In this document: one piece after another, positions 1 through 64,000 of the stretch
Numbering within the stretch: position 1 is the stretch's first letter
Layout of the letters: each line of letters starts with the position of its first letter
Source of the DNA: an uncultured Gemmatimonadales bacterium
GTDB lineage: Bacteria > Gemmatimonadota > Gemmatimonadetes > Gemmatimonadales > GWC2-71-9
NCBI GenBank assembly: GCA_963716055.1
Contig: CAVQSR010000001.1
Coordinates: forward strand, 1,946,855 to 2,010,854
Length of the DNA stretch: 64,000 nt
Direction: 5' to 3'
Program-made: the position numbers and the translations under genes
Notes under the pieces: model-generated
The model's database searches: none
What the model was told of the DNA's origin: nothing
What the model saw: the letters and a program-made list of their open reading frames with translations, nothing else

Positions 1-428
1 GCTGGCGATTCCGTGCGGCGCCCCCGCAGGCGCGCGCGCCAGGTCTCGGGGTCCGGCGGGAGCACGAAGATCCCGATCACCTCCGCCGCCGGGAGGCGAT
101 CCCGCACCTGCCGCGCTCCCTGCACCTCGATGTCCAGCAGCGCATGACGGCCGGCCCGCCGCAGCGCATCCACCTCGGCCCGCAGCGTGCCGTACAGCTC
201 ACCCGCGTACTCGGCCCACTCGAGGAACGCACCCGCGGCCGCCCGCCGGTGGAACTCCTCGCGCGACACGAAATGATACGCCTCGCCGTCCTGCTCGCCC
301 GATCGGGGCGGGCGCGTCGTTGCGGAGATCGAGACGCCGACATCCGCCCGGCGCGCCGCCAACGCGCGGGTGAGCGTCGTCTTCCCGCCGCCCGACGGCG
401 ACGACACGATCACCACCCGCGGCGTCAC
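1..428 (-). CDS. gmk: guanylate kinase (5' part; 3' end lies beyond the window start)
   Basis: Absent from the ORF track because it runs off the edge. My minus-strand translation from GTG at 428 gives VTPRVVIVSSPSGGGKTTLTRAL...SATTRPPRSGEQDGEAYHFVSREEF...FLEWAEYAGELYGT. This is a P-loop plus the guanylate-kinase signature. The GTG overlaps the yicC stop (GTGA). Confidence 0.88.
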   Translation of the reverse strand, partial: MTPRVVIVSSPSGGGKTTLTRALAARRADVGVSISATTRPPRSGEQDGEAYHFVSREEFHRRAAAGAFLEWAEYAGELYGTLRAEVDALRRAGRHALLDIEVQGARQVRDRLPAAEVIGIFVLPPDPETWRARLRGRRTESP

Positions 429-1288
429 TCGAGGTTCTCCAGCTGCTCGCGGAACTTCTCGAGCTCGCCCTTCATCGCGATGACCTCGTGAGCGATCGCG
501 GCGTCCTGCCCCTTCGAGCCCATCGTGTTGACCTCGCGGAGCATCTCCTGCGCGAGGAACCCGAGCCGCTTGCCGACCGCCTGCGGTTCGCCGAGCGCGT
601 GGCGGCACGCCGCCGCGTGCGCCCGGAACCGGACCAGCTCCTCCGTAATGTCGAGCCGGTCGGCGAGCAGCGCGACCTCGACGGCCAGGCGCTGGGCGTC
701 GAGCGTGACGCCGTCGGCGAGCTCGCGCACCGCGTCGCGCAGGCGGTCGCGTTCGGCGACGAGGCGCGCAGGCGCGCGGGCCTCGATCGCCGCAGCGTGG
801 CGCTCGAGCTGGTCGAGCCGCGCGGCCAGCTCCGTGGCCAGCGCCCGCCCCTCCCGCTCGCGCATCGCGATCACGTCCGCGGCGGCGGCCTCGACGAGCG
901 GCCGCGCCTCCTCCCAGGGGATCGGGGCCCCGTCTCCCGACCGCGTCGTGAGCACGTCGGGCAGCCGGGCCACGAGCGCGAGGTCCGGCTCGCCCTGCAG
1001 CCCGAGCGCGCCCTTCAGCGCCTCGAGGCTCGCGAGCGCCTGGCGCGCGCGGTCCAGATCCACCGTGACGCCCCCGTTGGCGGCGGAGGACTCCACCCAC
1101 CGGGCGGACACCGCCACGTGCCCCCGCTCGAGCAGCTGACGCAGCCGCTCGCGCAGATCGCCCTCGAGCGCCGCCAGGTCGCCAGGGAGCTTGAACGCCG
1201 GATTGAAATACCGATGGTTGACCGTGCGGATCTCCACGCGGAGACGCCCGCCGTGGACCGCCCCTTCGGCCATTCCGTATCCCGTCAT
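425..1288 (-). CDS. yicC: YicC family stress-induced protein (287 aa)
   Basis: The C-terminal 287 aa of the 652-aa track ORF read MTGYGMAEG...RTVNHRYF...EELVRFRAH...GKRLGFLAQEMLREVNTMGSKG, which is YicC-like. ATG at 1288. The upstream part of the track ORF is antisense to the next gene. Confidence 0.9.
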   Translation of the reverse strand: MTGYGMAEGAVHGGRLRVEIRTVNHRYFNPAFKLPGDLAALEGDLRERLRQLLERGHVAVSARWVESSAANGGVTVDLDRARQALASLEALKGALGLQGEPDLALVARLPDVLTTRSGDGAPIPWEEARPLVEAAAADVIAMREREGRALATELAARLDQLERHAAAIEARAPARLVAERDRLRDAVRELADGVTLDAQRLAVEVALLADRLDITEELVRFRAHAAACRHALGEPQAVGKRLGFLAQEMLREVNTMGSKGQDAAIAHEVIAMKGELEKFREQLENLE

Positions 1289-1326
1289 GCTGCGCGGCAC
1301 AGACTCACAACTTACCCGGGGCGCGG

Positions 1327-3054
1327 TCAGTTCCGGAAGCTCCAGTACGCGCCGTAGTACTGCTGGGACCGGGGATAGTCCCGCCCGGGGACGTACCCGC
1401 TCCGCATCAGGTTGGCGTTGCGCACCGCCCAGAACAGCGTCACGTCGAGGATGCGGACGCGCAGGTTGGTCTCGACGAACGTCCCGCCCGTGAGCCGCAG
1501 CGGGGCGCCCAGGCTGTCGCGGCCTCCCGGTCCCCCGCTCCACGACTCGCCCGCGACCTCGGCGTGGAGCGTGAACGCGCCACTGCGAAACCGGCGCCAG
1601 AACTTGGTGTGAAACGTGACGGCGTAGCGCGCCCGCCGGGGTAGCTCGAAGTCGCCGCCGCCCGAGACGGGGGCCGCGTACCAGCCCCCCACCCGGAGCC
1701 CCGGCAGGGGGCGCAGGCTGGCGTGGCCCGTGACGTACTCCGTTTCCGGCGTCGGGCCGAGACTCGCAGCGGGCGTGAGGTCGTCGGGAAACCCGACGGG
1801 CGTGAAGGCGCTGCGCCGCCCGGCCCCCGCCTCCAGCGTCACGAACGACCGGTCCCACCGCAGGGCCACGGCGACATCGCTGGTCTCTTGCGCCGAGTCG
1901 GCGAGCAACGCCGGGGCGTGCAGGTCGCGAGCGACGGCGGCGTCGCCGCGCAGCGAGAAGCCGAGCGGCAGCGTGAGGCCGGCGCTGGCGTGCGCCCGCT
2001 CCCCGGCACGGCTGCCGGTATACGTGGCGCGGCGCGCGGCGACGGCGAGCGTCAACGGTCCCGGCGCGGCCCAGGCGGCGGCGAGCTCGAGTCGAGACGG
2101 GATGCGCTCGGAGGCATATCCAAAGCGGCCCGACACGCTCGCCCGACGCCATACGTACGCCGCATCGAGCGTCAGCTGGTGCACGCGGCGCTCGGTGGAC
2201 GCGGCCGACGCGGCCGTATCGGCGGCGAGCGCGGCGTCCGCGTTGAGGCTGCTCGTGCCGAGCGCCACCTCGGCCCGGGCCCCCAAACCGTCCGACCGTT
2301 GCCGGGCGTACAGGCGCACGAGGCCGTCGGAGCGGCGGACGTCCCGCTCCGCCACGCCCAGCGGGCCGGCATCGCGCTTCCACCCGGCGGAGAGGAGCTG
2401 CACCTCGGCCCCGAGGTGCGGCGTGGGCGCGTACTCGAATCGGACCCAGAGATCCGAGCTGCGGAACCGCGTGTACGGCGACGACGCGGCCCCATCGGTC
2501 GCGCCGAAGTCCGCGCGCAGCCCGATCCCGAACCCCGAGGGCCAGCGGCGCGTGAACGTCCCCCGGTAGACGGCGTACTTGGCGGTGCCGGTCGCGATCT
2601 CGATGGACGTCACGGGCTCGGTAGCCTGCGGCGCGCGGGAAACGAGATAGACCCGTGCGGCGCCCGGGAGGAGCAGGACCTCGACGCGTTCGAGGGGACC
2701 GAGGGGGATCCGCGCCGGGTCGAGGAACACCGAGTCACGTCCCAGGGGGAGGTGCGGCATGCCGTCCCAGTAGACCTCGAGACCCGCCGCGCCGCGGCCC
2801 GCCAGGAATACCGGCTCGGGCTGGCCGAACGCGCTGCCGCGACCGAGGTGCACGCCCGGAACGTGGGCCAGGAGATCGCCCAGGGTCTGCAGACCGTTGA
2901 ATCGCAGGGAATCGGCGTCAAACACCAGGCGCTGCCCGGCGGGTAGCGGACCGGCAGGGACGTTCACGGGCGAGCGCGGCAGGGCGGCGCGGATGGAGTC
3001 GGGGACCGGCGCCGCGGGCGCGGTGCCGGCGGGTGGCGCCGTCGTGTCGGTCAC
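1327..3054 (-). CDS. outer-membrane protein with a TonB-dependent-receptor plug-like domain; the true start is probably upstream (about 3168)
   Basis: 575-aa ORF. The plug-like stretch reads LQTLGDLLAHVPGVHLGRG...LEVYWDGMP...LERVEVLL, followed by a beta-rich region ending YWSFRN. In the same frame, upstream of the first canonical start, lies the signal-peptide-like [22 protein letters not shown]. Confidence 0.7.
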   Translation of the reverse strand: MTDTTAPPAGTAPAAPVPDSIRAALPRSPVNVPAGPLPAGQRLVFDADSLRFNGLQTLGDLLAHVPGVHLGRGSAFGQPEPVFLAGRGAAGLEVYWDGMPHLPLGRDSVFLDPARIPLGPLERVEVLLLPGAARVYLVSRAPQATEPVTSIEIATGTAKYAVYRGTFTRRWPSGFGIGLRADFGATDGAASSPYTRFRSSDLWVRFEYAPTPHLGAEVQLLSAGWKRDAGPLGVAERDVRRSDGLVRLYARQRSDGLGARAEVALGTSSLNADAALAADTAASAASTERRVHQLTLDAAYVWRRASVSGRFGYASERIPSRLELAAAWAAPGPLTLAVAARRATYTGSRAGERAHASAGLTLPLGFSLRGDAAVARDLHAPALLADSAQETSDVAVALRWDRSFVTLEAGAGRRSAFTPVGFPDDLTPAASLGPTPETEYVTGHASLRPLPGLRVGGWYAAPVSGGGDFELPRRARYAVTFHTKFWRRFRSGAFTLHAEVAGESWSGGPGGRDSLGAPLRLTGGTFVETNLRVRILDVTLFWAVRNANLMRSGYVPGRDYPRSQQYYGAYWSFRN

Positions 3055-3164
3055 GACCGGCGGGCGCGGCGCCGGTCCTGGCGCGGGGCGCAGCGTGTCC
3101 TTCTGTCCCGCGAGCGGGGCGGCGCCGACGACGGCGCAGGCCGCGAGCAGGATCGCGCGGGCGG

Positions 3165-4658
3165 TCAGGCCTGTGCCCGCGCCAGCAGGAATTCCGCGAA
3201 CAGCCGAACACCGATGGCCGTCGGTCCCTTGGCCTGATGCGGGCCCTCGACATCGGTGTACGCGGTGCCCGCGATATCGAGGTGCGCCCAGGGCGCACCC
3301 TCGACGAATTCCCGCAGGAACCAGCCGGCGGCGATGGCTCCAGCGCTGCGGCCCCCGGAGTTTTTCACGTCGGCGATCTCCGACTTGAGCAGCTCACGGT
3401 ATTCCTCCCACAACGGCAGGGGCCAGCAGCGCTCCCCGGCGCGCTCCCCGGCGGCGCGCACCTCCGCCAGGAGGTCGTCGTCGCTGCCCATCACGCCGAT
3501 CGCGTGGTGCCCCAGTGCCACGACCACGGCGCCCGTGAGCGTTGCGGCGTCGAGGATCGCCGCCGGCTTGAAGCGCCGGACGAACGATAGCGCGTCGGCC
3601 AGGATCAGCCGTCCTTCCGCATCCGTATTGATGATTTCGATGGTCTTGCCGAACTGGCTGGTCACCACGTCGCCGGGCTTGAGCGCCGTGCCGGACGGCA
3701 AGTTCTCCGTCGCGGGGACGACGCCGACGACGTTGATCGCGGGACGCAGCCGGCCCAGCACCTCGAACGCGCCCAGCACCGCCGCCGCGCCCGACATGTC
3801 GTACTTCATTTCCTCCATACTCGCCGCGGGCTTGATCGAAATGCCGCCCGAGTCGAAGGTGACGCCTTTCCCGACGAGCGCCACCGGCGGCGCGTCCGCC
3901 CCGCCCCGATACTCGAGCACGATGAACCGGGGCTCCTCGACCGACCCCTGCGCGACGGCCAGCAGCGCCCCCATCTCCTGGGCGCGCATCGCCGGCCGGT
4001 CGAGCACGGTGAGCTTGAGCCCATGGCGCTCGGCGAGCTCGCGCGCGCGCTCGGCGAGGTAGCTCGGCGTGCAGACGTTGCCCGGCTGCACCTGGAGGTA
4101 GCGCGCGAGGCGATGCCCCGCCGCCACCGCTTCTCCCACCACCCGGCCGGCGTCGGCTGCGGCGCGCTCCGCGGCCTCGACCACGAGGGTGACGGTTTCG
4201 ACCGACACGGTGCGCCGGTCGTCGGAAGGCTTCTTCAACTCGAGAAACGCCCAGCCGCCGTGCGCGGCACCCTCCACCGCCACCTGTCCGAGGTCGTGGG
4301 CCGGCACGCCGCCGCGCGCTTCGGCCTCCACGGCGAACGCGAAGGACGCCTCGCCCATGCCGCGGGCTCGCTTCGCGGCCACGGCGGCGGCGCGCCGCAG
4401 CGCGCTGCGCGTGACGTCCGCTGGCTTGCCCACGCCGACGAGCAGGACGCGGCCCGGCTTCGCGGTTGTGTACGCGAGAGTGGTCTCATCGCGCCGTCCC
4501 CGGAAATCACCCGCAGTGTACGCGCGCGCGAGCGCGCCGCCCGCGGCGTGGTCGAGCGCGCTCAGGGCCGCCGGCAGCGACGCGCCGTCGGCCACCGCCA
4601 CCGCGAGGAGCGGCGTCTCCACCTCCGCCAGCGCGGCCGTGATCACCGCGCCCGTCAC
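3165..4658 (-). CDS. pepA: leucyl aminopeptidase, M17 family (497 aa)
   Basis: Motifs [30 protein letters not shown] and [12 protein letters not shown]. The chosen start is GTG at 4658, which overlaps the icd stop (GTGA). The longer track ORF runs antisense into icd. Confidence 0.9.
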
Positions 4659-5860
4659 GGGAGGTGCTCGATGATGTTGTCGGCGAATGCGGACGTCGGG
4701 ACCTCGGTGGCTCCTTCGGTCTGACGGGCCAGGTCGTAGGTGACGCGCTTGGTCGCGATCGCGCCCTCGAGCCCCTGCACGATCGCGGTCGCCACGTCGG
4801 GCCACCCGAGCTCGTCGAACATGAGGGCGCCCGACAAGATGACGCTGCCGGGGTTGATCTTGTCCTGATTGGCGTATTTCGGTGCCGTGCCGTGCGTCGC
4901 CTCGAACACGGCGTAACCGTCGCCGATGTTGCCACCGGGGGCGAGCCCCAGCCCGCCGACCTGCGCGGCACAGGCGTCGGACAGGTAGTCGCCGTTCAGA
5001 TTGGGGGTCGCGATCACGGAGTATTCGTCCGGGCGCAGCAGCACCTGCTGAAACATCGCGTCGGCGATGCGATCCTTGATCACCACCCGTCCCCCCGCGG
5101 TCCCCCCTCCCGACTCGGGAATCGTCCGGTCACCGAATCGTTCCTGGGCGATCTCGTATCCCCAATCGCGGAACGCACCCTCGGTGAACTTCATGATGTT
5201 GCCCTTGTGCACCAGCGTCACCGACGGCCGTCCGGTGCGGATGGCGTACGCGATCGCCTTGGCGACCAGCCTCTGGGAGCCGAACTTCGACATCGGCTTG
5301 ATCCCGATCGCGCTGCCGGCGCGCAGCGGTGCCTGGAATCGCTCGGCGAGGAAGTCGATGAGGGCGCGCGCTTCGGCGCTCTCGGCCTTGTACTCGATCC
5401 CCGCATAGACGTCCTCGATGTTCTCGCGGAAGATCACGACGTTCAGTTTCTCCGGGGCCTTGACCGGCGCCGGCACCCCGGCGAACCACCGCACCGGACG
5501 GATGCAGGCGTAGAGATCGAGCAGCTGGCGTAGGGCGACGTTCAGGGAGCGGATCCCGCCCCCCACGGGCGTGGTGAGCGGGCCCTTGATCGCGACCCGG
5601 TGCTCTCGAATCAGGGCGAGCGTCTCGTCGGGCAGCCAGCTGCCCGTCGCGGTGAACGCCTTCTCCCCCGCCAGCACCTCGCGCCACACCACCCGCCGGC
5701 GGCCGCTCGACGTCTTGGCTACGGCGGCCTCGAACACGCGTCGGGCGGCGCGCCAGATGTCCGGACCCGTACCGTCGCCTTCGATGAAGGGGATGATCGG
5801 ATCGTCCGGCACGATCCACTTGCCGTCGCGGTAGTCGATCTTCGTTCCCGTCGCGGTCAT
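4655..5860 (-). CDS. icd: NADP-dependent isocitrate dehydrogenase
   Basis: 401 aa with [32 protein letters not shown] and [20 protein letters not shown] Shine-Dalgarno lies 7 nt upstream of the ATG. Confidence 0.95.
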
Positions 5861-5907
5861 CGGGCGTCCTCGAAGGCGCGTCGGTCGGGCAGTCTAGCGG
5901 TCCGGGA

Positions 5908-5941
5908 ACAGGAAAACAACGACCGCCTCCGGGCGGGAGGC
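5908..5941 (-). terminator. candidate intrinsic terminator after the zinc-ribbon ORF
   Basis: The minus strand reads GCCTCC-CGCCC-GGAGGC (6-bp stem, 5925-5941), followed by GGTCGTTGTTTTCCTGTT. Confidence 0.45.
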
Positions 5942-5975
5942 AGCGGGTGGCTGGCGGCGGGGTGACGGGCGCGCT

Positions 5976-6338
5976 TCAGGCCGAGCGTTCGGTCGCGTCG
6001 GTCCAGGCGATGGTGAAGAACCCGTTGCAGCGAATGCAGCGCTGGGCCCGAGGCCGGCTGACGGGCAACGGCGCGCGTGCGCGGCACGCGGGGCATACGG
6101 TGTACGCGTCGCCCCAGCTCGGTGGCAGGCGGGTCGAGTGGAGCGGTCGCGAGACGATGGACCAGCTGCGCGGCGGCTGCAGGGAGAAGCGGAGGTATTG
6201 CCGCGGCACCGCGACCGGGCGCCGGTTCACCTCCAGCACGGCCTCGCGCGACCCGAGCTGCAGGACCCGGTACCAGGCGCCGCGGCGGATCTGTACGTTG
6301 ACGTCCCGATTCAAGCTGGCCCAGCGCGACGGCGCCAT
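5976..6338 (-). CDS. hypothetical protein with a C-terminal CxxC...CxxC zinc ribbon (120 aa)
   Basis: ATG at 6338 is preceded by GGGAGG. The protein reads MAPSRWASLNRDVNVQIRRGAWYRV...CPACRARAP...CIRCNGFF. It is the 3' portion of a 277-aa track ORF. Confidence 0.55.
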   Translation of the reverse strand: MAPSRWASLNRDVNVQIRRGAWYRVLQLGSREAVLEVNRRPVAVPRQYLRFSLQPPRSWSIVSRPLHSTRLPPSWGDAYTVCPACRARAPLPVSRPRAQRCIRCNGFFTIAWTDATERSA

Positions 6339-6415
6339 GTCCTCCCGCCTCTGTGCGGCGATCCCCGATGGGACAACGCACAAAGGGTGCCACGGCCGTC
6401 CCCGTGGGCCGGGGG

Positions 6416-7039
6416 TCAGCGCGCCGAGGCCGTCCGCAGGTACTCGAGGATCGCGGCGGGCTGGCCCCCTGTGGGCCGCGTCACACGCATGCGGTCCATG
6501 TTCTGCTCCATGCGGGAATACACCACGGGCCAGTCCTCGGGGGAGTGCACCTTGGGATCCGGCACCGCGTGGCAGCGGCCGCACGTCTCCACGAACGCCG
6601 GGCGTCCCGCCCCGGCCGGCAGGGCCTCGGGATCGCTGGTCCGGAGCGCGTGGGTCGTCAGGTATTGGAGCAGGACATAGCGCTCGCTCATCGTCGGCAC
6701 TTTGACGTTGAGCGCGCCGGGGAGCCATTCGCTGCGCAGCCACATGCGCCGGGCCACGCTGGGCCAGTCGGTGGCGCCGTGCGTTCCCGGCGACGGCAGC
6801 GCGTGGCACTGGGCGCAGTAGGTCACCAGAATCTGGGCGCCGGGCGAGGCGGAATCGGGGAGGTCACCGGGGAGCAGGCCCCCCGGGGGCAACGCTACCT
6901 TGGCCGCCGCGAGGAGGAGCGAGTCCTGCCGCGGGTGCACGTCATCGACCATCACGACGGCGTCGGCGTCAGGACCGCGTCCGCAGCCGAGCGCGCCGGC
7001 CGCGGCGATCGAGACGAGTGAGAGCCAACCCAGACGCAT
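6416..7039 (-). CDS. dihaem c-type cytochrome, probable lipoprotein
   Basis: 207 aa. The N-terminus MRLGWLSLVSIAAAGALGC looks like a lipoprotein signal. Two haem-binding motifs are present (CAQCH and CGRCH). An AAGGAGG Shine-Dalgarno precedes the start. Confidence 0.8.
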   Translation of the reverse strand: MRLGWLSLVSIAAAGALGCGRGPDADAVVMVDDVHPRQDSLLLAAAKVALPPGGLLPGDLPDSASPGAQILVTYCAQCHALPSPGTHGATDWPSVARRMWLRSEWLPGALNVKVPTMSERYVLLQYLTTHALRTSDPEALPAGAGRPAFVETCGRCHAVPDPKVHSPEDWPVVYSRMEQNMDRMRVTRPTGGQPAAILEYLRTASAR

Positions 7040-7234
7040 ACCCCCTCCTTGGCGGCAGCCCGCTGCGTTATGGAAGCGACCCTGGGGTGGGCGCCCGCAG
7101 CGCTCGCCCGCACGGGAAGGTAACCCGCTGCGGCAGGTTGGGGCTCACCCGATGACGCAACTGTGAGAGGTGCACGAAGACGCCTTCACGGTACCTCCCG
7201 CCGGAGAGCTGCCCGCGAGCCGGTGCGGTGGTGA

Positions 7235-7317
7235 TGCCCGAGGAGAGAGTCGAACTCTCACGCCGTTGCCGGCACGGGATTTTGAGTCCCGCGTGTCTGC
7301 CATTCCACCACTCGGGC
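7235..7317 (-). tRNA. tRNA-Leu (anticodon CAA)
   Basis: Folded by hand. Acceptor stem GCCCGAG/CTCGGGC. 3-bp D stem. Anticodon stem CGGGA/TCCCG with loop CTCAAAA. Long variable arm GCCG-GCAA-CGGC. T arm GAGAG-TTCGACT-CTCTC. Discriminator A. CCA is not encoded. Confidence 0.9.
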
Positions 7318-7412
7318 GAGTGCGGGTTGCCTCAACCTAGCCGGTGGAACGCGGTGGTGACAGACACGTCGGCGGCGCGGCCCGGCGCGGCCCGCTGCGG
7401 GCCGCCTTGCGG

Positions 7413-7961
7413 TCAGCGCGGGCGCGGCGTGCGCGGCCGCTGTGCCGGCGCGCCCGCCCCCGGCCGTTGCCCGGCGCCCGGACGCACGCCCGCGCGATTG
7501 CGCCGCAGGTCTTCGACGCGCTGGAGTAGCCGCTCGCGCAGCATCCGGTACTGCGCCACCTGCACGGGTGACAGGTACTCGGCCATGTCCCGTTCCTGGG
7601 TTTGCTCCAGCTCGAACAGGCGGCTACGGTTCTCCCGCAGGGCCTCGTTCAACCGGCCCACGCTGTCGGGATCGGCCGCGACGCCGGGTCGCATCTGCTG
7701 TTGCAGTGCCATCCGCAGCTCGCGCTGGCGCAGCATCACCGTGCGGCGCTCGCCTGCGAACTTCCGGTTCGTCGCGTGCAGGCGCCCCATCTGCTCGTCG
7801 TTCAGCCCCAGCTCCGTCCGCACGTGCTCGGCGAAGCGCCGCTCGATCGCTTCGCGCAGCTGCTCGGCGCGCGCCGGATCCGGCGGTGGGGGCACGTCCT
7901 GCGCGACCGCCGCCGTCCCCACCAGCAGCGCGCAGGCCAGACCCACGAAACGCGTGTTCAT
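7413..7961 (-). CDS. periplasmic Spy/CpxP-like (LTXXQ-type) protein
   Basis: 182 aa. Signal peptide MNTRFVGLACALLVGTAAVAQ. A helical Q/R/E-rich body with LNDEQMGRL and LSPVQVAQY repeats. It is the last gene of the ECF sigma operon. Confidence 0.65.
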   Translation of the reverse strand: MNTRFVGLACALLVGTAAVAQDVPPPPDPARAEQLREAIERRFAEHVRTELGLNDEQMGRLHATNRKFAGERRTVMLRQRELRMALQQQMRPGVAADPDSVGRLNEALRENRSRLFELEQTQERDMAEYLSPVQVAQYRMLRERLLQRVEDLRRNRAGVRPGAGQRPGAGAPAQRPRTPRPR

Positions 7962-7964
7962 CGC

Positions 7965-8399
7965 TCACCCCTCCAGTGACTGCAGCACCGTCTCGAGCTG
8001 CTCGGCATCGAGATCGTCCAGACTGCCCGGCGCGAGCCCGACCGAGTCGCCCAGCGTCTCATCCAGCGTGCGCAACAGGTCGCTCAGCTCCTCGGTTCCG
8101 AGCCCGACCAGGTCCGCCGTCACGAACCGGGTCGGCTCGGGCGGTCCGCCGAGCTGACGAGCTACGACACCCGCCCCCGCGAGCAACACCAGCGCCGCGG
8201 CCAGCCGCAGCCACACGGGAATGCGGCGCCCCGGACGCGCCAACGGGAGGACCTCGGGTTGACGGAGCCGCTCGACCACGGCCTGCGCCACCGCCTCCGC
8301 GTCCACCCGCGCCGCGGCGCGCGCCCCCAAGCGGGCGGCGAGCCGACGCAGCTCCTCGTCTCCCAGGTCGGCGTCGTCGTTCATCGGATCCCGTTTCAT
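7965..8399 (-). CDS. putative anti-sigma factor (single TM helix)
   Basis: MKRDPMNDDADLGDEELRRLA..., then the TM segment WLRLAAALVLLAGAGVV. ATG at 8399 overlaps the sigma-factor stop (ATGA). The call rests on position and topology only. Confidence 0.55.
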   Translation of the reverse strand: MKRDPMNDDADLGDEELRRLAARLGARAAARVDAEAVAQAVVERLRQPEVLPLARPGRRIPVWLRLAAALVLLAGAGVVARQLGGPPEPTRFVTADLVGLGTEELSDLLRTLDETLGDSVGLAPGSLDDLDAEQLETVLQSLEG

Positions 8400-8971
8400 G
8401 CGAGCCACTCCTTCAGTCGCTTCACCGCATGGTGATAATGCACGCGCGCCGCCCCGGCCGTCGTGTCGAGTGCGGCCGCGATGTCGTCGTAGGCGAGCCC
8501 CTGCTGGGCGCGGAGCAGGAACACTTCCCGCTGCAGGTGCGGCAGGCGTCCCAGCCCCTGCTCGAGCCGCCGTTCGGCCTCGCCCGCCACGGCCACCTCG
8601 TGCGGGTCGCCGTCGTGCGATGCCACCTGCTCATCGAGGGGCACGACCTGCCGCCGCCGCGCCGCCCGTCGTCCCAGGTCCCTGAGCGCATTCCCGCCGA
8701 TCGTCATGAGCCACGTGCGGAACTGGCACTGCCCGCGGAATCGGCCCAGCCCCTGGAACGCCCGGATGAACGTGTCCTGCACCACGTCGTCGAGGTCGGC
8801 CGGAGGCGCGCCCGCGCCCGCCAGGAACCGCGCCAGCGCTTGCGTGTGCCGCCGGACCAGCTCGGCGGCCGCACGCTCGTCGCCCTGCTGCCAGGCGGCG
8901 ATCAGCGCCGCGTCGGGCGCGGCGGCGGGCAACGGAGTGGCCATGGGCGCTTCACGGGGTTGGACGTTCAT
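8396..8971 (-). CDS. ECF-type RNA polymerase sigma-70 factor
   Basis: Region 2 reads DLDDVVQDTFIRAF...FRTWLMTIGGNALRD. Region 4 reads REVFLLRAQQGLAYDDIAAALDTTAGAARVHYHHAVKRLKE. An alternative start is ATG at 8944. Confidence 0.9.
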   Translation of the reverse strand: MNVQPREAPMATPLPAAAPDAALIAAWQQGDERAAAELVRRHTQALARFLAGAGAPPADLDDVVQDTFIRAFQGLGRFRGQCQFRTWLMTIGGNALRDLGRRAARRRQVVPLDEQVASHDGDPHEVAVAGEAERRLEQGLGRLPHLQREVFLLRAQQGLAYDDIAAALDTTAGAARVHYHHAVKRLKEWLA

Positions 8972-9014
8972 CGCAAGGGGAAGTTAAGGGCCGAGGCCAA
9001 TGACGACCGCCTAC

Positions 9015-9043
9015 TTGAGGGGCCCTCCGTGCCGCGCTAGGTT
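9015..9043 (+). promoter_or_regulatory. candidate sigma-70-like promoter for the TetR/paa operon
   Basis: TTGAGG (9015-9020), a 17-nt spacer, then TAGGTT (9038-9043). Pattern match only. Confidence 0.25.
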
Positions 9044-9052
9044 GCCTGCTTC

Positions 9053-9066
9053 CGAACGAGCGTTCG
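9053..9066. promoter_or_regulatory. inverted repeat CGAACG-AG-CGTTCG, candidate TetR operator
   Basis: 6-bp arms with a 2-bp centre, just downstream of the candidate -10 and upstream of the TetR coding region. An overlapping TTCG-AC-CGAA mini-palindrome is also present. Confidence 0.3.
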
Positions 9067-9085
9067 ACCGAATGCCGCTTCCCCC

Positions 9086-9679
9086 CTGCCCCGCCAGGCC
9101 GACGAGCCGCTCGACGGGCTGCTCGCGGCGGCGGCGAGTACCTTCGCGGAGCGGGGCTTCCACGCGACCTCCATGCGCGACCTCGCGCGGGCGTCCGGGA
9201 TGAGCCTCGCCGGCATGTACTACTACGTGCGATCCAAGGACGACCTGCTGCAGCTGATCCAGAAACGCTGTTTCGAGCGGGTCGCCGACGGCGCCCGTGC
9301 GGCGCTCGGGGGGGGCACCGATCCGGTCGAGCGGCTGCGCGTCTTCATTCATCACCATGTGACGTTCTTCGCGCGCCACATGGACGAAATGAAGGTCTTG
9401 GCGCACGAGGCGGACAGTCTCACGGGGGCGCCGGCGCGCGCGCTGCGGGCGCACAAGAAATCGTACTCCGCGCTGCTCGTCGAGCTCGTAGCCGGGGTGA
9501 GTCCCGACAGCACCCCCGAGGAGCGCGCGGTGACGGCGTACGCGATCTTCGGTATGATGAACTGGATGTACACCTGGTACCGCCCGGGGGGCGCCGTCTC
9601 ACCTGACGAGCTGGCGGCACGCATCGCCGATCTGGCGCTGCGGGGCGTGACCGCCGCCGAGCCCGCGCGCGCAACCTGA
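9086..9679 (+). CDS. TetR/AcrR family transcriptional regulator (start unresolved; PaaR-like by position)
   Basis: The HTH reads FAERGFHATSMRDLARASGMSLAGMYYYVRSKDDLL. The first canonical start (ATG 9173) falls inside the HTH. The frame is open back to the stop at 9038, with only CTG 9086 or the out-of-frame ATG 9072 available as starts. Confidence 0.75.
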   Translation: MPRQADEPLDGLLAAAASTFAERGFHATSMRDLARASGMSLAGMYYYVRSKDDLLQLIQKRCFERVADGARAALGGGTDPVERLRVFIHHHVTFFARHMDEMKVLAHEADSLTGAPARALRAHKKSYSALLVELVAGVSPDSTPEERAVTAYAIFGMMNWMYTWYRPGGAVSPDELAARIADLALRGVTAAEPARAT

Positions 9680-10651
9680 ATGCCAAAGGACCCGATGCCC
9701 GCACCGCGAGCCGGCTCCCGGCCGGTCGATCCCCTGGAACAGGACCTGATCGACCGCATTGCCCAGGGGTTCATGGTGGAGTCCGAAGAGGACATGACGC
9801 CGGGGTACAAGAAGGCCCTGCTGACGCAGCTCACCGTGCAGGGCGACACCGAGCTGCTGAGCGCCCCCGCGTACTATCTCGCGTCGCGCGATGCGCCGAC
9901 GCTGAACAGTCGCATCGCGGTCACCGCGATCATCCACGACGAGCTGGGGCACGCGAACATCGCCTACCGGATCATGGAAGACCTGGGTGTGGACAAGCAG
10001 TGGCTGCTCTACGGGCGGCGGCCGCACGAGTTCAAGCACCCGTACGGCTTCGATCAGCCGCTCGAGAACTGGGCCGAGATGGTGGTGGCTAACGGGTTCT
10101 TCGACCGCGCGGGCATCACACTGCTCTCCGACGTGCACGAGCACACGAGCTACGGGCCGCTGAAGCGGGCGCTCGTGAAAGTGGATCGTGAGGAGGTCCT
10201 GCACCTGCGGCACGGGGAGTCGTGGATGAAGCGGCTCGCCAAGGCGGGCGGCGAGGCCCGCGAGGCGCTGCAGCGGGCCGTCGACTGGATGTTCCCCATG
10301 ACCATCGAGTGGTTCGGCTTGCCGGACGACCTCAAGCACCACGGCGGTCAGCTCGCCTACCGCCTGAAGGGCAAGACGAACGACCAGCTGCGGCAGGTGT
10401 GGATGGCGGCGACCGTTCCGTTGTGCGAGCAGATCGGGATCGCGGTCCCGGCGCACCACGACTCCGCCACCAGGACCTACGTCATCGATTATCCGTTCCC
10501 CTGCCAGTACGACCCGGCGGCGAAACGCTGGCTGTTCGATGAGTCGCTGAGCTGGGACCAGGTGTTCGAGCGCTGGAAGGCACGCGGCCCGATGAACCAG
10601 CGGTACATCGAGATGTGCCAGGGGATGTTCCGGAGGTGGAGTGACAACTGA
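9680..10651 (+). CDS. paaA: 1,2-phenylacetyl-CoA epoxidase subunit A
   Basis: 323 aa. Di-iron ferritin-like motifs IIHDELGHANIAYR and REEVLHLRHGESW, with overall PaaA-like sequence. The ATG directly abuts the TetR stop. Confidence 0.88.
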   Translation: MPKDPMPAPRAGSRPVDPLEQDLIDRIAQGFMVESEEDMTPGYKKALLTQLTVQGDTELLSAPAYYLASRDAPTLNSRIAVTAIIHDELGHANIAYRIMEDLGVDKQWLLYGRRPHEFKHPYGFDQPLENWAEMVVANGFFDRAGITLLSDVHEHTSYGPLKRALVKVDREEVLHLRHGESWMKRLAKAGGEAREALQRAVDWMFPMTIEWFGLPDDLKHHGGQLAYRLKGKTNDQLRQVWMAATVPLCEQIGIAVPAHHDSATRTYVIDYPFPCQYDPAAKRWLFDESLSWDQVFERWKARGPMNQRYIEMCQGMFRRWSDN

Positions 10652-10952
10652 CGCGCGCGTCTGGGACGCCCTCGGCGGGGTCACCGATCCGGAGTACGCC
10701 CTCTCGATCGTGGATCTCGGTCTCGTGTACGGCGTCCGCGTCATCGAGGACACCGTCCGCGTCACGATCACGTTCACCTCGATCGGGTGCCCGGCGATGG
10801 ACATGATCCTCGGGGATGCCGACGCGGCGATTCGGGCCCTGCCCGGCGCGCGCGACGTCCGGTTCGACGTCGTGTGGAGCCCCCCCTGGACGGCGGCGCG
10901 CCTCTCGGCGCGCGGCCGGCGGGTGCTGGCCATGTATGGTGTCGCGCACTGA
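10641..10952 (+). CDS. paaD: DUF59/MIP18 domain protein corresponding to the N-terminal half of PaaD
   Basis: VWDALGGVTDPEYALSIVDLGLVYGV...TFTSIGCPAMDMI...VVWSPPWT. The GTG start follows GGAGG. The protein ends where PaaD proteins continue into a Cys-rich tail. Confidence 0.75.
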   Translation: MTTDARVWDALGGVTDPEYALSIVDLGLVYGVRVIEDTVRVTITFTSIGCPAMDMILGDADAAIRALPGARDVRFDVVWSPPWTAARLSARGRRVLAMYGVAH

Positions 10953-10965
10953 GGAGCGCCGTTCC

Positions 10966-11178
10966 ATGCCGACGGAGGTGTACGAGGTGTTCGCCCGCAA
11001 GGCGCACGACGACGAGCTGCGGCACATCGGCAGCGTCAACGCGGCCGACGACGAGCTGGCGAAGACGTACGCGTGGACCCTGTACGACGAGGAGCGGTGG
11101 ATCGAGATGTGTGTGGTCCCGCGCCGCGCGGTCATTGCCGTGACGCCGCACGGCCGGCTCCCGCTGTGGGGGAATTGA
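10966..11178 (+). CDS. paaB: 1,2-phenylacetyl-CoA epoxidase subunit B (short, 70 aa)
   Basis: MPTEVYEVFARKAHDDELRHIGSVNAADDELAKTYAWTLYDEERWIEMCVVPRRAVI is PaaB-like. ATG at 10966 lies inside a longer track ORF. Confidence 0.78.
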   Translation: MPTEVYEVFARKAHDDELRHIGSVNAADDELAKTYAWTLYDEERWIEMCVVPRRAVIAVTPHGRLPLWGN

Positions 11179-11185
11179 GAGGCCG

Positions 11186-12004
11186 ATGACGACGACCGCG
11201 ACCACCCGGACCTTCGAGACCGCGGCGGATCTCGCCCCCGATGTGCGCGCCGCGCTGCGGCGTCTGCTCCTCGGTTGCGCCGACACCAAGCTCCTGATGG
11301 GATATCACTACGGCGAGTGGACCTTCGGGACACCCGCGCTCGAGGCCGCCGTGGCGAACTGCTCCATCGCCCAAGGGGAACTGGGCCACGTCCGCTTGCT
11401 GCACGGCATTCTCAAGACCAACTGGGACGACGATCCCGATCAGCTCGTCGAAGGGCGCGTGGCCGAGGCGTTCGCGAGCATCCGGTACCTGGACCACGAT
11501 CTTCCCGACTGGCCGGCCGTCGTGGCGATGAACTTCGTGGTGGATCTCGCGATCACGCGCGTCATTCACGCGCTCACGGACTCGGCCTTCCTGCCGCTGC
11601 GCGCCTGCGCGGACAAGCTGCTCCAGGAGGAGCGCTACCACATCCATCACGGCCAGGGGTGGTTCCGCACACTCGCGGCCGGCGATCGCCGCGACGTGGT
11701 CGCGGCGGCGGTGGACCGGGCCCTGGCGGACGTGGTGGAATGGTACGGCCCCGAGGGGGCGCCGGACGACGCCCTGTTGCTGCGGGCCGGGATCAAGGCC
11801 GCGAGCGACACGGACCTGTGCCGCGCTCTGTGCACCGACGTGGCGCGCGTGGCGGCGCTCTACGGCATCACGCCCCGCACGCCGGATCGGCCCGACGGCA
11901 CGACGTGGAACCCCGACCGCCGACGCGCCGGTCCGGGAGCACCCAGTGACGAGGTGCTCTATCATCTGCGGGGCACCAAGAACGAGGTCTTCAAGCGCGC
12001 GTGA
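11186..12004 (+). CDS. paaC: 1,2-phenylacetyl-CoA epoxidase subunit C
   Basis: 272 aa. LLLGCADTKLLMGYHYGEW...AQGELGHVRLLH...LLQEERYHIHHGQGWF is PaaC-like. Confidence 0.85.
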   Translation: MTTTATTRTFETAADLAPDVRAALRRLLLGCADTKLLMGYHYGEWTFGTPALEAAVANCSIAQGELGHVRLLHGILKTNWDDDPDQLVEGRVAEAFASIRYLDHDLPDWPAVVAMNFVVDLAITRVIHALTDSAFLPLRACADKLLQEERYHIHHGQGWFRTLAAGDRRDVVAAAVDRALADVVEWYGPEGAPDDALLLRAGIKAASDTDLCRALCTDVARVAALYGITPRTPDRPDGTTWNPDRRRAGPGAPSDEVLYHLRGTKNEVFKRA

Positions 12005-12204
12005 CGCCCGGCCCCGAAAAGCGCTGCCCCTTCTGCGGGGCCCCTGCCACGACCAAGGTGTCGGACTTCGCCACCTCGCTGATGGTCGCCGCGTACCGCT
12101 GCGACCACTGCAATTCCTACTTCGAGGCGATAAAATGGGGTGACCGGTCCGTGCCCCTGGACGTCCCCCCGTTCCTCGACCACGCCGGGCCCGCGACGGA
12201 CTGA
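12001..12204 (+). CDS. paaD: zinc-ribbon protein corresponding to the C-terminal tail of PaaD
   Basis: 67 aa. CPFCGAPATTKVSDFATSLMVAAYRCDHCNSYFEAIKW follows the PaaD tail pattern CPxCGS..(S)xFGST.CKALYRCxxCxxPFxxFK, as I recall it. The GTG overlaps the paaC stop (GTGA). Confidence 0.65.
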   Translation: MTPGPEKRCPFCGAPATTKVSDFATSLMVAAYRCDHCNSYFEAIKWGDRSVPLDVPPFLDHAGPATD

Positions 12205-12240
12205 GGCGCCCATTCACCGCATGCTGGAGAGCGACAGACC

Positions 12241-13044
12241 ATGACGGCTGCTGCGACGGACACGAAGCTGGTCAACTACCGGACGGAGGGCGGACTCGCG
12301 ATCGTCGAGCTCGCCGACCCGCCCGCCAATACCTACACCTACGAGATGATGCGGCAGCTGGACGCCGCGATCCTCGACGCGCGCATGGACGACGACGTGC
12401 ACGTGATCGTGATCCGCGGTGTGGGCGAGAAGTTTTTCTGCGCGGGTGCCAACATCAACATGCTCAACTCCGTCACCCCCCGCTTCAAGTACTTCTTCTG
12501 CCTGCACGCCAACGAGACGCTGAACCGCCTCGAGCAGACGCCCAAGCTCGTGATCGCCGCGCTCAACGGGCACTGCGTGGGCGGCGGGCTCGAGATCGCC
12601 ATGGCGGCCGACCTGCGCGTGGCCTGCAAAGACGCGGGCAAGATCGGCCTTCCCGAGGTCAATCTCGGCGTGCTGCCCGGCACCGGCGGCACCCAGCGCC
12701 TCGCCCGGATCGTGGGCAAGCCCAAGGCGATCGAGTTGATGGTCACGGGCCGCACCTTCGCCTTCGAGGAGGCGAAGGACCTGGGCATCGTGAACGAGAT
12801 CTTCCCCAAGGAATCGTTCTGGAACGACGTCCTGACGTACGCCCGGCAGTTCGCGCCTCCCGCCAAGGCGTCGAAGGCCGTGGGGCTCATCAAGCGCGCC
12901 GTCCAGTCGGGTGCCGAGGTGCCGTTCGAGAGCGCCCTGGCCATCGAGCGCGAGCTGCAGCAGCAGCTGTTCCAGAGCCAGGACGCGAAGGAGGGCCTCG
13001 CGGCGTACGTCGAGAAACGCAAGGCGGACTTCAAGGGTCGGTGA
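12241..13044 (+). CDS. enoyl-CoA hydratase/isomerase (crotonase) family protein
   Basis: 267 aa with FFCAGANINML and ALNGHCVGGGLEIAMAADLRVA...GLPEVNLGVLPGTGGTQRL. Confidence 0.9.
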   Translation: MTAAATDTKLVNYRTEGGLAIVELADPPANTYTYEMMRQLDAAILDARMDDDVHVIVIRGVGEKFFCAGANINMLNSVTPRFKYFFCLHANETLNRLEQTPKLVIAALNGHCVGGGLEIAMAADLRVACKDAGKIGLPEVNLGVLPGTGGTQRLARIVGKPKAIELMVTGRTFAFEEAKDLGIVNEIFPKESFWNDVLTYARQFAPPAKASKAVGLIKRAVQSGAEVPFESALAIERELQQQLFQSQDAKEGLAAYVEKRKADFKGR

Positions 13045-13051
13045 CCGCCAC

Positions 13052-14484
13052 GTGCGCACCGATCTGTTCATCAACAACGAGTGGCGGCCCGCGGCGTCGG
13101 GCCGCCGCTTTCCGGTCGAGAATCCGGCGACCGAGGAGATCCTGGCCGAGGTCGCCGAGGGCGACGCGGCCGATATCGACGCGGCGGTCGCCGCCGCCCG
13201 CGCGTGCTTCGAGTCGGATGCGTGGCGCGGGCTCTCCGGGCGCCGGCGGGGCCGCCTGCTCGCGCGCGCCGCCGACCTGCTCGACGCGCGCCTCGACGAG
13301 TTCGCGCGCCTCGAGACGGCGCACAACGGCAAGACGCTGTTCGAGTCGAAGATCGAAGTGGGCATGACCGCCGCCACGCTGCGCTACTACGCCGGCTGGG
13401 CGGACAAGATCACCGGGGACACCCTGCCCGCCGACGGCCCGTTCTTCATCTACACGCTGCGCGAGCCGATCGGAGTGGTCGGTGCCATCGTCCCGTGGAA
13501 CTTCCCGCTCAACATCGCCAGCTGGAAGGTGGCGCCGGCCCTCGCCGCCGGCTGCACCGTGGTGCTCAAGCCCGCGTCGGAGACGCCGCTCACGGCCCTG
13601 CTGTTCGGCGAGATCGCCCTCGAAGCCGGATTTCCCCCCGGCGCCTGCAATGTCGTCGCCGGAGGCGGCACCACGGCGGGTGCCGCGCTCGTCCGCCATC
13701 CGGGCGTCGACAAGATCGCGTTCACGGGCTCGACCGAGGTGGGGCGCGCGATCATGCGCGAAGCCGCGGGCACGAACAAGCGCGTGACGCTCGAGCTGGG
13801 CGGCAAGAGCCCGAACATCGTGTTCGCCGACGCGGACCTCAAGGCTGCCGCGCGTGGGGTCCAGACGGGGATCTTCTACGGCAAGGGCGAAGTGTGCGCG
13901 GCCGGCTCCCGGCTCCTCGTCGAGCGCGCCGCTCACGACCAGATGGTCGAGCTCCTCGCCGAAGGGGCGCGCAAGCTGACCCCCGGCGATCCGCTGGACA
14001 AGCACACGCGGATGGGTGCGCTCGTCTCGAAGAAACAGCAGATGAGCGTCCTGGGCTACGTCGAGCGCGGCAAGGCCGAGGGCGCCCGCTGGTCGCCGGC
14101 GGCAACCCCGTGCAGCACAACGGCAAGGGCTACTTCGTCGAGGCCACGGTGTTCGACGACGTCACGCCGGACATGACGATCGCCCGCGAGGAGATCTTCG
14201 GGCCGGTGCTCGCGGTGCTGACGTTCGACGACGTGGACGAGGGACTGGCGCTCGCGAACCAGACGATCTACGGCCTGGCGGCGGGCATCTGGACGCGCGA
14301 CATCGCCAAGGCGCACCGCGTCGCGCGTGCCGTCCGCGCGGGCACGGTCTGGATCAACACCTACAACTTCTACGATTCCGGGGCGCCGTTCGGCGGGTTC
14401 AAGGCGTCGGGCTTCGGCCGCGACCTGGGCCGCGACGCCCTCGACGGGTACCTCGAGACGAAGACGGTGTGGGTGGGGCTCTGA
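13052..14484 (+). pseudogene. aldehyde dehydrogenase with an interrupted reading frame (1-nt deletion at about 14089): pseudogene or sequence error
   Basis: The frame from GTG 13052 carries FPVENPATEE..., VVLKPASETPLTAL, ELGGKSPNIVF and GEVCAAGSRLLV up to ..GKAEGAR. The protein continues as LVAGGNPV...EEIFGPVL...GFKASGFGR in the -1 frame. The codons cgc and ctg share base 14089. Confidence 0.82.
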
Positions 14485-14491
14485 CCGCCCG

Positions 14492-15672
14492 GTGACCGCG
14501 GCCTTCATCCGGGCGGCCGTGCGCACGCCGGTCGGACGGCACGGCGGCGCGCTGGCCGGCGTCCGCCCGGACGACCTCGCGGCCGTGGCCGTCAGGGCGC
14601 TGGTCGAGCGCACCGGCATCGACCCGGCCGCGATCGACGACGTGATTCTGGGGTGCACCAACGGCGCGGGCGAGGACAACCGCAATGTGGCGCGCATGGC
14701 GGCGCTGCTCGCGGGCCTGCCGGTCGAGGTGCCGGGCCAGACGATCAACCGGCTGTGCGGCTCCGGGCTCCAGGCCGTCGCGAGCGCCGCGCAGGCGATC
14801 AAGGCCGGCGAGGGGGAGACTGTTCGTGGCGGGCGGCGTCGAGCGCATGACCCGGGCCCCCTACGTCATGCTCAAGACCGGCGACCCGTGGAGCCGCCGT
14901 CCGCCGGAGATCGCCGACACGACCGTCGGCTGGCGCTTCACCAACCCCCGGATGTCCGCCGGAGTGGACCATCGGACTGGGCGAGACGGCGGAGGTGGTC
15001 GCCGACCGCTACGGCATCACGCGCGAGGAGCAGGACGCCTTCGCGCTCGAGAGCCAGCGGCGGGCGGCGCGCGCCCAGGCCGACGGCGCGTTCGCCGACG
15101 AGATCGTGCCGGTGCCGCTCCCCGAACGGCGACCGCGTTCACGGTGGACGAACATCCCCGTCCCGACGTCACACGCGCGAAGCTCGGTGCCGCTGCGGCC
15201 GGCGTTCCGCCCGGACGGCACCGTCACCGCCGGGAAGCTCGAGCGGCATCAACGATGGCGCGGCGGCCCTGCTCGTCACGGCCGTCCGCGGGACCGACCG
15301 ACGCCGCTGGCCCGGATCGTGACCACCGCGGTGGCGGGCGTCGATCCCGCGTGCATGGGCCTCGGTCCGGTGCCCGCCACGCGGAAGGCGCTGGCGCGCG
15401 CCGGCCTCACGATCGACGAGATCGATCTCGTGGAGCTGAACGAGGCGTTCGCCGCCCAGGCGATCGCGTGCATCCGGGACCTCGCGCTCGATCCGGCGAA
15501 GGTGAACATCTACGGCGGCGCCATCGCGCTGGGCCACCCGCTCGGCTGCTCCGGAGCCAAGATCCTGGCGACCCTGGTGCACGCGCTGCGGCGCACGGGC
15601 GGCCGGCTGGGGCTCGCCACGATGTGCATCGGCGTCGGCCAGGGCATCGCGATGATCGTGGAGCGGACGTGA
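14492..15672 (+). pseudogene. acetyl-CoA acyltransferase / 3-oxoadipyl-CoA thiolase (PaaJ-like), with at least 6 frame disruptions
   Basis: Thiolase segments appear in alternating frames. In order they read VTAAFIRAAVRTPVGR..NRLCGSGLQAV..AGEGE, LFVAGGVERMTRAPYVM..GWRFTNPRMSA, (E)[79 protein letters not shown] and PLARIV..NEAFAAQ..GGAIALGHPLGCSGA. Confidence 0.82.
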
Positions 15673-16420
15673 GCGCGCCGCCGATCCTGGTCGCGCGCGA
15701 CGGCGGGATCGCGACCGTCGACGCTCAACCGGCCCGACCGGCTCAACGCGCTCGATCGCGCGCTGTGCGATGCCCTGCTCGGCGCGCTGCGCGAGGCGGC
15801 CGCGGACGACGACGTGCGGGCGGTGATCGTCACCGGCGCGGGCCGCGCCTTCTGCGCCGGCGCCGACCTGGCCGTGCTCGAAACCGACGGCGAGGCGCTG
15901 GTCGCGGCGGGGCGCGAGATCGCCCTGGCGATCCGCGCGCGCGCCCAAGCCGGTGCTCGCCGCGGTCAACGGTGCCGCGGCCGGGGGCGGGGCCAACCTG
16001 GCGCTCGCCTGCGATTACCGCCTGGCGGCCGACGCCGCCGCCCTCGGGCAGGTGTTCCCGCGCCTCGGCCTCGCGCAGGACTGGGGTGGCAGCTACTTCC
16101 TGCCCCGCCTCGTGCGGCCGTCGGTCGCGCTCGAGCTCGTCTGGAGCGCCCGCATGGTGCCGGCCGCCGAGGCCCTCGCGCTGGGCCTGGTGGACCGGGT
16201 CGTGCCGGCAGACCGGCTGGCAGCCGAAGCGCGGGCGCTCGCGGCGTCCTGGGCGGAGCATCCGCCCCAGGCGCTGCGCCGCGCCAAGGAGGGTGTGTAC
16301 GCGAGCGCCGGCCGCTCGCTCGCCGAGATGCTCGACTGGGAGGTCGTCACGCAGCGGGAGCTGTTCGCGACGCCCGAGGCGCGGGCCCGGCTCGCCCGGG
16401 AGGCGGCGCGGCGGCGATGA
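15669..16420 (+). pseudogene. enoyl-CoA hydratase/isomerase family protein with 2 frame disruptions
   Basis: VSAPPILVARDGGIATV is in frame 0. TLNRPDRLNALD..VIVTGAGRAFCAGADL..ALAIRA is in frame +1. PKPVLAAVNGAAAGGGANLALACDYRLA... runs to the stop in frame +2. The breaks lie at 15720 and within a (GC)n run at 15936-15946. Confidence 0.78.
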
Positions 16421-17109
16421 GTGCACCGCTCGTGATCGCGCACCGCGGCGCATCGGCGGTCGAAGTCGAGAACTCGCTGGCCGCGTTCCGGGCCGCCGTG
16501 CGCCTGGGGGCGGATGGCGTGGAGCTCGACGTCCACGCCACGGCGGACGGCGCGCTGTTCGTCCACCACGACGAGACGATCGACGGCGTCCATCATGTGG
16601 CCCACGCCCGGGCTGAGCGGATCCGCCAGCTCCGGCTCGCGAACGGCGAGCCCGTGCCGACGCTGGCCCAGGCGCTGGCCGCGTGTGGCGCCCTGCGCGT
16701 CTTCGTCGAGGTGAAGTCGCTCGCGCCGGCGCAGGATGAGATGCTCCTGGCCACGCTCGATGCGGGTCCGAACCCCGCGGGCTACGCGGTGCACGGGTTC
16801 GACCATCGGATCGTGCGGCGGCTGGTCGAGCGCCGCCCGTCGCTGCCGTGTGGCGTGCTGAACGTGTCGTACCTCGTCAGACCGCTCGCCGCGTTGGAAG
16901 ACGCCGGCGCCCGCGCGCTGTGGCAGGAGCATCGCCTGGTGGACCGCGAGCTGGTCACGAGCGTGCACGGGGCGGGCGGCGTGGTGTATGCCTGGACGGT
17001 GGACGACGCCGAGCGCATGCAGGGCCTGCTCGATCTGGGGGTGGACGGTCTCTGCACCAACCGGCCGGACGTCGCGCGCCGCATCGTGGACGCGGAGGTG
17101 GCCGCGTGA
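16417..17109 (+). CDS. glycerophosphodiester phosphodiesterase family protein (230 aa)
   Basis: MSAPLVIAHRGASAVEVENSLAAFRAAVRLGADGVELDVHATADGALFVHHD... The ATG overlaps the upstream stop (ATGA). Confidence 0.85.
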   Translation: MSAPLVIAHRGASAVEVENSLAAFRAAVRLGADGVELDVHATADGALFVHHDETIDGVHHVAHARAERIRQLRLANGEPVPTLAQALAACGALRVFVEVKSLAPAQDEMLLATLDAGPNPAGYAVHGFDHRIVRRLVERRPSLPCGVLNVSYLVRPLAALEDAGARALWQEHRLVDRELVTSVHGAGGVVYAWTVDDAERMQGLLDLGVDGLCTNRPDVARRIVDAEVAA

Positions 17110-17993
17110 GCGGTTCGTCCTTTCCCGCGCCGTTTTTTCCGCCCGTCACCGTCGTCGGCGCCGGGACCATGGGGCACGGCATCGCGTACGTCGCGGCGCT
17201 GGCGGGCTGCCCCGTCACCCTCACCGACTCGCGCCGCCAGGCGCTCACCGAGGCCGTGCAGCGGATCGAGAGCCTGCTCGCGGGCGGGCTCAAGCGCGGG
17301 AAGCTCACCGAACAGGACCGGGCCATGGTGCACGCGCGGGTGCAGTCCGCCCGCGACGTCGCCTCCGCGGTCAGCAGCGCCGGCGTCGTCATCGAGGCGG
17401 TGGCCGAGGAGATGCTGGTCAAGCAACGCCTGTTCGCCGAGGTCGAGCGCCACGCACCCGCCGGTGCGCTCCTGGCCACCAACAGCTCGTCGTTGTCGGT
17501 GGGCCAGATCGCGGCGGCGCTGCGCGAGCCGTCGCGCCTCGTGGGGATGCACTTCTTCAACCCGGTCCACGCCATGCGCCTGGTCGAGGTCGTCCGCCAC
17601 GGCCGGAGTGACCCGGCCGCGATCGACCGCGCCGTCGAGCTGGCCCGCCTGTTCGGCAAGGAGCCCATCGTGGTGCAGGACTCGCCCGGGTTCGCCTCGA
17701 GCCGGCTGGGAATCGTGCTGGGTCTCGAGGCGATGCGCATGGTGGAACAGGGGGTCGCGAGTCCCGCGGACATCGACAAGGCGATGGAGCTGGGATACAA
17801 CCACCCGATGGGGCCGCTCAAGCTGACCGATCTCGTCGGGCTCGACATCCGCCTCGCCATCGCGACCTACCTGTACAAGACCCTGGGCGCGCCGCATTAC
17901 GAGCCGCCGCAGATCCTGCGCGACAAGGTGGCCGCGGGTGAGCTGGGCAAGAAGAGCGGCAAGGGATTCTACGATTGGGCGGAGGGCGCGTGA
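17106..17993 (+). CDS. 3-hydroxyacyl-CoA dehydrogenase (PaaH/Hbd-like, 295 aa)
   Basis: VTVVGAGTMGHGIA (Rossmann fold), TNSSSLSV, HFFNPVHAMRLVEVV, VQDSPGFASSRL and GPLKLTDLVGLD. The GTG overlaps the upstream stop (GTGA). Confidence 0.9.
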   Translation: MSGSSFPAPFFPPVTVVGAGTMGHGIAYVAALAGCPVTLTDSRRQALTEAVQRIESLLAGGLKRGKLTEQDRAMVHARVQSARDVASAVSSAGVVIEAVAEEMLVKQRLFAEVERHAPAGALLATNSSSLSVGQIAAALREPSRLVGMHFFNPVHAMRLVEVVRHGRSDPAAIDRAVELARLFGKEPIVVQDSPGFASSRLGIVLGLEAMRMVEQGVASPADIDKAMELGYNHPMGPLKLTDLVGLDIRLAIATYLYKTLGAPHYEPPQILRDKVAAGELGKKSGKGFYDWAEGA

Positions 17994-18859
17994 GCGCACC
18001 GCTGCCCTACCGCGTCACCGACGTCCACATCCACATCCAGCCCTGGCGGGACCTCAAGCCCAAGGTCCAGGAGGCGATGCGGCGCGGCAAGGAAGCGCAC
18101 TGGGACTTCCTCCTGGCGATGATGGACGATCCCGCGATCCTGCTCGACATCATGGATCGCTCGGGCGTGTGGCGGGTCGGCATGGTGAACTACGTCAGCC
18201 CGGACGTCATGGGCTTCACGGACTCCACCAACGCCTTCGTCGCCCGGTATGCCGAGGCGAGCCCGGAGCGCCTGCTCCCCTACGGCGGCGTGCATCCGCG
18301 GTTCACGCGCGATCCGGCGGGAGACGTGGACCGGCTGGTGGAAATGGGGATCAGACTCCTCAAGATCCACCCGCCTCACATGATGTTCCCCGCCAACGCC
18401 TACACCGACGGTCTCGACGCGCTCGGCGCGATCTATCGTCGCTGCGAGGAGCGCGGTCTCCCCGTCATGGTGCACACCGGGACGAGCATCTTCCCGGGTG
18501 CGCGCTCGAAGTACGGGAGCCCGCTCGAGCTGGACGACGTGGCGATCGATTTCCCGGACCTGCGGATCGTGATGGCGCATGGCGGGCGGCCGTTCTGGAC
18601 CGAAGAGGCGTTCTTCATCCTGCGCCGGCATCCGAACGTCTGGCTCGACGTCTCGGGCATTCCGCCGCTCAAGCTGTTGGACTACTTTCCCCGGCTCGGG
18701 GATATCTTCGCGAAGGTCCTGTGGGGGACCGACTGGCCGAGCCCGGGCGTGAAGGATTTGCGGCAGAATCTCGATCAGTTCCTGAGCCTGCCGCTGTCGG
18801 ACGACCAGCGACGGGCGGTGGTCGAGATCAATCCCCTCAGACTGTTCCCTTCGGGTTGA
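17990..18859 (+). CDS. metal-dependent amidohydrolase (amidohydrolase-2/TIM-barrel type)
   Basis: VTDVHIHIQPW..., MVHTG, RIVMAHGGRPFW and WGTDWP. GTGA overlap with the upstream stop. Confidence 0.75.
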   Translation: MSAPLPYRVTDVHIHIQPWRDLKPKVQEAMRRGKEAHWDFLLAMMDDPAILLDIMDRSGVWRVGMVNYVSPDVMGFTDSTNAFVARYAEASPERLLPYGGVHPRFTRDPAGDVDRLVEMGIRLLKIHPPHMMFPANAYTDGLDALGAIYRRCEERGLPVMVHTGTSIFPGARSKYGSPLELDDVAIDFPDLRIVMAHGGRPFWTEEAFFILRRHPNVWLDVSGIPPLKLLDYFPRLGDIFAKVLWGTDWPSPGVKDLRQNLDQFLSLPLSDDQRRAVVEINPLRLFPSG

Positions 18860-18908
18860 TTCCGGCTCTCCCGCCGGGAGTCGATCCGCCGCACAGGAGG
18901 ATTCGGCA

Positions 18909-20279
18909 GTGATCAAACGGCTTTGGATTCTCGGCCTGCTCGCCGCGGCGATGCCCGCGGCGGTCGCGGCCCAGGCAGGCGTCGTGCGGTACGAGCAGTT
19001 CGCGCTCGCCAACGGTCTTCGCGTGATCTACTCGGAGGACCATTCGACGCCGATCGTGACCGCCAACGTGTGGTACAACGTCGGCTCGCGCGATGAGCGG
19101 CCGGGTCGCTCGGGGTTCGCCCACCTGTTCGAGCACATGATGTTCCAGGGCTCGGCCAACGTCAAAAAGGCGGAGCATTTTCAGCTGGTGCAGCGCGCCG
19201 GCGGCTCGATGAACGGCACGACGTCGGAGGACCGCACCAATTACTTCGAGACGGTCCCGGCCAACCGCTTCAATCTGGCGCTGTGGCTCGAGGCGGATCG
19301 CATGCGCTCCCTCGCGATCACCCAGGAGAACTTCGAGAACCAGCGCGAGACAGTGAAGGAAGAGCGCCGCCTGGGCGTCGACAACCGGCCGTACGGCGCC
19401 GCGTTCACCGACGGCATGGCGCTGCCGTTCGACAGCACCGCGTGCTTTGCGTACGCACACACGGTGATCGGCTCCATGGACGATCTCAACGCGGCCAAGC
19501 TCGAGGACGTCCAGGCGTTCTTCGACACGTACTACGCGCCGAACAACGCGACCCTCGTCGTGGTGGGCGATTTCGACCCCGCCGAACTGCGCCGGTTGGC
19601 GACGCTGTACTTCGCGGACATTCCCCGGCGGTCCGATCCGCCCGCCGTCACCTGTGAGGTCGCGTTCGCTCCCGGCCCGGTGCGCCGTGAGGTCGCCGAT
19701 CGGCAGGCGAACTTGGATGCCGTGCTGCGCTTCTACCGGATCCCCGCGCACAGCCACGCCGACACGCCGGCGCTCGAGCTGCTCAACCTGATCCTGGGTC
19801 AGGGCGAGAGCTCGCGGCTGAACCTCGCGATCGTGCGGCGCGCCAAGGCCGCGCTGGGTGCCGGCGCCCTCTTGAATCCGTCGGGACCGCGTCGGGGACC
19901 GGGGGTCGCCATGGTGTTCGGCATCATCAATCAAGGGGTCGCGGTGGACCACCTCGACAGCTTGCTGGTCGAGCAGATGGACTCGATCCGCGCCCATGGG
20001 GTCACGGCCGAGGAGCTGACCAAAGCCAAGAACGGCTTCCGCGCCGCGTTCGTGAACAACCGCGAGACGACGATGAGCAAGGCGGAAGAGCTGCACCACT
20101 ACCTGATGTTCCATGAATCGCTCGAGGAGATCAATACCGACCTCGAGACCATCCTCGCGGTGACGGCGGATGACGTGCGCCGCGTCGCACAGCGCTACTT
20201 CGATCCCGCCAACGCCGTGACCGTGATCGTGCGGCCCGCGCCGGCAGCGGGTCCCGCAGGTCAAGGAGGCTCGCGATGA
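18909..20279 (+). CDS. M16 (pitrilysin/insulinase) family zinc peptidase, secreted
   Basis: 456 aa. Signal peptide ..AAMPAAVAAQA. HxxEH zinc motif in GFAHLFEHMMFQGS. AGGAGG Shine-Dalgarno. Confidence 0.9.
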   Translation: MIKRLWILGLLAAAMPAAVAAQAGVVRYEQFALANGLRVIYSEDHSTPIVTANVWYNVGSRDERPGRSGFAHLFEHMMFQGSANVKKAEHFQLVQRAGGSMNGTTSEDRTNYFETVPANRFNLALWLEADRMRSLAITQENFENQRETVKEERRLGVDNRPYGAAFTDGMALPFDSTACFAYAHTVIGSMDDLNAAKLEDVQAFFDTYYAPNNATLVVVGDFDPAELRRLATLYFADIPRRSDPPAVTCEVAFAPGPVRREVADRQANLDAVLRFYRIPAHSHADTPALELLNLILGQGESSRLNLAIVRRAKAALGAGALLNPSGPRRGPGVAMVFGIINQGVAVDHLDSLLVEQMDSIRAHGVTAEELTKAKNGFRAAFVNNRETTMSKAEELHHYLMFHESLEEINTDLETILAVTADDVRRVAQRYFDPANAVTVIVRPAPAAGPAGQGGSR

Positions 20280-22387
20280 CCGCCGCACGACGGCTCCCCC
20301 CAACGACGGTGCTCGGGACGCTCGTGGCACTGGCCGTCGGCCTCGCCGGCACCCTGCCCGCGCAGGACACGCTCCCGTCCCGGCCGCCCGCGCCGACGGC
20401 ACTCACGCCCGTGCGGTTCCCTCCGTTCCAGGAAGCCCGACTCTCCAACGGACTGACGCTGCTCGTGGTCGAGCACCATGAGCAGCCCACCGTGAGCGTG
20501 ACGCTCGGATTCGGCGCCGGATCGCGCTACGACCCGGAAGGCCGGGAGGGACTGGCGGACCTGGCGGCCGAGCTGCTCACCAAGGGCACGCCGACTCGCA
20601 GCGCCGAGCAGATCGCGGCGACCATCGAAGGCGTGGGCGCGTCGCTCAGCGCCAGCGCCGGCATGGACTTCTTCACTGTCGGCACCTCCGTGCTCACGGC
20701 GCACCTCGAGACCGCCTTTGCCCTGCTCGCGGATGTCGTGCGCAATGCAACCGTGCCCGCCGAGGAACTGGAACTGGCGCGCACCCGCTACCTGTCGCAG
20801 CTGCAACTCGAGATGTCACAGCCCGAGGCGGTCGCCGCCCGGTACTTCGCGCGCGAGCTGTACGGCTCCCATCCCTACGGTCGCCGCGCCACCCCAGCGA
20901 GCTACCGGACCATCTCGCGCGAGGACGTGCAGTCCTTCCTGGCGCAGCGGCTCCGGCCACGCGATGCCCTGCTCGTCGTCGCCGGCGATCTCACGATGCG
21001 CCAGGCACGCGCCCTCGTGGAGCGCCACCTCGCCGGGTGGCGCGGCGCGCCCACCGCCGTCGCGGAGTTCGCGACGCCAGCCCCGAAACGCAACACCGAC
21101 ATCCTGCTGATCCACCGGCCCGGTTCGGTCCAGGCGAACATCGTACTGGGCAACACCACGATGCTCCCGACCGACCCCAACTACTACGCGGCCCGGGTGG
21201 CCACCCAAGTCCTGGGCGGCGGCGCGGACGCGCGGCTCTTCCTCATCCTCAGGGAACAGAAGAGCTGGACGTATGGCGCCTACGCCTCGCTCGCCCGTTA
21301 CAAGGGCCTCGGCTTCTGGCAGGCGACCGCCGAGACGCGGACCGCCGTCGCCGACAGCGCGCTGACCGAGGTGCTGCGACAGGTGGACCGCATGCGCTCC
21401 GACATGGTGCCCGACAGTGAGCTGACCAACGTGCGTGGGTTTCTCGTGGGCTCGTTCCCGCTTTCCATCGAGACTCCGCAGCAGATCGCCAATCAGGTGG
21501 CGTCGGTGCGCCGCCTCGGGCTGCCGGACGACTACCTGCGGAACTACCGCGACCGGCTCGCCGCCGTGACCGCCTCCCGCGCGCGCGACGCAGCGGCCGC
21601 CACCTACCGGCGCGACGGGCTCACCATCGTCGTCGTCGGTGACGCGACGCAGCTGCGGGACCGGCTGGCGGCCATCGCGCCGGTGCGGCTCGCCGACATC
21701 GACGGCAACCCGCTCACGCCCGACGACCTCGCGCCGAAGGCGGTTGCCGTGGCCCTCGACCGGGCGCAGATCGTGTCTCGCACCGACAGCTTCAACGTGG
21801 TCATTCAGGGCAATGTGCTCGGCAGCCAGGTGTGGAGCGTGACCGCGACCGCCGATTCATTGCTCTTTCGGGAGCGCCTCGCCATCGCCGCGGCGGGCGT
21901 GAGCCAGCAAACCACCGTCCGGTTCGATCCGGCCAGCGCCACGGTCCGGCAGGTGGACCAGACAGGCGGCGCCGCGGGACAGACGAGCGAGATCCACCTC
22001 ACCTACGCGGACGGCCACGTCCGCGGGACCAGCGTCACGCCGCAGCCGACCGGCACGCCGAAGTCGTTGACGATCGATACCACGATCGCAGCCGACACGT
22101 ATGACGACAACGCCTTGCCGCTCGTGATCACGGCCCTGCCCCTCGAGGTGGGCAAGACCCTCAACGTGAGCGTCTTCTCGTCCAACGACGCGACGGTGAA
22201 GGTGATGACCGTCAAAGTCGGTCCGCCGGAGTCGGTGACCGTGCCGGCGGGCGCGTTCGAGGCGTACCGGCTGGACGTCAGCGGCGGGCAGGCCCCGTAC
22301 GTGTTCCACGTCACGACCGCGACCCCGCGGCGCATCGTCAAGGTCGAGATCGTGGGCGCGCCGTTCGTCTTCGAGCTGGCCAAGTGA
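20276..22387 (+). CDS. M16 family peptidase-like subunit (no HxxEH seen) with a C-terminal extension of about 230 aa
   Basis: 703 aa with a signal peptide. The M16 fold sequence reads LSNGLTLLVVEHHEQPTVSV...GLADLAAELLTKGT. Residues from about 470 to 703 are beta-rich and I cannot assign them. ATGA overlap with the upstream M16 gene. Confidence 0.8.
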   Translation: MTAARRLPPTTVLGTLVALAVGLAGTLPAQDTLPSRPPAPTALTPVRFPPFQEARLSNGLTLLVVEHHEQPTVSVTLGFGAGSRYDPEGREGLADLAAELLTKGTPTRSAEQIAATIEGVGASLSASAGMDFFTVGTSVLTAHLETAFALLADVVRNATVPAEELELARTRYLSQLQLEMSQPEAVAARYFARELYGSHPYGRRATPASYRTISREDVQSFLAQRLRPRDALLVVAGDLTMRQARALVERHLAGWRGAPTAVAEFATPAPKRNTDILLIHRPGSVQANIVLGNTTMLPTDPNYYAARVATQVLGGGADARLFLILREQKSWTYGAYASLARYKGLGFWQATAETRTAVADSALTEVLRQVDRMRSDMVPDSELTNVRGFLVGSFPLSIETPQQIANQVASVRRLGLPDDYLRNYRDRLAAVTASRARDAAAATYRRDGLTIVVVGDATQLRDRLAAIAPVRLADIDGNPLTPDDLAPKAVAVALDRAQIVSRTDSFNVVIQGNVLGSQVWSVTATADSLLFRERLAIAAAGVSQQTTVRFDPASATVRQVDQTGGAAGQTSEIHLTYADGHVRGTSVTPQPTGTPKSLTIDTTIAADTYDDNALPLVITALPLEVGKTLNVSVFSSNDATVKVMTVKVGPPESVTVPAGAFEAYRLDVSGGQAPYVFHVTTATPRRIVKVEIVGAPFVFELAK

Positions 22388-23808
22388 GCGTCCCGCGACA
22401 CCACGCGTGGGCGGCGGCGCTCGCCGTCGCGGCCAGCGCCTGCAGTGCGGCCCGTGGGGCCCCCACGCAAGCGGACGCGGCGACGCCGGTGGTGGCTCGC
22501 GCGGACACCGCGAGCAGCGACCGGCCGCAATACCCTTCGACGTATCGACGGCGGGCGCATCCTCCCGTCGTGATCCGCAACGCGACGATCATGACCGCGG
22601 CCGGTCAGGAGATCGCGGGCGGGGCGATCCTGCTGCGCGACGGCCGCATCGTGGCGGTCGGCGCGAGCGTGGACGCCCCGGCCGACGCGGTCGTGGTGGA
22701 CGGCACCGGGAAATACGTCACGCCCGGGCTGATCGACACGCACTCCCACCTGGGCGTGTACGCCGCACCGGGCACGCCCGCCGAGTCGGACGGCAACGAG
22801 TCGACCAATCCGGTGACCGCGGAGGTGTGGGCCGAGCACTCGGTGTGGCCGCAGGATCCCCAGATACCGCTGGCGATCGCGGGCGGCATCACCACGATGC
22901 AGGTACTGCCGGGCTCCGCCAATCTCATTGGGGGCCGCAGCGTCGTGCTCAAGCTGGTCCCCGCCCGCACCGTGCAGGAGATGAAATTCCCGGGCGCGCG
23001 CTACGGCGTGAAAATGGCGTGCGGCGAGAATCCCAAGCGCATCTACCAGAACCGCGGGCCGTCGACTCGCATGGGCAACATGGCGGGCTATCGAGCCGCG
23101 TTCATCGACGCCGAGCGCTATCTGGAGCGCTGGGATCGCTGGCGGCGGGACCGGACCCGCGAGCGCCCCGACCGCAACCTGCGGAGCGAGACGCTGGCCG
23201 GGGTGCTGCGCGGCGAGATCCTGGTGCACAACCACTGCTATCGCGCCGACGAAATGGCGCAGATGCTCGACCTGGCGAGCGAGTTCGGGTTCCGGATCCG
23301 CTCGTTCCACCATGCGGTCGAGGCTTACAAGGTCGCCGACCTGCTGGCCCAGGCAGGCACGGCCGCCTCGATCTGGGCGGACTGGTGGGGCTTCAAGGAG
23401 GAGGCGATGGACGGGGTGCAGGAGAACGCCGCGCTGCTCCAGCGCGGCGGCGCCCGGGCCATCATCCACTCCGACTCGCCCAGCGGTATCCAGCGCCTCA
23501 ACCAGGAAGCCGCGAAGGCGATGTACGCCGGGATCCGCGCCGGCCTCCCGGTGACCCGCGACGAGGCGCTCCGCTGGATCACGCTGAATCCCGCTTGGGC
23601 GCTGGGCATTGATTCCATCACGGGCACGCTCGAGCCGGGCAAGATGGCGGACGTCGTGCTGTGGTCGGGCGACCCGTTCTCGGTGTACAGCCAGGCGCTG
23701 CAGGTGTACAACGACGGGTGGCTGGTGTTCGACCGCAACGACCCCGCGCGCCGTCCCCGCACCGATTTCGAGCTGTGGCAGGTCCCCGCCCCCGGGAGCG
23801 ACCGATGA
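22384..23808 (+). CDS. amidohydrolase family protein, secreted
   Basis: 474 aa with a signal peptide. YVTPGLIDTHSHLGV (metal-binding HxH), IHSDSP and an overall imidazolonepropionase/dipeptidase-like amidohydrolase layout. Confidence 0.85.
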   Translation: MSVPRHHAWAAALAVAASACSAARGAPTQADAATPVVARADTASSDRPQYPSTYRRRAHPPVVIRNATIMTAAGQEIAGGAILLRDGRIVAVGASVDAPADAVVVDGTGKYVTPGLIDTHSHLGVYAAPGTPAESDGNESTNPVTAEVWAEHSVWPQDPQIPLAIAGGITTMQVLPGSANLIGGRSVVLKLVPARTVQEMKFPGARYGVKMACGENPKRIYQNRGPSTRMGNMAGYRAAFIDAERYLERWDRWRRDRTRERPDRNLRSETLAGVLRGEILVHNHCYRADEMAQMLDLASEFGFRIRSFHHAVEAYKVADLLAQAGTAASIWADWWGFKEEAMDGVQENAALLQRGGARAIIHSDSPSGIQRLNQEAAKAMYAGIRAGLPVTRDEALRWITLNPAWALGIDSITGTLEPGKMADVVLWSGDPFSVYSQALQVYNDGWLVFDRNDPARRPRTDFELWQVPAPGSDR

Positions 23809-25013
23809 TCGCCCTGCTGCTCGCCCAGACGATCGCCATCACCGGCGCCACCGTGCACCCGGTATCGGGGCCGACGCTCGAGAACGCGACCGTCGTGATC
23901 CGGGATGGGATGATCGCGGCCGTGGGTCGGGACGTCCGGGTCCCGGCGGGCGCACGCGTCATCGACGCGCGCGGGAAGGTGGTCACGCCGGGGCTGTTCA
24001 ACGGCGGTACGCAGCTGGGGTTGACCGAGATCTCGGCGGTCGCGAGCAACAACGAAGGCAGCCTGTCGGGCAACGATGTGGCGGCGTCGTTCCACGTCGC
24101 GGCGGGCATCAACCCGGCCTCGCAGCTGATCCCGGTCACGCGGGTGGAAGGCGTGACCACGGTCCTCACCGCGCCGAGCGGCGGCCTCATCGCCGGCCAG
24201 GCCGTGGTGATCGATCTCGCCGGCGCGACCGTGGGCGAGATGCTGGCCGCCCCGGTCGCGCTGATGGTGGCGAACATCGCGGCGAAACAAGCGGGGGGCG
24301 GGTCGCGCGCGGGCGTGGCGGCCCGGCTGCGGCAGGTGCTCGACGACGCCCGCGAGTACCAGCGGCGGCGCGGCGACTACCAGCGGGCCCAAATGCAGCC
24401 CCTCGCCGCGCCCGCGGCGGACCTGGCGGCGCTGCAACCCGTCCTCGCCGGCACCCTGCCGCTCGCGATCGACGCGGATCGCAAGAGCGACATCCAGGCC
24501 GCGCTCCGGCTCGGGGCGGATTACGGCCTCCGGCTCGTCATCGCGGGCGGCGCGGAGGCCTGGATGGTGGCCGACGAGCTGGCGGCCGCGAAGGTCCCGG
24601 TCGTTCTCTCCCCGCTCACGAACATCCCCAGCTACCGCGCGCCGGGCGCGCGCTACGGCAACGCCGCGTTGCTGCACCGTGCCGGCGTCCGCGTCGCGTT
24701 CACCGTGGGGGGCGACGGCTCGCACAACAGCCGGCTGCTCAAGCAGGAGGCCGGCAACGCCGTTAGCTACGGTCTGCCGTGGGACGCGGCGCTCCGCGCG
24801 GTCACGCTCACCCCCGCGGAGCTCTACGGGTTGGGCGACCGCTACGGCTCGCTCGACCCGGGCAAAGTGGCCAACGTCGTCGTGTGGAGCGGCGACCCGT
24901 TCGAATTCGCGACCGCCGTGGAGCACGTCTTCATTCGCGGACGCGAGATCCCGCTCACCAGCCGGCAGACGGAGCTGCTCGAGCGCTACCGCAGCCTGCC
25001 GCCGAAGTACTAG
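23805..25013 (+). CDS. amidohydrolase family protein (402 aa)
   Basis: MIALLLAQTIAITGATVHPVSG...VIRDGMIAAVG...VVTPGLF... ATG at 23805 overlaps the upstream stop (ATGA). The stop TAG at 25011 is the first triplet of the decamer array. Confidence 0.82.
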   Translation: MIALLLAQTIAITGATVHPVSGPTLENATVVIRDGMIAAVGRDVRVPAGARVIDARGKVVTPGLFNGGTQLGLTEISAVASNNEGSLSGNDVAASFHVAAGINPASQLIPVTRVEGVTTVLTAPSGGLIAGQAVVIDLAGATVGEMLAAPVALMVANIAAKQAGGGSRAGVAARLRQVLDDAREYQRRRGDYQRAQMQPLAAPAADLAALQPVLAGTLPLAIDADRKSDIQAALRLGADYGLRLVIAGGAEAWMVADELAAAKVPVVLSPLTNIPSYRAPGARYGNAALLHRAGVRVAFTVGGDGSHNSRLLKQEAGNAVSYGLPWDAALRAVTLTPAELYGLGDRYGSLDPGKVANVVVWSGDPFEFATAVEHVFIRGREIPLTSRQTELLERYRSLPPKY

Positions 25014-25070
25014 GACGGTAGAAGACGGTAGAGGGCGGTAGAAGACGGTAGAGGGCGGTAGAAGACGGTA
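25011..25070 (+). repeat. tandem array of 6 x 10 bp, GARGRCGGTA (20-bp super-unit gaagacggtagagggcggta)
   Basis: Read directly: taggacggta gaagacggta gagggcggta gaagacggta gagggcggta gaagacggta. TAG recurs every 10 bp. Confidence 0.95.
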
Positions 25071-25129
25071 GTATCGCGGGGCCGCGTTGGGAAACGATGC
25101 CGTCGGCGCCGAAATGATGCTGCTGCGGC

Positions 25130-25519
25130 TTGACCCCCGCGCCATGTTGCCCCGTGTACCCTCACGAGCGCCTCGCGGCTTGGCGGGAAGCCTATCAACT
25201 GACGCTCGCCACCTATCGCGCCACCTCCGCTTTCCCCAAGCACGAGCTGTATGGTCTCACCGCGCAGGCGCGCCGGGCCGCGGTGTCCGTAATCGCGAAC
25301 ATCGCGGAGGGCTCGGCCAAGCGAGGCAGCCGAGAGTTGCGACGTTATCTCGACATCGCCCTGGGATCGATGTCCGAGCTGAGCTGCCTGCTGCAACTGT
25401 CGCGCGACCTTGGCTACATCGCCGCCACCGATGCCGCAGTCCTCAACGATCTCCGCCAGCGCAGCGGCTTCCTGCTGTGGCGACTGTATCGATCGATCGC
25501 GGCGAGAAGCCGGCCGTAG
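25130..25519 (+). CDS. four-helix-bundle protein (23S rRNA intervening-sequence protein / Avd family)
   Basis: LAAWREAYQLTLATYRATSAFPKHELYGLTAQARRAAVSVIANIAEGSAKRGSRELRRYLDIALGSMSELSCLLQLSRDLGYI matches the family hallmarks (FP..E.YGLT.Q.RRAA.S...NIAEG). The track start is TTG at 25130. GTG at 25154 is an equally plausible start. Confidence 0.85.
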   Translation: MTPAPCCPVYPHERLAAWREAYQLTLATYRATSAFPKHELYGLTAQARRAAVSVIANIAEGSAKRGSRELRRYLDIALGSMSELSCLLQLSRDLGYIAATDAAVLNDLRQRSGFLLWRLYRSIAARSRP

Positions 25520-25640
25520 AGCGCTCTACCGCCCACGCCCGCCTGCCCCGACTTGTCCCGACTTGTCCCGACTTCTCCCGACTTCTCCCGACCTCTACCG
25601 ACTTCTCCCGACCTCTACCGACCTCTACCGACTTCTATTC
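25516..25640 (-). repeat. inverted decamer array: palindrome GTAGAGCGCTCTAC, then about 12 units ACYTSTMCCG (minus-strand reading CGGKASARGT)
   Basis: The clean units at 25551-25640 are acttgtcccg x2, acttctcccg x2, acctctaccg, acttctcccg, acctctaccg x2 and acttctattc. Degenerate units occupy 25521-25550. The array overlaps the last codons and the stop of the nitroreductase gene. Confidence 0.93.
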
Positions 25641-26299
25641 CAGACCGCGATCTCCGCCAGCGCCTTGCGCTGCAGGTCCGGCACGGTGGCATCGCCGGCC
25701 GGATATCCCACCGGCAGCAGCACGAAGGGTCGCTCCCACTCCGGGCGCCCGAGGATGCGGTTGAGAAACTCCATCGGGCTCGGTGTGTGCGTCAGCGTGG
25801 CGAGACCCATCGTGTGCAGCGCGGCGATGAGCAGCCCGGTCGCGATCCCGACCGACTCCACCGAGTAGTACGTCTTGCGCTTGGCGCCGCCCGCGCCCGG
25901 CCGCCACGCATGGCGAAACACGACGATCAGGTACGGCGCGATCTCGAGGAACGGCTTGCGCCAATCGGTGCCGAGGGGCGCCAGGTCCTCGAGCCACTCG
26001 GGCGGCGCCCGCCGCTCGTAGAACTCCCGCTCTTCCGCTTCGGCCCCCGCACGGATCTCGCCCTTGAGCCGCGGATCGTCCACGACGACGAACGTCCAAG
26101 GCTGCTGGTGCGCCCCCGAGGGCGCGGTGCCCGCCGTCCGGATGGCGATCTCGATCAGTTCGCGAGGCACGGGGTCACCGCTAAACGACCGCACCGTGCG
26201 CCGCCCGCGCATGGCATCGTGGAACGCGCGGCCGCGCGTGAGCGCCGCGGCGGGAGCGACCCGCTGCGGCCGGTAGGGGATGTGAGGGTATTCGGCCAT
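25625..26299 (-). CDS. nitroreductase family protein (iodotyrosine-deiodinase/BluB-like subgroup)
   Basis: 224 aa with [41 protein letters not shown]... and ...[28 protein letters not shown]. Confidence 0.82.
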
Positions 26300-26352
26300 G
26301 CGGAGGAATGTAGGGAGAAACGCGAACGGCGGCCGGGTTGCCCCGACCGCCG

Positions 26353-26397
26353 TTGTCCGTCTCGTCCGTCTTGTCCGTCTTGTCCGTCTCGTCCGTC
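26353..26397 (-). repeat. tandem array of 5 x 9 bp, GACGGACRA (minus-strand reading)
   Basis: The plus strand reads ttgtccgtc tcgtccgtc ttgtccgtc ttgtccgtc tcgtccgtc. The array begins 2 nt after the rpmA TAG stop. Confidence 0.95.
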
Positions 26398-26399
26398 GC

Positions 26400-26666
26400 C
26401 TAGCCCGCGGCGGGAGCGGGATACACCGAGATTTTGTACCGCTTCTTGTTCTTGTGCTCGAACTTCACGAAGCCGTCCACCGTCGTGAACAACGAGTCGT
26501 CCGTGGCGCGGCGGACGTTGGTTCCCGGATGGAACTTCGTCCCCCGCTGCCGGACGATGATCGAGCCGGCGGTGACGAATTCCCCACCGAACCGTTTCAC
26601 GCCCAGGTACTTGGGCCCCGAGTCCCGGCCGTTGCGCGAGGAGCCGACGCCTTTCTTGTGTGCCAT
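26400..26666 (-). CDS. rpmA: 50S ribosomal protein L27
   Basis: [48 protein letters not shown]. Confidence 0.97.
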
Positions 26667-26674
26667 GCTTTACC

Positions 26675-26992
26675 TCATCCCAGCTGCACGTCGCGAATTC
26701 TCACCTCGGTGAACCCCTGGCGATGCCCCGCCTTGCGGCGATACCCGGAGCGACGCGCGAAGCGGAAGATCCGGATCTTCGCCCCGACGCCGTGCCGCAC
26801 CACCTCCGCCGTGACCGTGGCGCCGCGGACCTGCGGCTGCCCCACGACCACCTGCTCCCCGTCACCCGTCAGCAGCACCTGATCGAAGATGACCGTGGCG
26901 CCGGCTTCGGCCGGGAGGCTCGGCAGTTTGAGCGTGACGCCGGGCTCGGCACGGAATTGCTTGCCCCCGGACGTGAAGATCGCGTACGCCAT
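26675..26992 (-). CDS. rplU: 50S ribosomal protein L21
   Basis: MAYAIFTSGGKQFRAEPG...KIRIFRFARRSGYRRKAGHRQGFTEVRI. Confidence 0.97.
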   Translation of the reverse strand: MAYAIFTSGGKQFRAEPGVTLKLPSLPAEAGATVIFDQVLLTGDGEQVVVGQPQVRGATVTAEVVRHGVGAKIRIFRFARRSGYRRKAGHRQGFTEVRIRDVQLG

Positions 26993-27043
26993 AAGGCGGG
27001 AACTCTAGCGGGGGCAACGGGTTCCGTCAAGAGACCGGCCCCG

Positions 27044-28585
27044 CTAGGCAACCGCGTACAGCTCCGTCACATCCCGCCCGGCCGGCTGGCTCGTGATGCG
27101 GAACTCATCCAGCCGCATCATCGGATCGTCCCGGATGTCGAGCTCCAGGCCGGTCTGCTTCTTGAGCTGCCGCAGCAGATGGGGCTCCTGCTCGGCGAGG
27201 TACAGCGCCACCTCGGGATGCAGCCGCAGCGCGAGCCGCCGCTCCTTCGAGCCCACCCGTCGCAGCGAGCGCTCCATCCGCCGCACGACCACCTCGGGCC
27301 GGAACACCCGTCCCAGGCCGGTGCACGTCGGGCACTCGATCGTCATGGACTGCCACAGCGACGGTCGGACGCGTTGGCGGGTCATCTCGATCAAGCCGAG
27401 CTCGGACACGGCATGCGCGCGGGTGCGGGCCCGGTCGCGACCCAGGTGCGTGCGGAGCTCGTTGAGCACCCGGTCGCGGTTGCCGCGCGATTCCATGTCG
27501 ATGAAGTCGACGACGATGATGCCCCCGATGTCGCGCAGGCGCAGCTGCCGCGCGACTTCGCGCGCCGCTTCGAGATTGGTGCGCAGCACCGTGTTCTCGG
27601 GGTCCTTCTTGCCCGTGTAGCGGCCCGTATTGACGTCGATCGCGGTCAGGGCTTCGGTGGGCTGAATGACGATGTAGCCGCCCGTGGGGAGCTCGACCCG
27701 GGGCTGGAACAGCGTGCGGATCTCGCCCTCGACATCGTATTCGTCGAACAACGGCGTCGTATCGGCATGGAGCTTCACGCGGTCGAGCAGGTCGGGATCC
27801 ACCTGTTTCAGGTAGGTGGCGATCTCGCTGTGCAGCTGTTTGGTGTCGACGAGGAGGCCGTCGACCTTGTCGCTGAGCAGGTCCCGCACGATGCCGCGGG
27901 TCAGACTGGTCTCGCGCTGCACCAGCGCCGGCGCGCGCCCCGACTTGGCTTTCTGGCTGATCTTCTTCCACAGGCCGTGCAGGTGATCGATCTCGCGCTT
28001 GCACGTGGCCTCGGTGAGGTCGTCGGCCACGGTCCGGATGATCCAGCCCCCGGAGTTCTTGGGCACCAGGTTGCCCACCATGTCGCGCAGGCGGCCGCGC
28101 AATTCGCGACTTTCGATCTTGCGGGAGACGCCGACGCGTGACGCGTACGGCATGTAGACGAGGAAGCGGCCGGCGAGTGAGATCTGGGCCGTGACCCGCG
28201 GCCCCTTGGTCGAGATCGGCTCTTTGATGACCTGAACGAGCTTGGTCTGGCCGCGTTTCAACTCGTCGGCGACGTTGGGGACCTTGCGGCGCGAGCGGCC
28301 GCGGCCGTTGTCGTCGCCGTTGTCGTCCGACTCGTCAGGCTCTTCGTCTTCGTCGTCCGACTCGATCAGGTCGGAGGCATGGAGGAAGGCGCTCTTCTCG
28401 GTCCCGATGTCGACGAAGGCGGCCTGGATGCCGGGCAGTACCGCTTCCACCCGGCCGAGGTAGATGTCGCCGATGATGCGGCGGTTGTCCGGACGATCCA
28501 CCAGGAGCTCAACAAGGCGGTCGTCCTCCAGGATCGCCACGCGGGTTTCGCGCGGCGCTCCGCTGATCAGTATTTCGCGCTTCAA
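27044..28585 (-). CDS. rng: ribonuclease E/G family protein (Rng/CafA-like, 513 aa)
   Basis: S1 domain GDIYLGRVEAVLPGIQAAFVDIG. An acidic insert. GGIIVVDFIDM and the CPTCTGLGRV zinc link. TTG start at 28585 with a GAGGGA Shine-Dalgarno. Confidence 0.9.
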   Translation of the reverse strand: MKREILISGAPRETRVAILEDDRLVELLVDRPDNRRIIGDIYLGRVEAVLPGIQAAFVDIGTEKSAFLHASDLIESDDEDEEPDESDDNGDDNGRGRSRRKVPNVADELKRGQTKLVQVIKEPISTKGPRVTAQISLAGRFLVYMPYASRVGVSRKIESRELRGRLRDMVGNLVPKNSGGWIIRTVADDLTEATCKREIDHLHGLWKKISQKAKSGRAPALVQRETSLTRGIVRDLLSDKVDGLLVDTKQLHSEIATYLKQVDPDLLDRVKLHADTTPLFDEYDVEGEIRTLFQPRVELPTGGYIVIQPTEALTAIDVNTGRYTGKKDPENTVLRTNLEAAREVARQLRLRDIGGIIVVDFIDMESRGNRDRVLNELRTHLGRDRARTRAHAVSELGLIEMTRQRVRPSLWQSMTIECPTCTGLGRVFRPEVVVRRMERSLRRVGSKERRLALRLHPEVALYLAEQEPHLLRQLKKQTGLELDIRDDPMMRLDEFRITSQPAGRDVTELYAVA

Positions 28586-28780
28586 AGCAATGTCCCTCGT
28601 CCCCCACCGGGAAACACCCAGCCGGAGACTTGCGATTGTAGTAGCAGCCCAGTACGTCGATTGGCCGCGGGGGCAGCATCACCCGACCGGACGCCACCAC
28701 CCCACCCCGCAGAGCGATCCGGGGCAGGAGCGAGCCGACAACGTGCAGCGTCCGGTTCATGGCTGTAAAGTTAAGTGACC

Positions 28781-28809
28781 TTGATACTTACGTCAACGCA
28801 GGTGATACT
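28781..28809 (+). promoter_or_regulatory. candidate sigma-70-like promoter for the prolyl oligopeptidase gene
   Basis: TTGATA (28781-28786), a 17-nt spacer, then GATACT (28804-28809), within a locally AT-richer patch. Pattern match only. Confidence 0.3.
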
Positions 28810-28847
28810 GTTTGCAACGCCCGCCCGCTCCGACGCGGAGCCACGTC

Positions 28848-30992
28848 ATGACCACCTCGAACGCCCTGATCACCATGTTCCTTGCTGCCGCCGCCGGGGC
28901 GGGACCGCTGCCTGGCCAGCGCCCGTCCTATCCCGTGACTCCCACCGGACCCGTGGTGGACACCCACCACGGTACCGTGGTGCCCGACCCCTACCGCTGG
29001 CTCGAGGACGTCGACTCGGACGACAGCCGCGCCTGGATCGCGGCTCAGAACCGTGTCACGTTCGGCTGGCTGGACCAAGTGCCCGAGCGCGCCGGGCTGC
29101 GCGAGCGGCTCACGGCATTGTGGGACTACCCGCGGTACGGGACGCCCTTCCGCAAGGGCGGCCGCGTGTTCTTCTACAAGAACGACGGCCTGCAGAACCA
29201 GGCGATCCTGTACACGCAGACGGCGCTCGACGCGCCGCCCGCCGTCCTGCTCGATCCCAACACGCTCTCGCCCGACGGCACGATCGCGTTGACGACCACC
29301 GCGGTCTCCGAAGACGGGCGCCTGCTCGTGTACGGAACGGCGCAGAGCGGGTCCGATTGGAACGAATTCCGCGTGCGCGACGTCGCGACGGGAGCGGATC
29401 GCGTCGATCATCTCCGCTGGATCAAGTTCTCCGGCGCCGCGTGGACGCACGACGGACAGGGGTTCTTCTACAGCCGGTATCCCGAACCCGCCGGCGACAA
29501 CCTCCTGCTCGCCGAGAACCGCCATCAGAAACTGTACTACCACCGGCTCGGCACGCCGCAGGACGCCGATCAGCTCGTGTGGGAACATCCCGATCAACCC
29601 GAGTGGGGTGTGGCCGCGAGCGTGAGTGAGGACGGGCGCTATCTCATCCTGCACATCTGGCTCGGCACCGACCGCCGGAACCGCCTCGCCTACGCCGATC
29701 TGGGCGACCCCCAGCGGCCGGATCTCCGCGCGCCGGCAACCATGCTGCTGGGTGATTTCGACGCGGCCTACGGATTCGTGGGCAACGACGGCCCGGTGTT
29801 CTACTTCCAAACGGACAACGCCGCGCCACGCCAGCGTGTGGTGGCCATCGACACGCGGGCCCCCGACCCATCCGCCTGGCGCACGGTGATCCCCGAGCAG
29901 GCGGATGCCCTGGAGAGTGTCGGAATCATTCACGACACGTTCGTCGCGTCGTACCTGCACGACGCCGCGTCCCGCCTGCGGCTCTTCGCGCTCGACGGGA
30001 CGCCCCGCGCCGATGTCCCGTTGCCCACGCTGGGCTCGCTGGCCGGCATCACCGGGCAGCGGCGGGACCGCGACATGTTCTACGCGTTCACGTCGTTCCT
30101 GTATCCGACGACGATCTTCCGTTACGACTTTGCCACGGCCCGGTCCGAGGTGTTCAAGGCCCCGGAGATCGCCTTCGACCCGAGTGGCTACGTCACCGAG
30201 CAGGTGTTCTACACGAGCAAGGACGGCACGCGAATCCCGATGTTCCTGACGTACCGCAACGGGCTCCGGCGGGACGGGTCGAACCCCACCTATCTGTATG
30301 GGTACGGCGGCTTCAACATCTCATTGACGCCGGCGTTCTCGATCAGCGTCCTGGTGTGGCTCGAGCTGGGGGGGATCTATGCGGTGCCGAACCTGCGCGG
30401 CGGGGCGGAGTACGGGGAGGACTGGCACCAGGCGGGCATGCTCGACCGCAAGCAGAATGTGTTCGACGATTTCATCGCCGCCGCGGAGTACCTGATTCGC
30501 GAAGGGTACACGTCGACGCCCAAGCTGGCGATCGGCGGGGGCTCGAACGGGGGGCTGCTCGTCGGCGCCGCGATGACGCAGCGGCCGGAGCTGTTCGGGG
30601 CCGCGGTGCCGGCGGTCGGCGTGATGGACATGCTGCGCTTCCACAAGTTCACGATCGGCTGGGCCTGGGTGACCGAGTACGGCTCGGCCGACAGCGCGGC
30701 GCAGTTCCCGGTGCTCCACCGCTATTCTCCGTATCACAATCTGCGGTCCGGCACCCGCTACCCGGCGACACTCGTGACGACGGCGGATCACGATGACCGC
30801 GTGGTGCCCGGCCACTCGTTCAAGTTCGCGGCCGCGCTCCAGGCCGCGCAGGCGGGTGACGCCCCGGTCCTGATTCGCATCGAAACCAAGGCGGGGCACG
30901 GCGCGGGCAAGCCCACGACGAAGATCATCGAGGAAGCCGCAGACCGGTGGGCGTTTCTGGTGCGGGTCCTGGGGGTGAGACCGGGAACCTAG
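28848..30992 (+). CDS. prolyl oligopeptidase (S9A family), secreted
   Basis: ATG at 28848 follows GGAG. Signal peptide [27 protein letters not shown], the catalytic [11 protein letters not shown] and DDRV..H motifs. Confidence 0.9.
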
Positions 30993-32209
30993 TCGATGAG
31001 ACTGCCCAGCAGTTGGCGCGCGATCACGATGCGCTGGATTTCGCTCGTGCCCTCGCCGATCTCGCACACCTTCGCGTCGCGCATCATCCGCTCCACCGCG
31101 TAGTCGGTGGTGTAGCCGTAGCCGCCATGCAACTGGACCGCCTTGATCGTGGCGCGCATGGCCAGCTCCGACGCGTAGAGCTTCGCCATCGCCGCTTCGC
31201 GCTTGTGCGGATGTCCGTGCTGCTTGAGCCACGCGGCGTGGTACACCAGGTGGCGGGCCGCCTCGACCTCGGTCGCCATGTCGGCCAGCGCGAAGTGCAC
31301 GGCCTGGAACCCCGCGATGATCCGCCCGAATTGTTTGCGCGTCCCCGTGTACTTGAGGGCCTCATTCAGCGCGCCCTCCGCGATGCCGAGCGACAGGGCC
31401 CCGAGACCGATGCGACCGCTGTCGAGCGTGTGCAGGAACTGGCGGAATCCGTTGCCGACCGGCCCCAGCACGTGGTCCTTCGGGACCACCGCCTCTTCGA
31501 AGATCAGCTCTCGGGTATCCGACGCGCGCCAGCCGAGCTTGTCCTCCTTCTTGCCGGCCTTCACGCCAGGCGTCTTCGGCAGCGTCGCGTCGTGTCCCAC
31601 GCCGACGCGCTCGGCCTCCGCCAGGTCGGTCGTATCCTTGGTCACGATGAATGCGGTGATGCCCCGCGTCTTCGTGGCCCCAGGGTCGGTTCGCGCCGTG
31701 ACGACGAAGATCTCGCCCACGCCCGCGTGCGTGATGAAGATCTTGGCTCCGCTGAGGACGTAATGGTCCCCCTTCTGCACCGCCACCGTCTGTGTCCCGC
31801 CCGCGTCCGAGCCGGCGCCCGCTTCCGTCAGGCCGAACCCGCCGAGCACCTTGCCCGCGGCGAGGAGCGGCACGAACCGCCGCTTCTGCTCCTCGGTGCC
31901 GAAATCCACGATGGGTGAGGTGCCCAGTGTCGTGTGCGCGCTGATCGTGATGGCGTGGCTCGCATCCACCTTGGCCATCTCGTGGATCGCGATGATGTAC
32001 GCCAGGTAGTCCATTCCCGCCCCGCCGAGCTCTTCGAGCCAGGGCACGCCGAGCAGGCCGAGCTCGCCCATCTGCCGGATGTTGTCCCACGGGAACCGGC
32101 TGTCGCGGTCCAGCTCACGGGCCACCGGCCGCACCGCGGACTCGGCGAAATCCCGCACCATGTCGCGCACTTGGAGGTGGTGCTCGGCGAAGTAGAGGTC
32201 GTCGTGCAT
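30989..32209 (-). CDS. acyl-CoA dehydrogenase (406 aa)
   Basis: [32 protein letters not shown] and [49 protein letters not shown] at 32209. The part of the track ORF upstream of it is a translated repeat array. Confidence 0.92.
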
Positions 32210-32225
32210 GGCATGCAATATAAGA

Positions 32226-32297
32226 GACGGACAAGACGGACAAGACGGACGAGACGGACGAGACGGACCAGACGGACAAGACGGACGGGACGGACCG
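32226..32297 (+). repeat. tandem array of 8 x 9 bp, GACGGACNN
   Basis: gacggacaa x2, gacggacga x2, gacggacca, gacggacaa, gacggacgg, gacggaccg. The array sits in the divergent intergenic region between the acyl-CoA dehydrogenase and the M28 peptidase. Confidence 0.95.
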
Positions 32298-32361
32298 GGG
32301 CCGCTACCACAGCACGCCCCCGGGACAGTAGCTTTTTCGCTCACCCCCACCGGAGGTCCCC

Positions 32362-33951
32362 GTGCGTCGTTTCGGTACCGCGCTGGCGTGCTGCGTCCTC
32401 GGCGTCGTCCCACTCGCCGCGCAGGGTCCGTTCGGGCAGCCCTCGGGGTTCACGTGGGAGGATCCCGTGCTGCGCCGGCTGTGGGCGGCCGGCATGGACA
32501 GCTCGCGGCTCCCCGTCCTGGCGCAGGTGCTGCTCGATTCGATCGGGCCACGCCTCACGGGCACCCCGGGCATGGACGCCGGTCAGGAGTGGTTGCTGCG
32601 CACGTACGCCGGCTGGGGCATCACGGCGCGCAAGGAGCAGTACGGGACGTGGCGTGGGTGGCGCAGGGGGCCCACGCACGTGGACCTGGTCGCCCCCCGG
32701 GTGCGGAGCCTCGACGCGCGTCTGCTCGCCTGGAGCCCCGGCACGCCACGGGGCCGAGCGGTGCGCGCGGCGGTCGTCGCTCTCCCCGACGTCCCCGACA
32801 GCACCGCCTTCGCCCGCTGGCTGCCGCAGGCGCGGGGCCGGTTCGTTCTGGCCTCCCTGCCCCGCGCCACCTGCCGCCCCGACGACAGTTGGGAGAAGTG
32901 GGCCGCCGCGGCCGTGGCCGACAGCGTAAAGGCGCGGCACGGGGCCGCGCAGGAGGCCTGGCGCGACCGGCTGCGCCGCATCGGGTACTCGGGCGACGCG
33001 CTGCACCGGCGACTCGAGGCAGGCGGCGTCGCGGGCATTCTCACCTCGAGCTGGTCGAGCGGCTGGGGTGCGACGCGCGTCTTCGATGCGGCCACCGACC
33101 GCACGCCGGTGCTCGATGTGTCGTGCGAAGACTACGGCCTGCTCCACCGGCTGGCGGTGAACAACCAGGGCGCCGTGGTCGAGCTGACCGCCCGGTCCGA
33201 AGCGCTCGGTGAAGTGCCCGTCTTCAACGTCATCGCCGAGATCCGTGGCAGCGAGCTGCCCGACGAGTACGTGATGCTGTCGGCGCATTTCGACTCGTGG
33301 GACGGTGCCTCAGGCGCCACGGACAACGGGACCGGCAGCCTGGTGATGCTGGAAGCGATGCGGTTGTTACGCCTCGCGTACCCGAGCCCAAAACGGACGA
33401 TCCTCGTCGGTCACTGGAGTGGCGAGGAGCAGGGGCTCAACGGATCGGGCGCGTTCGTTGCCGATCACCCCGACGTCGTGCGCGGACTGCACGCGCTGTT
33501 CAACCAGGACAACGGGACGGGCCGCATCGAGTCGATGAGCGCCTCGGGCATGCCGGACGCCGCGGGCAGCCTGGCGCGGTGGCTGTCCCGCATTCCATCG
33601 GACCTGACGCGCGACGTCAAGTTCTCGTTCCCCGGGTCCGCGGGGTTTGGTGGGACGGACAACTTCTCGTTCGTCTGCGCGGGCGCGCCGGGATTCAATC
33701 TGGGCTCGAACGACTGGGACTACGGGCGGTACACCTGGCACACGACGCTCGACACGTACGACAAGATCAGCTTCGACGATCTGCGCATGAACGCGACGCT
33801 GACGGCGATGCTCGTCTACCTGGCGGCGGAGGACTCGATGCCCGTCTCCCGTCTGCAGCGGACGGTCCTGCCGCCGCGGCGGGACGGGCAGCCGGGGGTT
33901 TGGCCGCGGTGCGGCGAACCGGAGCGGAGGACGCCGCCACTCGGGCGGTAG
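32362..33951 (+). CDS. M28 family metallopeptidase, secreted
   Basis: 529 aa. GTG start after GGAGG. Signal peptide ..[29 protein letters not shown]...[13 protein letters not shown] matches the M28 zinc-ligand pattern. Confidence 0.85.
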
Positions 33952-34130
33952 CCGCGCTCGACGATCGGGTGTGGGCCATCAAGGCCCAGCCAGCTAACAT
34001 CGGCGTCCACGCGTGCGTTCGGCGACAGCGTCGCCCAGCGCTTGGCGGCGCGGTCCGGCGCAGCGGGCCTGCTAATGCGCCCGCTTGCTAAGGCGCCTGG
34101 TCGGAGACACCTCTGGGCGCCCGGCGGTCC

Positions 34131-35297
34131 TCACCCGCACCGATCACATCCCCCGCATGCCACCGCCAGCCGCTCGCCGAAGTGCGCCAGCAGCGCCCGG
34201 CGCCGGCAGCCGCGGCGCTCGACGTAGCCGCGCATCTCCGGCCTCACGCCGTCCACCCGGTGCCAGTCGCGGCACGTCCACAGCAGCGTGCAGGTCGCAG
34301 GCCGCCCGTCGCGGCCCGCGCGGCCCGCCTCCTGGTAGTAGCCCTCGAGCGTCCGCGCCGGCCCCCAATGGATCACGCGCCGCACGTCCGGCTTGTCGAT
34401 CCCCATGCCGAAGGCCGTCGTCGCCACCACGACGCGCGCCCGGTCGCGCAGGAAGGCGAGCAGCACCCGGCGCCGCACGTCGAGCGGGAGCCCTGCATGA
34501 TACGGCGCCGCGCGAGCGCCCATACGCAGCAGCGCCCGCGTGATCAATTCCGTGAGCCGCTGGGTCGGCGCGTACACGATGGCGGACCCGGTCAGGTCGC
34601 GTAGCAGGCGTCGCAGGCACGCGAAGCGCTCGCGGTCGTCCGACACCCGCCGCACCTCGAACCGGAGATTGGGCCGGTCGAACGACGCCACGACCTCGAC
34701 CGGCTGCCGCAGCCGCAGCACCGCCACGATCTCGCGCCGAGCGGCGGGCGTCGCCGACCCCGTCAGGGCAACGGTCGGCGGATTCCCCAGACGGTAGCGA
34801 AACTCCCCCAGCCGTTGGTACACGGGGCGGAATTCGTGCCCCCACTCGACGATGCAGTGCGCCTCGTCTACGGCGAAGAGCGAGACGTCCACGCCGCGCG
34901 CGCGCAGCCAACGGCTGAGTCCCGCCAGACGCTCCGGGGCGCAGTACAGCAGCCGCACCCGTTGGGAGCGGACGGCGGCGACGACGACCCGTCGCTGACT
35001 GCGGTCGAGCGTGCTGTTGATATAGGCGGCGGCAATGCCGCGTTGCACCAGCGCGCGCACCTGGTCTTGCATCAGCGCGATGAGCGGCGATACCACGAGA
35101 GTCAGATCCGGGCTGAGCAGCGCGGGGATCTGAAAGCACAGCGATTTTCCCGCACCCGTCGGCAGCACCGCCAACACGTCGCGACCCGCCAGCACCGGGC
35201 CGAGGACCTTGAGCTGGGCGGGTCGCAAGCGGGCGAGCCCCCAATGCCGGGCGAGCACCGCGCGCGCCGCGTCGAGTCCGCAAGCATCGCCGATCAC
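34131..35297 (-). CDS. RecQ-family DNA helicase, short form (no HRDC)
   Basis: LPTGAGKSLCFQIPAL, FAVDEAHCIVEWGHEFRP, TATFGMGIDKPDVRRVIH and YYQEAGRAGRDG, with a C-terminal CGGCDRCG. I chose GTG 35297 as the start because the codons between 35298 and 35465 have many A/T third positions, unlike real genes here. ATG 35465 is the alternative. Confidence 0.75.
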   Translation of the reverse strand: MIGDACGLDAARAVLARHWGLARLRPAQLKVLGPVLAGRDVLAVLPTGAGKSLCFQIPALLSPDLTLVVSPLIALMQDQVRALVQRGIAAAYINSTLDRSQRRVVVAAVRSQRVRLLYCAPERLAGLSRWLRARGVDVSLFAVDEAHCIVEWGHEFRPVYQRLGEFRYRLGNPPTVALTGSATPAARREIVAVLRLRQPVEVVASFDRPNLRFEVRRVSDDRERFACLRRLLRDLTGSAIVYAPTQRLTELITRALLRMGARAAPYHAGLPLDVRRRVLLAFLRDRARVVVATTAFGMGIDKPDVRRVIHWGPARTLEGYYQEAGRAGRDGRPATCTLLWTCRDWHRVDGVRPEMRGYVERRGCRRRALLAHFGERLAVACGGCDRCG

Positions 35298-35532
35298 GCG
35301 CGCAACGTGGCGGGGGCGGCGGGCGGCCGTGGGTCCGGAAACACGCGCGCCGCATCCGATTTCCGCGTGGAGTGATCGTGCGCGGCGATTCCCTATCGCA
35401 TTCGGCCGCGGCGCGGTATTATCGACCAGCTGTCGTCCCGCCGGTCGGCGCCCATTCGTGACCATTCACTCTGCTCGAGCCGGCCGTCGCTCCGACGGGA
35501 CCGCTGTGGTCTCACCCTCTCAAGGGGGCGGC

Positions 35533-36222
35533 ATGATGCAGCAAATCGACGTGGTCGTCGAATCACTGAGGAGCTTCCTGACCAGGCTGGGCAACTACCT
35601 GCCCCGCCTGCTCGGCGCGCTCGTCATCATCGTTCTCGGATGGATCATCGCGCGCTGGGTCCGCACGGGCGTGTCCAAGCTGCTGACGGCGATTCGGTTT
35701 GACGAACTCGCCGCGCGGTCGGGGGTCGATGACGCACTCAAGAAGGGCGGCGTCGAGCTGACGCTGAACGGCGTGATCGCCGGACTCGCTTACTGGCTGA
35801 TCATCCTCATCACGCTGCTGGCGGCGGTGGACACGCTGGGCCTCACGGTCGCTTCGGACATGCTGAACAACGTCGTGCTCTACCTGCCGAACGTCGTGGT
35901 GGCCGTCATCATCCTCATGCTGGGGGCGCTCTTTGCCAACCTCATCCGCGGGATGGTGGGGACCTACCTGGCGGGCGCGCAGGTGAACGGCGCCGGCGCG
36001 ATCAGCGCCATGGCGTACTACGCGATCATCGTGTTCACCGCGTCGGTGGCGTTGGTGCAGCTGGGCATCGGCCGTGAGCTCGTGGTGGCGGCCTTCCAGA
36101 TCGCGTTCGGGGCGGTGTGCCTCGCCCTGGCGCTGGCCTTCGGTCTCGGAGGTCGGGACTGGGCGTCGCGCATGATCGACCGCACGTTCCCCAAGGCCGG
36201 CGGCGGCCCGGGTCCGCGGTAA
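35533..36222 (+). CDS. membrane protein with conserved-TM-helix repeats (MscS N-terminal-like)
   Basis: 229 aa. ATG follows AAGGGGG. Repeated hydrophobic helices such as LLGALVIIVLGWIIARWV and VVVAVIILMLGALFANLI. The functional assignment is weak. Confidence 0.6.
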   Translation: MMQQIDVVVESLRSFLTRLGNYLPRLLGALVIIVLGWIIARWVRTGVSKLLTAIRFDELAARSGVDDALKKGGVELTLNGVIAGLAYWLIILITLLAAVDTLGLTVASDMLNNVVLYLPNVVVAVIILMLGALFANLIRGMVGTYLAGAQVNGAGAISAMAYYAIIVFTASVALVQLGIGRELVVAAFQIAFGAVCLALALAFGLGGRDWASRMIDRTFPKAGGGPGPR

Positions 36223-36241
36223 CCGGCCACCCGGCGCACAC

Positions 36242-36277
36242 AGCGGGCCCCGTCTCCCCACGGAGGCGGGGCCCGCT
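36242..36277. terminator. GC-rich hairpin between convergent genes (candidate bidirectional terminator)
   Basis: AGCGGGCCCCG (36242-36252) pairs perfectly with CGGGGCCCGCT (36267-36277). The loop contains an inner CTCC/GGAG pairing. There is no U-tract. Confidence 0.5.
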
Positions 36278-36283
36278 CCGATA

Positions 36284-36682
36284 TCAGGAGGGTATCACCG
36301 GGGGCGCGTCGGGCGCCGTGCCCCGCACGAGCACGAGGATCGCGGCCTGCGGCACTACCAGGTAGCTCTTCCCTTCGAACGTGATCTCGACCGACGCCTT
36401 GCGGAAGAACAACGCGTAGTCTCCTACCTGCGCCTGGACCGGCAGGTACCTCACGTCCGGTCCGCGAATCTTCCACGGTTCTTCGTCGAGGGCCGTGGGC
36501 TCGCTCATGGGCGTCCCGGGACCCGTGGCGACGATGCGCCCGCCCTGCACCTGGCGGCCCTCGATCGCCGTCGCCGGGAGATAGAGTCCGACGTTGGTGC
36601 GTTCCTCGCCGGCCTCCGGGGTGACCAGCACCCGGTCGCCCACGACGATCAGTCGCTTGGGGTTCGGCTCGTCCTCGTCCAT
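36284..36682 (-). CDS. GroES/Cpn10-like co-chaperonin family protein (132 aa)
   Basis: PKRLIVVGDRVLVTPEAGEERTNVGLYLPATA...GRIVATGPG...VGDYALF resembles the GroES pattern (L.PL.DRVLV...E....GGI.LP). ATG at 36682. Confidence 0.65.
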   Translation of the reverse strand: MDEDEPNPKRLIVVGDRVLVTPEAGEERTNVGLYLPATAIEGRQVQGGRIVATGPGTPMSEPTALDEEPWKIRGPDVRYLPVQAQVGDYALFFRKASVEITFEGKSYLVVPQAAILVLVRGTAPDAPPVIPS

Positions 36683-36704
36683 GGCGAGAAGTATAACCCC
36701 GCGC

Positions 36705-37526
36705 TCAACCGGAGGCGTCGGGGGCGGCCACGCTGGCCGCCCACGCGGCCGGAGGGACCGGCCCGTGCGGGACGAGGGTACGGGCGAGTCGATACCGCAG
36801 GCGCCCGATCCGGCCGAGCGTTCTGCCGGACAGCGGGATGAGCCGGGCGGCCCGCCGCGCCAGCGCGAGGCGCCGGCCCCGGAACCGCGCCCCGTCGCGC
36901 GGCCGGTACTGCGCCCACCCGATCGAGCCGACGAATCCGGCCGGTCCGAACGCATCGGACCGCAGCACGTCCTCGACGAACACCCGAATCGGGCCCTCGA
37001 AGGTGTGGAGCACGTCGTGCAACGCGACCACGCCGCCCGGGACTACGTGGGGGACGTACAAATCGAGATCCTCCTTGGCACCGCGGTACGTGTGGTCGCC
37101 ATCGATCCACAGCAGCCGGATCGGCCGCCGCCACTCCCGGGCGAGCTCGCGGGAGTACACGCGGTGCGCTTCCACTGCGTCCTCGACTCCCGCCGCTCGC
37201 AGCGTGTCGCGGAACTCATCCCACGTGGTCGTCCGGTCGCCGAGGTCGGGGTCCGTCTGCGCGGGCGCGGAGTGCGGATCGACGGCGACGACGGGCCCGA
37301 GTCCGTACCGCGCCGCGATGGTGGCGAGACCGACGGTGGACTTGCCCTTGAAGCTCCCGATCTCGAGGATCGTCCCCGGTGCGGGAACGGCGGCCGCGAG
37401 CAGTGCGAGGAACCGGCCTTCGGCCTCGGTGAGAAATCCCTCGGCCGGACGCATCCGCTCCCACGCGATGTCGATCGACCGGGCGAGATCCGGCGGGACA
37501 GTCGCCGTGCGACCGCCTAGGGACAC
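36705..37526 (-). CDS. class I SAM-dependent methyltransferase (Methyltransf_24-like)
   Basis: GTILEIGSFKGKSTVGLA (the SAM-binding GxGxG region), then LLWIDGDHTY and VPGGVVALHD. Confidence 0.78.
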   Translation of the reverse strand: MSLGGRTATVPPDLARSIDIAWERMRPAEGFLTEAEGRFLALLAAAVPAPGTILEIGSFKGKSTVGLATIAARYGLGPVVAVDPHSAPAQTDPDLGDRTTTWDEFRDTLRAAGVEDAVEAHRVYSRELAREWRRPIRLLWIDGDHTYRGAKEDLDLYVPHVVPGGVVALHDVLHTFEGPIRVFVEDVLRSDAFGPAGFVGSIGWAQYRPRDGARFRGRRLALARRAARLIPLSGRTLGRIGRLRYRLARTLVPHGPVPPAAWAASVAAPDASG

Positions 37527-37948
37527 AGGCGCTGGAGGGCGGCGGACAGATCGGCCGCGATTTCAGGGGCCGCCCGGCCTTCGATGTGACGGCGCTCGAG
37601 CATGAACACCGGAGCGCCGTCCTTGAGGAGGGCGATCGACGGCGACGACGGCTGGTACCCGGTCAGGTAGTCTCGGGCCCGCGCCGTGGCCGCGGTGTCC
37701 TGACCGGCGAACACGGTGAACAGGCGGGTCGGCGGCCGGGCGGACTGGCCGAGCGCGAGCGCCACCGCCGGCCGCGCGTTCCGCGCCGCGCACCCGCAGA
37801 CGGAATTCACGACGAGCAGCGTGGCGCCGCCTTGGCCCTCCAGCGCGGCGTCTACCGCTTCGGGTGTGCGCAGCTCCTGGAACCCGATGCGCGTCAACTC
37901 CTCGCGCATGCCCCGAACGCGCGGATCCGGCCGCGGCGGTGTACCCAT
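37517..37948 (-). CDS. bacilliredoxin (BrxA/BrxB, YphP/YqiW family)
   Basis: MREELTRIGFQELRTPEAVDAAL...TLLVVNSVCGCAARNARPA...FTVFAGQDTAATARARDYLTGYQPSSPSIALLKDG closely parallels Bacillus BrxA as I recall it (VVNSVCGCAAG..RPA...VFAGQD...PSSPS.ALLK). Confidence 0.88.
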   Translation of the reverse strand: MGTPPRPDPRVRGMREELTRIGFQELRTPEAVDAALEGQGGATLLVVNSVCGCAARNARPAVALALGQSARPPTRLFTVFAGQDTAATARARDYLTGYQPSSPSIALLKDGAPVFMLERRHIEGRAAPEIAADLSAALQRLCP

Positions 37949-37950
37949 GG

Positions 37951-38772
37951 TCACGGTTCCACCCCCAGTCGTTGCAGCTCGACCTCGGACGCGATGAACC
38001 CGAAGGCGGGCCAGTATGGCCCGGCGGTCACCTCGCGGAACAGCGCGCGGGCGCGTTCCGGCTCGCCCTGCACCAAGAGCCAGTTGCCCAGGCCGTATCC
38101 CACGGTGGCGAACTCCAGATCGCCCTGCGCCATGAGCGCCCGCAAGTCCGTTTCCGTGCGCCGGTCGGCATAGAACAACAGCCGCGCGTAGTACGCGGCA
38201 TTGTCGCGCACCTCCCGACCCTCCCCGATCGCGGCCGCCACGGCCGCCGCGTCCGCCCGCCGGTCGTCCCGACGCAGCGACATCCAGAGCCAGTCGGACG
38301 CGGCCACGGTGTCGTCCGCCGTGCGCGCCAGCGCGGCACAGCGCTCGTAGGCCCGGATCGCGTCGGGAAACCGAGCGCTCAGGTAGTACGCCAAGCCCAG
38401 ATGATACCAGATGTCGAAACTCGCCGAATCGAGCCTCGCGGCGCGCTCCAGGTCCGCCACCGCCTCGGGAAACCGCCGCAGCGAGATGTAGCGATGGCCG
38501 CGATGGCGATACAGGACCGCGCGCTCCGGTGCCAGCGCCAGCGCGTGCGTGTAGGCCGCGACGGCGTCGCGATAGCGCCAGCGGCGGGCGTACGCCATCC
38601 CCAGCGCCTGCAGGGTGTCCGCGTCCTCCGCTCGGCGCGCCGCCGCACTTTCGGCCTGCGCCACGAGGCCCGCGGAATCCGGGCGCGCGAAGAACTCCCG
38701 GCCCAGTGGGGACACCACCTCCGGCCCCTGCGGCGCGAGCAGGAGGGCCGCCAGAAGCCACGGCGTGGTCAC
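37951..38772 (-). CDS. TPR-repeat protein, secreted
   Basis: 273 aa. N-terminal MTTPWLLAALLLAPQG. Repeated A..Y..AL...P motifs, for example ALGMAYARRWRYRDAVAAYTHALALAP and HLGLAYYLSARFPDAIRAYERC. Confidence 0.72.
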   Translation of the reverse strand: MTTPWLLAALLLAPQGPEVVSPLGREFFARPDSAGLVAQAESAAARRAEDADTLQALGMAYARRWRYRDAVAAYTHALALAPERAVLYRHRGHRYISLRRFPEAVADLERAARLDSASFDIWYHLGLAYYLSARFPDAIRAYERCAALARTADDTVAASDWLWMSLRRDDRRADAAAVAAAIGEGREVRDNAAYYARLLFYADRRTETDLRALMAQGDLEFATVGYGLGNWLLVQGEPERARALFREVTAGPYWPAFGFIASEVELQRLGVEP

Positions 38773-38791
38773 GCGTCGCTCCGGTCGGGTG

Positions 38792-38956
38792 TCAGTCCGG
38801 CCGCCGTGGCCGGTCGATGAAGCGGAGCAGAACGGCGGGCACGAGCAGCGCCACGGCGCCCCACACGAGGGGGCGGAACTCCCAGGCCATCCCCGCCAGT
38901 CCGGCGGCGAGCGCCGCCACGCCGAGGGCGGCCCGCAGCTTCAGCCACCCCGTCAC
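38792..38956 (-). CDS. small two-TM membrane protein (54 aa), hypothetical
   Basis: Below the track's size cut-off. My translation is VTGWLKLRAALGVAALAAGLAGMAWEFRPLVWGAVALLVPAVLLRFIDRPRRPD. The GTG overlaps the upstream stop (GTGA). Third codon positions are G/C-rich. Confidence 0.45.
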   Translation of the reverse strand: MTGWLKLRAALGVAALAAGLAGMAWEFRPLVWGAVALLVPAVLLRFIDRPRRPD

Positions 38957-39411
38957 TCCAGAATGAAGAAGACGTTCGTGGAGGATCCGAAGGTCAACCG
39001 TCCCTTGTACAGGGCGCGGATCGTGGATGCCATGCCGGGATCGTCGACCCGAACTTCGACGGCCAACAGCTCGGTCTGGCTCGGATCCATCGGAGAGCCG
39101 TCGGGCGCGGCGTAGCGATGCCAGCGGTACATCGCCTCGCCATAGCGGAATTCGAACCCTTCGGGCAACGCCGGCACGAAGGGCGGCGGAACGCTGCCCC
39201 AGTCGTCGGTGGGCGGGTAGACTCCCCGATCCGCGTGGGCGGCGAGCGCGGCGACGTGGATCACCCGCATGTCGCCGATGATGTGCGCCGCCTCAGCGCG
39301 GCGGCGAATCAGCCGCAGGCCGGGAACCGCGATGTTCACGAGGATCCCGAGGATCAGCATGACCATCAGCAACTCGATGATCGTCCAGCCGCGGCGCCCG
39401 CGCACGCTCAT
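38953..39411 (-). CDS. prepilin-type N-terminal cleavage/methylation domain protein (type IV pilin / pseudopilin-like, 152 aa)
   Basis: MSVRGRRG|WTIIELLMVMLILGILVNIAVPGL is a class III signal with Glu at +5. ATG at 39411 overlaps the upstream stop (ATGA). Confidence 0.72.
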   Translation of the reverse strand: MSVRGRRGWTIIELLMVMLILGILVNIAVPGLRLIRRRAEAAHIIGDMRVIHVAALAAHADRGVYPPTDDWGSVPPPFVPALPEGFEFRYGEAMYRWHRYAAPDGSPMDPSQTELLAVEVRVDDPGMASTIRALYKGRLTFGSSTNVFFILE

Positions 39412-39896
39412 CGAACCAGCTCCTGCGCCGCGCTCCGGAAGTAGTTCAGGTCCGCCCCGGAGCGGTAGGTGAAGAGCACGCCCCCGCTCGTGGCGTTGAT
39501 GACGTATCCCGTGTCGACCAGCTGATAGGTCAGTCCGTCGCCCGCGAAGCCGGCCGCCGCGAGCGTCTGCGGCCAGCGTCCGGCCGAGTCCCGGTACGCT
39601 CGGGCCGCCTGCGCCGCCAGGAAGATGCGGAACCTGGTGCTCGCGTCGAGCTCGGCGGGGGTGAACACGACCGGTGTCTTGCGACCCGCGGCCAGATTCC
39701 AGCCGAGCGCCAGAACGAACAGGGGGAGCAGCGCCAACACCGTTCGTCGGGCGCGGCGTTGGCGCACCACGCGTTGGTCGCCCTTGGCCTCGCTCTGCTC
39801 GCGCGCTTCGCGCTTGTCCTTGAGGATGTCGTGCACGAGCTCCGATGCGAGTCCGGGTCGGACCGGCGGCTGGCCGGGCGGCGGCTGGTGGGTCAT
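39408..39896 (-). CDS. hypothetical single-pass membrane protein (162 aa)
   Basis: MTHQPPPGQPP..., the TM segment TVLALLPLFVLALGWNLAAG, then a soluble domain. ATGA overlaps at both ends. I recognise no family. Confidence 0.5.
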   Translation of the reverse strand: MTHQPPPGQPPVRPGLASELVHDILKDKREAREQSEAKGDQRVVRQRRARRTVLALLPLFVLALGWNLAAGRKTPVVFTPAELDASTRFRIFLAAQAARAYRDSAGRWPQTLAAAGFAGDGLTYQLVDTGYVINATSGGVLFTYRSGADLNYFRSAAQELVR

Positions 39897-40651
39897 TTCG
39901 CCAGAAAAGTGCGCAGGACCGCACGAAACTCCGGGGTCTGCCGGCTCGTCGCGTTCACGTCCGCGGCGAGACCGACGCCCTCCCCGAAACGCATGCCGTC
40001 CAGCTGGTAAAACAGCTGTTTCGTGAGCGACAGTGAGCTTGCGCTGATCCCGGCGAGCGTCCGGAGCACATCCGACGCCTGCTCTTCGAAATCGGCGTCC
40101 TCGTACGTCCGCGAGACGAGTCCGACGGCCACCGCTTCGTCGGCGCTCAGCAGCCGGCCGGTGGTCACGAGATCGAACGCCGCCTTTTCGCCCACGGTGC
40201 GTTTCAACATGTTCATAACGATAGCAGGCACGAATCCGCGCTGCACCTCCGGATATCCGAACCGGGCGGACTCCGCGGCGAGGACGAGGTCGCACGCGGT
40301 CGCGAGGCCGCAGCCCCCGGCCAGCGCCCGACCCTGAACGATGGCCACGATGGGCTTCGGCACCTCCCGCATCCGGACGAACAGCCCGCCGAACCGCCGG
40401 GCCGCCTCGCGGTTCTGTTCGAGGCTGTGATCCGCGGACGCCAGCAGCTCGCCCAGGTCCATGCCGGCGCAAAAATCAGACCCCGCGCCACGCACCGCGA
40501 CGACCCGCACCTCCGCATCCAGGTCGGCCTGGTCGAGGAGGGCGTACAGGGCATCAATCGTCGCCGTGTCGATGGCGTTCTTCTTCTCCGGCCGGTTGAG
40601 CGTTCCGGTCAGGATCCCGCCCTGCAGGGTCACCAGCAGTCGCTCCGTCAT
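39893..40651 (-). CDS. enoyl-CoA hydratase/isomerase family protein
   Basis: 252 aa with GTLNRPEKKNAI, GSDFCAGMDL, VQGRALAGGCGLATACDLVLA and FGYPEVQRGFVPA. Confidence 0.9.
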   Translation of the reverse strand: MTERLLVTLQGGILTGTLNRPEKKNAIDTATIDALYALLDQADLDAEVRVVAVRGAGSDFCAGMDLGELLASADHSLEQNREAARRFGGLFVRMREVPKPIVAIVQGRALAGGCGLATACDLVLAAESARFGYPEVQRGFVPAIVMNMLKRTVGEKAAFDLVTTGRLLSADEAVAVGLVSRTYEDADFEEQASDVLRTLAGISASSLSLTKQLFYQLDGMRFGEGVGLAADVNATSRQTPEFRAVLRTFLAK

Positions 40652-40977
40652 CGCGACACCCGGATCGACATGCGCAGCAGGGCCGTCGAGAGCACCTTGC
40701 CCTGGGCATCCGTCTTGAGCGAGATGGTGCCGCCGCCGTCCAGGGCCCCGTGGAGCAGGAAGTTGAGCGCCTTGAGGTTCGGCAGCTCGAACCGCTCCAC
40801 CGGCCCGCGAATCATCCCGGAGAAGTGGCGTGCCACCCGCGCGGCGGTCACCTGGCGGACCAGGACGGGGTAATCCGCCGGCCGCCGGGCGATCAGGCCC
40901 ACGTTCGCGGTGTCGCCCTTGTCGCCCGACCGCGCATGGGCCAGGCGGCGCAGCTCGACCGTCCGGGTCGCTTTCAC
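40648..40977 (-). CDS. AtuA-associated small protein (DUF4387-like, 109 aa)
   Basis: VKATRTVELRRLAHARSGDKGDTANVGLIARRP... The GTG overlaps the upstream stop (GTGA). The family name is from memory of the RSGDKG motif. Confidence 0.65.
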   Translation of the reverse strand: MKATRTVELRRLAHARSGDKGDTANVGLIARRPADYPVLVRQVTAARVARHFSGMIRGPVERFELPNLKALNFLLHGALDGGGTISLKTDAQGKVLSTALLRMSIRVSR

Positions 40978-42347
40978 GCGACGACGAGTTCGACGCACGG
41001 CGTCACCTCCCCCTTGTCGATCAGGGCCGGCCAGTACGCCACGATCTCCTCGGGTTTCGGCCGGCCGCCGGCGAATCCCGTGACACTGGGGGGACCGTTC
41101 AGAATCAGCGGCGCGATTTCCCGGGTGAAGCGCTCGACGGGCTCCCGCTCCCGGGCGCGCACGCCCACCCGGAGCTGCACCTCCGGCACGTCGCCGAGGC
41201 GAACCCCGCGCGCGCCCAGCCTCCCATGCGTGGCATCGAGGCCCACCAGCTCCGTGTGGATCGCCTCGAACTTCAGGCCCAGCTGCGCGAGGCGCTGGCG
41301 TAACACGGCGTCCGCCGCCCGGGCCTTCGCGACCGCATCGGGCCACGCGTACACCAGCGTTCCCACGGCCTTGTAGCCGTACGCATAGGCGATGGACACC
41401 TTCAACTTGTCGGTCGCGGGGCGGCCGCGCACCCCGGCCACGCGCACCCGGTCCCGCCCGGCCGGTGCCAGCTGGATGGTCGTGAAATCGGCCACGCAAT
41501 CCGGCGTAATGTACTCGGTCGGATCACCCATTTCGTAGAGCAGTTGCTCGGTGACGCCGGGCACGCTGATGCGGCCGCCGGTTCCCGGGTGCTTGCGCAC
41601 GTCGAAGGAGCCGTCGGGGCGGGCGTCGATGATCGGATACCCGACGTTGGCCAGGTCGGGAACGCGCGGCCACTCGACGAGGCAGTTCCCCCCGCTTGCC
41701 TGGGCGCCACACTCGATGATGTGCCCGGCAACGGTCCCGGCCGCGAGCCGGTCCCAGTCGTCGGCGGCCCAGCCGAAGGCGTGGATCAGGGGACCCAGAG
41801 TGAGTCCCGTGTCGGTCACTCGCCCCGTCACGACGACGTCGGCCTCCTGACGCAACGCGTCCACCACGGGCCACGCGCCGAGATAGGCGTTGGCCGCCTG
41901 TACGCGGTCGCGCACGTCGGACAGGGGTCGCCCGGTGTCGAGATTGACGAGCGGATGGCCGCGCGCGACCACCTCGTCGAGCCGCGGCAGCAGATCGTCA
42001 CCCGTCACGACGCCGATCCGCAGGCGTCCTCCGAGCCCGAGGCGCCGTGCCGCCTGCGCCAGCGCCGCGGCACACGCCCGCGGGTTCACGCCGCCGGCGT
42101 TGGTGGTGACGCGAATGCGCCGCTCCGCGACGATCGGGAGGATGCGCTCCATCAGCGGAATGAAGTCCTTCGCATACCCGAGGTCCGGATCGCGCGACTT
42201 CTGTTTCTGCATGATGGACATGGTGACTTCCGCGAGATAGTCCATCATCAGGTAGTCGATCGGACCACCGGTCACCTGCCGGTACGGCGCCTCGAGCCAG
42301 TCGCCCCAGAACCCCTGCCCCGACGCGACGCGGACTGGGCGCGTCAC
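40974..42347 (-). CDS. acyclic terpene utilisation AtuA family protein (DUF1446)
   Basis: 457 aa with VRVASGQGFWGDW...IDYLMMDYLAEVTMSIM...VTTNAGGVNP...GHIIECGAQASGGN. Confidence 0.82.
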   Translation of the reverse strand: MTRPVRVASGQGFWGDWLEAPYRQVTGGPIDYLMMDYLAEVTMSIMQKQKSRDPDLGYAKDFIPLMERILPIVAERRIRVTTNAGGVNPRACAAALAQAARRLGLGGRLRIGVVTGDDLLPRLDEVVARGHPLVNLDTGRPLSDVRDRVQAANAYLGAWPVVDALRQEADVVVTGRVTDTGLTLGPLIHAFGWAADDWDRLAAGTVAGHIIECGAQASGGNCLVEWPRVPDLANVGYPIIDARPDGSFDVRKHPGTGGRISVPGVTEQLLYEMGDPTEYITPDCVADFTTIQLAPAGRDRVRVAGVRGRPATDKLKVSIAYAYGYKAVGTLVYAWPDAVAKARAADAVLRQRLAQLGLKFEAIHTELVGLDATHGRLGARGVRLGDVPEVQLRVGVRAREREPVERFTREIAPLILNGPPSVTGFAGGRPKPEEIVAYWPALIDKGEVTPCVELVVA

Positions 42348-45150
42348 GGTTCACCCCCGATGCCGCGTCCGATGGCGGCGGTGCCGCCCTCGGTCGCGAC
42401 GATGATATCGACCAGCGGGTCGAGGCCCTCGGGCACAAAGGCGAGCCGGGGCGCCGCCCGCGGGACCACGACCCGCCCCCCCGCCACGACACGGACATCG
42501 GCCGTGTCACCGACCACGACGGTCGAGTCCCCGAAGAAGCGGACGCGGACTCCGGCCTCCCAAGCGCGCACCGCCGCCGGATCGGCCCAGGCCGGCATCA
42601 GCTCGATGACCAGTGGCCGGCCGGCTCGCACGGAGTCGAGCGGCACCGCCTGCTGTCCCACGGCGTAGTTCTGAGCCTCGTTCGCCACCTGGAACCCGCT
42701 CGAATCGTAGACCGTCACGGCGAGATCGGTCAGCTCGGGCCAAAAATCGGGTGCCACGCTCACCTCGACCGTCGCGTGTCGCGCCCACGGCGGGACGTGG
42801 ACCCATACGCTCTCGGCGGACGCGCCACGGGCGGCGAGCCGCGTGCTGCCCTCCGCCCCGACCACCTGCTGCGTCACGCGCACGGTCACCGCTCGACTCC
42901 CCGGATTGGCCAACTCGACCCCCGCCGCGGTCGCCGCCAACAGCACGGGCCCGAGCTCCGCGCGCAGCGACAGGGTCGCCGGCTCGGGCGGCCCCAGGGG
43001 GGACGGCACCACCGCCAGCTCGTACACGCCCGGCACCAGGTCGCCGGCCCGGATCACGAACCGGCCCGTGCCGCCATCGCGACCCAGCTCGATTCCCAGC
43101 GGCGCCTCGCGCACCGGCCGGCCGCCCGGATCGAACAGGGCCGCGAATGCCGTCTGCGACGCGGAGTCCGGCAGCACGACGGTCACGTGCAGCGTCGCTC
43201 CCGCCTGGGGCACGCGCAGGAACCGCCGCTCCACCCGCCCGGCCGCGGCGACTCGCGCGGTCTCGACGAGCGGCCGCGCCGCCAGATCGTAGGGGACCAC
43301 GACGGTGCTGATCAGCCGGAACAGCGCTCCCGCCAAGGTATCGGCCGGGTTGCGGGCCGTCACCGCGCCCACGTAGAGACCGGGCGCGCGCAGCGACTCG
43401 GCCCGATGGGTGACGACGATCTCCGTCAGGCCGGGGGCGGCGACGGCGGAGTCGGCGGTGCGGAGCCAGGCCGCCTCGGACCGCAGGGTGAACCGAGCGG
43501 CGCGTTGGCCGGCGACATGACGTACGGTGAAGCGCTCGACCGTGTCCCCCGGGCCCGCGAACCCGTTGCGCCGAAATGCGGCGGAATGCCCCGACTGGGC
43601 CCGGACCACGTAGGCCGACCCCTGGTGTCCGGCGACGAGCCATTGGTAGGCCGCGTCCAGCCGTGGCAGTCCCGCGCCCTGGTCGAGCGCGGTGGCGCCG
43701 GGCAGCGGCACGGCCGTCGCGCGCAGGGCCTGGACGATCTGCGCGGCGTCGAAGCGGCGCCCGTCCTGGCGCACGGCGGAGATGAGACTGGCGACGAGTC
43801 CCGCGACGTGCGGTGCCGACAAACTCGTGCCCAGTTTCACTTCGTTGCCAACGTCCCAGGCCGGAACCGCGGTGAACGCCATGCCGGGCGCGAGCAGATC
43901 CGGCCTCCCCACTTCCCCGCCCCGCGCGCTCCAGAACGCGGGTCGGTCGGGCGGCGGGGGGCCACCCGGCCGGGCGAACGCACCCGGCAGCGTCGATCCG
44001 ACGGTCAACACGCGGTCCGCCGTGGCCGGAAAGCCGACCGTCGACAGGCCGGGGCCGTCGTTCCCCGCGGCCACCACGAACACCACGTCCGGGTGCCGCC
44101 CGAGGAACGCGTCGATCGCCGCATCGATGGTCGCCCGACCCTCGCGCTCGTTGCCCACCCCGAAGCTCAGGTTGATCACGAGGGGCAGGCCGCGCCGAGT
44201 CGCGAACTCCGCCGCGTATTCCATCGCACGGACCAGGCTGCCGGTCACCGAGATCGCGCCCCGCGCGTTATCGGCGATCTTGAGTCCCAGGAGCGAGGCG
44301 CCGGGGGCGACGCCGTGAAAGCCCGCGACGTTGAAGAGATTGTGGCCCGCCGCTACACCCGCCATGGCGGTGCCGTGGCCGTCGGTATCGAAATGGAAAT
44401 CCAGCCGCGGGCCCCGCGTCAGCGTCGGAGAAATTCGCCACCAGGGTCAGCGGGCGCGTGCCCAGGGCGAGCGTCTCGTGGCCGTGCCGGAAGTCGTGCA
44501 GCGGCATCTCGTCCTCGAGCGACCCGTTGCGGTTGGTATCGAGGAAGGTCACCCAACCCCCGGGCGCTCGCACCACGACGAGCGGAAACTCGTCCGTGGC
44601 GGCGCCGTTGCCGTCCACGTCCGACGCCGGCGGGGGACCGAGCGTCAGCTCCCGCAGCACGCCGCCGTACCAGGCATCGCCGATCGCGATCCGCGCCACG
44701 CGGCGCCCACCGGTGAGCCGCCGCCCGCCGACCTCCACGCTGCCGTCGGGCTGGAGCGTGACGGGCGACAGGGGGATGTGCCCCTCGCCCGAGAAATCCC
44801 GCAGGTCGAGCAGCTTGGGCGATCCCGCGGACGTGGTCACGAGCCCGTAGGTCCCCGGATCAATGCCGCTGTCCAGAATGGCGATCACCACGCCCCGGCC
44901 GTCGGCGGTCGGCCGGACGGCGCGAAAGTCCAGCACGCCCGTGCTGCGCAGCGGCATCATGCCCGCTGTCCACGCGACGCGGGGAGGCAGCACCGGCTCT
45001 CGCAGGACGGCCGTGGCAGCCGCGGCCGCTCCCGCATCGGGCCCGGGAGCCCGCTCGGGGAGCGGGGTGGCGCTCGGCGCGGGGGACGGCGCAGCCCCGC
45101 ACCCGCCCCAACGCGAACAGCGCGGTGGCGACGATCCCGGCACGTCTCAC
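42344..45150 (-). pseudogene. S8 (subtilisin-like) serine peptidase, probable lipoprotein, with 2 apparent frameshifts
   Basis: Catalytic Asp (VVIAILDSGID), His (DGHGTAMAGVAAG) and Ser (GTSLSAPHVAG) are present. The His segment is in a different frame from the Asp segment, with the break at about 44405-44411. The signal peptide VRRAGIVATALFALG starts at GTG 45150 (GTGA overlap with the upstream stop) and is out of frame with GGCGAAPSP, with the break at about 45104-45109. Confidence 0.78.
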
Positions 45151-46715
45151 AGGCGGTCGGGCAACACGTACGGACCCAGGTGCGGCCCGGCGTACTCGCG
45201 CGCCACCTCCAGGAGGAACGCGAGGGCATCTCGCGTCTCCTCGGGCGTGAGGATGGCATCGACGAACCCTCGTGCCCCGGCGAACCGCGCGTCCAGCTGC
45301 GTCTCGTAGTCCTCTCGCATGGCGGCGACAGCCGGAGCCAGCTCCGCGTTGGACGCGTCCGTGCCGTACACCGCCTGCACCGCCGACTCGCCCTCCATGA
45401 CGCCCATGCGGCCGGTCGGCCAGCTCACGATGAAGTCCGGATCGAATCCCTGTCCGGCCATCGCGTAGTAGCCGGCCCCGGACGCGTGGTTCACGGTGAG
45501 CACGATCTTCGGTACGGTGGCCGTCGCCATGGCCTCCACGAAGTGCGCGCCGGCGCGGATGATCCCCGAGTGCTCGGCGTCGGTCCCGATCATGAAGCCG
45601 GACACGTCTTGGACGAACAGCAGGGGAAACCGCTCGCGGTGTGCATTCTCGATGAAGTAGGCGACCTTCTCCGCGCTTTCCGTGTATACGATGCCGCCGA
45701 TCTTCGGTCGCTTCCCCTGCGCGTTCCGGATGACGCCCCGGCTGTTGGCGATCACCGCCACCGCCCGTCCGCCGATGGCCCCGTGCCCGCAGAGCAGCTC
45801 CGGAGCGACGTCCGGCTGAAACTCGTCGAGCGCCCCGCCGTCGAGCAGGCAATCCAGCACTGCCCGCACGTCGTAGCTCATGCGGTGATCGGACGGCAGG
45901 ATGTCGTAGAGCTCGGAGGCGTCGCGCTTCGGAGCGGACCCCCGAACGGGGGCGGGCGGCGCGTGCGGCAGCCGCGCGACGTACTCACGGACGCGCTCCA
46001 GACAGGCGGCGTCGTCGGGTGCGCGGTAGTGGGCGACGGCCGACACCGCCGTGTGGGTCTCGGCGCCCCCCAGCTCTTCGGCCTCGACCACCTGCCCGGT
46101 CGCGCCCTTGACCAGGTTCGGACCGCCGAGACCCATGAACGACGTGCCTTCGACCATGAAGATGACGTCGGACAGCGCCGGCAGGTACGCGCCGCCCGCG
46201 ATGCACGGGCCCATCACGGCGGCGATCTGCGGCACGCGCAAATAGCGCCGCATGAGCGAGTTGTAATAGAAGATCCGCGCCGCGCCGTACTGCCCCGGGA
46301 AGACCCCGCCCTGGTAGGGCAGGTTCACGCCCGCCGAGTCCACCAGATACACGATCGGGATGCGCTGCCGCATCGCGACTTCCTGCGCCCGGAGGATCTT
46401 GCGGATCGTCTCCGGCCACCACGAGCCTGCCTTCACGGTGGCGTCGTTCGCGACGACCACCACCGGCCGGTTCGCGACCCGTCCGAGTCCGGTGACGACG
46501 CCGGCGCCCGGAGCCTGGCCCTCGTACTGATCCCAGGCCACCAGCAGGCCCAGCTCGAACCACGGACTGCCGGGGTCGAGGAGGCGCGCCACGCGCTCCC
46601 GGGCGGTGAGCTTGCCCTGCGCCTGGTGGCGTTGGATGCGCTCGGGTCCACCGCCGAGCTCGAGGCGTGCTCGGAGGGCGCGGTACTCGGCCGTGAGTGT
46701 CGCGAGACGGCTCAC
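45147..46715 (-). CDS. acyl-CoA carboxylase carboxyltransferase (beta) subunit
   Basis: 522 aa with LLDPGSPWFELG, VVVVANDATVKAGSW, GPCIAGGAYLPALSD and LLFVQDVSGFMIG. The substrate (propionyl-, methylcrotonyl- or geranyl-CoA) cannot be determined from the sequence alone. Confidence 0.9.
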   Translation of the reverse strand: MSRLATLTAEYRALRARLELGGGPERIQRHQAQGKLTARERVARLLDPGSPWFELGLLVAWDQYEGQAPGAGVVTGLGRVANRPVVVVANDATVKAGSWWPETIRKILRAQEVAMRQRIPIVYLVDSAGVNLPYQGGVFPGQYGAARIFYYNSLMRRYLRVPQIAAVMGPCIAGGAYLPALSDVIFMVEGTSFMGLGGPNLVKGATGQVVEAEELGGAETHTAVSAVAHYRAPDDAACLERVREYVARLPHAPPAPVRGSAPKRDASELYDILPSDHRMSYDVRAVLDCLLDGGALDEFQPDVAPELLCGHGAIGGRAVAVIANSRGVIRNAQGKRPKIGGIVYTESAEKVAYFIENAHRERFPLLFVQDVSGFMIGTDAEHSGIIRAGAHFVEAMATATVPKIVLTVNHASGAGYYAMAGQGFDPDFIVSWPTGRMGVMEGESAVQAVYGTDASNAELAPAVAAMREDYETQLDARFAGARGFVDAILTPEETRDALAFLLEVAREYAGPHLGPYVLPDRL

Positions 46716-46722
46716 GCGCGTC

Positions 46723-47142
46723 TCAAGCCTGCCGCTGCTCGGCGGCCCACGCCTCGATGTACTGAATCAGCTCGCCGGTCGGCGTGCCGGGCCCGAACAG
46801 CTGCCCGATCCCCTGGCGTTGCAGCGCGTCGATGTCCTCGGGCGGAATGATGCCGCCCCCCGTGATGAGGACGTCGCTCCGCCCGGCGGCGTCGAGCAGC
46901 GCCTTGACGCGGGGGAACAGGGTGAGATGCGCCCCCGAGAGGATGGAAAGGCCGACGACGTCCACGTCTTCCTGGATCGCGGCCTGCGCGACCATCTCAG
47001 GCGTCTGGTGGAGACCGGTGTAGATCACCTCCATGCCGGCGTCCCGCAGCGCGGCCGCGACGACCTTGGCGCCGCGGTCATGTCCGTCCAACCCGGGTTT
47101 GGCGACCAGCACCCGGATGGGCCGCTTGCGCGTGGCGGTCAA
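46723..47142 (-). CDS. methylmalonyl-CoA mutase, B12-binding (small) subunit, 139 aa
   Basis: [37 protein letters not shown]...[11 protein letters not shown]. The proposed start is TTG at 47142, overlapping the upstream stop (TTGA). GTG at the VLVAK position is an alternative. Confidence 0.8.
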
Positions 47143-48251
47143 CGGCGAAACCTCAGGACGGCGGCGAGGCCGTCCACCGCCTTGCGGGCGCCGGGATCGT
47201 ACACCACGTCGATCTGCGCGCGCTGGGCGAGCGCGTCCTCCACGGCATCGTCGATCCGCGGGTCCTCGGCCTGCCCGTCGGCCAGCAGCAGCCGCACCTG
47301 GCCGCGGTGCAACGCTTTCAGCGTGCTCTCGATGCCGTTCACAGCCCAGCCGACCGGCGTGTTCTCTTTCACGCTCGCGGCATGCGTGCGCTCCCACGCC
47401 CGCTCGCGCTCCTCGCGCAGCGCCAGGGCGGCATCGCGCACCTCGGCGGGACTGACCTGCTTGGGGTTCAGCTTGACGACCCCGAGCAGCTGATCATGTA
47501 GGCCGGTGTGGAGATGCGGCATCACCGCCGCGGCGTCGACGCCGACCCCGGCGAGCACCACGCCCGCGAGGGGGTGCCGCGTGCTGAGCTGGAACAGCTC
47601 GTCGGCCACGCGCGCGTAGTGGCGCTGCTTTTCCTCGCGGATGCGGTTGTTGTAGTTGTGCTCGCCGAAGCCACCCGACGGATAGCCGCCGCGGACGGCC
47701 TGCCGATCGCCGTGGAACTTGCCGGCCCGCGTCGGGGCCGGCGCGGGCAGCGCCGGGCGCTCGACGACGTCGAAGGCCGTGACCTCGAACAACCGCGCGC
47801 CCCGCCGGTCGCACACGGCGACCGCGATCGTGCCGACCTCTTCCTCGAGCGCGACGAGCTCGCGGATCAGTGGCGTCTCGGTGACCGCCAGCCGCGAGCG
47901 GTGCACCTGCGGCAAGGCGAACACCTCGAACAGGCGCAACGGCTGGCATGCGAACAGCGCCACGCCGCGCGCCGCCGGCAGCCGCCCGGGCTCCTCCAGG
48001 TACCGCAGCACCCGAGTGAGATCGGCGGCAACCTGCTCGCGCTGGTCGCGTTCGAGCGGCTGGCGCGCGAGCGCGGTGAGCGTCTCGCGCACGCGGTTCT
48101 TCATCTTGATCAGGTACTTCCCGCGCGTCTTGTCGCGCGGCTCGAGCTTGAGATAGCACGACACCACGCGGTAGGCGCCGGGCTGGATGGTCGCGAGCCG
48201 GGCAACCGCGGCTCGCACTTTCGCCGGAGTCAATACAGTGGGCAGGGTCAT
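47139..48251 (-). CDS. eRF1/Pelota-like (bacterial baeRF-type) protein, 370 aa
   Basis: [10 protein letters not shown]...[20 protein letters not shown]...[12 protein letters not shown]...[19 protein letters not shown] parallels eukaryotic eRF1 as I recall it ([30 protein letters not shown]...VAGLVLAGSADF...GVEDTLKALEMGAVEILIV). Confidence 0.72.
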
Positions 48252-48254
48252 CGC

Positions 48255-49817
48255 TCAGAAAAAGACCGGCTCGCGATAGGCGCCGTAGACCGCCTCCAGC
48301 GCGTGCCGGATCTCGAACAGGGTGCAATAGGCGCGAGCACAATTCAGCATCGGCTCGATCACGTTATGCTCGCCGAGCGCGGCCTGGCGCAGCTCCTCGA
48401 GACGGCGGTCGACGAGCGACTGGTCGCGCTCCGCCCGCAAGCGGGCAAGGCGGCGGCGCTGACTGTCTTCCGCGTCGTTGGAGACGCGGAGGACTTCGAC
48501 GGGATGGTCGTCCTCGGCGAGGAACTCGTTCACGCCGACGATCACCTGCCGGCCGTCCTCGACCCCCCGCTGGAATTCCGCCGCCGATCGCGCGATCTGC
48601 CGCTGGAACCACCCGCCCTCGATTCCCCGCACGACGCCCCCGACCGACTGAATCTCGGCGAACAGGGCCTCGGCTTCGCGCTCGAGCTGATCGGTGAGCG
48701 CCTCGACGTAGTACGACCCGCCCAGCGGGTCGATGACGTCGGGCACACCCGTCTCGTGCGCGAGGATCTGCTGCGTCCGCAACGCGACTTGCACGGCCTG
48801 CTCCGTCGGCAGGGCCAGCGTCTCGTCCAACGAGTTCGTGTGGAGCGACTGGGTTCCGCCGAGCACGGCGGCGAGCGCCTGGTAGGCGACGCGCACGATG
48901 TTGTTGAGCGGCTGCTGCGCCGTCAGGGTGACGCCGGCCGTCTGCGAATGGAACCGCATCATCCACGAGCGCGGCTCCTGGGCGCCGTAGCGATCGCGCA
49001 TATGCCGGGCCCAGATGCGCCGGGCCGCTCGCAACTTCGCGATCTCCTCGAAGAAGTCGTTGTGAATGTCCCAGAAAAACGACAGGCGCGACGCAAAGTC
49101 GTCCACGTTCAGACCGCGCGCGATGCCACGCTCCACGTAGGTGAATCCGTTCGCCAACGTGAAGGCGAGCTCCTGGGCGGCCGTGGCGCCCGCCTCGCGG
49201 ATGTGGTAGCCCGAAATGGAGATGGTGTTCCACTGCGGGACATGGTGCGGCGCCCACTCGAAGATGTCGACGATGACCTTCAGGGCCGGCTCGACGGGAA
49301 AGAGCCAGGCGTGCTGCGCCATGTACTCCTTGAGAATGTCGTTCTGAATGGTCCCCCGCAGCCGCTCGCTCGTGATCCCCTGACGCTCCGCGGCGGCGAC
49401 GTAGAAGCAGAACAGCATGGCCGCCGGGCCGTTGATCGTCATCGACGTCGAGACTTGATCCAGCGGAATGCCGCGGAACAGGTCCTCCATGTCGGCCAGG
49501 CTCGAGATCGCGACACCGCACCGGCCCACTTCGCCCTCGGCGCGGGGGTGGTCGGAGTCGTAGCCCATCAGCGTCGGAAAATCGAAGGCAACCGACAGAC
49601 CGGTCTGCCCGTGCTCGAGCAGGAACTTGTACCGCTGGTTGGTGTCGGCGGCGGTGCCGAAGCCCGCGAACTGGCGCATCGTCCACACGCGTCCGCCGTA
49701 CATCGTCTCGTGAATCCCGCGCGTGAACGGGAACTCCCCCGGGGCGCCCAGTTGACGGGCGGCGTCGAAACCGTCCAGGTCGGCGGGGCCGTACACCGGC
49801 CGTTTGTCGTTCCTCAT
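48255..49817 (-). CDS. methylmalonyl-CoA mutase, large (catalytic) subunit, 520 aa
   Basis: [44 protein letters not shown] and [16 protein letters not shown] at 49817 overlaps the meaB stop (ATGA). Confidence 0.92.
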
Positions 49818-50881
49818 CGCGTCACCCCGGTCTTGATCTGCTCCACGATTTCCGCGGCCACGTCGTACGGACTGCGGCGCCCCTGCGCGACGTCGTCGAT
49901 CCGGGCCGCGAGCATGTCGTCGGCCCGGGTCTCTTGCCAGGTCCACAGCCGCACGGCGCGTTCCACCGCGGCGCGGGTCCGCTCCACCAGCCGGCGGCGG
50001 CGGCGCTCGGTCAGCCGCCCGCTGCTCTCGAGAAACGCATGGTGGCGGTCGAGCGCGTCGGCCAGCACCGGAACGCCGTCACCGCTCAGGGCCACCGCGG
50101 CCAGCACCGGCGGCTCCCAGTGCGAGCCGTCGGGCGAGCGCGCGGGTCGCATGGGGTCCGCCTGACCGCCGGGCCGCCCGTCCGCCGCGGGCTGGGGCCG
50201 GTGGTGCGGTCCCACGTGGCGAAACGCGTTACCGCGCCGGATCCCCAGCATGACTTCGATCTCCTGGCGCAGCCGGTCCGCACCCGGACGGTCCGCCTTG
50301 TTGACCACGAAGATGTCCGCCGCCTCCATGATCCCCGCTTTCAGCGTCTGAATGCCGTCGCCCGATTCCGGCACCAGCACCAGCACGGTGGATTCCGCGG
50401 TCCGGGCGACGTCGAGCTCGGTCTGGCCGACGCCGACGGTCTCGATCAGGATGCGCTCGAACCCGTAGGCGTCGAGCACGTCGGCGACCTCTTCGGTCGT
50501 GATGGCCAGACCCCCGAGGGAGCCTCGGGTCGCCATCGAGCGGATGAAGACACCGGGGTCGGTGCTCACCGACTCCATCCTGATGCGATCGCCCAACAGG
50601 GCCCCGCCCGTGTACGGGCTGGTCGGGTCCACGGCCACCACGGCCACGGTGCGTCCCGCGTCGCGGTAGTGCCGAATGAGTCGCTCGGTGAGCGTGCTCT
50701 TCCCCGCTCCCGGAGGTCCCGTGATGCCGACGCGGCGGGCACCCCGACGGCCGACCCGCCCGTGGACGTGGGACAGGATCCGTTCGAACCCGTCCCGCTG
50801 GTTCTCCACGAGGCTGATCGCGCGCGCCAGGGCCGCTGAGTCGCCCCGGTCGATTCCATCCAGCACGGCTTGCAGGTGCAT
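49814..50881 (-). CDS. meaB: methylmalonyl-CoA mutase-associated GTPase MeaB/ArgK
   Basis: [43 protein letters not shown] and VVNKADR. Confidence 0.9.
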
Positions 50882-50920
50882 GCGTGATCGCGTCCGTCTG
50901 CAAAGATAACCGCGGGCGGC

Positions 50921-52261
50921 CTACAGGAGCATGGTGGCGCCCAGACCCAGCAGCAGTCCGAAGCCGCAGACGTCGGTGAACGCCGTCACGAACACCGAGC
51001 TGGCGATGGCCGGATCGACACCGACGCGCTCGAGGAGCACCGGGATGAACGCTCCGGCGAACCCCGCCACCACGAGGTTGCCCCACATCGCGAGGAGCAC
51101 GACGGCACCCAGCATGCCCCCCTCCCCCAGGAAGGACGCGATGACCGCGACCACGAGTCCGGCCACGAGTCCGTTCACCACGCCGACCAGCATCTCCTTC
51201 CCGATGATGGACGTCGCGCGGTGCCGGGGCACCTGGCGCAGGGCGAGGCGCCGCACGGTCACCGCAAGGGCCTGGGTGCCCGCGTTCCCGCCCATGCCGG
51301 CGATGACGGGCATCCACACCGCGAGCAACACGATTCGGCTGAGGGTGTGACGGAACGCATACACGACCAGCGCGGCGAGCGACGCCGTCAGGAGGTTGAG
51401 GAGCAGCCACGGCAGGCGGCTCCGCACGGCGTCGTGCCACGGCGCCGCGAGCGCTTCCTCCGGATCGACGCCGCCGAATTTGAGCAGATCCTCGGTGGTC
51501 TCCGCCTCGACCACGTCGATCACGTCGTCGAAGGTGACGCGGCCGAGGAGCCGCTGGGCGGCATCCACGACGGGGACCGCGGGGACATTGTAGCGGGCGA
51601 TGACGCGGGCGACCTGTTCCTGGTCCTGCTCCGGCCGCACGACGGCGGCGGGCGGCACCATCACGTCACGCACCCGGCGTTGCGGCGACGCGACGACGAG
51701 GCGGGCGATCGGGATCGTCCCGACGAGCCGGCGGGTCCCGTCCACGGCGTAGATGTCGTACGGCTCGTCGTCCTCGCCGCTCTGCCGGCGGATCTCTTCG
51801 ATGGCTTCGCCGAGCGTCGCGTCCTGATCCACGGCGACGACGTCCGTGGTCATGAGCCCGCCGGCGGAGTCGTCCGGGTAGGTGAGCAGGCGCTCGACTT
51901 CGCCCCGGTCCTGCACCTCGGCGAGGACCGCTTCCCGGTCGTCCGGCCGCAGCTCCGCGATGATGTCCGCCGCGTCGTCGCTCGCCAGCTCTTCGACCAG
52001 CTCGGCGGCGTATCCGGGCCCCACCGCCAGCAGGATCTCCTCGGGGTGCTCGCCCGCTTCCATCTCCGCGAGCGCGGCCGACGCGACGTCGGGCGGCAGC
52101 TCCGCCACCGCGCGCACCCGCGTCGCTTCATCCAGGGCCGCGAGGACGTCGGCAAGGTCGGATGGATGGAACCGCGGCGCGCGCGCGACGAACGCCGCAA
52201 GATCGTCTCGCTCGGCGAGCGCCCGCAGCTCGTCGAGTCGCAGATCCGGCGTGTCGTTCAC
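50921..52261 (-). CDS. mgtE: magnesium transporter MgtE (446 aa)
   Basis: MgtE N-domain (HPSDLADVLAAL), CBS pair (VMVPPAAVVRPE.., YNVPAVPVVD) and TM domain (PVIAGMGGNAGTQALAV). GTG at 52261 overlaps the upstream stop (GTGA). Confidence 0.9.
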   Translation of the reverse strand: MNDTPDLRLDELRALAERDDLAAFVARAPRFHPSDLADVLAALDEATRVRAVAELPPDVASAALAEMEAGEHPEEILLAVGPGYAAELVEELASDDAADIIAELRPDDREAVLAEVQDRGEVERLLTYPDDSAGGLMTTDVVAVDQDATLGEAIEEIRRQSGEDDEPYDIYAVDGTRRLVGTIPIARLVVASPQRRVRDVMVPPAAVVRPEQDQEQVARVIARYNVPAVPVVDAAQRLLGRVTFDDVIDVVEAETTEDLLKFGGVDPEEALAAPWHDAVRSRLPWLLLNLLTASLAALVVYAFRHTLSRIVLLAVWMPVIAGMGGNAGTQALAVTVRRLALRQVPRHRATSIIGKEMLVGVVNGLVAGLVVAVIASFLGEGGMLGAVVLLAMWGNLVVAGFAGAFIPVLLERVGVDPAIASSVFVTAFTDVCGFGLLLGLGATMLL

Positions 52262-52911
52262 GATTGGGGCCGGCGCAGTAAGGCCTGCAGGTCGAGCCCT
52301 TCGGCGCGCACCGGTCCGCCCGCGTGGGGCAATACCACGCCGCCCGACAGGAGCAGCTTCATCCCATCCTCCACCGACAGGTCGAGCGGGCGGGTCTGGC
52401 TGACGGGCACGACCAGCACCCAACCAGTCGTGGGATTGGGCGTTGAGGCGAGGAAGACGTGCACGCACGGCTCGCCCAGCACCGCTTCGGCAAACGGGCT
52501 GTGCTCGGAGGTGACCCACCCGATGGCCCAGGTGCGCTCGCTCGGGTACGGGATGAGGACGGTGCGCAGGAAGATGCGCCGCTTCTCACCCATGAACGTC
52601 TGCACGATCTGCGACGACGCGTTGTAGATCATGGCGGTGAGCGGGAACCGCGCGAGGAACCGGTTCCATACCGCGATCAGCTCATGCCCGATGGCGTAGT
52701 GGGCGATCCAGCCGAGCAGCAGGACCGTGAGCAACAGCAGCAACAGGCCCAGGCCCGGAACGTTGCGCCCGAGGATGTCGCGCAGCGTGCTGCCCAGGAT
52801 CGCGTCGAGGGTGCGGAACAGCCAGCTCAGAATGAGGATCGTCGCGCCGAGCGGCGCGACCACCACGAGTCCCGTCAGGAAGTAGCGGCGCAGACGCCGC
52901 CGGGCGCTCAC
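52258..52911 (-). CDS. DUF502 domain membrane protein
   Basis: 217 aa with RRYFLTGLVVVAPLGATILILSWLF...IPGLGLLL and ...PNPTTGWVLVVP, the typical DUF502 pattern. Confidence 0.78.
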   Translation of the reverse strand: MSARRRLRRYFLTGLVVVAPLGATILILSWLFRTLDAILGSTLRDILGRNVPGLGLLLLLLTVLLLGWIAHYAIGHELIAVWNRFLARFPLTAMIYNASSQIVQTFMGEKRRIFLRTVLIPYPSERTWAIGWVTSEHSPFAEAVLGEPCVHVFLASTPNPTTGWVLVVPVSQTRPLDLSVEDGMKLLLSGGVVLPHAGGPVRAEGLDLQALLRRPQS

Positions 52912-54107
52912 GCGTCGTGCCCCGGGTCGAGGGAGATCGCGCGCACCGGTCCACGCCGCACCGCGATCCGCTCCACCCTGGTGGCGCCCGCTTCGAGCAC
53001 GTCGAACTCGAGGCCGCCCAGCAGCAACCGCTCTCCCGCTCGCGGGATGCGCCCGAGATGCTGGGCGAGCAGGCCGCCCAGGGTGCGCACCTCACGCGAG
53101 CCGAGCGTGACCTCGAACCGCTCGGCGAGGACCGTGACGTCGGCACTGCCGGCGAACTCCACCACCTCGGGCCGCGGCGCGCCCGCCTGCGCGGCGTCCG
53201 CGGGCTCGTCGAACACGTCGGCCACCAGGTTGCGCAGCAGGTCGTCGAAGGTCACGAGCCCCGCGGTGCCGCCGTACTCGTCCAGCACGACCGCCAGATG
53301 GCCGTGCCCCCGTTGCATCTCCCGCAACATGTCACCGCTGCGGGTGGTCGCGGGCACGAGCAGCGCGGGCCGCACCGGGATCGGCTCATCGGGCTGGTGG
53401 CGGAGGAGATCGAAGGCGTGTACCACGCCCACGATGTCGTCCAACGACTCCCGGTACACCGGATAGCGGCTGAAGCCGGACTGCCCCAGCACGTGCGCGG
53501 CTTCGCCGGTGAGCAGTCCCTCGGGGAGCGCCACGATCTCGGTGCGCGGCGTCATCACTTCGCGGACCGGGCGATCGGTAAACGCCAGGACGCCCGAGAC
53601 GATCGTCAGCTCGGCGCTGGTCGCGAGGGCGTGCGTGTTCGTGCCCGACAGCACGGCGGCCAGCGCGGAGCGCGGGGAGGAGTCGCGCGCCGGAAGCAGC
53701 GGCGCCAGCCACCGGGCGGCCCGGTCCATCCACGGCACGGCGCGGCGCGCCAGGGGCTCGGCCCAGCGCCGCCCCACGAATCGGGGAATCAGATAGGCGC
53801 TGGCCAGGAAGACCGGGATCGCCACCAGCACGACGCCGGCGCTCAGCGCCAGCGGCACGTCCGACCAGGCGGTCGCGGCGAGCGCCGCGGCGGCGAGAAT
53901 GAGCCCGAGCGTGGCGAGCGCATTCGCGGTCGCGACCAGCCGTCCGGGGTTGTCCCGCAGCTGGTCCGCCCCGTCCGCGCCCCGCAGCCGGTAATGCACC
54001 CATCGCGTCAGCTCGAGCTGGCTCACCGTGGCGGCGGCGACGCCGATGGCGGCCGCCCAGACGGCGAGCACGAGGCCGAAGCCCGCCCCGAGCACGAAGC
54101 CCATCAT
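52908..54107 (-). CDS. CNNM/CorC-type hemolysin family protein (DUF21-CBS-CorC_HlyC)
   Basis: 399 aa. REVMTPRTEIVAL, SRYPVYRESLDDIVGVVH, LAVVLDEYGGTAGLVTFDDLL and a C-terminal transporter-associated domain. Confidence 0.85.
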   Translation of the reverse strand: MMGFVLGAGFGLVLAVWAAAIGVAAATVSQLELTRWVHYRLRGADGADQLRDNPGRLVATANALATLGLILAAAALAATAWSDVPLALSAGVVLVAIPVFLASAYLIPRFVGRRWAEPLARRAVPWMDRAARWLAPLLPARDSSPRSALAAVLSGTNTHALATSAELTIVSGVLAFTDRPVREVMTPRTEIVALPEGLLTGEAAHVLGQSGFSRYPVYRESLDDIVGVVHAFDLLRHQPDEPIPVRPALLVPATTRSGDMLREMQRGHGHLAVVLDEYGGTAGLVTFDDLLRNLVADVFDEPADAAQAGAPRPEVVEFAGSADVTVLAERFEVTLGSREVRTLGGLLAQHLGRIPRAGERLLLGGLEFDVLEAGATRVERIAVRRGPVRAISLDPGHDA

Positions 54108-55285
54108 GCGCGCTCCACCCGAACGCGCGCGACCCGCCGCCGGTCCACCCGCTCGACCACGATCCGGAAGCCGTTCAGCGTCAGATCGTCGCCGGCGCGT
54201 GGCACCCGTCCCAGCACCGAGTACACGAGACCGCCCACGGTGCTCACCTCAGGATGGCTGAAGGAATGCCCGATCGCATCGGACAGGTCATCGAGCGTAA
54301 CCCGGCCGTCCACGACGAAGCGCGCCCCCTCGCGTTGAATGGCGGGCTCTACGGCGTCATCCCGCTCGTCGCGAATTTCTCCGACGATTTCCTCGAGCAC
54401 GTCTTCCAGAGTGACGAGGCCCGACGTCCCGCCGAATTCGTCCACCACGACGGCGAGGTGCGCGGGTCCATGCCGGAAATCGCGCAGCTGGCCATCGAGG
54501 GTCTTGGTCTCCGGGACGAAGCTGGCGGGACGCACCAGGTCCTGCCAGCGTCGACCCGGTTCCGCCGTACCCATGGTCAGCGGCAGCAGATCCTTCACGA
54601 ACAGCACGCCGACGATGTTGTCGGGGGTGCCGTCGAACACGGGGAGACGCGTGTGCTCGTGCTGGCGCACGAGATCGAGGATCTCCTCGGTCGTGGCGCT
54701 CACGTCTACGGCGGCCATGTCGAGCCGGGACGTCATGATCTCGTCGACCGTCGTGTCGGCGAGCGTGAACACGCCGAGCAGCATGTCGCGCTCCGTGGTC
54801 CCGAGCGTCGGGCGGAGCACGGGGTCCCCCTGCCCCGCCCGCGCCAGGCGGCGGTCCATCGTCTCCAGGGCCCACGCCAGGGGCCAGAACAGCCACAACG
54901 AGCGTCGCGCGAGCCGCAGGGCGGCGTCGGCGAGCTCGGGCGCCAGGCGAGCCGCGGCCCGGGGCAGCGTGTCGCCGACGACGAACACGAAGAGCACGGT
55001 GGCCAGCAGCAGGAACGTGGCAGCCGCCGGGCCGCGCACGGCCAGGTGGACCGCCCCCATGCCCGCCACCGTGCCCAGCACGAGCAGCGCGAGCCGGCCG
55101 ATGTGCAGCGCGAGGTGCAGCCGCAAGCGCCGGCCCCCGGCCCCCGGCGGGTCCCCCAGGGCGCGGAGCGTGTCGGCGAGGCTCGCCTCCTCGGCGAACG
55201 CGAGCAGGGCCGCCCATGCCAGCGCGGCGGCGGCGAGGGCGAGCGGCGCGGTGAGCGCCAGCCAGTCGCCGACGGGTCCGCTCAT
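54104..55285 (-). CDS. CNNM/CorC-type hemolysin family protein (second copy, 393 aa)
   Basis: VDEIMTSRLDMAAV, TRLPVFDGTPDNIVGVLFVKD and LAVVVDEFGGTSGLVTLEDVLEEIVGEI. ATG at 55285 overlaps the ybeY stop (ATGA). Confidence 0.85.
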   Translation of the reverse strand: MSGPVGDWLALTAPLALAAAALAWAALLAFAEEASLADTLRALGDPPGAGGRRLRLHLALHIGRLALLVLGTVAGMGAVHLAVRGPAAATFLLLATVLFVFVVGDTLPRAAARLAPELADAALRLARRSLWLFWPLAWALETMDRRLARAGQGDPVLRPTLGTTERDMLLGVFTLADTTVDEIMTSRLDMAAVDVSATTEEILDLVRQHEHTRLPVFDGTPDNIVGVLFVKDLLPLTMGTAEPGRRWQDLVRPASFVPETKTLDGQLRDFRHGPAHLAVVVDEFGGTSGLVTLEDVLEEIVGEIRDERDDAVEPAIQREGARFVVDGRVTLDDLSDAIGHSFSHPEVSTVGGLVYSVLGRVPRAGDDLTLNGFRIVVERVDRRRVARVRVERA

Positions 55286-55695
55286 CGCCGTCTCCCCCGC
55301 CCCCCCCGGCCGCCCCGGCCCCGGTGCAGCAGCCGACGCACGTACCGCTCCTGGAGCCGCCACATCGCCGAGCGCGTGCGGCCCACGCCGTCGGGATGAT
55401 CGTAGCCGAGGACGTGCAGGGTGCCGTGGACGACGAGCCGGACCAGCTCCTCCTCCAGGGTGGCGGGCCGGGCGCGGTCGGCGTCGGCGATCCAGCCAGC
55501 GGCGGCCGCCGGGCAGACGTAGACGTCGCCCAACAATCCGCCGTCGGGCAACGGGAGGCCGTAGGCGATCACGTCGGTGAGCGCCCGCCGCCCGGTGGCG
55601 CGGCGGTTGAGTCGCCGCATGGCGAGCGGCTCGAGGAGGGTGACCTCCACGCGCGTACGACGGGCGCCCTCCCAGGCCACCACGTGCCGGGCCAC
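55282..55695 (-). CDS. ybeY: rRNA maturation endoribonuclease YbeY
   Basis: TDVIAYGL and LVVHGTLHVLGYDH (the H..H.....H zinc site). The start is placed at GTG 55695, 16 nt after the upstream stop. ATG 55773 would overlap that gene by 62 nt. Confidence 0.82.
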   Translation of the reverse strand: MARHVVAWEGARRTRVEVTLLEPLAMRRLNRRATGRRALTDVIAYGLPLPDGGLLGDVYVCPAAAAGWIADADRARPATLEEELVRLVVHGTLHVLGYDHPDGVGRTRSAMWRLQERYVRRLLHRGRGGRGGRGRRR

Positions 55696-55711
55696 GCGAT
55701 CGAGCCGGCGC

Positions 55712-57922
55712 TCAGAGGCCGAAGGACGGGCGCGCGACCCGCCCTCCTTGCCACTCCGACGAGATGCCGCCACCGGCCTCGGGATAGTCGATGCGTCCGT
55801 GGTACATGCCCGTCAGCATGCGTCGAAACTCCAGCTTGATCTGCTCGATCTGCTGCAGGGTCAGCGGGGCCTCGTCGAGCTGGCCCGCGGCGAGTTTGGC
55901 GCGCACGATGTGGTCGATGACCTCGCCGATCCGCTCGGGGGTCACGTCGTCGAGGACGCGGAGCGCCGCCTCCACCGAGTCGGCGAGCATCGCGACGGCG
56001 GTTTCGATGGACTGTGGTCGGGGGCCCGGATACCGGTACTGGGCGCTGCGCGCGGTGGCCTCGCCCTGGCGGCGGGCGCGGTCGAGGAAATACGAGATCT
56101 CGGCAGTCCCGTGGTGCTCGGGGATGAACGCGCACACCACGGCGGGGAGCCGGGCCTCCTGCGCGAGGCGCAGGCCGTCGGTCACGTGCGACTTGATGAT
56201 CTCCGCCGAGCGTGCGGCGGGGAGGCGATCGTGGGGGTTCGCGCGGGTCTGATTCTCGGCGAAATACTGGGGATTGCCGAGTTTGCCGACGTCGTGGAAA
56301 TAGCAGCCGACCCGCCCGAGCAGCCCGTTGGCGCCGACCCGGTGGCACGCGGCTTCGACCAGGTTCGCCATCGCGATGCTGTGGGCGTAGGTCCCCGGCG
56401 CTTCGAGCGACAGGCGCCGCAGCAGGGGATGGCTCTGGTCGGACAGCTCGAGCAGGGTGAGATCGGTGGTGATCCGCGTGACGGCTTCCGCCTGCGGGAG
56501 CAGCAGCAGCGCGAGCGAGGCCGAGACGGTTCCGTTGAACACGCCGAGCACGGCGCGCGTCCCGATCGCGGACAGCGACCAGTCCGCCGCGAGTCCGAGC
56601 ACCACGGCGGCGACGAGATACCCCAGACCCACCACCAGCACCGCGAGATACAGATGGCTGCGCCGCCGCAGCGAGCGCACTGACAGTGCTGCGGTCACAC
56701 CGCCCATCACGCAGAAGAACAGCGCCGGCGAGTCGTGAAACACGGTCTGCGACCCGATCACGAACGCCATGATCAACGCGGCGATCATGGACACGCGCCC
56801 GTTGAACAGCACGGTCAGCATCACGGCCGCCAGGGGCAGCGGGATCAGCTCCGGATGCGTGGGCTGCAGGCGCGCGACGGCGGCGGCACCGAGAATCACG
56901 ATGGCGAACAGGACGGCGATCACCCCGACCTGCCGCAGTTGGGAGTACGTCTCGCGACGGTAGAAGAGCAGCAGCACCCAGAAGATGCCGAGGAGCAGCA
57001 CGTCACGCAGGAGCGGTCCCACCAGGCCGCCCATCGAGCGACTCGTCGCGGCCCCGCGCCGGAGCAGTTCGTCGTGCAGGGCGACCAACTGCTCGTGCTG
57101 GTCGCTCGTCACCACCTCGTGCGCCGCGACGATGCGATCGCCCCCGCGCACCAAATACTTGCTCCGGTCCACGCTGCGGCGCAGCTCGTCACGCCGCCGC
57201 TCGCTCTCCACGCGGTTCAGGGCGAGCGTCGGGCGGAAAAAATGCCCGGCGAGTTTGAGGTACGCGGCGTCGCCCGCGCTCGAGTTGCGGTCGGGGTGGA
57301 TCCCCTGCGCCGCGGCCAGGTACTCGCCGTAGGACGGAATCGCCTCCCGGGACAACGCGACTTCGGCACCGCTGCGCCGCACGATCACCTCCGGGGAGTC
57401 CTCCACCTGCAGGGCCCCGGCGGCCGTCACCCCCTGACCCAGCGTCCGCACGAGCAGCGTGTCGAGCGCCCGCGCGAGCGCCGCCCGTCGCGTGTCGTCG
57501 CGCAGGTACGCCGCCTCCCGCGTGGTCAGCATGATGTCGAATTCGCGCGCCGCGCTGATGACGGCCGTGGGACCGCGGGGCGCCGCCGCCGCGACCGCGA
57601 TGAACAGGCCCCGGACCGACGCCGTGGCGCTGTCGTACGCCCGTGGCTGGAACTCGTAGATCGGCCGCGCGGCCCGGGCCAGCTCGTTCGCTTCCTGGGC
57701 GAGGTCCGCATCCGACTTGTTCACCACGAAGCTGAACGGTGCCACGACGTCGCGCGCCGCGACATCGCCGGGCTCGAGCAGCGGCGCGATGTGGGCGTTT
57801 CCCGTGGGGAACGCGACCTGAGCGAGGGCGGCGAGCCCGAGCACCCAGACCCAACGGGCGGCGTGGTACCCCGCACGGCGCCACGCCGGCGGGGGCGGGT
57901 CAGCCCTGGGCGTCTTCGGCAT
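55712..57922 (-). CDS. 7TM-HD membrane phosphohydrolase (PgpH-like HDIG protein)
   Basis: 736 aa. An extracellular N-domain, about 7 TM helices, then the HD domain HSIAMANLVEA...YFHDVGK...EHHGT. Confidence 0.85.
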   Translation of the reverse strand: MPKTPRADPPPPAWRRAGYHAARWVWVLGLAALAQVAFPTGNAHIAPLLEPGDVAARDVVAPFSFVVNKSDADLAQEANELARAARPIYEFQPRAYDSATASVRGLFIAVAAAAPRGPTAVISAAREFDIMLTTREAAYLRDDTRRAALARALDTLLVRTLGQGVTAAGALQVEDSPEVIVRRSGAEVALSREAIPSYGEYLAAAQGIHPDRNSSAGDAAYLKLAGHFFRPTLALNRVESERRRDELRRSVDRSKYLVRGGDRIVAAHEVVTSDQHEQLVALHDELLRRGAATSRSMGGLVGPLLRDVLLLGIFWVLLLFYRRETYSQLRQVGVIAVLFAIVILGAAAVARLQPTHPELIPLPLAAVMLTVLFNGRVSMIAALIMAFVIGSQTVFHDSPALFFCVMGGVTAALSVRSLRRRSHLYLAVLVVGLGYLVAAVVLGLAADWSLSAIGTRAVLGVFNGTVSASLALLLLPQAEAVTRITTDLTLLELSDQSHPLLRRLSLEAPGTYAHSIAMANLVEAACHRVGANGLLGRVGCYFHDVGKLGNPQYFAENQTRANPHDRLPAARSAEIIKSHVTDGLRLAQEARLPAVVCAFIPEHHGTAEISYFLDRARRQGEATARSAQYRYPGPRPQSIETAVAMLADSVEAALRVLDDVTPERIGEVIDHIVRAKLAAGQLDEAPLTLQQIEQIKLEFRRMLTGMYHGRIDYPEAGGGISSEWQGGRVARPSFGL

Positions 57923-58856
57923 ACGCGCGGATGATGTGGCGGACGAGGCCGTGGCGCACCACGTCCCCTTCGTCGAGGTAGCAGAAGCCGATCCCGCCGA
58001 TCCCCGGCAGGATCCGCTCGATGTGCAGCAGCCCGCTCTCCTCGCGGCTCGCCAGATCGATCTGGGTCTTGTCGCCCGTAATCACGGCGCGCGAGTTCAC
58101 GCCGAGGCGGGTGAGGAACATCTTCATCTGCATGCCGGTGGCGTTCTGCGCCTCGTCGAGAATCACGAATGCGTCTCCCAACGTGCGGCCGCGCATGTAC
58201 GCCAGCGGGGCGATCTCGATCGTGCCGCTCTCGATGGCCCGCTGCACGCGGTCGCGCGGCATCATGTCCTCGAGCGCATCGTACAGGGGCCGGAGATAGG
58301 GGTCCACCTTCTGGTAGAGGTCACCCGGGAGAAACCCCAGGCGCTCCCCTGCCTCGACCGCGGGCCGCGCCAGCACGATGCGCCGCACCCGCTTCCGCGT
58401 GAGCGCCTCGACCGCGCACGCCACGGCGAGATACGTCTTGCCGGTGCCCGCCGGCCCGATGCCGACCACGATCTCGTTCTGCAGCATGCACTGCAGGTAC
58501 TCCCGTTGGCCACCGGTCTTCGCCTGGATGACCCGGCGCAGGCCCGGCAGGATGATGCGGGGCTCGCCTTCGGGCGCAGCGCCCAGGGTGCCGTGCGTGG
58601 CATCCCCGATGAGCCGCGCGACGTCGTGCACATCGAGCGTGTCGGTCATGCGGGCGAGGTCGACGAGCGCCCGGGCGACCGGCGCGGCACGCTCCACCGC
58701 CTCCGCCGTCCCCCCGAGCGTCAGTGCGTCGCCCCGCAGCGAGACCCGCACGCCGAGCCGCTGCGCCAACTCGACCAGGTTCGCGTCGTTCACGCCCGCG
58801 AGGGCGAGCGGGTCGGCACCCTCCGCGGACACACGGACGATGAGATCACGGGTCAT
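57900..58856 (-). CDS. phoH: PhoH family ATPase (318 aa)
   Basis: GIGPAGTGKTYLAVA, RIVLARPAVEAGERLGFLPGDL, FVILDEAQN and ITGDKTQIDL. ATG at 58856 overlaps the aspS stop (ATGA). Confidence 0.92.
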   Translation of the reverse strand: MTRDLIVRVSAEGADPLALAGVNDANLVELAQRLGVRVSLRGDALTLGGTAEAVERAAPVARALVDLARMTDTLDVHDVARLIGDATHGTLGAAPEGEPRIILPGLRRVIQAKTGGQREYLQCMLQNEIVVGIGPAGTGKTYLAVACAVEALTRKRVRRIVLARPAVEAGERLGFLPGDLYQKVDPYLRPLYDALEDMMPRDRVQRAIESGTIEIAPLAYMRGRTLGDAFVILDEAQNATGMQMKMFLTRLGVNSRAVITGDKTQIDLASREESGLLHIERILPGIGGIGFCYLDEGDVVRHGLVRHIIRAYAEDAQG

Positions 58857-60619
58857 GGCGTCACACGCAGGTGGAGCGCCGCGAGATCGGCTGGGTCGGC
58901 TGACGCGGGCGCCCCCTCGAACAACGCGCGGGCCGCGGTGGTCTTGGGAAACGCGATCACGTCGCGCAGCGACGGCGCGCCCGCGAGCAACATCGTAACC
59001 CGGTCGAACCCGACCGCGAACCCGCCGTGGGGCGGCGCGCCCGCCGCCAGGGCCCGCAGCAGGAAGCCGAACCGCGTCTCGATCGCCGCGGCATCGAGCC
59101 CGAGCCGCTCGAGCACGGCCCGCTGGAGCGCCGGATCGGTGATACGGATCGATCCCGACCCGAGCTCGTTGCCGTTGTAGACCGCGTCGTAGTGCAGCGC
59201 CCGACAGGCGAACGGGTCCGTGCGCACCCGCGCCACGTCCGCGGGATGCGGCGCCGTGAACGGATGATGCGCAAAGACCGGTTCGCCGGTCTCGGCGTCC
59301 GGCTCGAACAGGGGGAACTCGACGATCCACGCAAACGCGTGCCCCATCCGGGGCGCCGGTGCCAGACGGGTGATCAGCCCCTGCCGCACGCGATCGAGCG
59401 CCGGAGCCGTCACGCGATCCGCACCCACCACCAGCAGCGCGGCGTCGCCGTCGCCCACACCGAGCCCACCCAGGGATTCGGTCGTGAAGTACCGGCCCAG
59501 CGAGCCGCTCACCTCATCTCCCTGGCGCTTCACCCACGCCAGTCCGCCGGCCCCGCTGTGTTTCGCCGCTTCCGTGAGACCATCCACGTCCTTGCGCGAC
59601 AGGATCGCACCGCCGGGCACGGCGATACCGCGAACCCGGGCGCCATTCGTGAGCGCCTGGCGCACGAACGGAATGGCGAGCGCCGCGACCGGACCCGTCC
59701 AGTCGCGGATTTCCAGCCCGTAGCGCAGATCGGGCTTGTCGCTGCCGTAACGCTCCATCGCCTCGCGATAGGTGAGCCGCGGGAACGGGCGCTCGACGCC
59801 CTGCCCCGCCTCCTCCCACAGGTCCGCGAGCACGGCCTCGACGAAGCCGAGCACGTCGTCCTGCGTCACGAAGGACGCTTCCAGATCGATCTGCGTGAAC
59901 TCGGGCTGCCGGTCGTTGCGCTGATCCTCGTCGCGGAAGCACCGCGCGATCTGGAAGTACCGATCGAACCCCGCCACCATGAGCAGCTGCTTGTAGATCT
60001 GGGGTGACTGCGGCAGCGCGTAGAACTCCCCCGGATGCCGGCGCGACGGCACCAGATAGTCGCGCGCGCCCTCGGGCGTCGGCTTCGTGAGAATCGGTGT
60101 CTCGATCTCGAGAAACCCGAGCTCCGACAGCGTGCGCCGCGCCCGCTGCAGCAAGCGATGCCGCAGGGTCAGGTTCGCGAGCATCTCCGGCCGCCGCAGG
60201 TCCAGATGGCGATACCGCAGCCGCAGCTCCTCGGCCGGCAGTTCCTCGCCCTTGCCACGCGCGACCGGAATCGCGGGCACCTCCGCCGGACCCACCACGT
60301 CGAGCGCCGTCGCGCGGACTTCCACCTCCCCGGTCACCATGTCCGGGTTGCGGGCGGCCGCCGGCCGTGCCACCACGTCACCCTGCACCACCAGGACCGA
60401 CTCGGCCCCCAGCTGCCCGGCGCGCTCCACGACCGCCGCCGGCGACCACGCCGGACCCACGGCCACCTGTACCATCCCGGTGCGGTCGCGCAGATCGAGG
60501 AACACGATGCCGCCCAAGTCCCGCCGCCGGTGCACCCATCCACCGAGCCGAACCTGCTGCCCCTCGTGCCCGGCCCGCAACGCCCCACACACGTGCGTCC
60601 GCCAGCCCGTCTCGCTCAC
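58853..60619 (-). CDS. aspS: aspartate--tRNA ligase (588 aa)
   Basis: RTHVCGALR...GWVHRRRDLGGIVFLDLRDRTG, FYALPQSPQIYKQLLM, QIARCFRDEDQRNDRQPEFTQID and GGFAVGFDR. GTG at 60619 follows GGAGG. The upstream part of the track ORF is antisense to the ptsN-like gene. Confidence 0.95.
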   Translation of the reverse strand: MSETGWRTHVCGALRAGHEGQQVRLGGWVHRRRDLGGIVFLDLRDRTGMVQVAVGPAWSPAAVVERAGQLGAESVLVVQGDVVARPAAARNPDMVTGEVEVRATALDVVGPAEVPAIPVARGKGEELPAEELRLRYRHLDLRRPEMLANLTLRHRLLQRARRTLSELGFLEIETPILTKPTPEGARDYLVPSRRHPGEFYALPQSPQIYKQLLMVAGFDRYFQIARCFRDEDQRNDRQPEFTQIDLEASFVTQDDVLGFVEAVLADLWEEAGQGVERPFPRLTYREAMERYGSDKPDLRYGLEIRDWTGPVAALAIPFVRQALTNGARVRGIAVPGGAILSRKDVDGLTEAAKHSGAGGLAWVKRQGDEVSGSLGRYFTTESLGGLGVGDGDAALLVVGADRVTAPALDRVRQGLITRLAPAPRMGHAFAWIVEFPLFEPDAETGEPVFAHHPFTAPHPADVARVRTDPFACRALHYDAVYNGNELGSGSIRITDPALQRAVLERLGLDAAAIETRFGFLLRALAAGAPPHGGFAVGFDRVTMLLAGAPSLRDVIAFPKTTAARALFEGAPASADPADLAALHLRVTP

Positions 60620-60624
60620 GATCG

Positions 60625-61080
60625 CTATCCGACCTCCGCCTCGCTCAGCACCCGGTGAAACTCCGCCGGTGTGCTCGCCGCCAGCAGTCGCTCGCGCACG
60701 GGCACCCGGCGCACCAGGCGCGAGATCCGGCTCAGTACCTTCACGTGATCCCCGGCCGTCGATTCGGGCCCCGCCAGCAGGAAGAACAACCGGACCGGCT
60801 CGCCGTCCACCGTTTCGTACGCCACGGGGGCAGGCGTCGTCCCGGCCACCGTGACCAAATGTCCGAGCGCGGGCGTCCGCCCGTGCGGCACGGCGACCCC
60901 GTACCCGATGCCCGTGGGGAACTCGCGCTCCCGTTGGAGCACGGCACCCAGCACGTCTTCCGCGCTCGCGCCGTTCCCCGCCACGGCCGCCTCCACCAAT
61001 TCGCGCAACACCTCCCCCTTCGTGGTCGACCGCAGGGGGATGCGAATGCGCTCGGGGGTCAACAGCTCGGAGAGTCGCAC
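60625..61080 (-). CDS. ptsN: PTS EIIA(Ntr)-type protein (PtsN-like)
   Basis: 151 aa. LLTPERIRIPLRSTTKGEVLRELV...REREFPTGIGYGVAVPHGR, with the phosphorylatable His in the PHGR context. Confidence 0.78.
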   Translation of the reverse strand: MRLSELLTPERIRIPLRSTTKGEVLRELVEAAVAGNGASAEDVLGAVLQREREFPTGIGYGVAVPHGRTPALGHLVTVAGTTPAPVAYETVDGEPVRLFFLLAGPESTAGDHVKVLSRISRLVRRVPVRERLLAASTPAEFHRVLSEAEVG

Positions 61081-61149
61081 GCCTGGCCAAGTGTCGTAAA
61101 CGATTGAAGATAGTTAACTTGAACCCGACGCGCCACGGCGCCCAACTCC

Positions 61150-62046
61150 ATGCCCTACCGCCATCTCTTGGTCCTGCTGCTCGCCGCAGGTCCGCCGATC
61201 GCCGCGCAGAGCGACCCCGGCGCGGCCCTGTGGCGCGTGGCTGGGCAGACGCTCGCCCGGCCGCCCGCGCTGGCCAACGGCGGCGGCGCGGTGTTCTGGA
61301 ACCCCGCGCAGCCCGCCGGCCCGCGGTTGGCCCTGGGCGTCGAAGCGGTCCAGGGTGCGCCGGAGCTCGGCCTGCGCGGTTTCGTCGGCGCCGCGCGCGT
61401 GACGGCCGGTCGGGTCGGGTCGTTCGCGCTCATCTACGGTCGGATGGAGATCCACGATCTCGTCCGCACCACGACGAGCCCCGCTGCCGAGCCGGGGACG
61501 ATCGCGCACTACACCCAGATGGTGGGCGGGAACTGGGGCCGGACGTTCGGCGCGGTGATGCTCGGCGCCACGGTCGCGCGCCACCACACCCAGCTGGACG
61601 CCGCGAGCAGCGCGCGCTGGACGTTCGACGTGGGCGCAACCGTTCCCGTGGGTTCACGCATACGCGTGGCGGCGGCGACGCATTTCCTGGAGCGGGTGCG
61701 GGCAGGCCATCCGTCGCAGGACATCTATACCGGAGTGCAGATCCTCCTCTGGCACGGGCGCCCGTGGCTCGAGGCGCCCGCGACCACGCTCGTCGCGCGC
61801 TACGGTACGGCGTTCGCTCATGGGTTCGGCGTCGACCATTACCTGGGAGCGGGACTGACCCTGGGGGCCCTGGCCACGGTGGATATCCTGGGGGTATACG
61901 AAGGCGGCTACGCGGCGGGCGGCTGGCAGCCGGTCGCCGGCGTCGCGTTCACCGCGGGCACCTACCGCGTCGCCGTCGCCGCGAATCCCGGGGCGGCCGG
62001 TCTGGGTCCCGCGTTCCGCGTGGGCCTCGAGGCCCGGTTTCCATGA
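61150..62046 (+). CDS. hypothetical secreted / outer-membrane beta-barrel-like protein
   Basis: 298 aa. Signal peptide MPYRHLLVLLLAAGPPIAAQ. An alternating beta-strand-like pattern with a C-terminal ..GLEARFP. I recognise no family. Confidence 0.5.
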   Translation: MPYRHLLVLLLAAGPPIAAQSDPGAALWRVAGQTLARPPALANGGGAVFWNPAQPAGPRLALGVEAVQGAPELGLRGFVGAARVTAGRVGSFALIYGRMEIHDLVRTTTSPAAEPGTIAHYTQMVGGNWGRTFGAVMLGATVARHHTQLDAASSARWTFDVGATVPVGSRIRVAAATHFLERVRAGHPSQDIYTGVQILLWHGRPWLEAPATTLVARYGTAFAHGFGVDHYLGAGLTLGALATVDILGVYEGGYAAGGWQPVAGVAFTAGTYRVAVAANPGAAGLGPAFRVGLEARFP

Positions 62047-63122
62047 CGCCCGGCACCGTGACCGATCTGTTGAGCCTGGCGCCGGCGGCGGCACAGGATG
62101 CGCTGGCCGCCTGGCTCGCCGAGCGCGGCGAGCCTCCCTACCGCGTGCGCCAGCTGGTGCCGCGGTTGTGGCAGCGCCCCGTACCGGCGTGGAGCGCGGT
62201 GACGGATGTGCCGGCGGCGCTCCGCGCCGCGCTCGATGCCGAGCGGCCGCTCGTGCGGCTGGTGCTCGCCGCGCACCAGGTATCCCGCGACGGCACCGAG
62301 AAGTTCCTGTGGCGCCTCGCCGATGGCGAAGCGGTCGAATCGGTACTCATTCCGGAAGGTCGCCGCCGCACGCTCTGCATTTCCTCGCAGGTGGGATGCG
62401 CGCTGGGCTGCGTGTTCTGCGCCACGGGCCGCATGGGGTTCCGGCGTCACCTCACGGCCGCGGAAATCGTTGGGCAGGTCCGCGAGCTGATGCTCCTGGA
62501 TCCGGCTAGAAAACCCACCAACGTGGTCTTCATGGGGATGGGCGAGCCGCTCCACAACTGGGACGCGGTCGACGTCGCGCTCACGATTCTCAACAGCCCG
62601 GACGGGTGCGGTATCGGGGCGCGGCACATCACGATATCCACCGTCGGCCTGCTGCCGGCGCTGGCGCGCCTCGCGGCGCGCCCCGAGCAGTTTCGCCTCG
62701 CCGTTTCGCTCCACGCGCCGACCAGCCCCGCGCGGCTCGCGCTGATGCCGATCGAGAAGAAGTACCCGCTCGCGGACCTCCGCACCGCGCTCAGCGGCTT
62801 CCGCCGCCGGGTCACCCTGGAGTACGTGCTCATCGCGGGACAGAACGACGCGCTCGACGCGGCGGACGCGCTGGCCGTGATCGCGCGCCCCCTGGGAGCG
62901 TTGGTCAATCTGCTCCCGCTCCACCCGGGTGGAGCACCGGGCCTGATGCCCAGCTCGCGCACCCAGATGCAGGCGTTCGCGCAGCGGCTACGCGCGCAGG
63001 GCGTCGAAGCGGTGCTGCGTCGCAGCCGCGGGCTCGACATCAGCGCGGCCTGCGGACAGCTACGGGTGGAACTCGAGGCGCGGGGAAAAATCCGCCCCCA
63101 ACAGCACGCTGACGTCCAGTAG
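62043..63122 (+). CDS. rlmN: 23S rRNA/tRNA (adenine-C2)-methyltransferase RlmN (radical SAM, 359 aa)
   Basis: LCISSQVGCALGCVFCATG (CxxxCxxC), VVFMGMGEPL and ISAACGQL. ATG at 62043 overlaps the upstream stop (ATGA). Confidence 0.92.
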   Translation: MTPGTVTDLLSLAPAAAQDALAAWLAERGEPPYRVRQLVPRLWQRPVPAWSAVTDVPAALRAALDAERPLVRLVLAAHQVSRDGTEKFLWRLADGEAVESVLIPEGRRRTLCISSQVGCALGCVFCATGRMGFRRHLTAAEIVGQVRELMLLDPARKPTNVVFMGMGEPLHNWDAVDVALTILNSPDGCGIGARHITISTVGLLPALARLAARPEQFRLAVSLHAPTSPARLALMPIEKKYPLADLRTALSGFRRRVTLEYVLIAGQNDALDAADALAVIARPLGALVNLLPLHPGGAPGLMPSSRTQMQAFAQRLRAQGVEAVLRRSRGLDISAACGQLRVELEARGKIRPQQHADVQ

Positions 63123-63467
63123 CAGCGCGGCCTCGGGCTCGAGCACGATGCGGCCGACCCCGAGCGCCTGCCGGACGCGCTCGGCCGACGCGCGGTCGCC
63201 GCGCCGCAGCACGATGCGGGTCGAGTCGAGCGGGCTCACACCGGCTGGTGCGTTGCCGAAGTACACCACGTCGATCCCCGATCGTCGCAGCACGCGCGTG
63301 CCCAGCCGAGCGAGCCCGGTCCGCCCGCTCGCATTGAGCACCTCGACGGTGACCGCCGCGCCGCGCTCTCCAGGAATCGGAAAGGCACGCGCGCCGCTGT
63401 GCCCGCCGTCACACGCGGGCACGGTCGCCACGAGAGCGATCAGCAGGGCGAGGGGCGGCGCCCTCAC
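63060..63467 (-). CDS. LytR C-terminal domain-containing lipoprotein-like protein (135 aa)
   Basis: VRAPPLALLIALVATVPAC..., then VTVEVLNASGRTGLARLGTRVLRRSGIDVVYFGNAP...IVLRRG. The GTG overlaps the upstream stop (GTGA). Confidence 0.58.
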   Translation of the reverse strand: MRAPPLALLIALVATVPACDGGHSGARAFPIPGERGAAVTVEVLNASGRTGLARLGTRVLRRSGIDVVYFGNAPAGVSPLDSTRIVLRRGDRASAERVRQALGVGRIVLEPEAALLLDVSVLLGADFSPRLEFHP

Positions 63468-64000
63468 GGCACCGAGCCGGCGCGTGTCGTCGGAGCACCG
63501 CGCGGCGTGACCAGCGCGTTCCAGAACGCCGCCGTCTCGATCGGCAGCTGCCACCCGGACCGCAGACTGCGCTCGATCCGGAGGCGGGCCACCTCGCGCA
63601 GGACCGGGTCGGGATCGCGGGGCACCTGCGCCGCCAGCGCGCGGCGAGCGTCCGCCGCGAAGGCGCGCCCGGGCTCCAGGTAATCCGCGAGGTAGAGCAT
63701 CCGCCCGACTCGGTCCCACCCGGCGTATCCCACCGAGTGAAACCGGACGGCGTCGAGCAGCCCCTGATCGGCTTCGCCATCCGCGGCCGCACGATCCGCC
63801 GCCGCGGGCCCGTGGGCCCGCGGGTCGACCCCGGCGACATCCCGCAGCGCGTCGTGCAACCACGCCGCCCGCGCCCAGCGCGCGTGTTCGGCGGCGGGGA
63901 CGCCGAGTGCGTCCGCCCACTGCGCGAGCAGCGCCACCACCCGCTCGATGTGCGCCCGCCGCTCCGGTGTCACGACGGCCCACGGCGGGAGACCCATCAC
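63464..64000 (-). CDS. HD-domain phosphohydrolase, YqeK-like (start at or near the window end)
   Basis: RRAHIERVVALLAQWA...AAWLHDALRD (H...HD). About 178 aa. The start is GTG 64000 or ATG 63997, so the gene is essentially complete. Confidence 0.6.
   Translation of the reverse strand: MMGLPPWAVVTPERRAHIERVVALLAQWADALGVPAAEHARWARAAWLHDALRDVAGVDPRAHGPAAADRAAADGEADQGLLDAVRFHSVGYAGWDRVGRMLYLADYLEPGRAFAADARRALAAQVPRDPDPVLREVARLRIERSLRSGWQLPIETAAFWNALVTPRGAPTTRAGSVP

Follow-up and report, generated by a model that had tools for sequence, protein, structure and literature searches.

A paa-like gene cluster with frame breaks in three genes

The analysed DNA, hereafter the window, is a 64,000-nucleotide stretch from an uncultured Gemmatimonadales bacterium. 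It carries a run of forward-strand genes in which PaaA-, PaaD-, PaaB- and PaaC-like genes and a first enoyl-CoA hydratase gene are followed by genes for an aldehyde dehydrogenase, a thiolase and a second enoyl-CoA hydratase, all three of them interrupted by frame breaks (Table 1). Downstream, the affected stretch is bounded by an intact GDPD-family gene.

Catabolic clusters of the paa type comprise a PaaABCD(E) epoxidase, the PaaF/G hydratases, a PaaH dehydrogenase and a PaaJ thiolase. The present locus resembles the phenylacetate (paa) cluster in having a TetR-family regulator, oxygenase-like genes in a similar order, two crotonase-family genes, a thiolase and a 3-hydroxyacyl-CoA dehydrogenase, and its gene order is shared with Gemmatimonadales relatives. 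Unlike the paa cluster, it has PaaD as two separate ORFs and includes a StyD/BADH-like aldehyde dehydrogenase and an embedded GDPD gene; no PaaE reductase, PaaK ligase or PaaZ/PaaN-type enzyme occurs among the annotated genes between 9173 and 18856. The original prediction placed an intact paa oxygenase module upstream of the breaks. The ORFs are indeed intact, but all of the subunits score below the NCBIfam PaaA/B/C/D equivalog cut-offs (for PaaD, 63.9 against 108). Because the aldehyde dehydrogenase and the thiolase likewise fall below the StyD and PcaF equivalog cut-offs, the genes can only be labelled paa-like. The locus is thus a paa-like cluster conserved in Gemmatimonadales and not a demonstrated phenylacetate pathway.

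Table 1. Genes and frame breaks at the locus, in window coordinates; breaks are described relative to the closest relative, JGI contig L081
Feature	Position	Strand	Evidence or change	Original prediction
Intact upstream gene block	9680-13044	+	ORFs; every NCBIfam hit below its equivalog cut-off; clean stop-bounded frame segments	
PaaA-like	9680-10651	+	Intact ORF; NCBIfam 124.6, cut-off 280	
PaaD-like DUF59 part	10641-10952	+	Intact ORF	
PaaB-like	10816-11178	+	Intact ORF; NCBIfam 30.1, cut-off 85	
PaaC-like	11186-12004	+	Intact ORF; NCBIfam 84.7, cut-off 133	
Small zinc-ribbon PaaD C-terminal-like ORF	12001-12204	+	Intact ORF	
First enoyl-CoA hydratase	12241-13044	+	Intact ORF	
Aldehyde dehydrogenase, StyD/BADH-like	13052-14484	+	One break; about 477 aa from GTG start at 13052	
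Thiolase, acetyl-CoA C-acyltransferase family, PcaF/PaaJ-like	14492-15672	+	Six break sites, 8 events; 390 aa corrected	
Second enoyl-CoA hydratase/isomerase family	15669-16420	+	Two breaks; 249 aa corrected	
GDPD family	16417-17109	+	Intact; PF03009 124 bits; single frame; no net frameshift vs L081	
Indel patch	14090-15940	.	12 events in 1851 bp; DNA alignment to L081	
Aldehyde dehydrogenase break	14090		1 nt missing	14089, -1
Thiolase break	14821		Extra T	14819, +1
Thiolase break	14962		Extra G	14961, +1
Thiolase break	15126 + 15131		Extra A, extra G	15121-15138
Thiolase break	15192		Extra G	15192, +1
Thiolase break	15237		Extra G	About 15237, +1
Thiolase break	15285 + 15291		Extra T, 2 nt missing, net -1	15299, -1
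Hydratase break	15720		Extra G	15720, +1
Hydratase break	15940		Extra C in GC-dinucleotide run	15936-15946, +1

Frame breaks and the proteins behind them

Three independent checks were applied to the reading frames: a GC3 frame plot combined with a 7-state frame HMM, an alignment of Gemmatimonadales orthologue proteins to the DNA that allows for frameshifts, and a nucleotide alignment against L081, which is 84.8% identical at the nucleotide level to window positions 13313–21846. The checks were concordant, and the frame jumps that had been noted in three beta-oxidation-type genes were borne out at the positions first given for them. Nine break sites were found, with one in the aldehyde dehydrogenase, six in the thiolase and two in the second hydratase. 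Alignment of each indel to L081, where the three genes are all intact, recovered every reported site and decided for the second option at 15121–15138, which had been left as either one −1 or two +1 shifts. Relative to L081, the sites amount to 12 events: ten insertions and one deletion of 1 nt each, and one deletion of 2 nt. The densest part of the patch (14821–15291) holds 8 events in 470 bp. Two pairs of events, 15126/15131 and 15285/15291, lie with only 5–6 nt between their members.

Edits of 13 bases undo the indels and yield proteins of 481, 390 and 249 aa that contain no in-frame stop and can be aligned over their whole extent with intact orthologues and family models. The corrected reading took out 9 bases and put in 1 nt at one place and 2 nt at another. 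The aldehyde dehydrogenase moves from frame 2 to frame 1 at 14082–14090 in the frame plot and HMM. Its corrected product, queried against NCBIfam from a start five codons upstream of the GTG at 13052 (482 residues), spans the aldehyde dehydrogenase models from end to end, with 589.6 bits for StyD against a cut-off of 800. The thiolase follows the path 2 → 3 → 1 → 3 → 1 → 2 → 1. Once corrected, it scores 465 bits against TIGR01930 (cut-off 240.55), with residues 7–389 on model positions 2–385 of 385, and accordingly belongs to this acetyl-CoA C-acyltransferase subfamily; it is termed PcaF-like, its 529 bits against pcaF TIGR02430 falling below the equivalog cut-off of 597. The nearest intact thiolases, carrying the JGI name 3-oxoadipyl-CoA thiolase, share 84% identity with it along the full length (100%). 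Orthologues measure 388–392 aa for the thiolase and 249 aa for the hydratase, whose start overlaps the thiolase stop (GTGA).

It is conceivable that such breaks are crossed by programmed recoding, through ribosomal frameshifting or transcriptional slippage at each site. This would account for the presence of frame changes and for nothing more. Nine sites in three genes would have to be shifted in both directions (+1 and −1), no common slippery motif or downstream structure was found at them, every aligned orthologue including that of L081 is read in a single frame, and the nearest database proteins are full length. With conserved shift sites absent from the orthologues, recoding is effectively refuted, and we give it almost no credence.

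The patch also stands out from the rest of the window. Over about 17 kb with syntenic orthologues, the frame switches only at patch sites or gene boundaries, and coding gaps relative to L081 outside the patch (about 0.8 kb upstream and 5.9 kb downstream) all preserve the frame. In the whole-window frame HMM, the remaining same-strand changes fall near a stop codon or at a stop separating two intact genes, the S8 peptidase gene being the exception. Frameshifts suspected at 7413–8400 and 25625–28681 turned out on inspection to reflect distinct, unbroken genes (a pair of small ones, followed by nitroreductase, L27, L21 and RNase G/E). Apart from the patch, the window has almost no breaks: one frameshift is confirmed and two candidates are weaker. 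The patch is enriched about 130-fold (P about 5e-15 after correction for scanning). Both of the background candidates named in the original prediction were revisited: the one in the S8 peptidase is certain and lies near 44415–44425 at a G4/C3 run, while the one in TetR is ambiguous. There, the HTH precedes the first canonical start, a CTG stands where relatives carry ATG, and a C6 run is nearby; the gene may use the CTG as its start and carry no indel in the C6 run. The gene at about 3165 also seems to be CTG-initiated.

The limits of the patch ignore the limits of the genes. It sets in after two-thirds of the aldehyde dehydrogenase gene and stops after the first third of the hydratase gene. 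The other 1.5 kb of these genes is without indels (P about 0.04), namely 1.04 kb upstream in the former and 0.48 kb downstream in the latter; the HBD gene (17106–17993) is also indel-free. Local features that might mark a hotspot were tried and rejected. The patch contains only short chance repeats, and its GC content of 0.72–0.80 does not exceed that of the unaffected 16.0–16.4 kb. Chimerism with an L081-like strain was likewise set aside: stretches of complete identity were never unusually long, and the level of identity to L081 did not change along the patch.

Constraint and the spectrum of changes

The original prediction had offered, without ranking them, a poor stretch of assembly or consensus and very recent decay of the genes. 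Constraint tests, the indel spectrum and the limits of the patch now favor error over decay. Relative to L081, dN/dS stands at 0.17 within the patch and at 0.08 in those parts of the three genes that lie outside it. Pooling five downstream genes gives 0.12, and single genes over the aligned stretch have values of 0.07–0.22. In a relative-rate test with 11–80 outgroups, amino-acid changes private to the window were fewer than those private to the intact L081 lineage (ratios of 0.85–0.89). Not one of the 404 codons with conservation of at least 95% across orthologues is altered. At the 95% level, this limits the three genes to about 11 neutral substitutions at most, beside 12 indel events. In short, the three corrected genes gave no sign of relaxed constraint, whether as raised dN/dS, an excess of private amino-acid changes, in-frame stops or lost conserved residues.

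These results bear most directly on genuine and very recent pseudogenisation, in which a lower beta-oxidation-like branch has fallen into disuse and the oxygenase genes remain intact. Three adjacent and functionally linked genes are affected and their flanks spared, as such decay would have it. Moreover, broken genes in high-GC genomes can look tidy because out-of-frame stops rarely form in them, and the frameshift of the S8 peptidase could be real too. Spontaneous bacterial mutation, however, produces base substitutions several-fold more often than indels, and 12 indels beside at most about 11 substitutions would reverse this spectrum. After the first frameshift in the thiolase, seven more in the same 470 bp would need neutral time, during which substitutions and stops should also have arisen, and the pathway partner HBD is untouched along with the outer parts of the dehydrogenase and hydratase genes. 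The events are also single-base (11 of 12) and biased toward insertion (10 of 12), whereas insertion:deletion ratios in Burkholderia pseudogenes and mutation-accumulation lines are 0.79–0.94 and the sizes are long-tailed (PMC6054270). With the insertion shares of that study, the probability of at least 10 insertions in 12 is 0.006–0.015. The locus does resemble the decaying pseudogenes of Mycobacterium leprae and of the Candidatus Burkholderia leaf-nodule symbionts in having several frameshifts per gene and in the involvement of neighbouring pathway genes. Nevertheless, true pseudogenes with at least three indels show raised nonsynonymous change and stops, deletions at least as frequent as insertions, and varied sizes (PMC6054270), none of which is seen here. 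Decay is therefore considered unlikely.

Another way in which the indels could be real is a mutational shower, where a single error-prone repair or gap-filling tract of about 2 kb left a burst of single-base insertions that was sampled almost at once. Such an event would account for the tight clustering, the disregard of gene boundaries, the uniform type of change and the absence of substitutions. On the other hand, we know of no bacterial process that gives about 0.65% insertions without detectable substitutions over 2 kb, and the products of error-prone polymerases, which are mainly substitutions and −1 deletions, differ from what is seen. The triple knockout would also have to be sampled almost immediately, and a technical explanation requires no new biology. 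We regard a shower as very improbable.

A probable patch of consensus error and its consequences

The frame breaks are, with high probability, artefacts of sequencing or consensus and not biology, and in the organism the three genes are probably complete and functional. The deposited consensus would then contain about 1.9 kb (14090–15940, worst at 14.8–15.3 kb) with residual single-base indel errors, mostly spurious insertions, within an otherwise fairly clean 2.47-Mb contig. This reading is favored because the corrected genes are free of in-frame stops, show no surplus of amino-acid changes and keep every conserved residue. It is also favored by the insertion-heavy spectrum, by patch limits that lie inside genes and by the event pairs 5–6 nt apart, a spacing characteristic of noisy consensus sequence that would hardly be expected of mutations arising independently. 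The second frameshift of the assembly, in the unrelated S8 peptidase gene, was counted toward it as well.

The length of the contig suggests long-read data, and indel-driven frameshifts are a known problem of long reads, especially in low-coverage metagenome bins (PMC9262707, PMC12007338). As in the consensus errors of long-read or unpolished assemblies, to which IDEEL-type tests and frameshift correctors are directed, single-base indels split genes of orthologue length, no load of substitutions is seen, the proteins are recovered with minimal edits, a frameshift in a G/C run occurs elsewhere, and the contig is very long. Unlike typical errors of this kind, the present ones are concentrated in 1.85 kb, and their sequence contexts place most of them outside long homopolymers, where the commonest residual nanopore consensus error arises. 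A different or additional cause must therefore be assumed for the patch, and the nearly clean remainder of the window means that the process must be strongly local. The cause may have been a local dip in coverage; alternatively, a long-read-only or gap-closure patch could have been missed by polishing, or reads of related strains could have been mixed into the consensus.

The reach of the comparison is set by the relatives at hand. The comparator is only 85% identical, and a very recent mutation burst with few substitutions would look identical to error. No independent assembly of the same species was found: for eight window proteins, clusters at 90% identity contain only 1–2 members, the second being about 90% identical, and the best thiolase among 5.8 billion clusters is 84% identical. 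A plasmid collection likewise yielded no close match.

The value of the finding is mainly cautionary. Error and decay can be separated without reads by means of frame-corrected dN/dS, a relative-rate test and a count of conserved columns against a moderately distant relative. If the indels were real, a burst of insertions free of substitutions would deserve study as an unusual mutational event, and a single burst would have inactivated three adjacent catabolic genes at once in a Gemmatimonadales bacterium. Under consensus error, which we consider much the likelier origin, annotation of the deposited sequence would call three probably functional genes of paa-like aromatic/fatty-acyl-CoA degradation pseudogenes or fragments, and metabolic reconstructions of this little-studied Gemmatimonadales lineage would wrongly infer the loss of the lower pathway.

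A divergent paa-like gene row and its neighbours

The frame breaks lie in a plus-strand gene row whose order is retained in relatives, the nearest being uncultured Gemmatimonadales; G+C of the window is ~71%. Its PaaA- to PaaD-like genes are predicted to form a divergent paaABCD-like di-iron oxygenase cluster. The cluster's gene content is like that of the phenylacetate (paa) pathway, but all four oxygenase subunits score well under the NCBIfam equivalog cut-offs, matches to the PcaF and StyD models are also below theirs, and a label no stronger than "paa-like" is therefore warranted. No PaaE-like or PaaK-like gene was seen among the genes annotated between 9173 and 18856. PaaD is split over two ORFs that flank the PaaB-like and PaaC-like genes.

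The strongest evidence on the frame breaks came from L081, a JGI soil-metagenome contig picked up because its M16 peptidase clusters with that of the window at 90% identity. Between the second enoyl-CoA hydratase (hydratase 2) and the 3-hydroxyacyl-CoA dehydrogenase lies a glycerophosphodiester-phosphodiesterase-family (GDPD) gene, whose start and stop codons overlap those of its neighbours. Such a gene is unexpected in an operon for acyl-CoA degradation; its placement is kept in Gemmatimonadales relatives (L081 3141-3833; also loci L001, L003, L009 and L012). The dehydrogenase-thiolase spacer has 42 nt fewer in the window (14485-14495) than in L081 (1179-1223), where it bears a GCGGAT(T)G-type short repeat.

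Genes of the paa-like row and other features discussed in the text (window positions)
Feature	Position	Strand	Remark
TetR-family regulator	9038-9679	+	
PaaA-like	9680-10651	+	
PaaD-like DUF59 part	10641-10952	+	103 aa, DUF59/SufT-like
PaaB-like	10816-11178	+	
PaaC-like	11186-12004	+	
Small zinc-ribbon ORF (PaaD part)	12001-12204	+	67 aa
Enoyl-CoA hydratase 1	12241-13044	+	
Aldehyde dehydrogenase	13052-14484	+	
Thiolase	14492-15672	+	
Enoyl-CoA hydratase 2	15669-16420	+	
GDPD	16417-17109	+	
3-Hydroxyacyl-CoA dehydrogenase	17106-17993	+	
Amidohydrolase	17990-18859	+	
Nitroreductase-like gene	within 25625-28630	-	
Ribosomal protein L27	26400-26672	-	
Ribosomal protein L21	26680-27000	-	
RNase G/E-family gene	27044-28630	-	
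S8 (subtilase) peptidase gene	~42344-45130	-	split by frameshift near 44415-44425, in GCGGGGCCCGCGG

Frame breaks in three consecutive genes

At such high GC, third-codon-position G+C is a sharp marker of the coding frame, and a frame plot built on it was run beside a 7-state frame HMM. Together they placed coding-frame jumps from 2 to 1 at ~14082, 2 to 3 at 14820, 3 to 1 at 14958 and 1 to 2 at 15948, with no stop codon at any of the four. In a frameshift-aware alignment to four orthologous proteins per gene, the dehydrogenase showed a single shift, the thiolase six and hydratase 2 two. The alignment with L081 covers 13313-21846 at 84.8% nucleotide identity, and every gene is intact in L081. 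Compared with it, 1 nt is missing from the window at 14090 and 2 nt at 15291, and there are single extra bases at 14821, 14962, 15126, 15131, 15192, 15237, 15285, 15720 and 15940; the remaining coding gaps in this 8.5-kb alignment are all frame-preserving. All of these approaches concur on breaks in three consecutive genes, and the nine sites of the original prediction agree with the L081 DNA alignment in both position and direction. Programmed frameshifting or recoding is scarcely credible as their source, as the shift site is neither shared between breaks nor conserved and the orthologues examined are single-frame.

Across ~17 kb with syntenic loci, homology-supported frame switches are confined to these sites and to gene boundaries. 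The clustering that had been claimed makes frame breaks ~130-fold denser here than elsewhere in the window (scanning-corrected P ~5e-15). The observation is confirmed, and the pattern is far from random.

When nine extra bases were removed (outside the gap of the 15285/15291 pair) and 1 + 2 bases added, the three genes became uninterrupted ORFs of 481 (dehydrogenase), 390 (thiolase) and 249 aa (hydratase 2), free of in-frame stops. Intact 388-392-aa proteins match the repaired thiolase along its whole length (100%; best 84% identity), and its score against the acetyl-CoA C-acyltransferase model TIGR01930 exceeds the cut-off (465 against 240.55 bits); the other two repaired proteins align end to end to their respective family models.

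Other frame anomalies in the window

Two to three background candidates had been proposed, in the S8 peptidase and possibly in TetR, and that in the S8 peptidase gene was confirmed. The Asp box at 44885 is read in one frame and the His box at 44377 in another, only ~44290-44450 is common to both ORFs, and the stitched protein gives a single continuous Pfam Peptidase_S8 match spanning the junction. A lipoprotein-type signal peptide, MRRAGIVATALFALG (~45140-45095), occurs in a third frame just upstream and adjoins G runs; a second frameshift in the gene, at this site, is probable.

The TetR candidate proved ambiguous. Its helix-turn-helix is encoded ahead of the first in-frame ATG/GTG/TTG (9173), an out-of-frame ATG occurs at ~9071 beside a C6 run, and a CTG stands exactly at the start codon position of the orthologues, so that either a 1-nt homopolymer indel or a CTG start would account for it. 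A possible second CTG start in the window belongs to a minus-strand gene at ~3165, after an aminopeptidase-like ORF: it has a signal-peptide-like beginning, a CTG that overlaps the upstream stop (CTGA) is the one plausible start codon, and no canonical start occurs until 110 nt into the gene. An HMM-flagged frameshift at 25625-28630 (minus strand) was rejected, the region being an intact housekeeping row.

Sequencing error or decay

The original prediction had offered consensus error or very recent decay. Broken frames are what genuine, very recent pseudogenisation would produce, but neutral decay with several frameshifts should bring substitutions as well. Here dN/dS against L081 was 0.17 within 14090-15940, 0.08 in the unaffected parts of the three genes and 0.12 for a pool of five downstream genes, with single genes over the aligned stretch ranging from 0.07 to 0.22. 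In a relative-rate test with 11-80 outgroup orthologues, private amino-acid changes were slightly fewer in the window than in the intact L081 lineage (ratios of 0.85 for the dehydrogenase, 0.86 for the thiolase and 0.89 for hydratase 2). Conserved residues are indeed still readable, as had been noted: none of 404 columns (176 + 150 + 78) conserved in at least 95% of orthologues is changed, which bounds neutral divergence at ~0.33% per site, or at most ~11 substitutions in the three genes. In spontaneous bacterial mutation, substitutions are several-fold commoner than indels, and 12 indels against that bound therefore reverse the usual ratio.

The indel spectrum is equally unlike decay. Ten of the 12 events are insertions, two are deletions, and 11 involve a single base, whereas in Burkholderia pseudogenes and mutation-accumulation lines the insertion:deletion ratio is 0.79-0.94 and sizes are long-tailed (PMC6054270; P 0.006-0.015 for the observed bias). 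Two event pairs are spaced 5-6 nt apart. A real, one-off shower of insertions is a very unlikely source. The affected patch begins two-thirds into the dehydrogenase gene and ends one-third into that of hydratase 2, while 1.5 kb of these same genes and the pathway partner genes are unaffected; its confinement within three genes has P ~0.04. Taken together, the tests, spectrum and extent indicate a process that adds bases but leaves existing ones unaltered, and that tracks position on the molecule rather than gene function, which points to residual consensus error. Pseudogenisation, which shares the broken frames but fails on substitutions, conserved columns and indel spectrum, is accordingly improbable.

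Every feature of an assembly indel-error patch that sequence can test was found here, and the patch most probably consists of local indel errors from sequencing or the consensus step; the three genes themselves are probably intact. The assembly contains at least one further indel at a short G/C run, which, with the 2.47-Mb contig, is compatible with long-read data, where indel-driven frameshifts are well documented, notably in bins below ~40-fold coverage (PMC9262707; PMC12007338). Since most of the patch indels lie outside long homopolymers and hardly any breaks occur elsewhere in the window, the patch requires its own local cause, which could be a dip in coverage, a long-read bridge left unpolished, gap-closure sequence from a single pass or reads admixed from related strains. 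No repeat or structure pointing to such a cause, and no exceptional G+C, was found in the patch; chimerism with L081-like sequence was not found either, and the collections searched contain no independent assembly of the same species. In practice, the aldehyde dehydrogenase, thiolase and hydratase 2 genes should not be scored as lost.

Follow-up and report, generated by a model that had tools for sequence, protein, structure and literature searches.

A small gene for a four-helix-bundle (4HB) protein, bracketed by two opposed arrays of 10-nt repeats and set between convergent neighbors, raises the question of whether gene and repeats form one element or have come together by chance. The locus lies in a 64,000-nucleotide stretch of DNA from an uncultured Gemmatimonadales bacterium, here called the window, in which a 627-bp module at 25011-25637 separates convergent amidohydrolase and nitroreductase genes. 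In order, the module comprises a purine-rich arm of six units, an 82-nt leader, the 4HB gene, and a pyrimidine-rich arm of nine units, and the stop codons of both convergent flanking genes are flush with the arms (Table 1). Genes within ~5 kb encode an M16 peptidase, two amidohydrolases, the nitroreductase, ribosomal proteins L27 and L21, RNase G, and a prolyl oligopeptidase. Nucleotide synteny of the window with Gemmatimonadales MAGs runs at 75-80%. We consider it probable (roughly 0.6) that this locus exemplifies a widespread small gene cassette of the intervening sequence (IVS) type, located outside rRNA. The cassette kind is apparently undescribed: no published description of the repeat arms was found in the literature on Gemmatimonadetes/Gemmatimonas repeats, TIGR02436/S23p, or STRR.

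Table 1. Features of the module, its flanking genes, and the solo arrays of the window.
Feature	Position	Strand	Description	Source
Left flanking gene	23805-25013	+	Amidohydrolase "amido2", 402 aa	ORF list; Pfam Amidohydro_1/3; database copy P0129 100% identical
Purine-rich arm	25011-25071	+	6 units CGGTAGARGR, GAAGA/GAGGG alternating	Tandem Repeats Finder, pattern match
Cassette leader	25072-25153	+	82 nt; boxes GGGAAACGATG (25089-25099) and CGAAATGATG (25110-25119)	
4HB gene	25154-25519	+	PF05635/TIGR02436; 121 aa from GTG 25154 or 129 aa from TTG 25130	Profile matches
Palindrome	25516-25529	no strand	GTAGAGCGCTCTAC; purine-type unit at ORF 3' end abutting first degenerate pyrimidine-type unit	
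Pyrimidine-rich arm	25521-25637	+	~2.5 degenerate, then 9 clean units ACYTSTMCCG	Tandem Repeats Finder, pattern match
Right flanking gene	25625-26299	-	Nitroreductase, PF00881, E 9e-23	ORF list, profile match
Solo array after rpmA (L27)	26325-26397	-	~5 x GACGGACRA (26355-26397), then 13-bp hairpin (26325-26354)	
Second solo array	32225-32295	+	8 x AGACGGACR, same 9-mer family, between two divergent gene starts	

The left arm starts within its neighbor, the amidohydrolase TAG stop (25011-25013) being its first triplet. Tandem Repeats Finder (TRF) placed the array at 25014-25071 with a period of 10 (5.8 copies, 83% matches); a period of 20 fits as well (3.0 copies, 97% matches), because GAAGA and GAGGG units alternate. 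The right array extends over 25547-25636 (period 10, 9.0 copies, 90% matches), with degenerate units back to ~25521. An initial annotation of the locus, made from the sequence, had described six head-to-tail decamers starting at that TAG and at least nine opposed units on the far side, and both arrays were recovered, the right one with its degenerate copies; only the right-hand boundary shifted, from 25640 to 25636 or 25637. As it had also claimed, the two arms belong to one decamer family, the reverse complement of the right-arm unit being CGGKASARGT. Three successive CGGKASARGN units matched 11 times in the window, always within the two arms, and 0 times in 100 shuffles. The annotated overrun into the nitroreductase likewise held: right-array units encode the stop and the ..RSR of its C-terminal ..WNRSR. 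TAG recurs at 25011, 25019, 25029, 25039, 25049, 25059, and 25069, so that the left arm closes all three frames, and the right arm on the minus strand does the same, just as had been noted for the sense of each preceding gene; in the reverse direction, neither arm has a stop in any frame. The palindrome containing the 4HB stop (TAG, 25517-25519) was confirmed, and in its local surroundings it shows no significant fold (z = -0.7). A comparable purine-type unit directly precedes the pyrimidine-rich arm in the homologous loci L020, L079, and L145.

Leaders of homologous cassettes have a median length of 75 nt and, with upstream regions right-aligned at the start codon, show a comparable AATGGTTA or TTGAY box in the same position; GGAAACGATG is common to the leaders of L204 and the window. 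Because a consensus scan of 24800-26500 for sigma-70 promoters and intrinsic terminators returned no match, the leader is regarded as a putative promoter region only. The T-run test revealed no strong T-run in the leader and none after either arm. Rfam at gathering thresholds identified only a tRNA (7235-7317) in the 64-kb window, with no match at the locus.

The annotated 129-aa ORF is indeed a 4HB gene, scoring 100.4 bits against PF05635 (cutoff 33.8, E 8e-29) and 93.4 bits against TIGR02436 (cutoff 24); its database copy (P0001, 121 aa) uses the GTG start. Profile matches detected no domain other than PF05635, nor is the product a HuH/Y1 (IS200/IS605-like) transposase, and a PADLOC search with the protein gave no match. 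Genes annotated as "four helix bundle protein" number in the thousands. The family motif (G)xxRxxxSxxxNxxE (PMC3936711) is present as R41, S45, N49, and E52, which are invariant or nearly so in alignment A1, while Q38 replaces G in this clade. Residues 2-99 match XCC0516, the pentameric PDB entry 2GSC (E 7e-32), and by homology to that toroidal structure the protein is probably a pentamer. It is basic (pI 10.25), and the GC3 of its gene is 0.79, against 0.88-0.90 in the neighbors. Identity with the Avd protein of DGRs was rejected because no reverse transcriptase is encoded within ~5 kb.

Can the arms pair? They are 84% complementary over 56 nt, the minimum-free-energy fold of 25001-25650 joins them (z = -5.9), and their duplex energy is -76.9 kcal/mol versus -47.5 +/- 5.0 for shuffles, the comparison that the initial annotation had proposed as a check. 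The long imperfect stem that it had envisaged stands in this respect; as a special property of this pair it is not supported. Per nucleotide, 98% of the pyrimidine-rich arms of other loci pair at least as well with this purine-rich arm, and the window pair falls at the 55th percentile of cross-locus pairings. Since these pairings, and shuffles of unit order that hardly alter the duplex energy, do about as well, co-adaptation of the two arms was rejected: their pairing is no better than that of any two arms drawn from the family. The arm mismatches likewise showed no leaning toward G-U wobbles in the gene's sense: of 161, 38 would be G-U in sense RNA, 51 in antisense only, and 72 are transversions. 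Both results count against a stem as the role of the arms.

The layout itself recurs far beyond the window, around almost every close homologue and the majority of distant ones, from soil Gemmatimonadota to plasmids of cyanobacteria. We collected 80 metagenome loci by 4HB homology alone, 66 with enough flanking sequence, and at least 60 of these 66 had the order purine-rich arm, 4HB gene, pyrimidine-rich arm. TRF resolved it in 42 of the 66, most others having longer or degenerate units. Inverted matches between the flanks exceeded the 99th percentile of the shuffled null in 56/66 loci, direct matches in 2/66. Spacing is constant: a median of 75 nt lies between the end of the purine-rich arm and the ORF, and a median of 17 nt between the ORF and the start of the pyrimidine-rich arm. 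Unit length varies by locus from 7 to 30 nt, with periods of 10 nt (25 loci), 8 nt (13), 9 nt (4), 7 nt (cyanobacteria), and 18-30 nt, and in every case the right unit is the reverse complement of the left; mean unit complementarity is 0.90 inside loci versus 0.42 between them. As judged from the sequences compared, both arms of a cassette are shown to share one unit type, which differs between lineages, and to keep a purine-rich to pyrimidine-rich polarity. Of 14 plasmid copies (cyanobacteria, Azospirillum), several of them inside cas operons, 11 share this layout, as do 3 of the 4 IMG/VR loci inspected.

At the same junction in relatives, the cassette was found present, absent, and inverted, a comparison of the kind that the initial annotation had proposed, and together with the recurrent design this fits well its suggestion of an IVS-like or mobile cassette between convergent genes. 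In L214, 6 nt separate the two stop codons, both arms and the ORF being absent. L074 has an empty hairpin with a 46-bp stem (z = -8.9), and in L217, L218, and L220 the junction is occupied by an ordinary hairpin terminator with 0-3 repeat units. The cassette is co-directional with the amidohydrolase in the window, L020, L137, L147, and L151 and with the L27 gene in L216, L204, and L205, whereas L219 carries a divergent 4HB gene (53% identity) with different arms between flanking proteins that are 77-79% identical. The nitroreductase occupies the junction in some lineages only, with orthologues in L214 (86% identity) and L219 (79%), and is absent from it in L020, L074, L204, L216-L218, and L220. 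Junctions A and B are both convergent, the second lying 5 kb away. Gain, loss, replacement, and both orientations at two convergent junctions of related Gemmatimonadales show that arms and gene evolve as one unit. Many cassettes are long-lived at orthologous sites, and vertical inheritance with occasional loss fits equally well as mobility. The lower GC3 and decayed copies in L079, L095, L109, and L216 are signs of a dispensable passenger.

Such repeats also occur on their own. The two solo arrays of the window lie away from any 4HB gene and count against the cassette reading. The first is purine-rich in the sense of the L27 gene, whose 3' UTR is an array of 9-mers followed by a hairpin; the closest relative (L214) has only ~2 units of it, and L074 has a 10-mer hairpin in its place. 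Among Gemmatimonadales loci, neighboring arrays are arranged purine-then-pyrimidine 41 times and in reverse twice, with spacers of mostly 5-135 nt, and predicted long hairpins of arms alone, built from these units, are shown to be common at gene ends across the order Gemmatimonadales. An array-based sample yielded ~35 empty purine-then-pyrimidine hairpins to 4 filled with a 4HB gene. An integron attC reading of the junction was dropped, as it sits in a conserved ribosomal-protein neighborhood; the hairpins here, which we take to be tandem arrays without conserved attC core sites, were likewise counted against it. More ambitiously, the 4HB cassettes could be free-living, autonomous 23S rRNA IVSs spread across phyla, whose Avd-like pentamer would bind the arms or stem and drive insertion, inversion, or repeat propagation, the arm-only hairpins being non-autonomous derivatives in the manner of RAYTs and REPINs, though with an unrelated protein. 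We regard this as doubtful. BLAST and tblastn comparisons of 13 empty-hairpin loops with cassette cores and 4HB proteins disclosed no remnant; this counts against the cassette reading in that it leaves the descent of empty hairpins from cassettes unproven.

Could the arrays instead belong to the flanking genes? They would then represent a 3'-UTR or terminator element, specific to the lineage and akin to REPs/BIMEs or STRRs, that is placed after stop codons, the arrays of convergent genes would face each other, and the 4HB gene would be a chance passenger. Consistent with this are the excess of empty hairpins, the structure of the L27 3' UTR, and the position of the arrays, which are flush with the stop codons of genes and in many cases encode the final codons or the stop itself. 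Read in the direction of the upstream gene, solo arrays are also purine-rich (15/19 purine-rich and 21/28 pyrimidine-rich cases), and each additional junction gene of L122 and L143 has a purine-rich array of its own after it. Yet the window holds ~4 purine/pyrimidine-skewed arrays for ~50 genes, while at least 90% of 4HB genes are flanked on both sides; the layout is kept by 4HB genes that lie between co-directional genes in cyanobacterial cas operons; L214 lacks both arms and the ORF together; and in L219 a different 4HB lineage at the same junction comes with different arms. We consider it unlikely that the arrays belong to the flanking genes.

It is also improbable, in our judgment, that the arms are simply arrays of binding sites (iterons) for the 4HB protein or a host protein, on DNA or single-stranded nucleic acid, which would serve autoregulation or action in cis, with arm-only arrays as targets in trans and the hairpin incidental. 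The missing wobble signature of an RNA stem, the typical array size (3-9 units), and the basic protein with its toroidal homolog would all suit such sites, and Avd, the homologous DGR protein, is a basic pentamer that binds nucleic acid and reverse transcriptase. Unit type moreover tracks the 4HB clade, and a core of G-R-C-G-G followed by purines is common to many Gemmatimonadota unit types. Against this, the cyanobacterial units (GGAGTCA, GGGAACA, GGTGACA) bear little likeness to that core even though the proteins are 40-50% identical, array binding by the 4HB family outside DGRs stays putative, and the strict inversion of the arms is unneeded for simple site arrays. The range of periods excludes fixed helical phasing, and with it the helically phased iterons of the initial annotation as a general explanation. 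Very improbable is the proposal that the arrays are three-frame translational stops, as the initial annotation had also suggested, or strand-specific transcription valves (purine-rich, C-poor, and Rho-resistant in sense; C-rich, rut-like, and Rho-loading in antisense) that guard convergent genes from read-through. The frame closure in the window, the 41:2 polarity, the convergence of junctions A and B, and pyrimidine-rich arms with ~50% C, 10% G, and a C-rich unit every 8-10 nt (their link to Rho being conjectural) would agree with it, but of 46 related purine-rich arms no more than 19 close three frames and 13 lack any stop, cassettes and hairpins are also found between co-directional and divergent genes, most convergent junctions of the window have no array, and the tie to 4HB genes is left unexplained.

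Under the preferred reading of an IVS-type cassette, the arms would act as a long imperfect stem that in read-through RNA becomes a substrate for RNase III, by analogy with the Coxiella IVS; cleavage would release the cassette from the transcripts on either side and keep the two convergent genes insulated from each other. At the DNA level, the inverted arms may be a substrate for inversion and for loss of the whole element, and the basic, probably pentameric 4HB protein most likely acts on the repeats or the stem. In 13 of 46 cassettes a strong T-run closely follows the purine-rich arm (T-run test), preceded by a local hairpin noted by eye; a terminator there would stop read-through, so that in those cassettes the arms would not be on one transcript. 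The window copy is without this T-run. The cassette encodes no recombinase or transposase, so a mechanism for mobility is missing. The ORF of IVSs has been puzzling since 1993, an old proposal, recounted in PMC4990558, casts it as an aid to the mobility of the element, and 4HB genes have been read as functional partners of their surroundings, for example in cas operons (PMC3936711). That they bear inverted repeat arms of their own in most examined loci reframes them as probable self-contained cassettes, and the ends of Gemmatimonadota genes gain a family of predicted long tandem-repeat hairpins for which no earlier description was found.

Among known systems, MITEs and other small non-autonomous elements resemble the cassette in compactness, inverted ends, presence or absence at orthologous sites, and arm-only derivatives; they differ in that here no target-site duplication was recognized, the ends are tandem arrays of variable length, and no cognate transposase was identified. 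REP/REPIN-RAYT systems and BIMEs of proteobacteria are short, species-specific extragenic repeats that occur singly or as inverted-doublet hairpins, mostly at gene 3' ends. The RAYT gene, which encodes a HuH/Y1 transposase, is itself flanked by repeats while many noncoding REP copies are dispersed, and GTAG is the conserved head of many REPs. The cassette shares the single repeat-flanked protein gene, the dispersed noncoding copies (inverted doublets forming predicted intergenic hairpins, by 41 pairs to 2), and a GTAG within its unit. Unlike in those systems, the flanked gene encodes a 120-aa helical bundle, the units are not palindromes, the hairpin arises from two opposed tandem arrays, and a role of the 4HB protein in moving or maintaining repeats is conjectural.

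DGR Avd (PMC10053308) has a homologous four-helix-bundle fold and belongs to the same family; the cassette differs in having neither a reverse transcriptase nor a template/variable repeat pair within at least 5 kb. Cyanobacterial STRR heptamers and TAACTGA repeats (PMC4679880) are likewise intergenic head-to-tail arrays, of 7-nt units in variable copy number; like the arms of the window, they have three-frame stops in one orientation only and overlap upstream ORF ends, and their horizontal spread is suspected. In Beggiatoaceae, Cyanobacteria, and Bacteroidetes, the TAACTGA direct repeats are found mostly a short way upstream of start codons, a single one of 170 sets being inverted, and a text search of that paper for "four helix," "S23," and "intervening sequence" found no reported link to 4HB genes (PMC4679880). 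The arrays here, by contrast, are opposed pairs around one gene family, with GC-rich units of 8-10 nt in Gemmatimonadota.

The module is built like a 23S rRNA IVS, yet placed between protein-coding genes. It is not a true IVS, since the window has no rRNA (the Rfam tRNA is the only match) and its flanks are an amidohydrolase and a nitroreductase. Further differences are arms that are tandem arrays of 60-90 nt as opposed to a 28-bp stem, a promoter-like leader box and the T-run in 13/46 relatives, which point to independent transcription, and arm-only copies scattered in the genome. In Coxiella, a homologous ORF occupies the loop of a 28-bp inverted-repeat stem that is cut by RNase III, and the 5' region carries a purine-rich AGAAGA and tandem GACAGAT heptamers, two to three in number depending on the strain (PMC4990558). 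The IVSs of Coxiella burnetii, Leptospira, and Brucella (PMC4990558), like the module described here, enclose a PF05635 ORF within terminal inverted repeats predicted to form a stem, total ~430-630 nt, and are sporadic in distribution, with decaying ORFs and a GC content below that of the host. With gene and arms that come, go, and flip together, the rRNA IVSs would be tied to a much larger class.

Two inverted arrays of 10-nt units enclose a gene for a four-helix-bundle (4HB) protein, a member of the family encoded by open reading frames (ORFs) of 23S rRNA intervening sequences (IVS). In register, the left array alternates between the units CGGTAGAAGA and CGGTAGAGGG, and the right array, reverse-complemented, reads CGGTAGAGGT / CGGGAGAAGT / CGGGACAAGT. 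A search of the window with the three-unit family pattern gave 11 matches, all within the two arrays, and none in 100 shuffles. The TAG stop of the 402-aa amidohydrolase forms the first bases of the left array, and the convergent nitroreductase has its stop and last codons (..RSR) inside the right array. The palindrome described in the initial annotation was recovered exactly; it is a purine-type unit at the ORF end meeting the first pyrimidine-type unit, and the last 4HB codons in cassettes often resemble one purine-type unit adjoining the first pyrimidine-type unit. A conserved box (AATGGTTA, or repeated TTGAY) lies 35-50 nt ahead of the cassette start codon; the window leader has the boxes GGGAAACGATG and CGAAATGATG, the former also present in the related cassette of locus L204. 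We favor, with a probability of roughly 0.6, a reading of this locus as a cassette in which arms, leader, and 4HB gene form one unit, close to the IVS-like or mobile cassette between convergent genes that had been proposed from the sequence.

Coordinates of features in the window and in comparison loci (L-numbers) from other genomes, metagenomes, and plasmids (TRF, Tandem Repeats Finder)
Sequence	Feature	Coordinates	Strand	Details
Window	tRNA gene	7235-7317	minus	sole Rfam match within the window
Window	site syntenic with L062 array	14484-14514		30 nt, no array
Window	left array	25014-25071		period 10, 5.8 copies (TRF)
Window	4HB ORF (PF05635/TIGR02436)	25154 (GTG) or 25130 (TTG) to 25519		between both arrays
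Window	palindrome	25516-25529
Window	right array	25547-25636		period 10, 9.0 copies (TRF)
Window	nitroreductase gene	25625-26299		weak BluB/FbiB-C-terminal similarity
Window	solo array, 9-mer GACGGACRA	26355-26397		rpmA 3'UTR, ahead of 13-bp hairpin
Window	second convergent junction	30989-30992		two stop codons overlap (CTAG), no intergenic DNA
Window	solo array, related 9-mer (GACGGACRA)	32225-32295		between two divergent gene starts
L009	hairpin enclosing gene start	3219-3411
L059	second convergent junction	279-366		asymmetric repeat hairpin
L062	intergenic array	2093-2139		4.7 copies of GTCGGTAGAG
L069	hairpin enclosing gene start	679-869
L106	hairpin enclosing gene start	7479-7666
L109	truncated 4HB ORF with S4-like ORF	6440-7135
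L127	arm and hairpin around 4HB gene	3353-3440
L150	arm and hairpin around 4HB gene	3353-3440

The composite unit of arm, leader, 4HB gene, and arm is conserved. Sampling by arrays gave four 10-mer pairs whose spacer measures 330-480 nt, in the window, L020, L079, and L095; each of them encloses a 4HB ORF, and those of L079 and L095 are decayed. The converse test took 80 metagenome loci chosen by 4HB homology alone (48-63% identity), 66 of which had sufficient flank. In 42 of these 66, TRF called a purine-rich array ahead of the ORF and a pyrimidine-rich one behind it; on inspection, about 20 of the other 24 repeated this arrangement, their units being either longer (18-30 nt) or degenerate, and four were single-armed. 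By ungapped match score, flank matches exceeded the 99th percentile of shuffles in inverted orientation at 56 of 66 loci and in direct orientation at 2 of 66. The median distance was 75 nt from the end of the purine-rich arm to the ORF and 17 nt from the ORF end to the pyrimidine-rich arm; unit lengths were 10 nt at 25 loci, 8 nt at 13, and 9 nt at 4. The two arms of a cassette covary: the match of the right unit to the reverse complement of the left was 0.90 within a locus versus 0.42 across loci, and arm unit type tracks 4HB clade in a neighbor-joining tree. At L127 and L150, a purine-rich arm lies upstream of the 4HB gene and a complete purine-then-pyrimidine hairpin downstream; the arm downstream may have begun as a full hairpin. 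At L109, the 4HB ORF is truncated and continues into an S4-like RNA-binding ORF, and inverted CAGACGT heptamer repeats bracket both; a strain-unique gene set of Arthrospira includes an S4-domain gene and 4HB genes (PMC8700078).

The composite unit also recurs across phyla. Four IMG/VR loci encode proteins 43-47% identical, and all three that were inspected, including one from a low-GC genome, have the purine-rich and pyrimidine-rich arms. Plasmid copies were found by tblastn in cyanobacteria and Azospirillum; 11 of the 14 plasmid loci inspected have purine-rich heptamers or octamers in tandem upstream and their complement downstream (GGGTGTA/TACACCC, GGGAACA/TGTTCCC, GGTGACA/TGTCACC, GGAGATAA/TTATCTCC), a further locus carries direct arrays on either side, and the remaining two are ambiguous. 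In Pseudanabaena (L208), the flanking heptamers are direct, not inverted (14 x AGCTAAA, 10 x AGCCAAA). 4HB genes in cas operons were earlier interpreted as cas-associated (PMC3936711); such cassettes (L208, L211, and L227, all on cyanobacterial plasmids) occupy the cas6/cas4 or cas10/cmr3 gap, with 35-100 nt per side.

The junction, the spacer between the amidohydrolase gene and rpmA (L27), lies in a conserved order of peptidase, amidohydrolase 1, amidohydrolase 2, junction, L27, L21, RNase G, and prolyl oligopeptidase. An invariant junction in relatives, named in the initial annotation as evidence against a cassette, is the opposite of what was found. In the closest relative, L214 (amidohydrolase 89% identical), the amidohydrolase and nitroreductase stops are 6 nt apart with no arms; L217, L218, and L220 have ordinary hairpin terminators that contain 0-3 repeat units, L074 an empty repeat hairpin, and L221, L122, and L143 other genes. 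The cassette points in the L27 direction in L204, L205, and L216, the nearest 4HB relatives (72-80% identity), and in at least 14 metagenome loci, and in the amidohydrolase direction in the window, L020, L137, L147, and L151. L219 has the full gene order of the window, nitroreductase included, and flanking proteins 77-79% identical; its 4HB gene lies on the opposite strand, the protein is just 53% identical, and the arm unit differs (GACGGGTGAR). The prolyl oligopeptidase gene and the gene after it form a second convergent junction at a distance of 5 kb, where at least six metagenome loci (L144, L156, L159, L165, L176, and L177) carry a full 4HB cassette. Arms and ORF thus appear, vanish, and change together: orthologous sites show them gained, lost, replaced, and in either orientation. 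At this junction the nitroreductase is confined to the window, L214, and L219; in other lineages the spacer holds either no gene or unrelated ones, which marks it as a gene-turnover hotspot.

The arms had been proposed to pair into a long stem, and this stands in part. They are 84% complementary over 56 nt, the minimum-free-energy fold pairs them (z = -5.9), and their duplex energy of -76.9 kcal/mol surpasses mononucleotide shuffles (-47.5 +/- 5.0). The pairing is nothing special to the window copy: permuting unit order gave -70.0 +/- 3.6, and 98% of pyrimidine-rich arms of other genomes pair with the window purine-rich arm equally well or better per nucleotide. Complementarity arises because both arms consist of one unit family. 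Drift is seen between the arms of the window copy, where CGG is preceded by A or G in one arm and by T in its counterpart. In the mechanism we propose, the arms would act as a stem. As RNA, it would be an RNase III site at which the cassette is separated from neighboring messages, in the manner of an IVS; as DNA, the arms may be a substrate for inversion and whole-palindrome removal. The basic (pI 10.25), probably pentameric 4HB protein, homologous to 2GSC, could act on them. Two observations speak against a role in RNA alone: the 161 arm mismatches have no G-U bias, and many relatives have a T-run (at least 6 T in 8) after the purine-rich arm (13 of 46, with A-runs in 3), preceded by a terminator-like hairpin in which, as judged by eye, a short piece is complementary to the last unit. 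With the T-run absent from the window copy, transcripts of the amidohydrolase could read through into the cassette.

A scan for the three-unit pattern, limited to a single genome from each species, found at least 119 array loci, mostly in Gemmatimonadales or Gemmatimonadota MAGs, several of them syntenic with the window at 75-80% nucleotide identity. Among array pairs no more than 700 nt apart, 41 run purine-rich then pyrimidine-rich and 2 in the opposite order; the spacers are mostly 5-135 nt, so the pairs form long imperfect hairpins (L074: -71.7 kcal/mol, z = -8.9). The same pairing occurs in further unit families (8-mers, 9-mers, GGCGGTGAAA, and others), both arms always of one family. Two findings speak against a simple autonomous element with derivatives: empty hairpins hold no cassette remnants, and the cassette encodes no recombinase. 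The hairpins lie 0-6 nt from stop codons, often supplying the stop or last codons, between convergent (8), co-directional (16), or divergent (4) genes; that the arrays are simply 3'-UTR elements of the flanking genes nevertheless seems unlikely, and we give equally little credence to arrays of protein-binding sites. TAG triplets do occur in all three frames within the arrays, as first reported, and a stop or valve function is the least probable reading.

Other arrays were seen beside these. After rpmA, where the window has a solo array, L214 has only about two units and L074 a 10-mer hairpin; the L062 array likewise has an array-free syntenic site in the window. At L009, L069, and L106, a hairpin encloses the Shine-Dalgarno sequence, start codon, and twin-arginine-like signal peptide (MSISRRVFVKSGGLAL..) of a minus-strand gene, which would put one arm within the coding part and its partner in the 5'UTR; such a hairpin may serve as a translational switch, or the array may be tolerated in a signal or linker region. 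Perfect or nearly perfect 10-mer arrays (CGGGAGAAGG / TCGGGAGAGG types) occur outside Gemmatimonadota too, at L011, L019, L036, L048, L078, and L119 (Streptomyces), L026 (Acidobacteria), L116 (Dehalococcoidia), and L063 (Uliginosibacterium).

Full-text literature searches returned no description of repeat arms around 4HB genes. Taken alone, the arrays resemble the cyanobacterial STRR and TAACTGA repeats, which were reported as direct arrays without a 4HB link (PMC4679880). The cassette is similar in logic to REPIN-RAYT systems, but that identity was rejected because the protein between the repeats does not belong to the HuH transposases; identity with a DGR was also rejected. In the 23S IVS of Coxiella, which has a homologous ORF, RNase III cleaves the 28-bp stem of the terminal inverted repeats, and the 5' region consists of AGAAGA and two or three GACAGAT heptamers, depending on the strain (PMC4990558). 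The cassette would work like an IVS but lies outside rRNA, the defining site of an IVS, and IVS identity was rejected on that ground.
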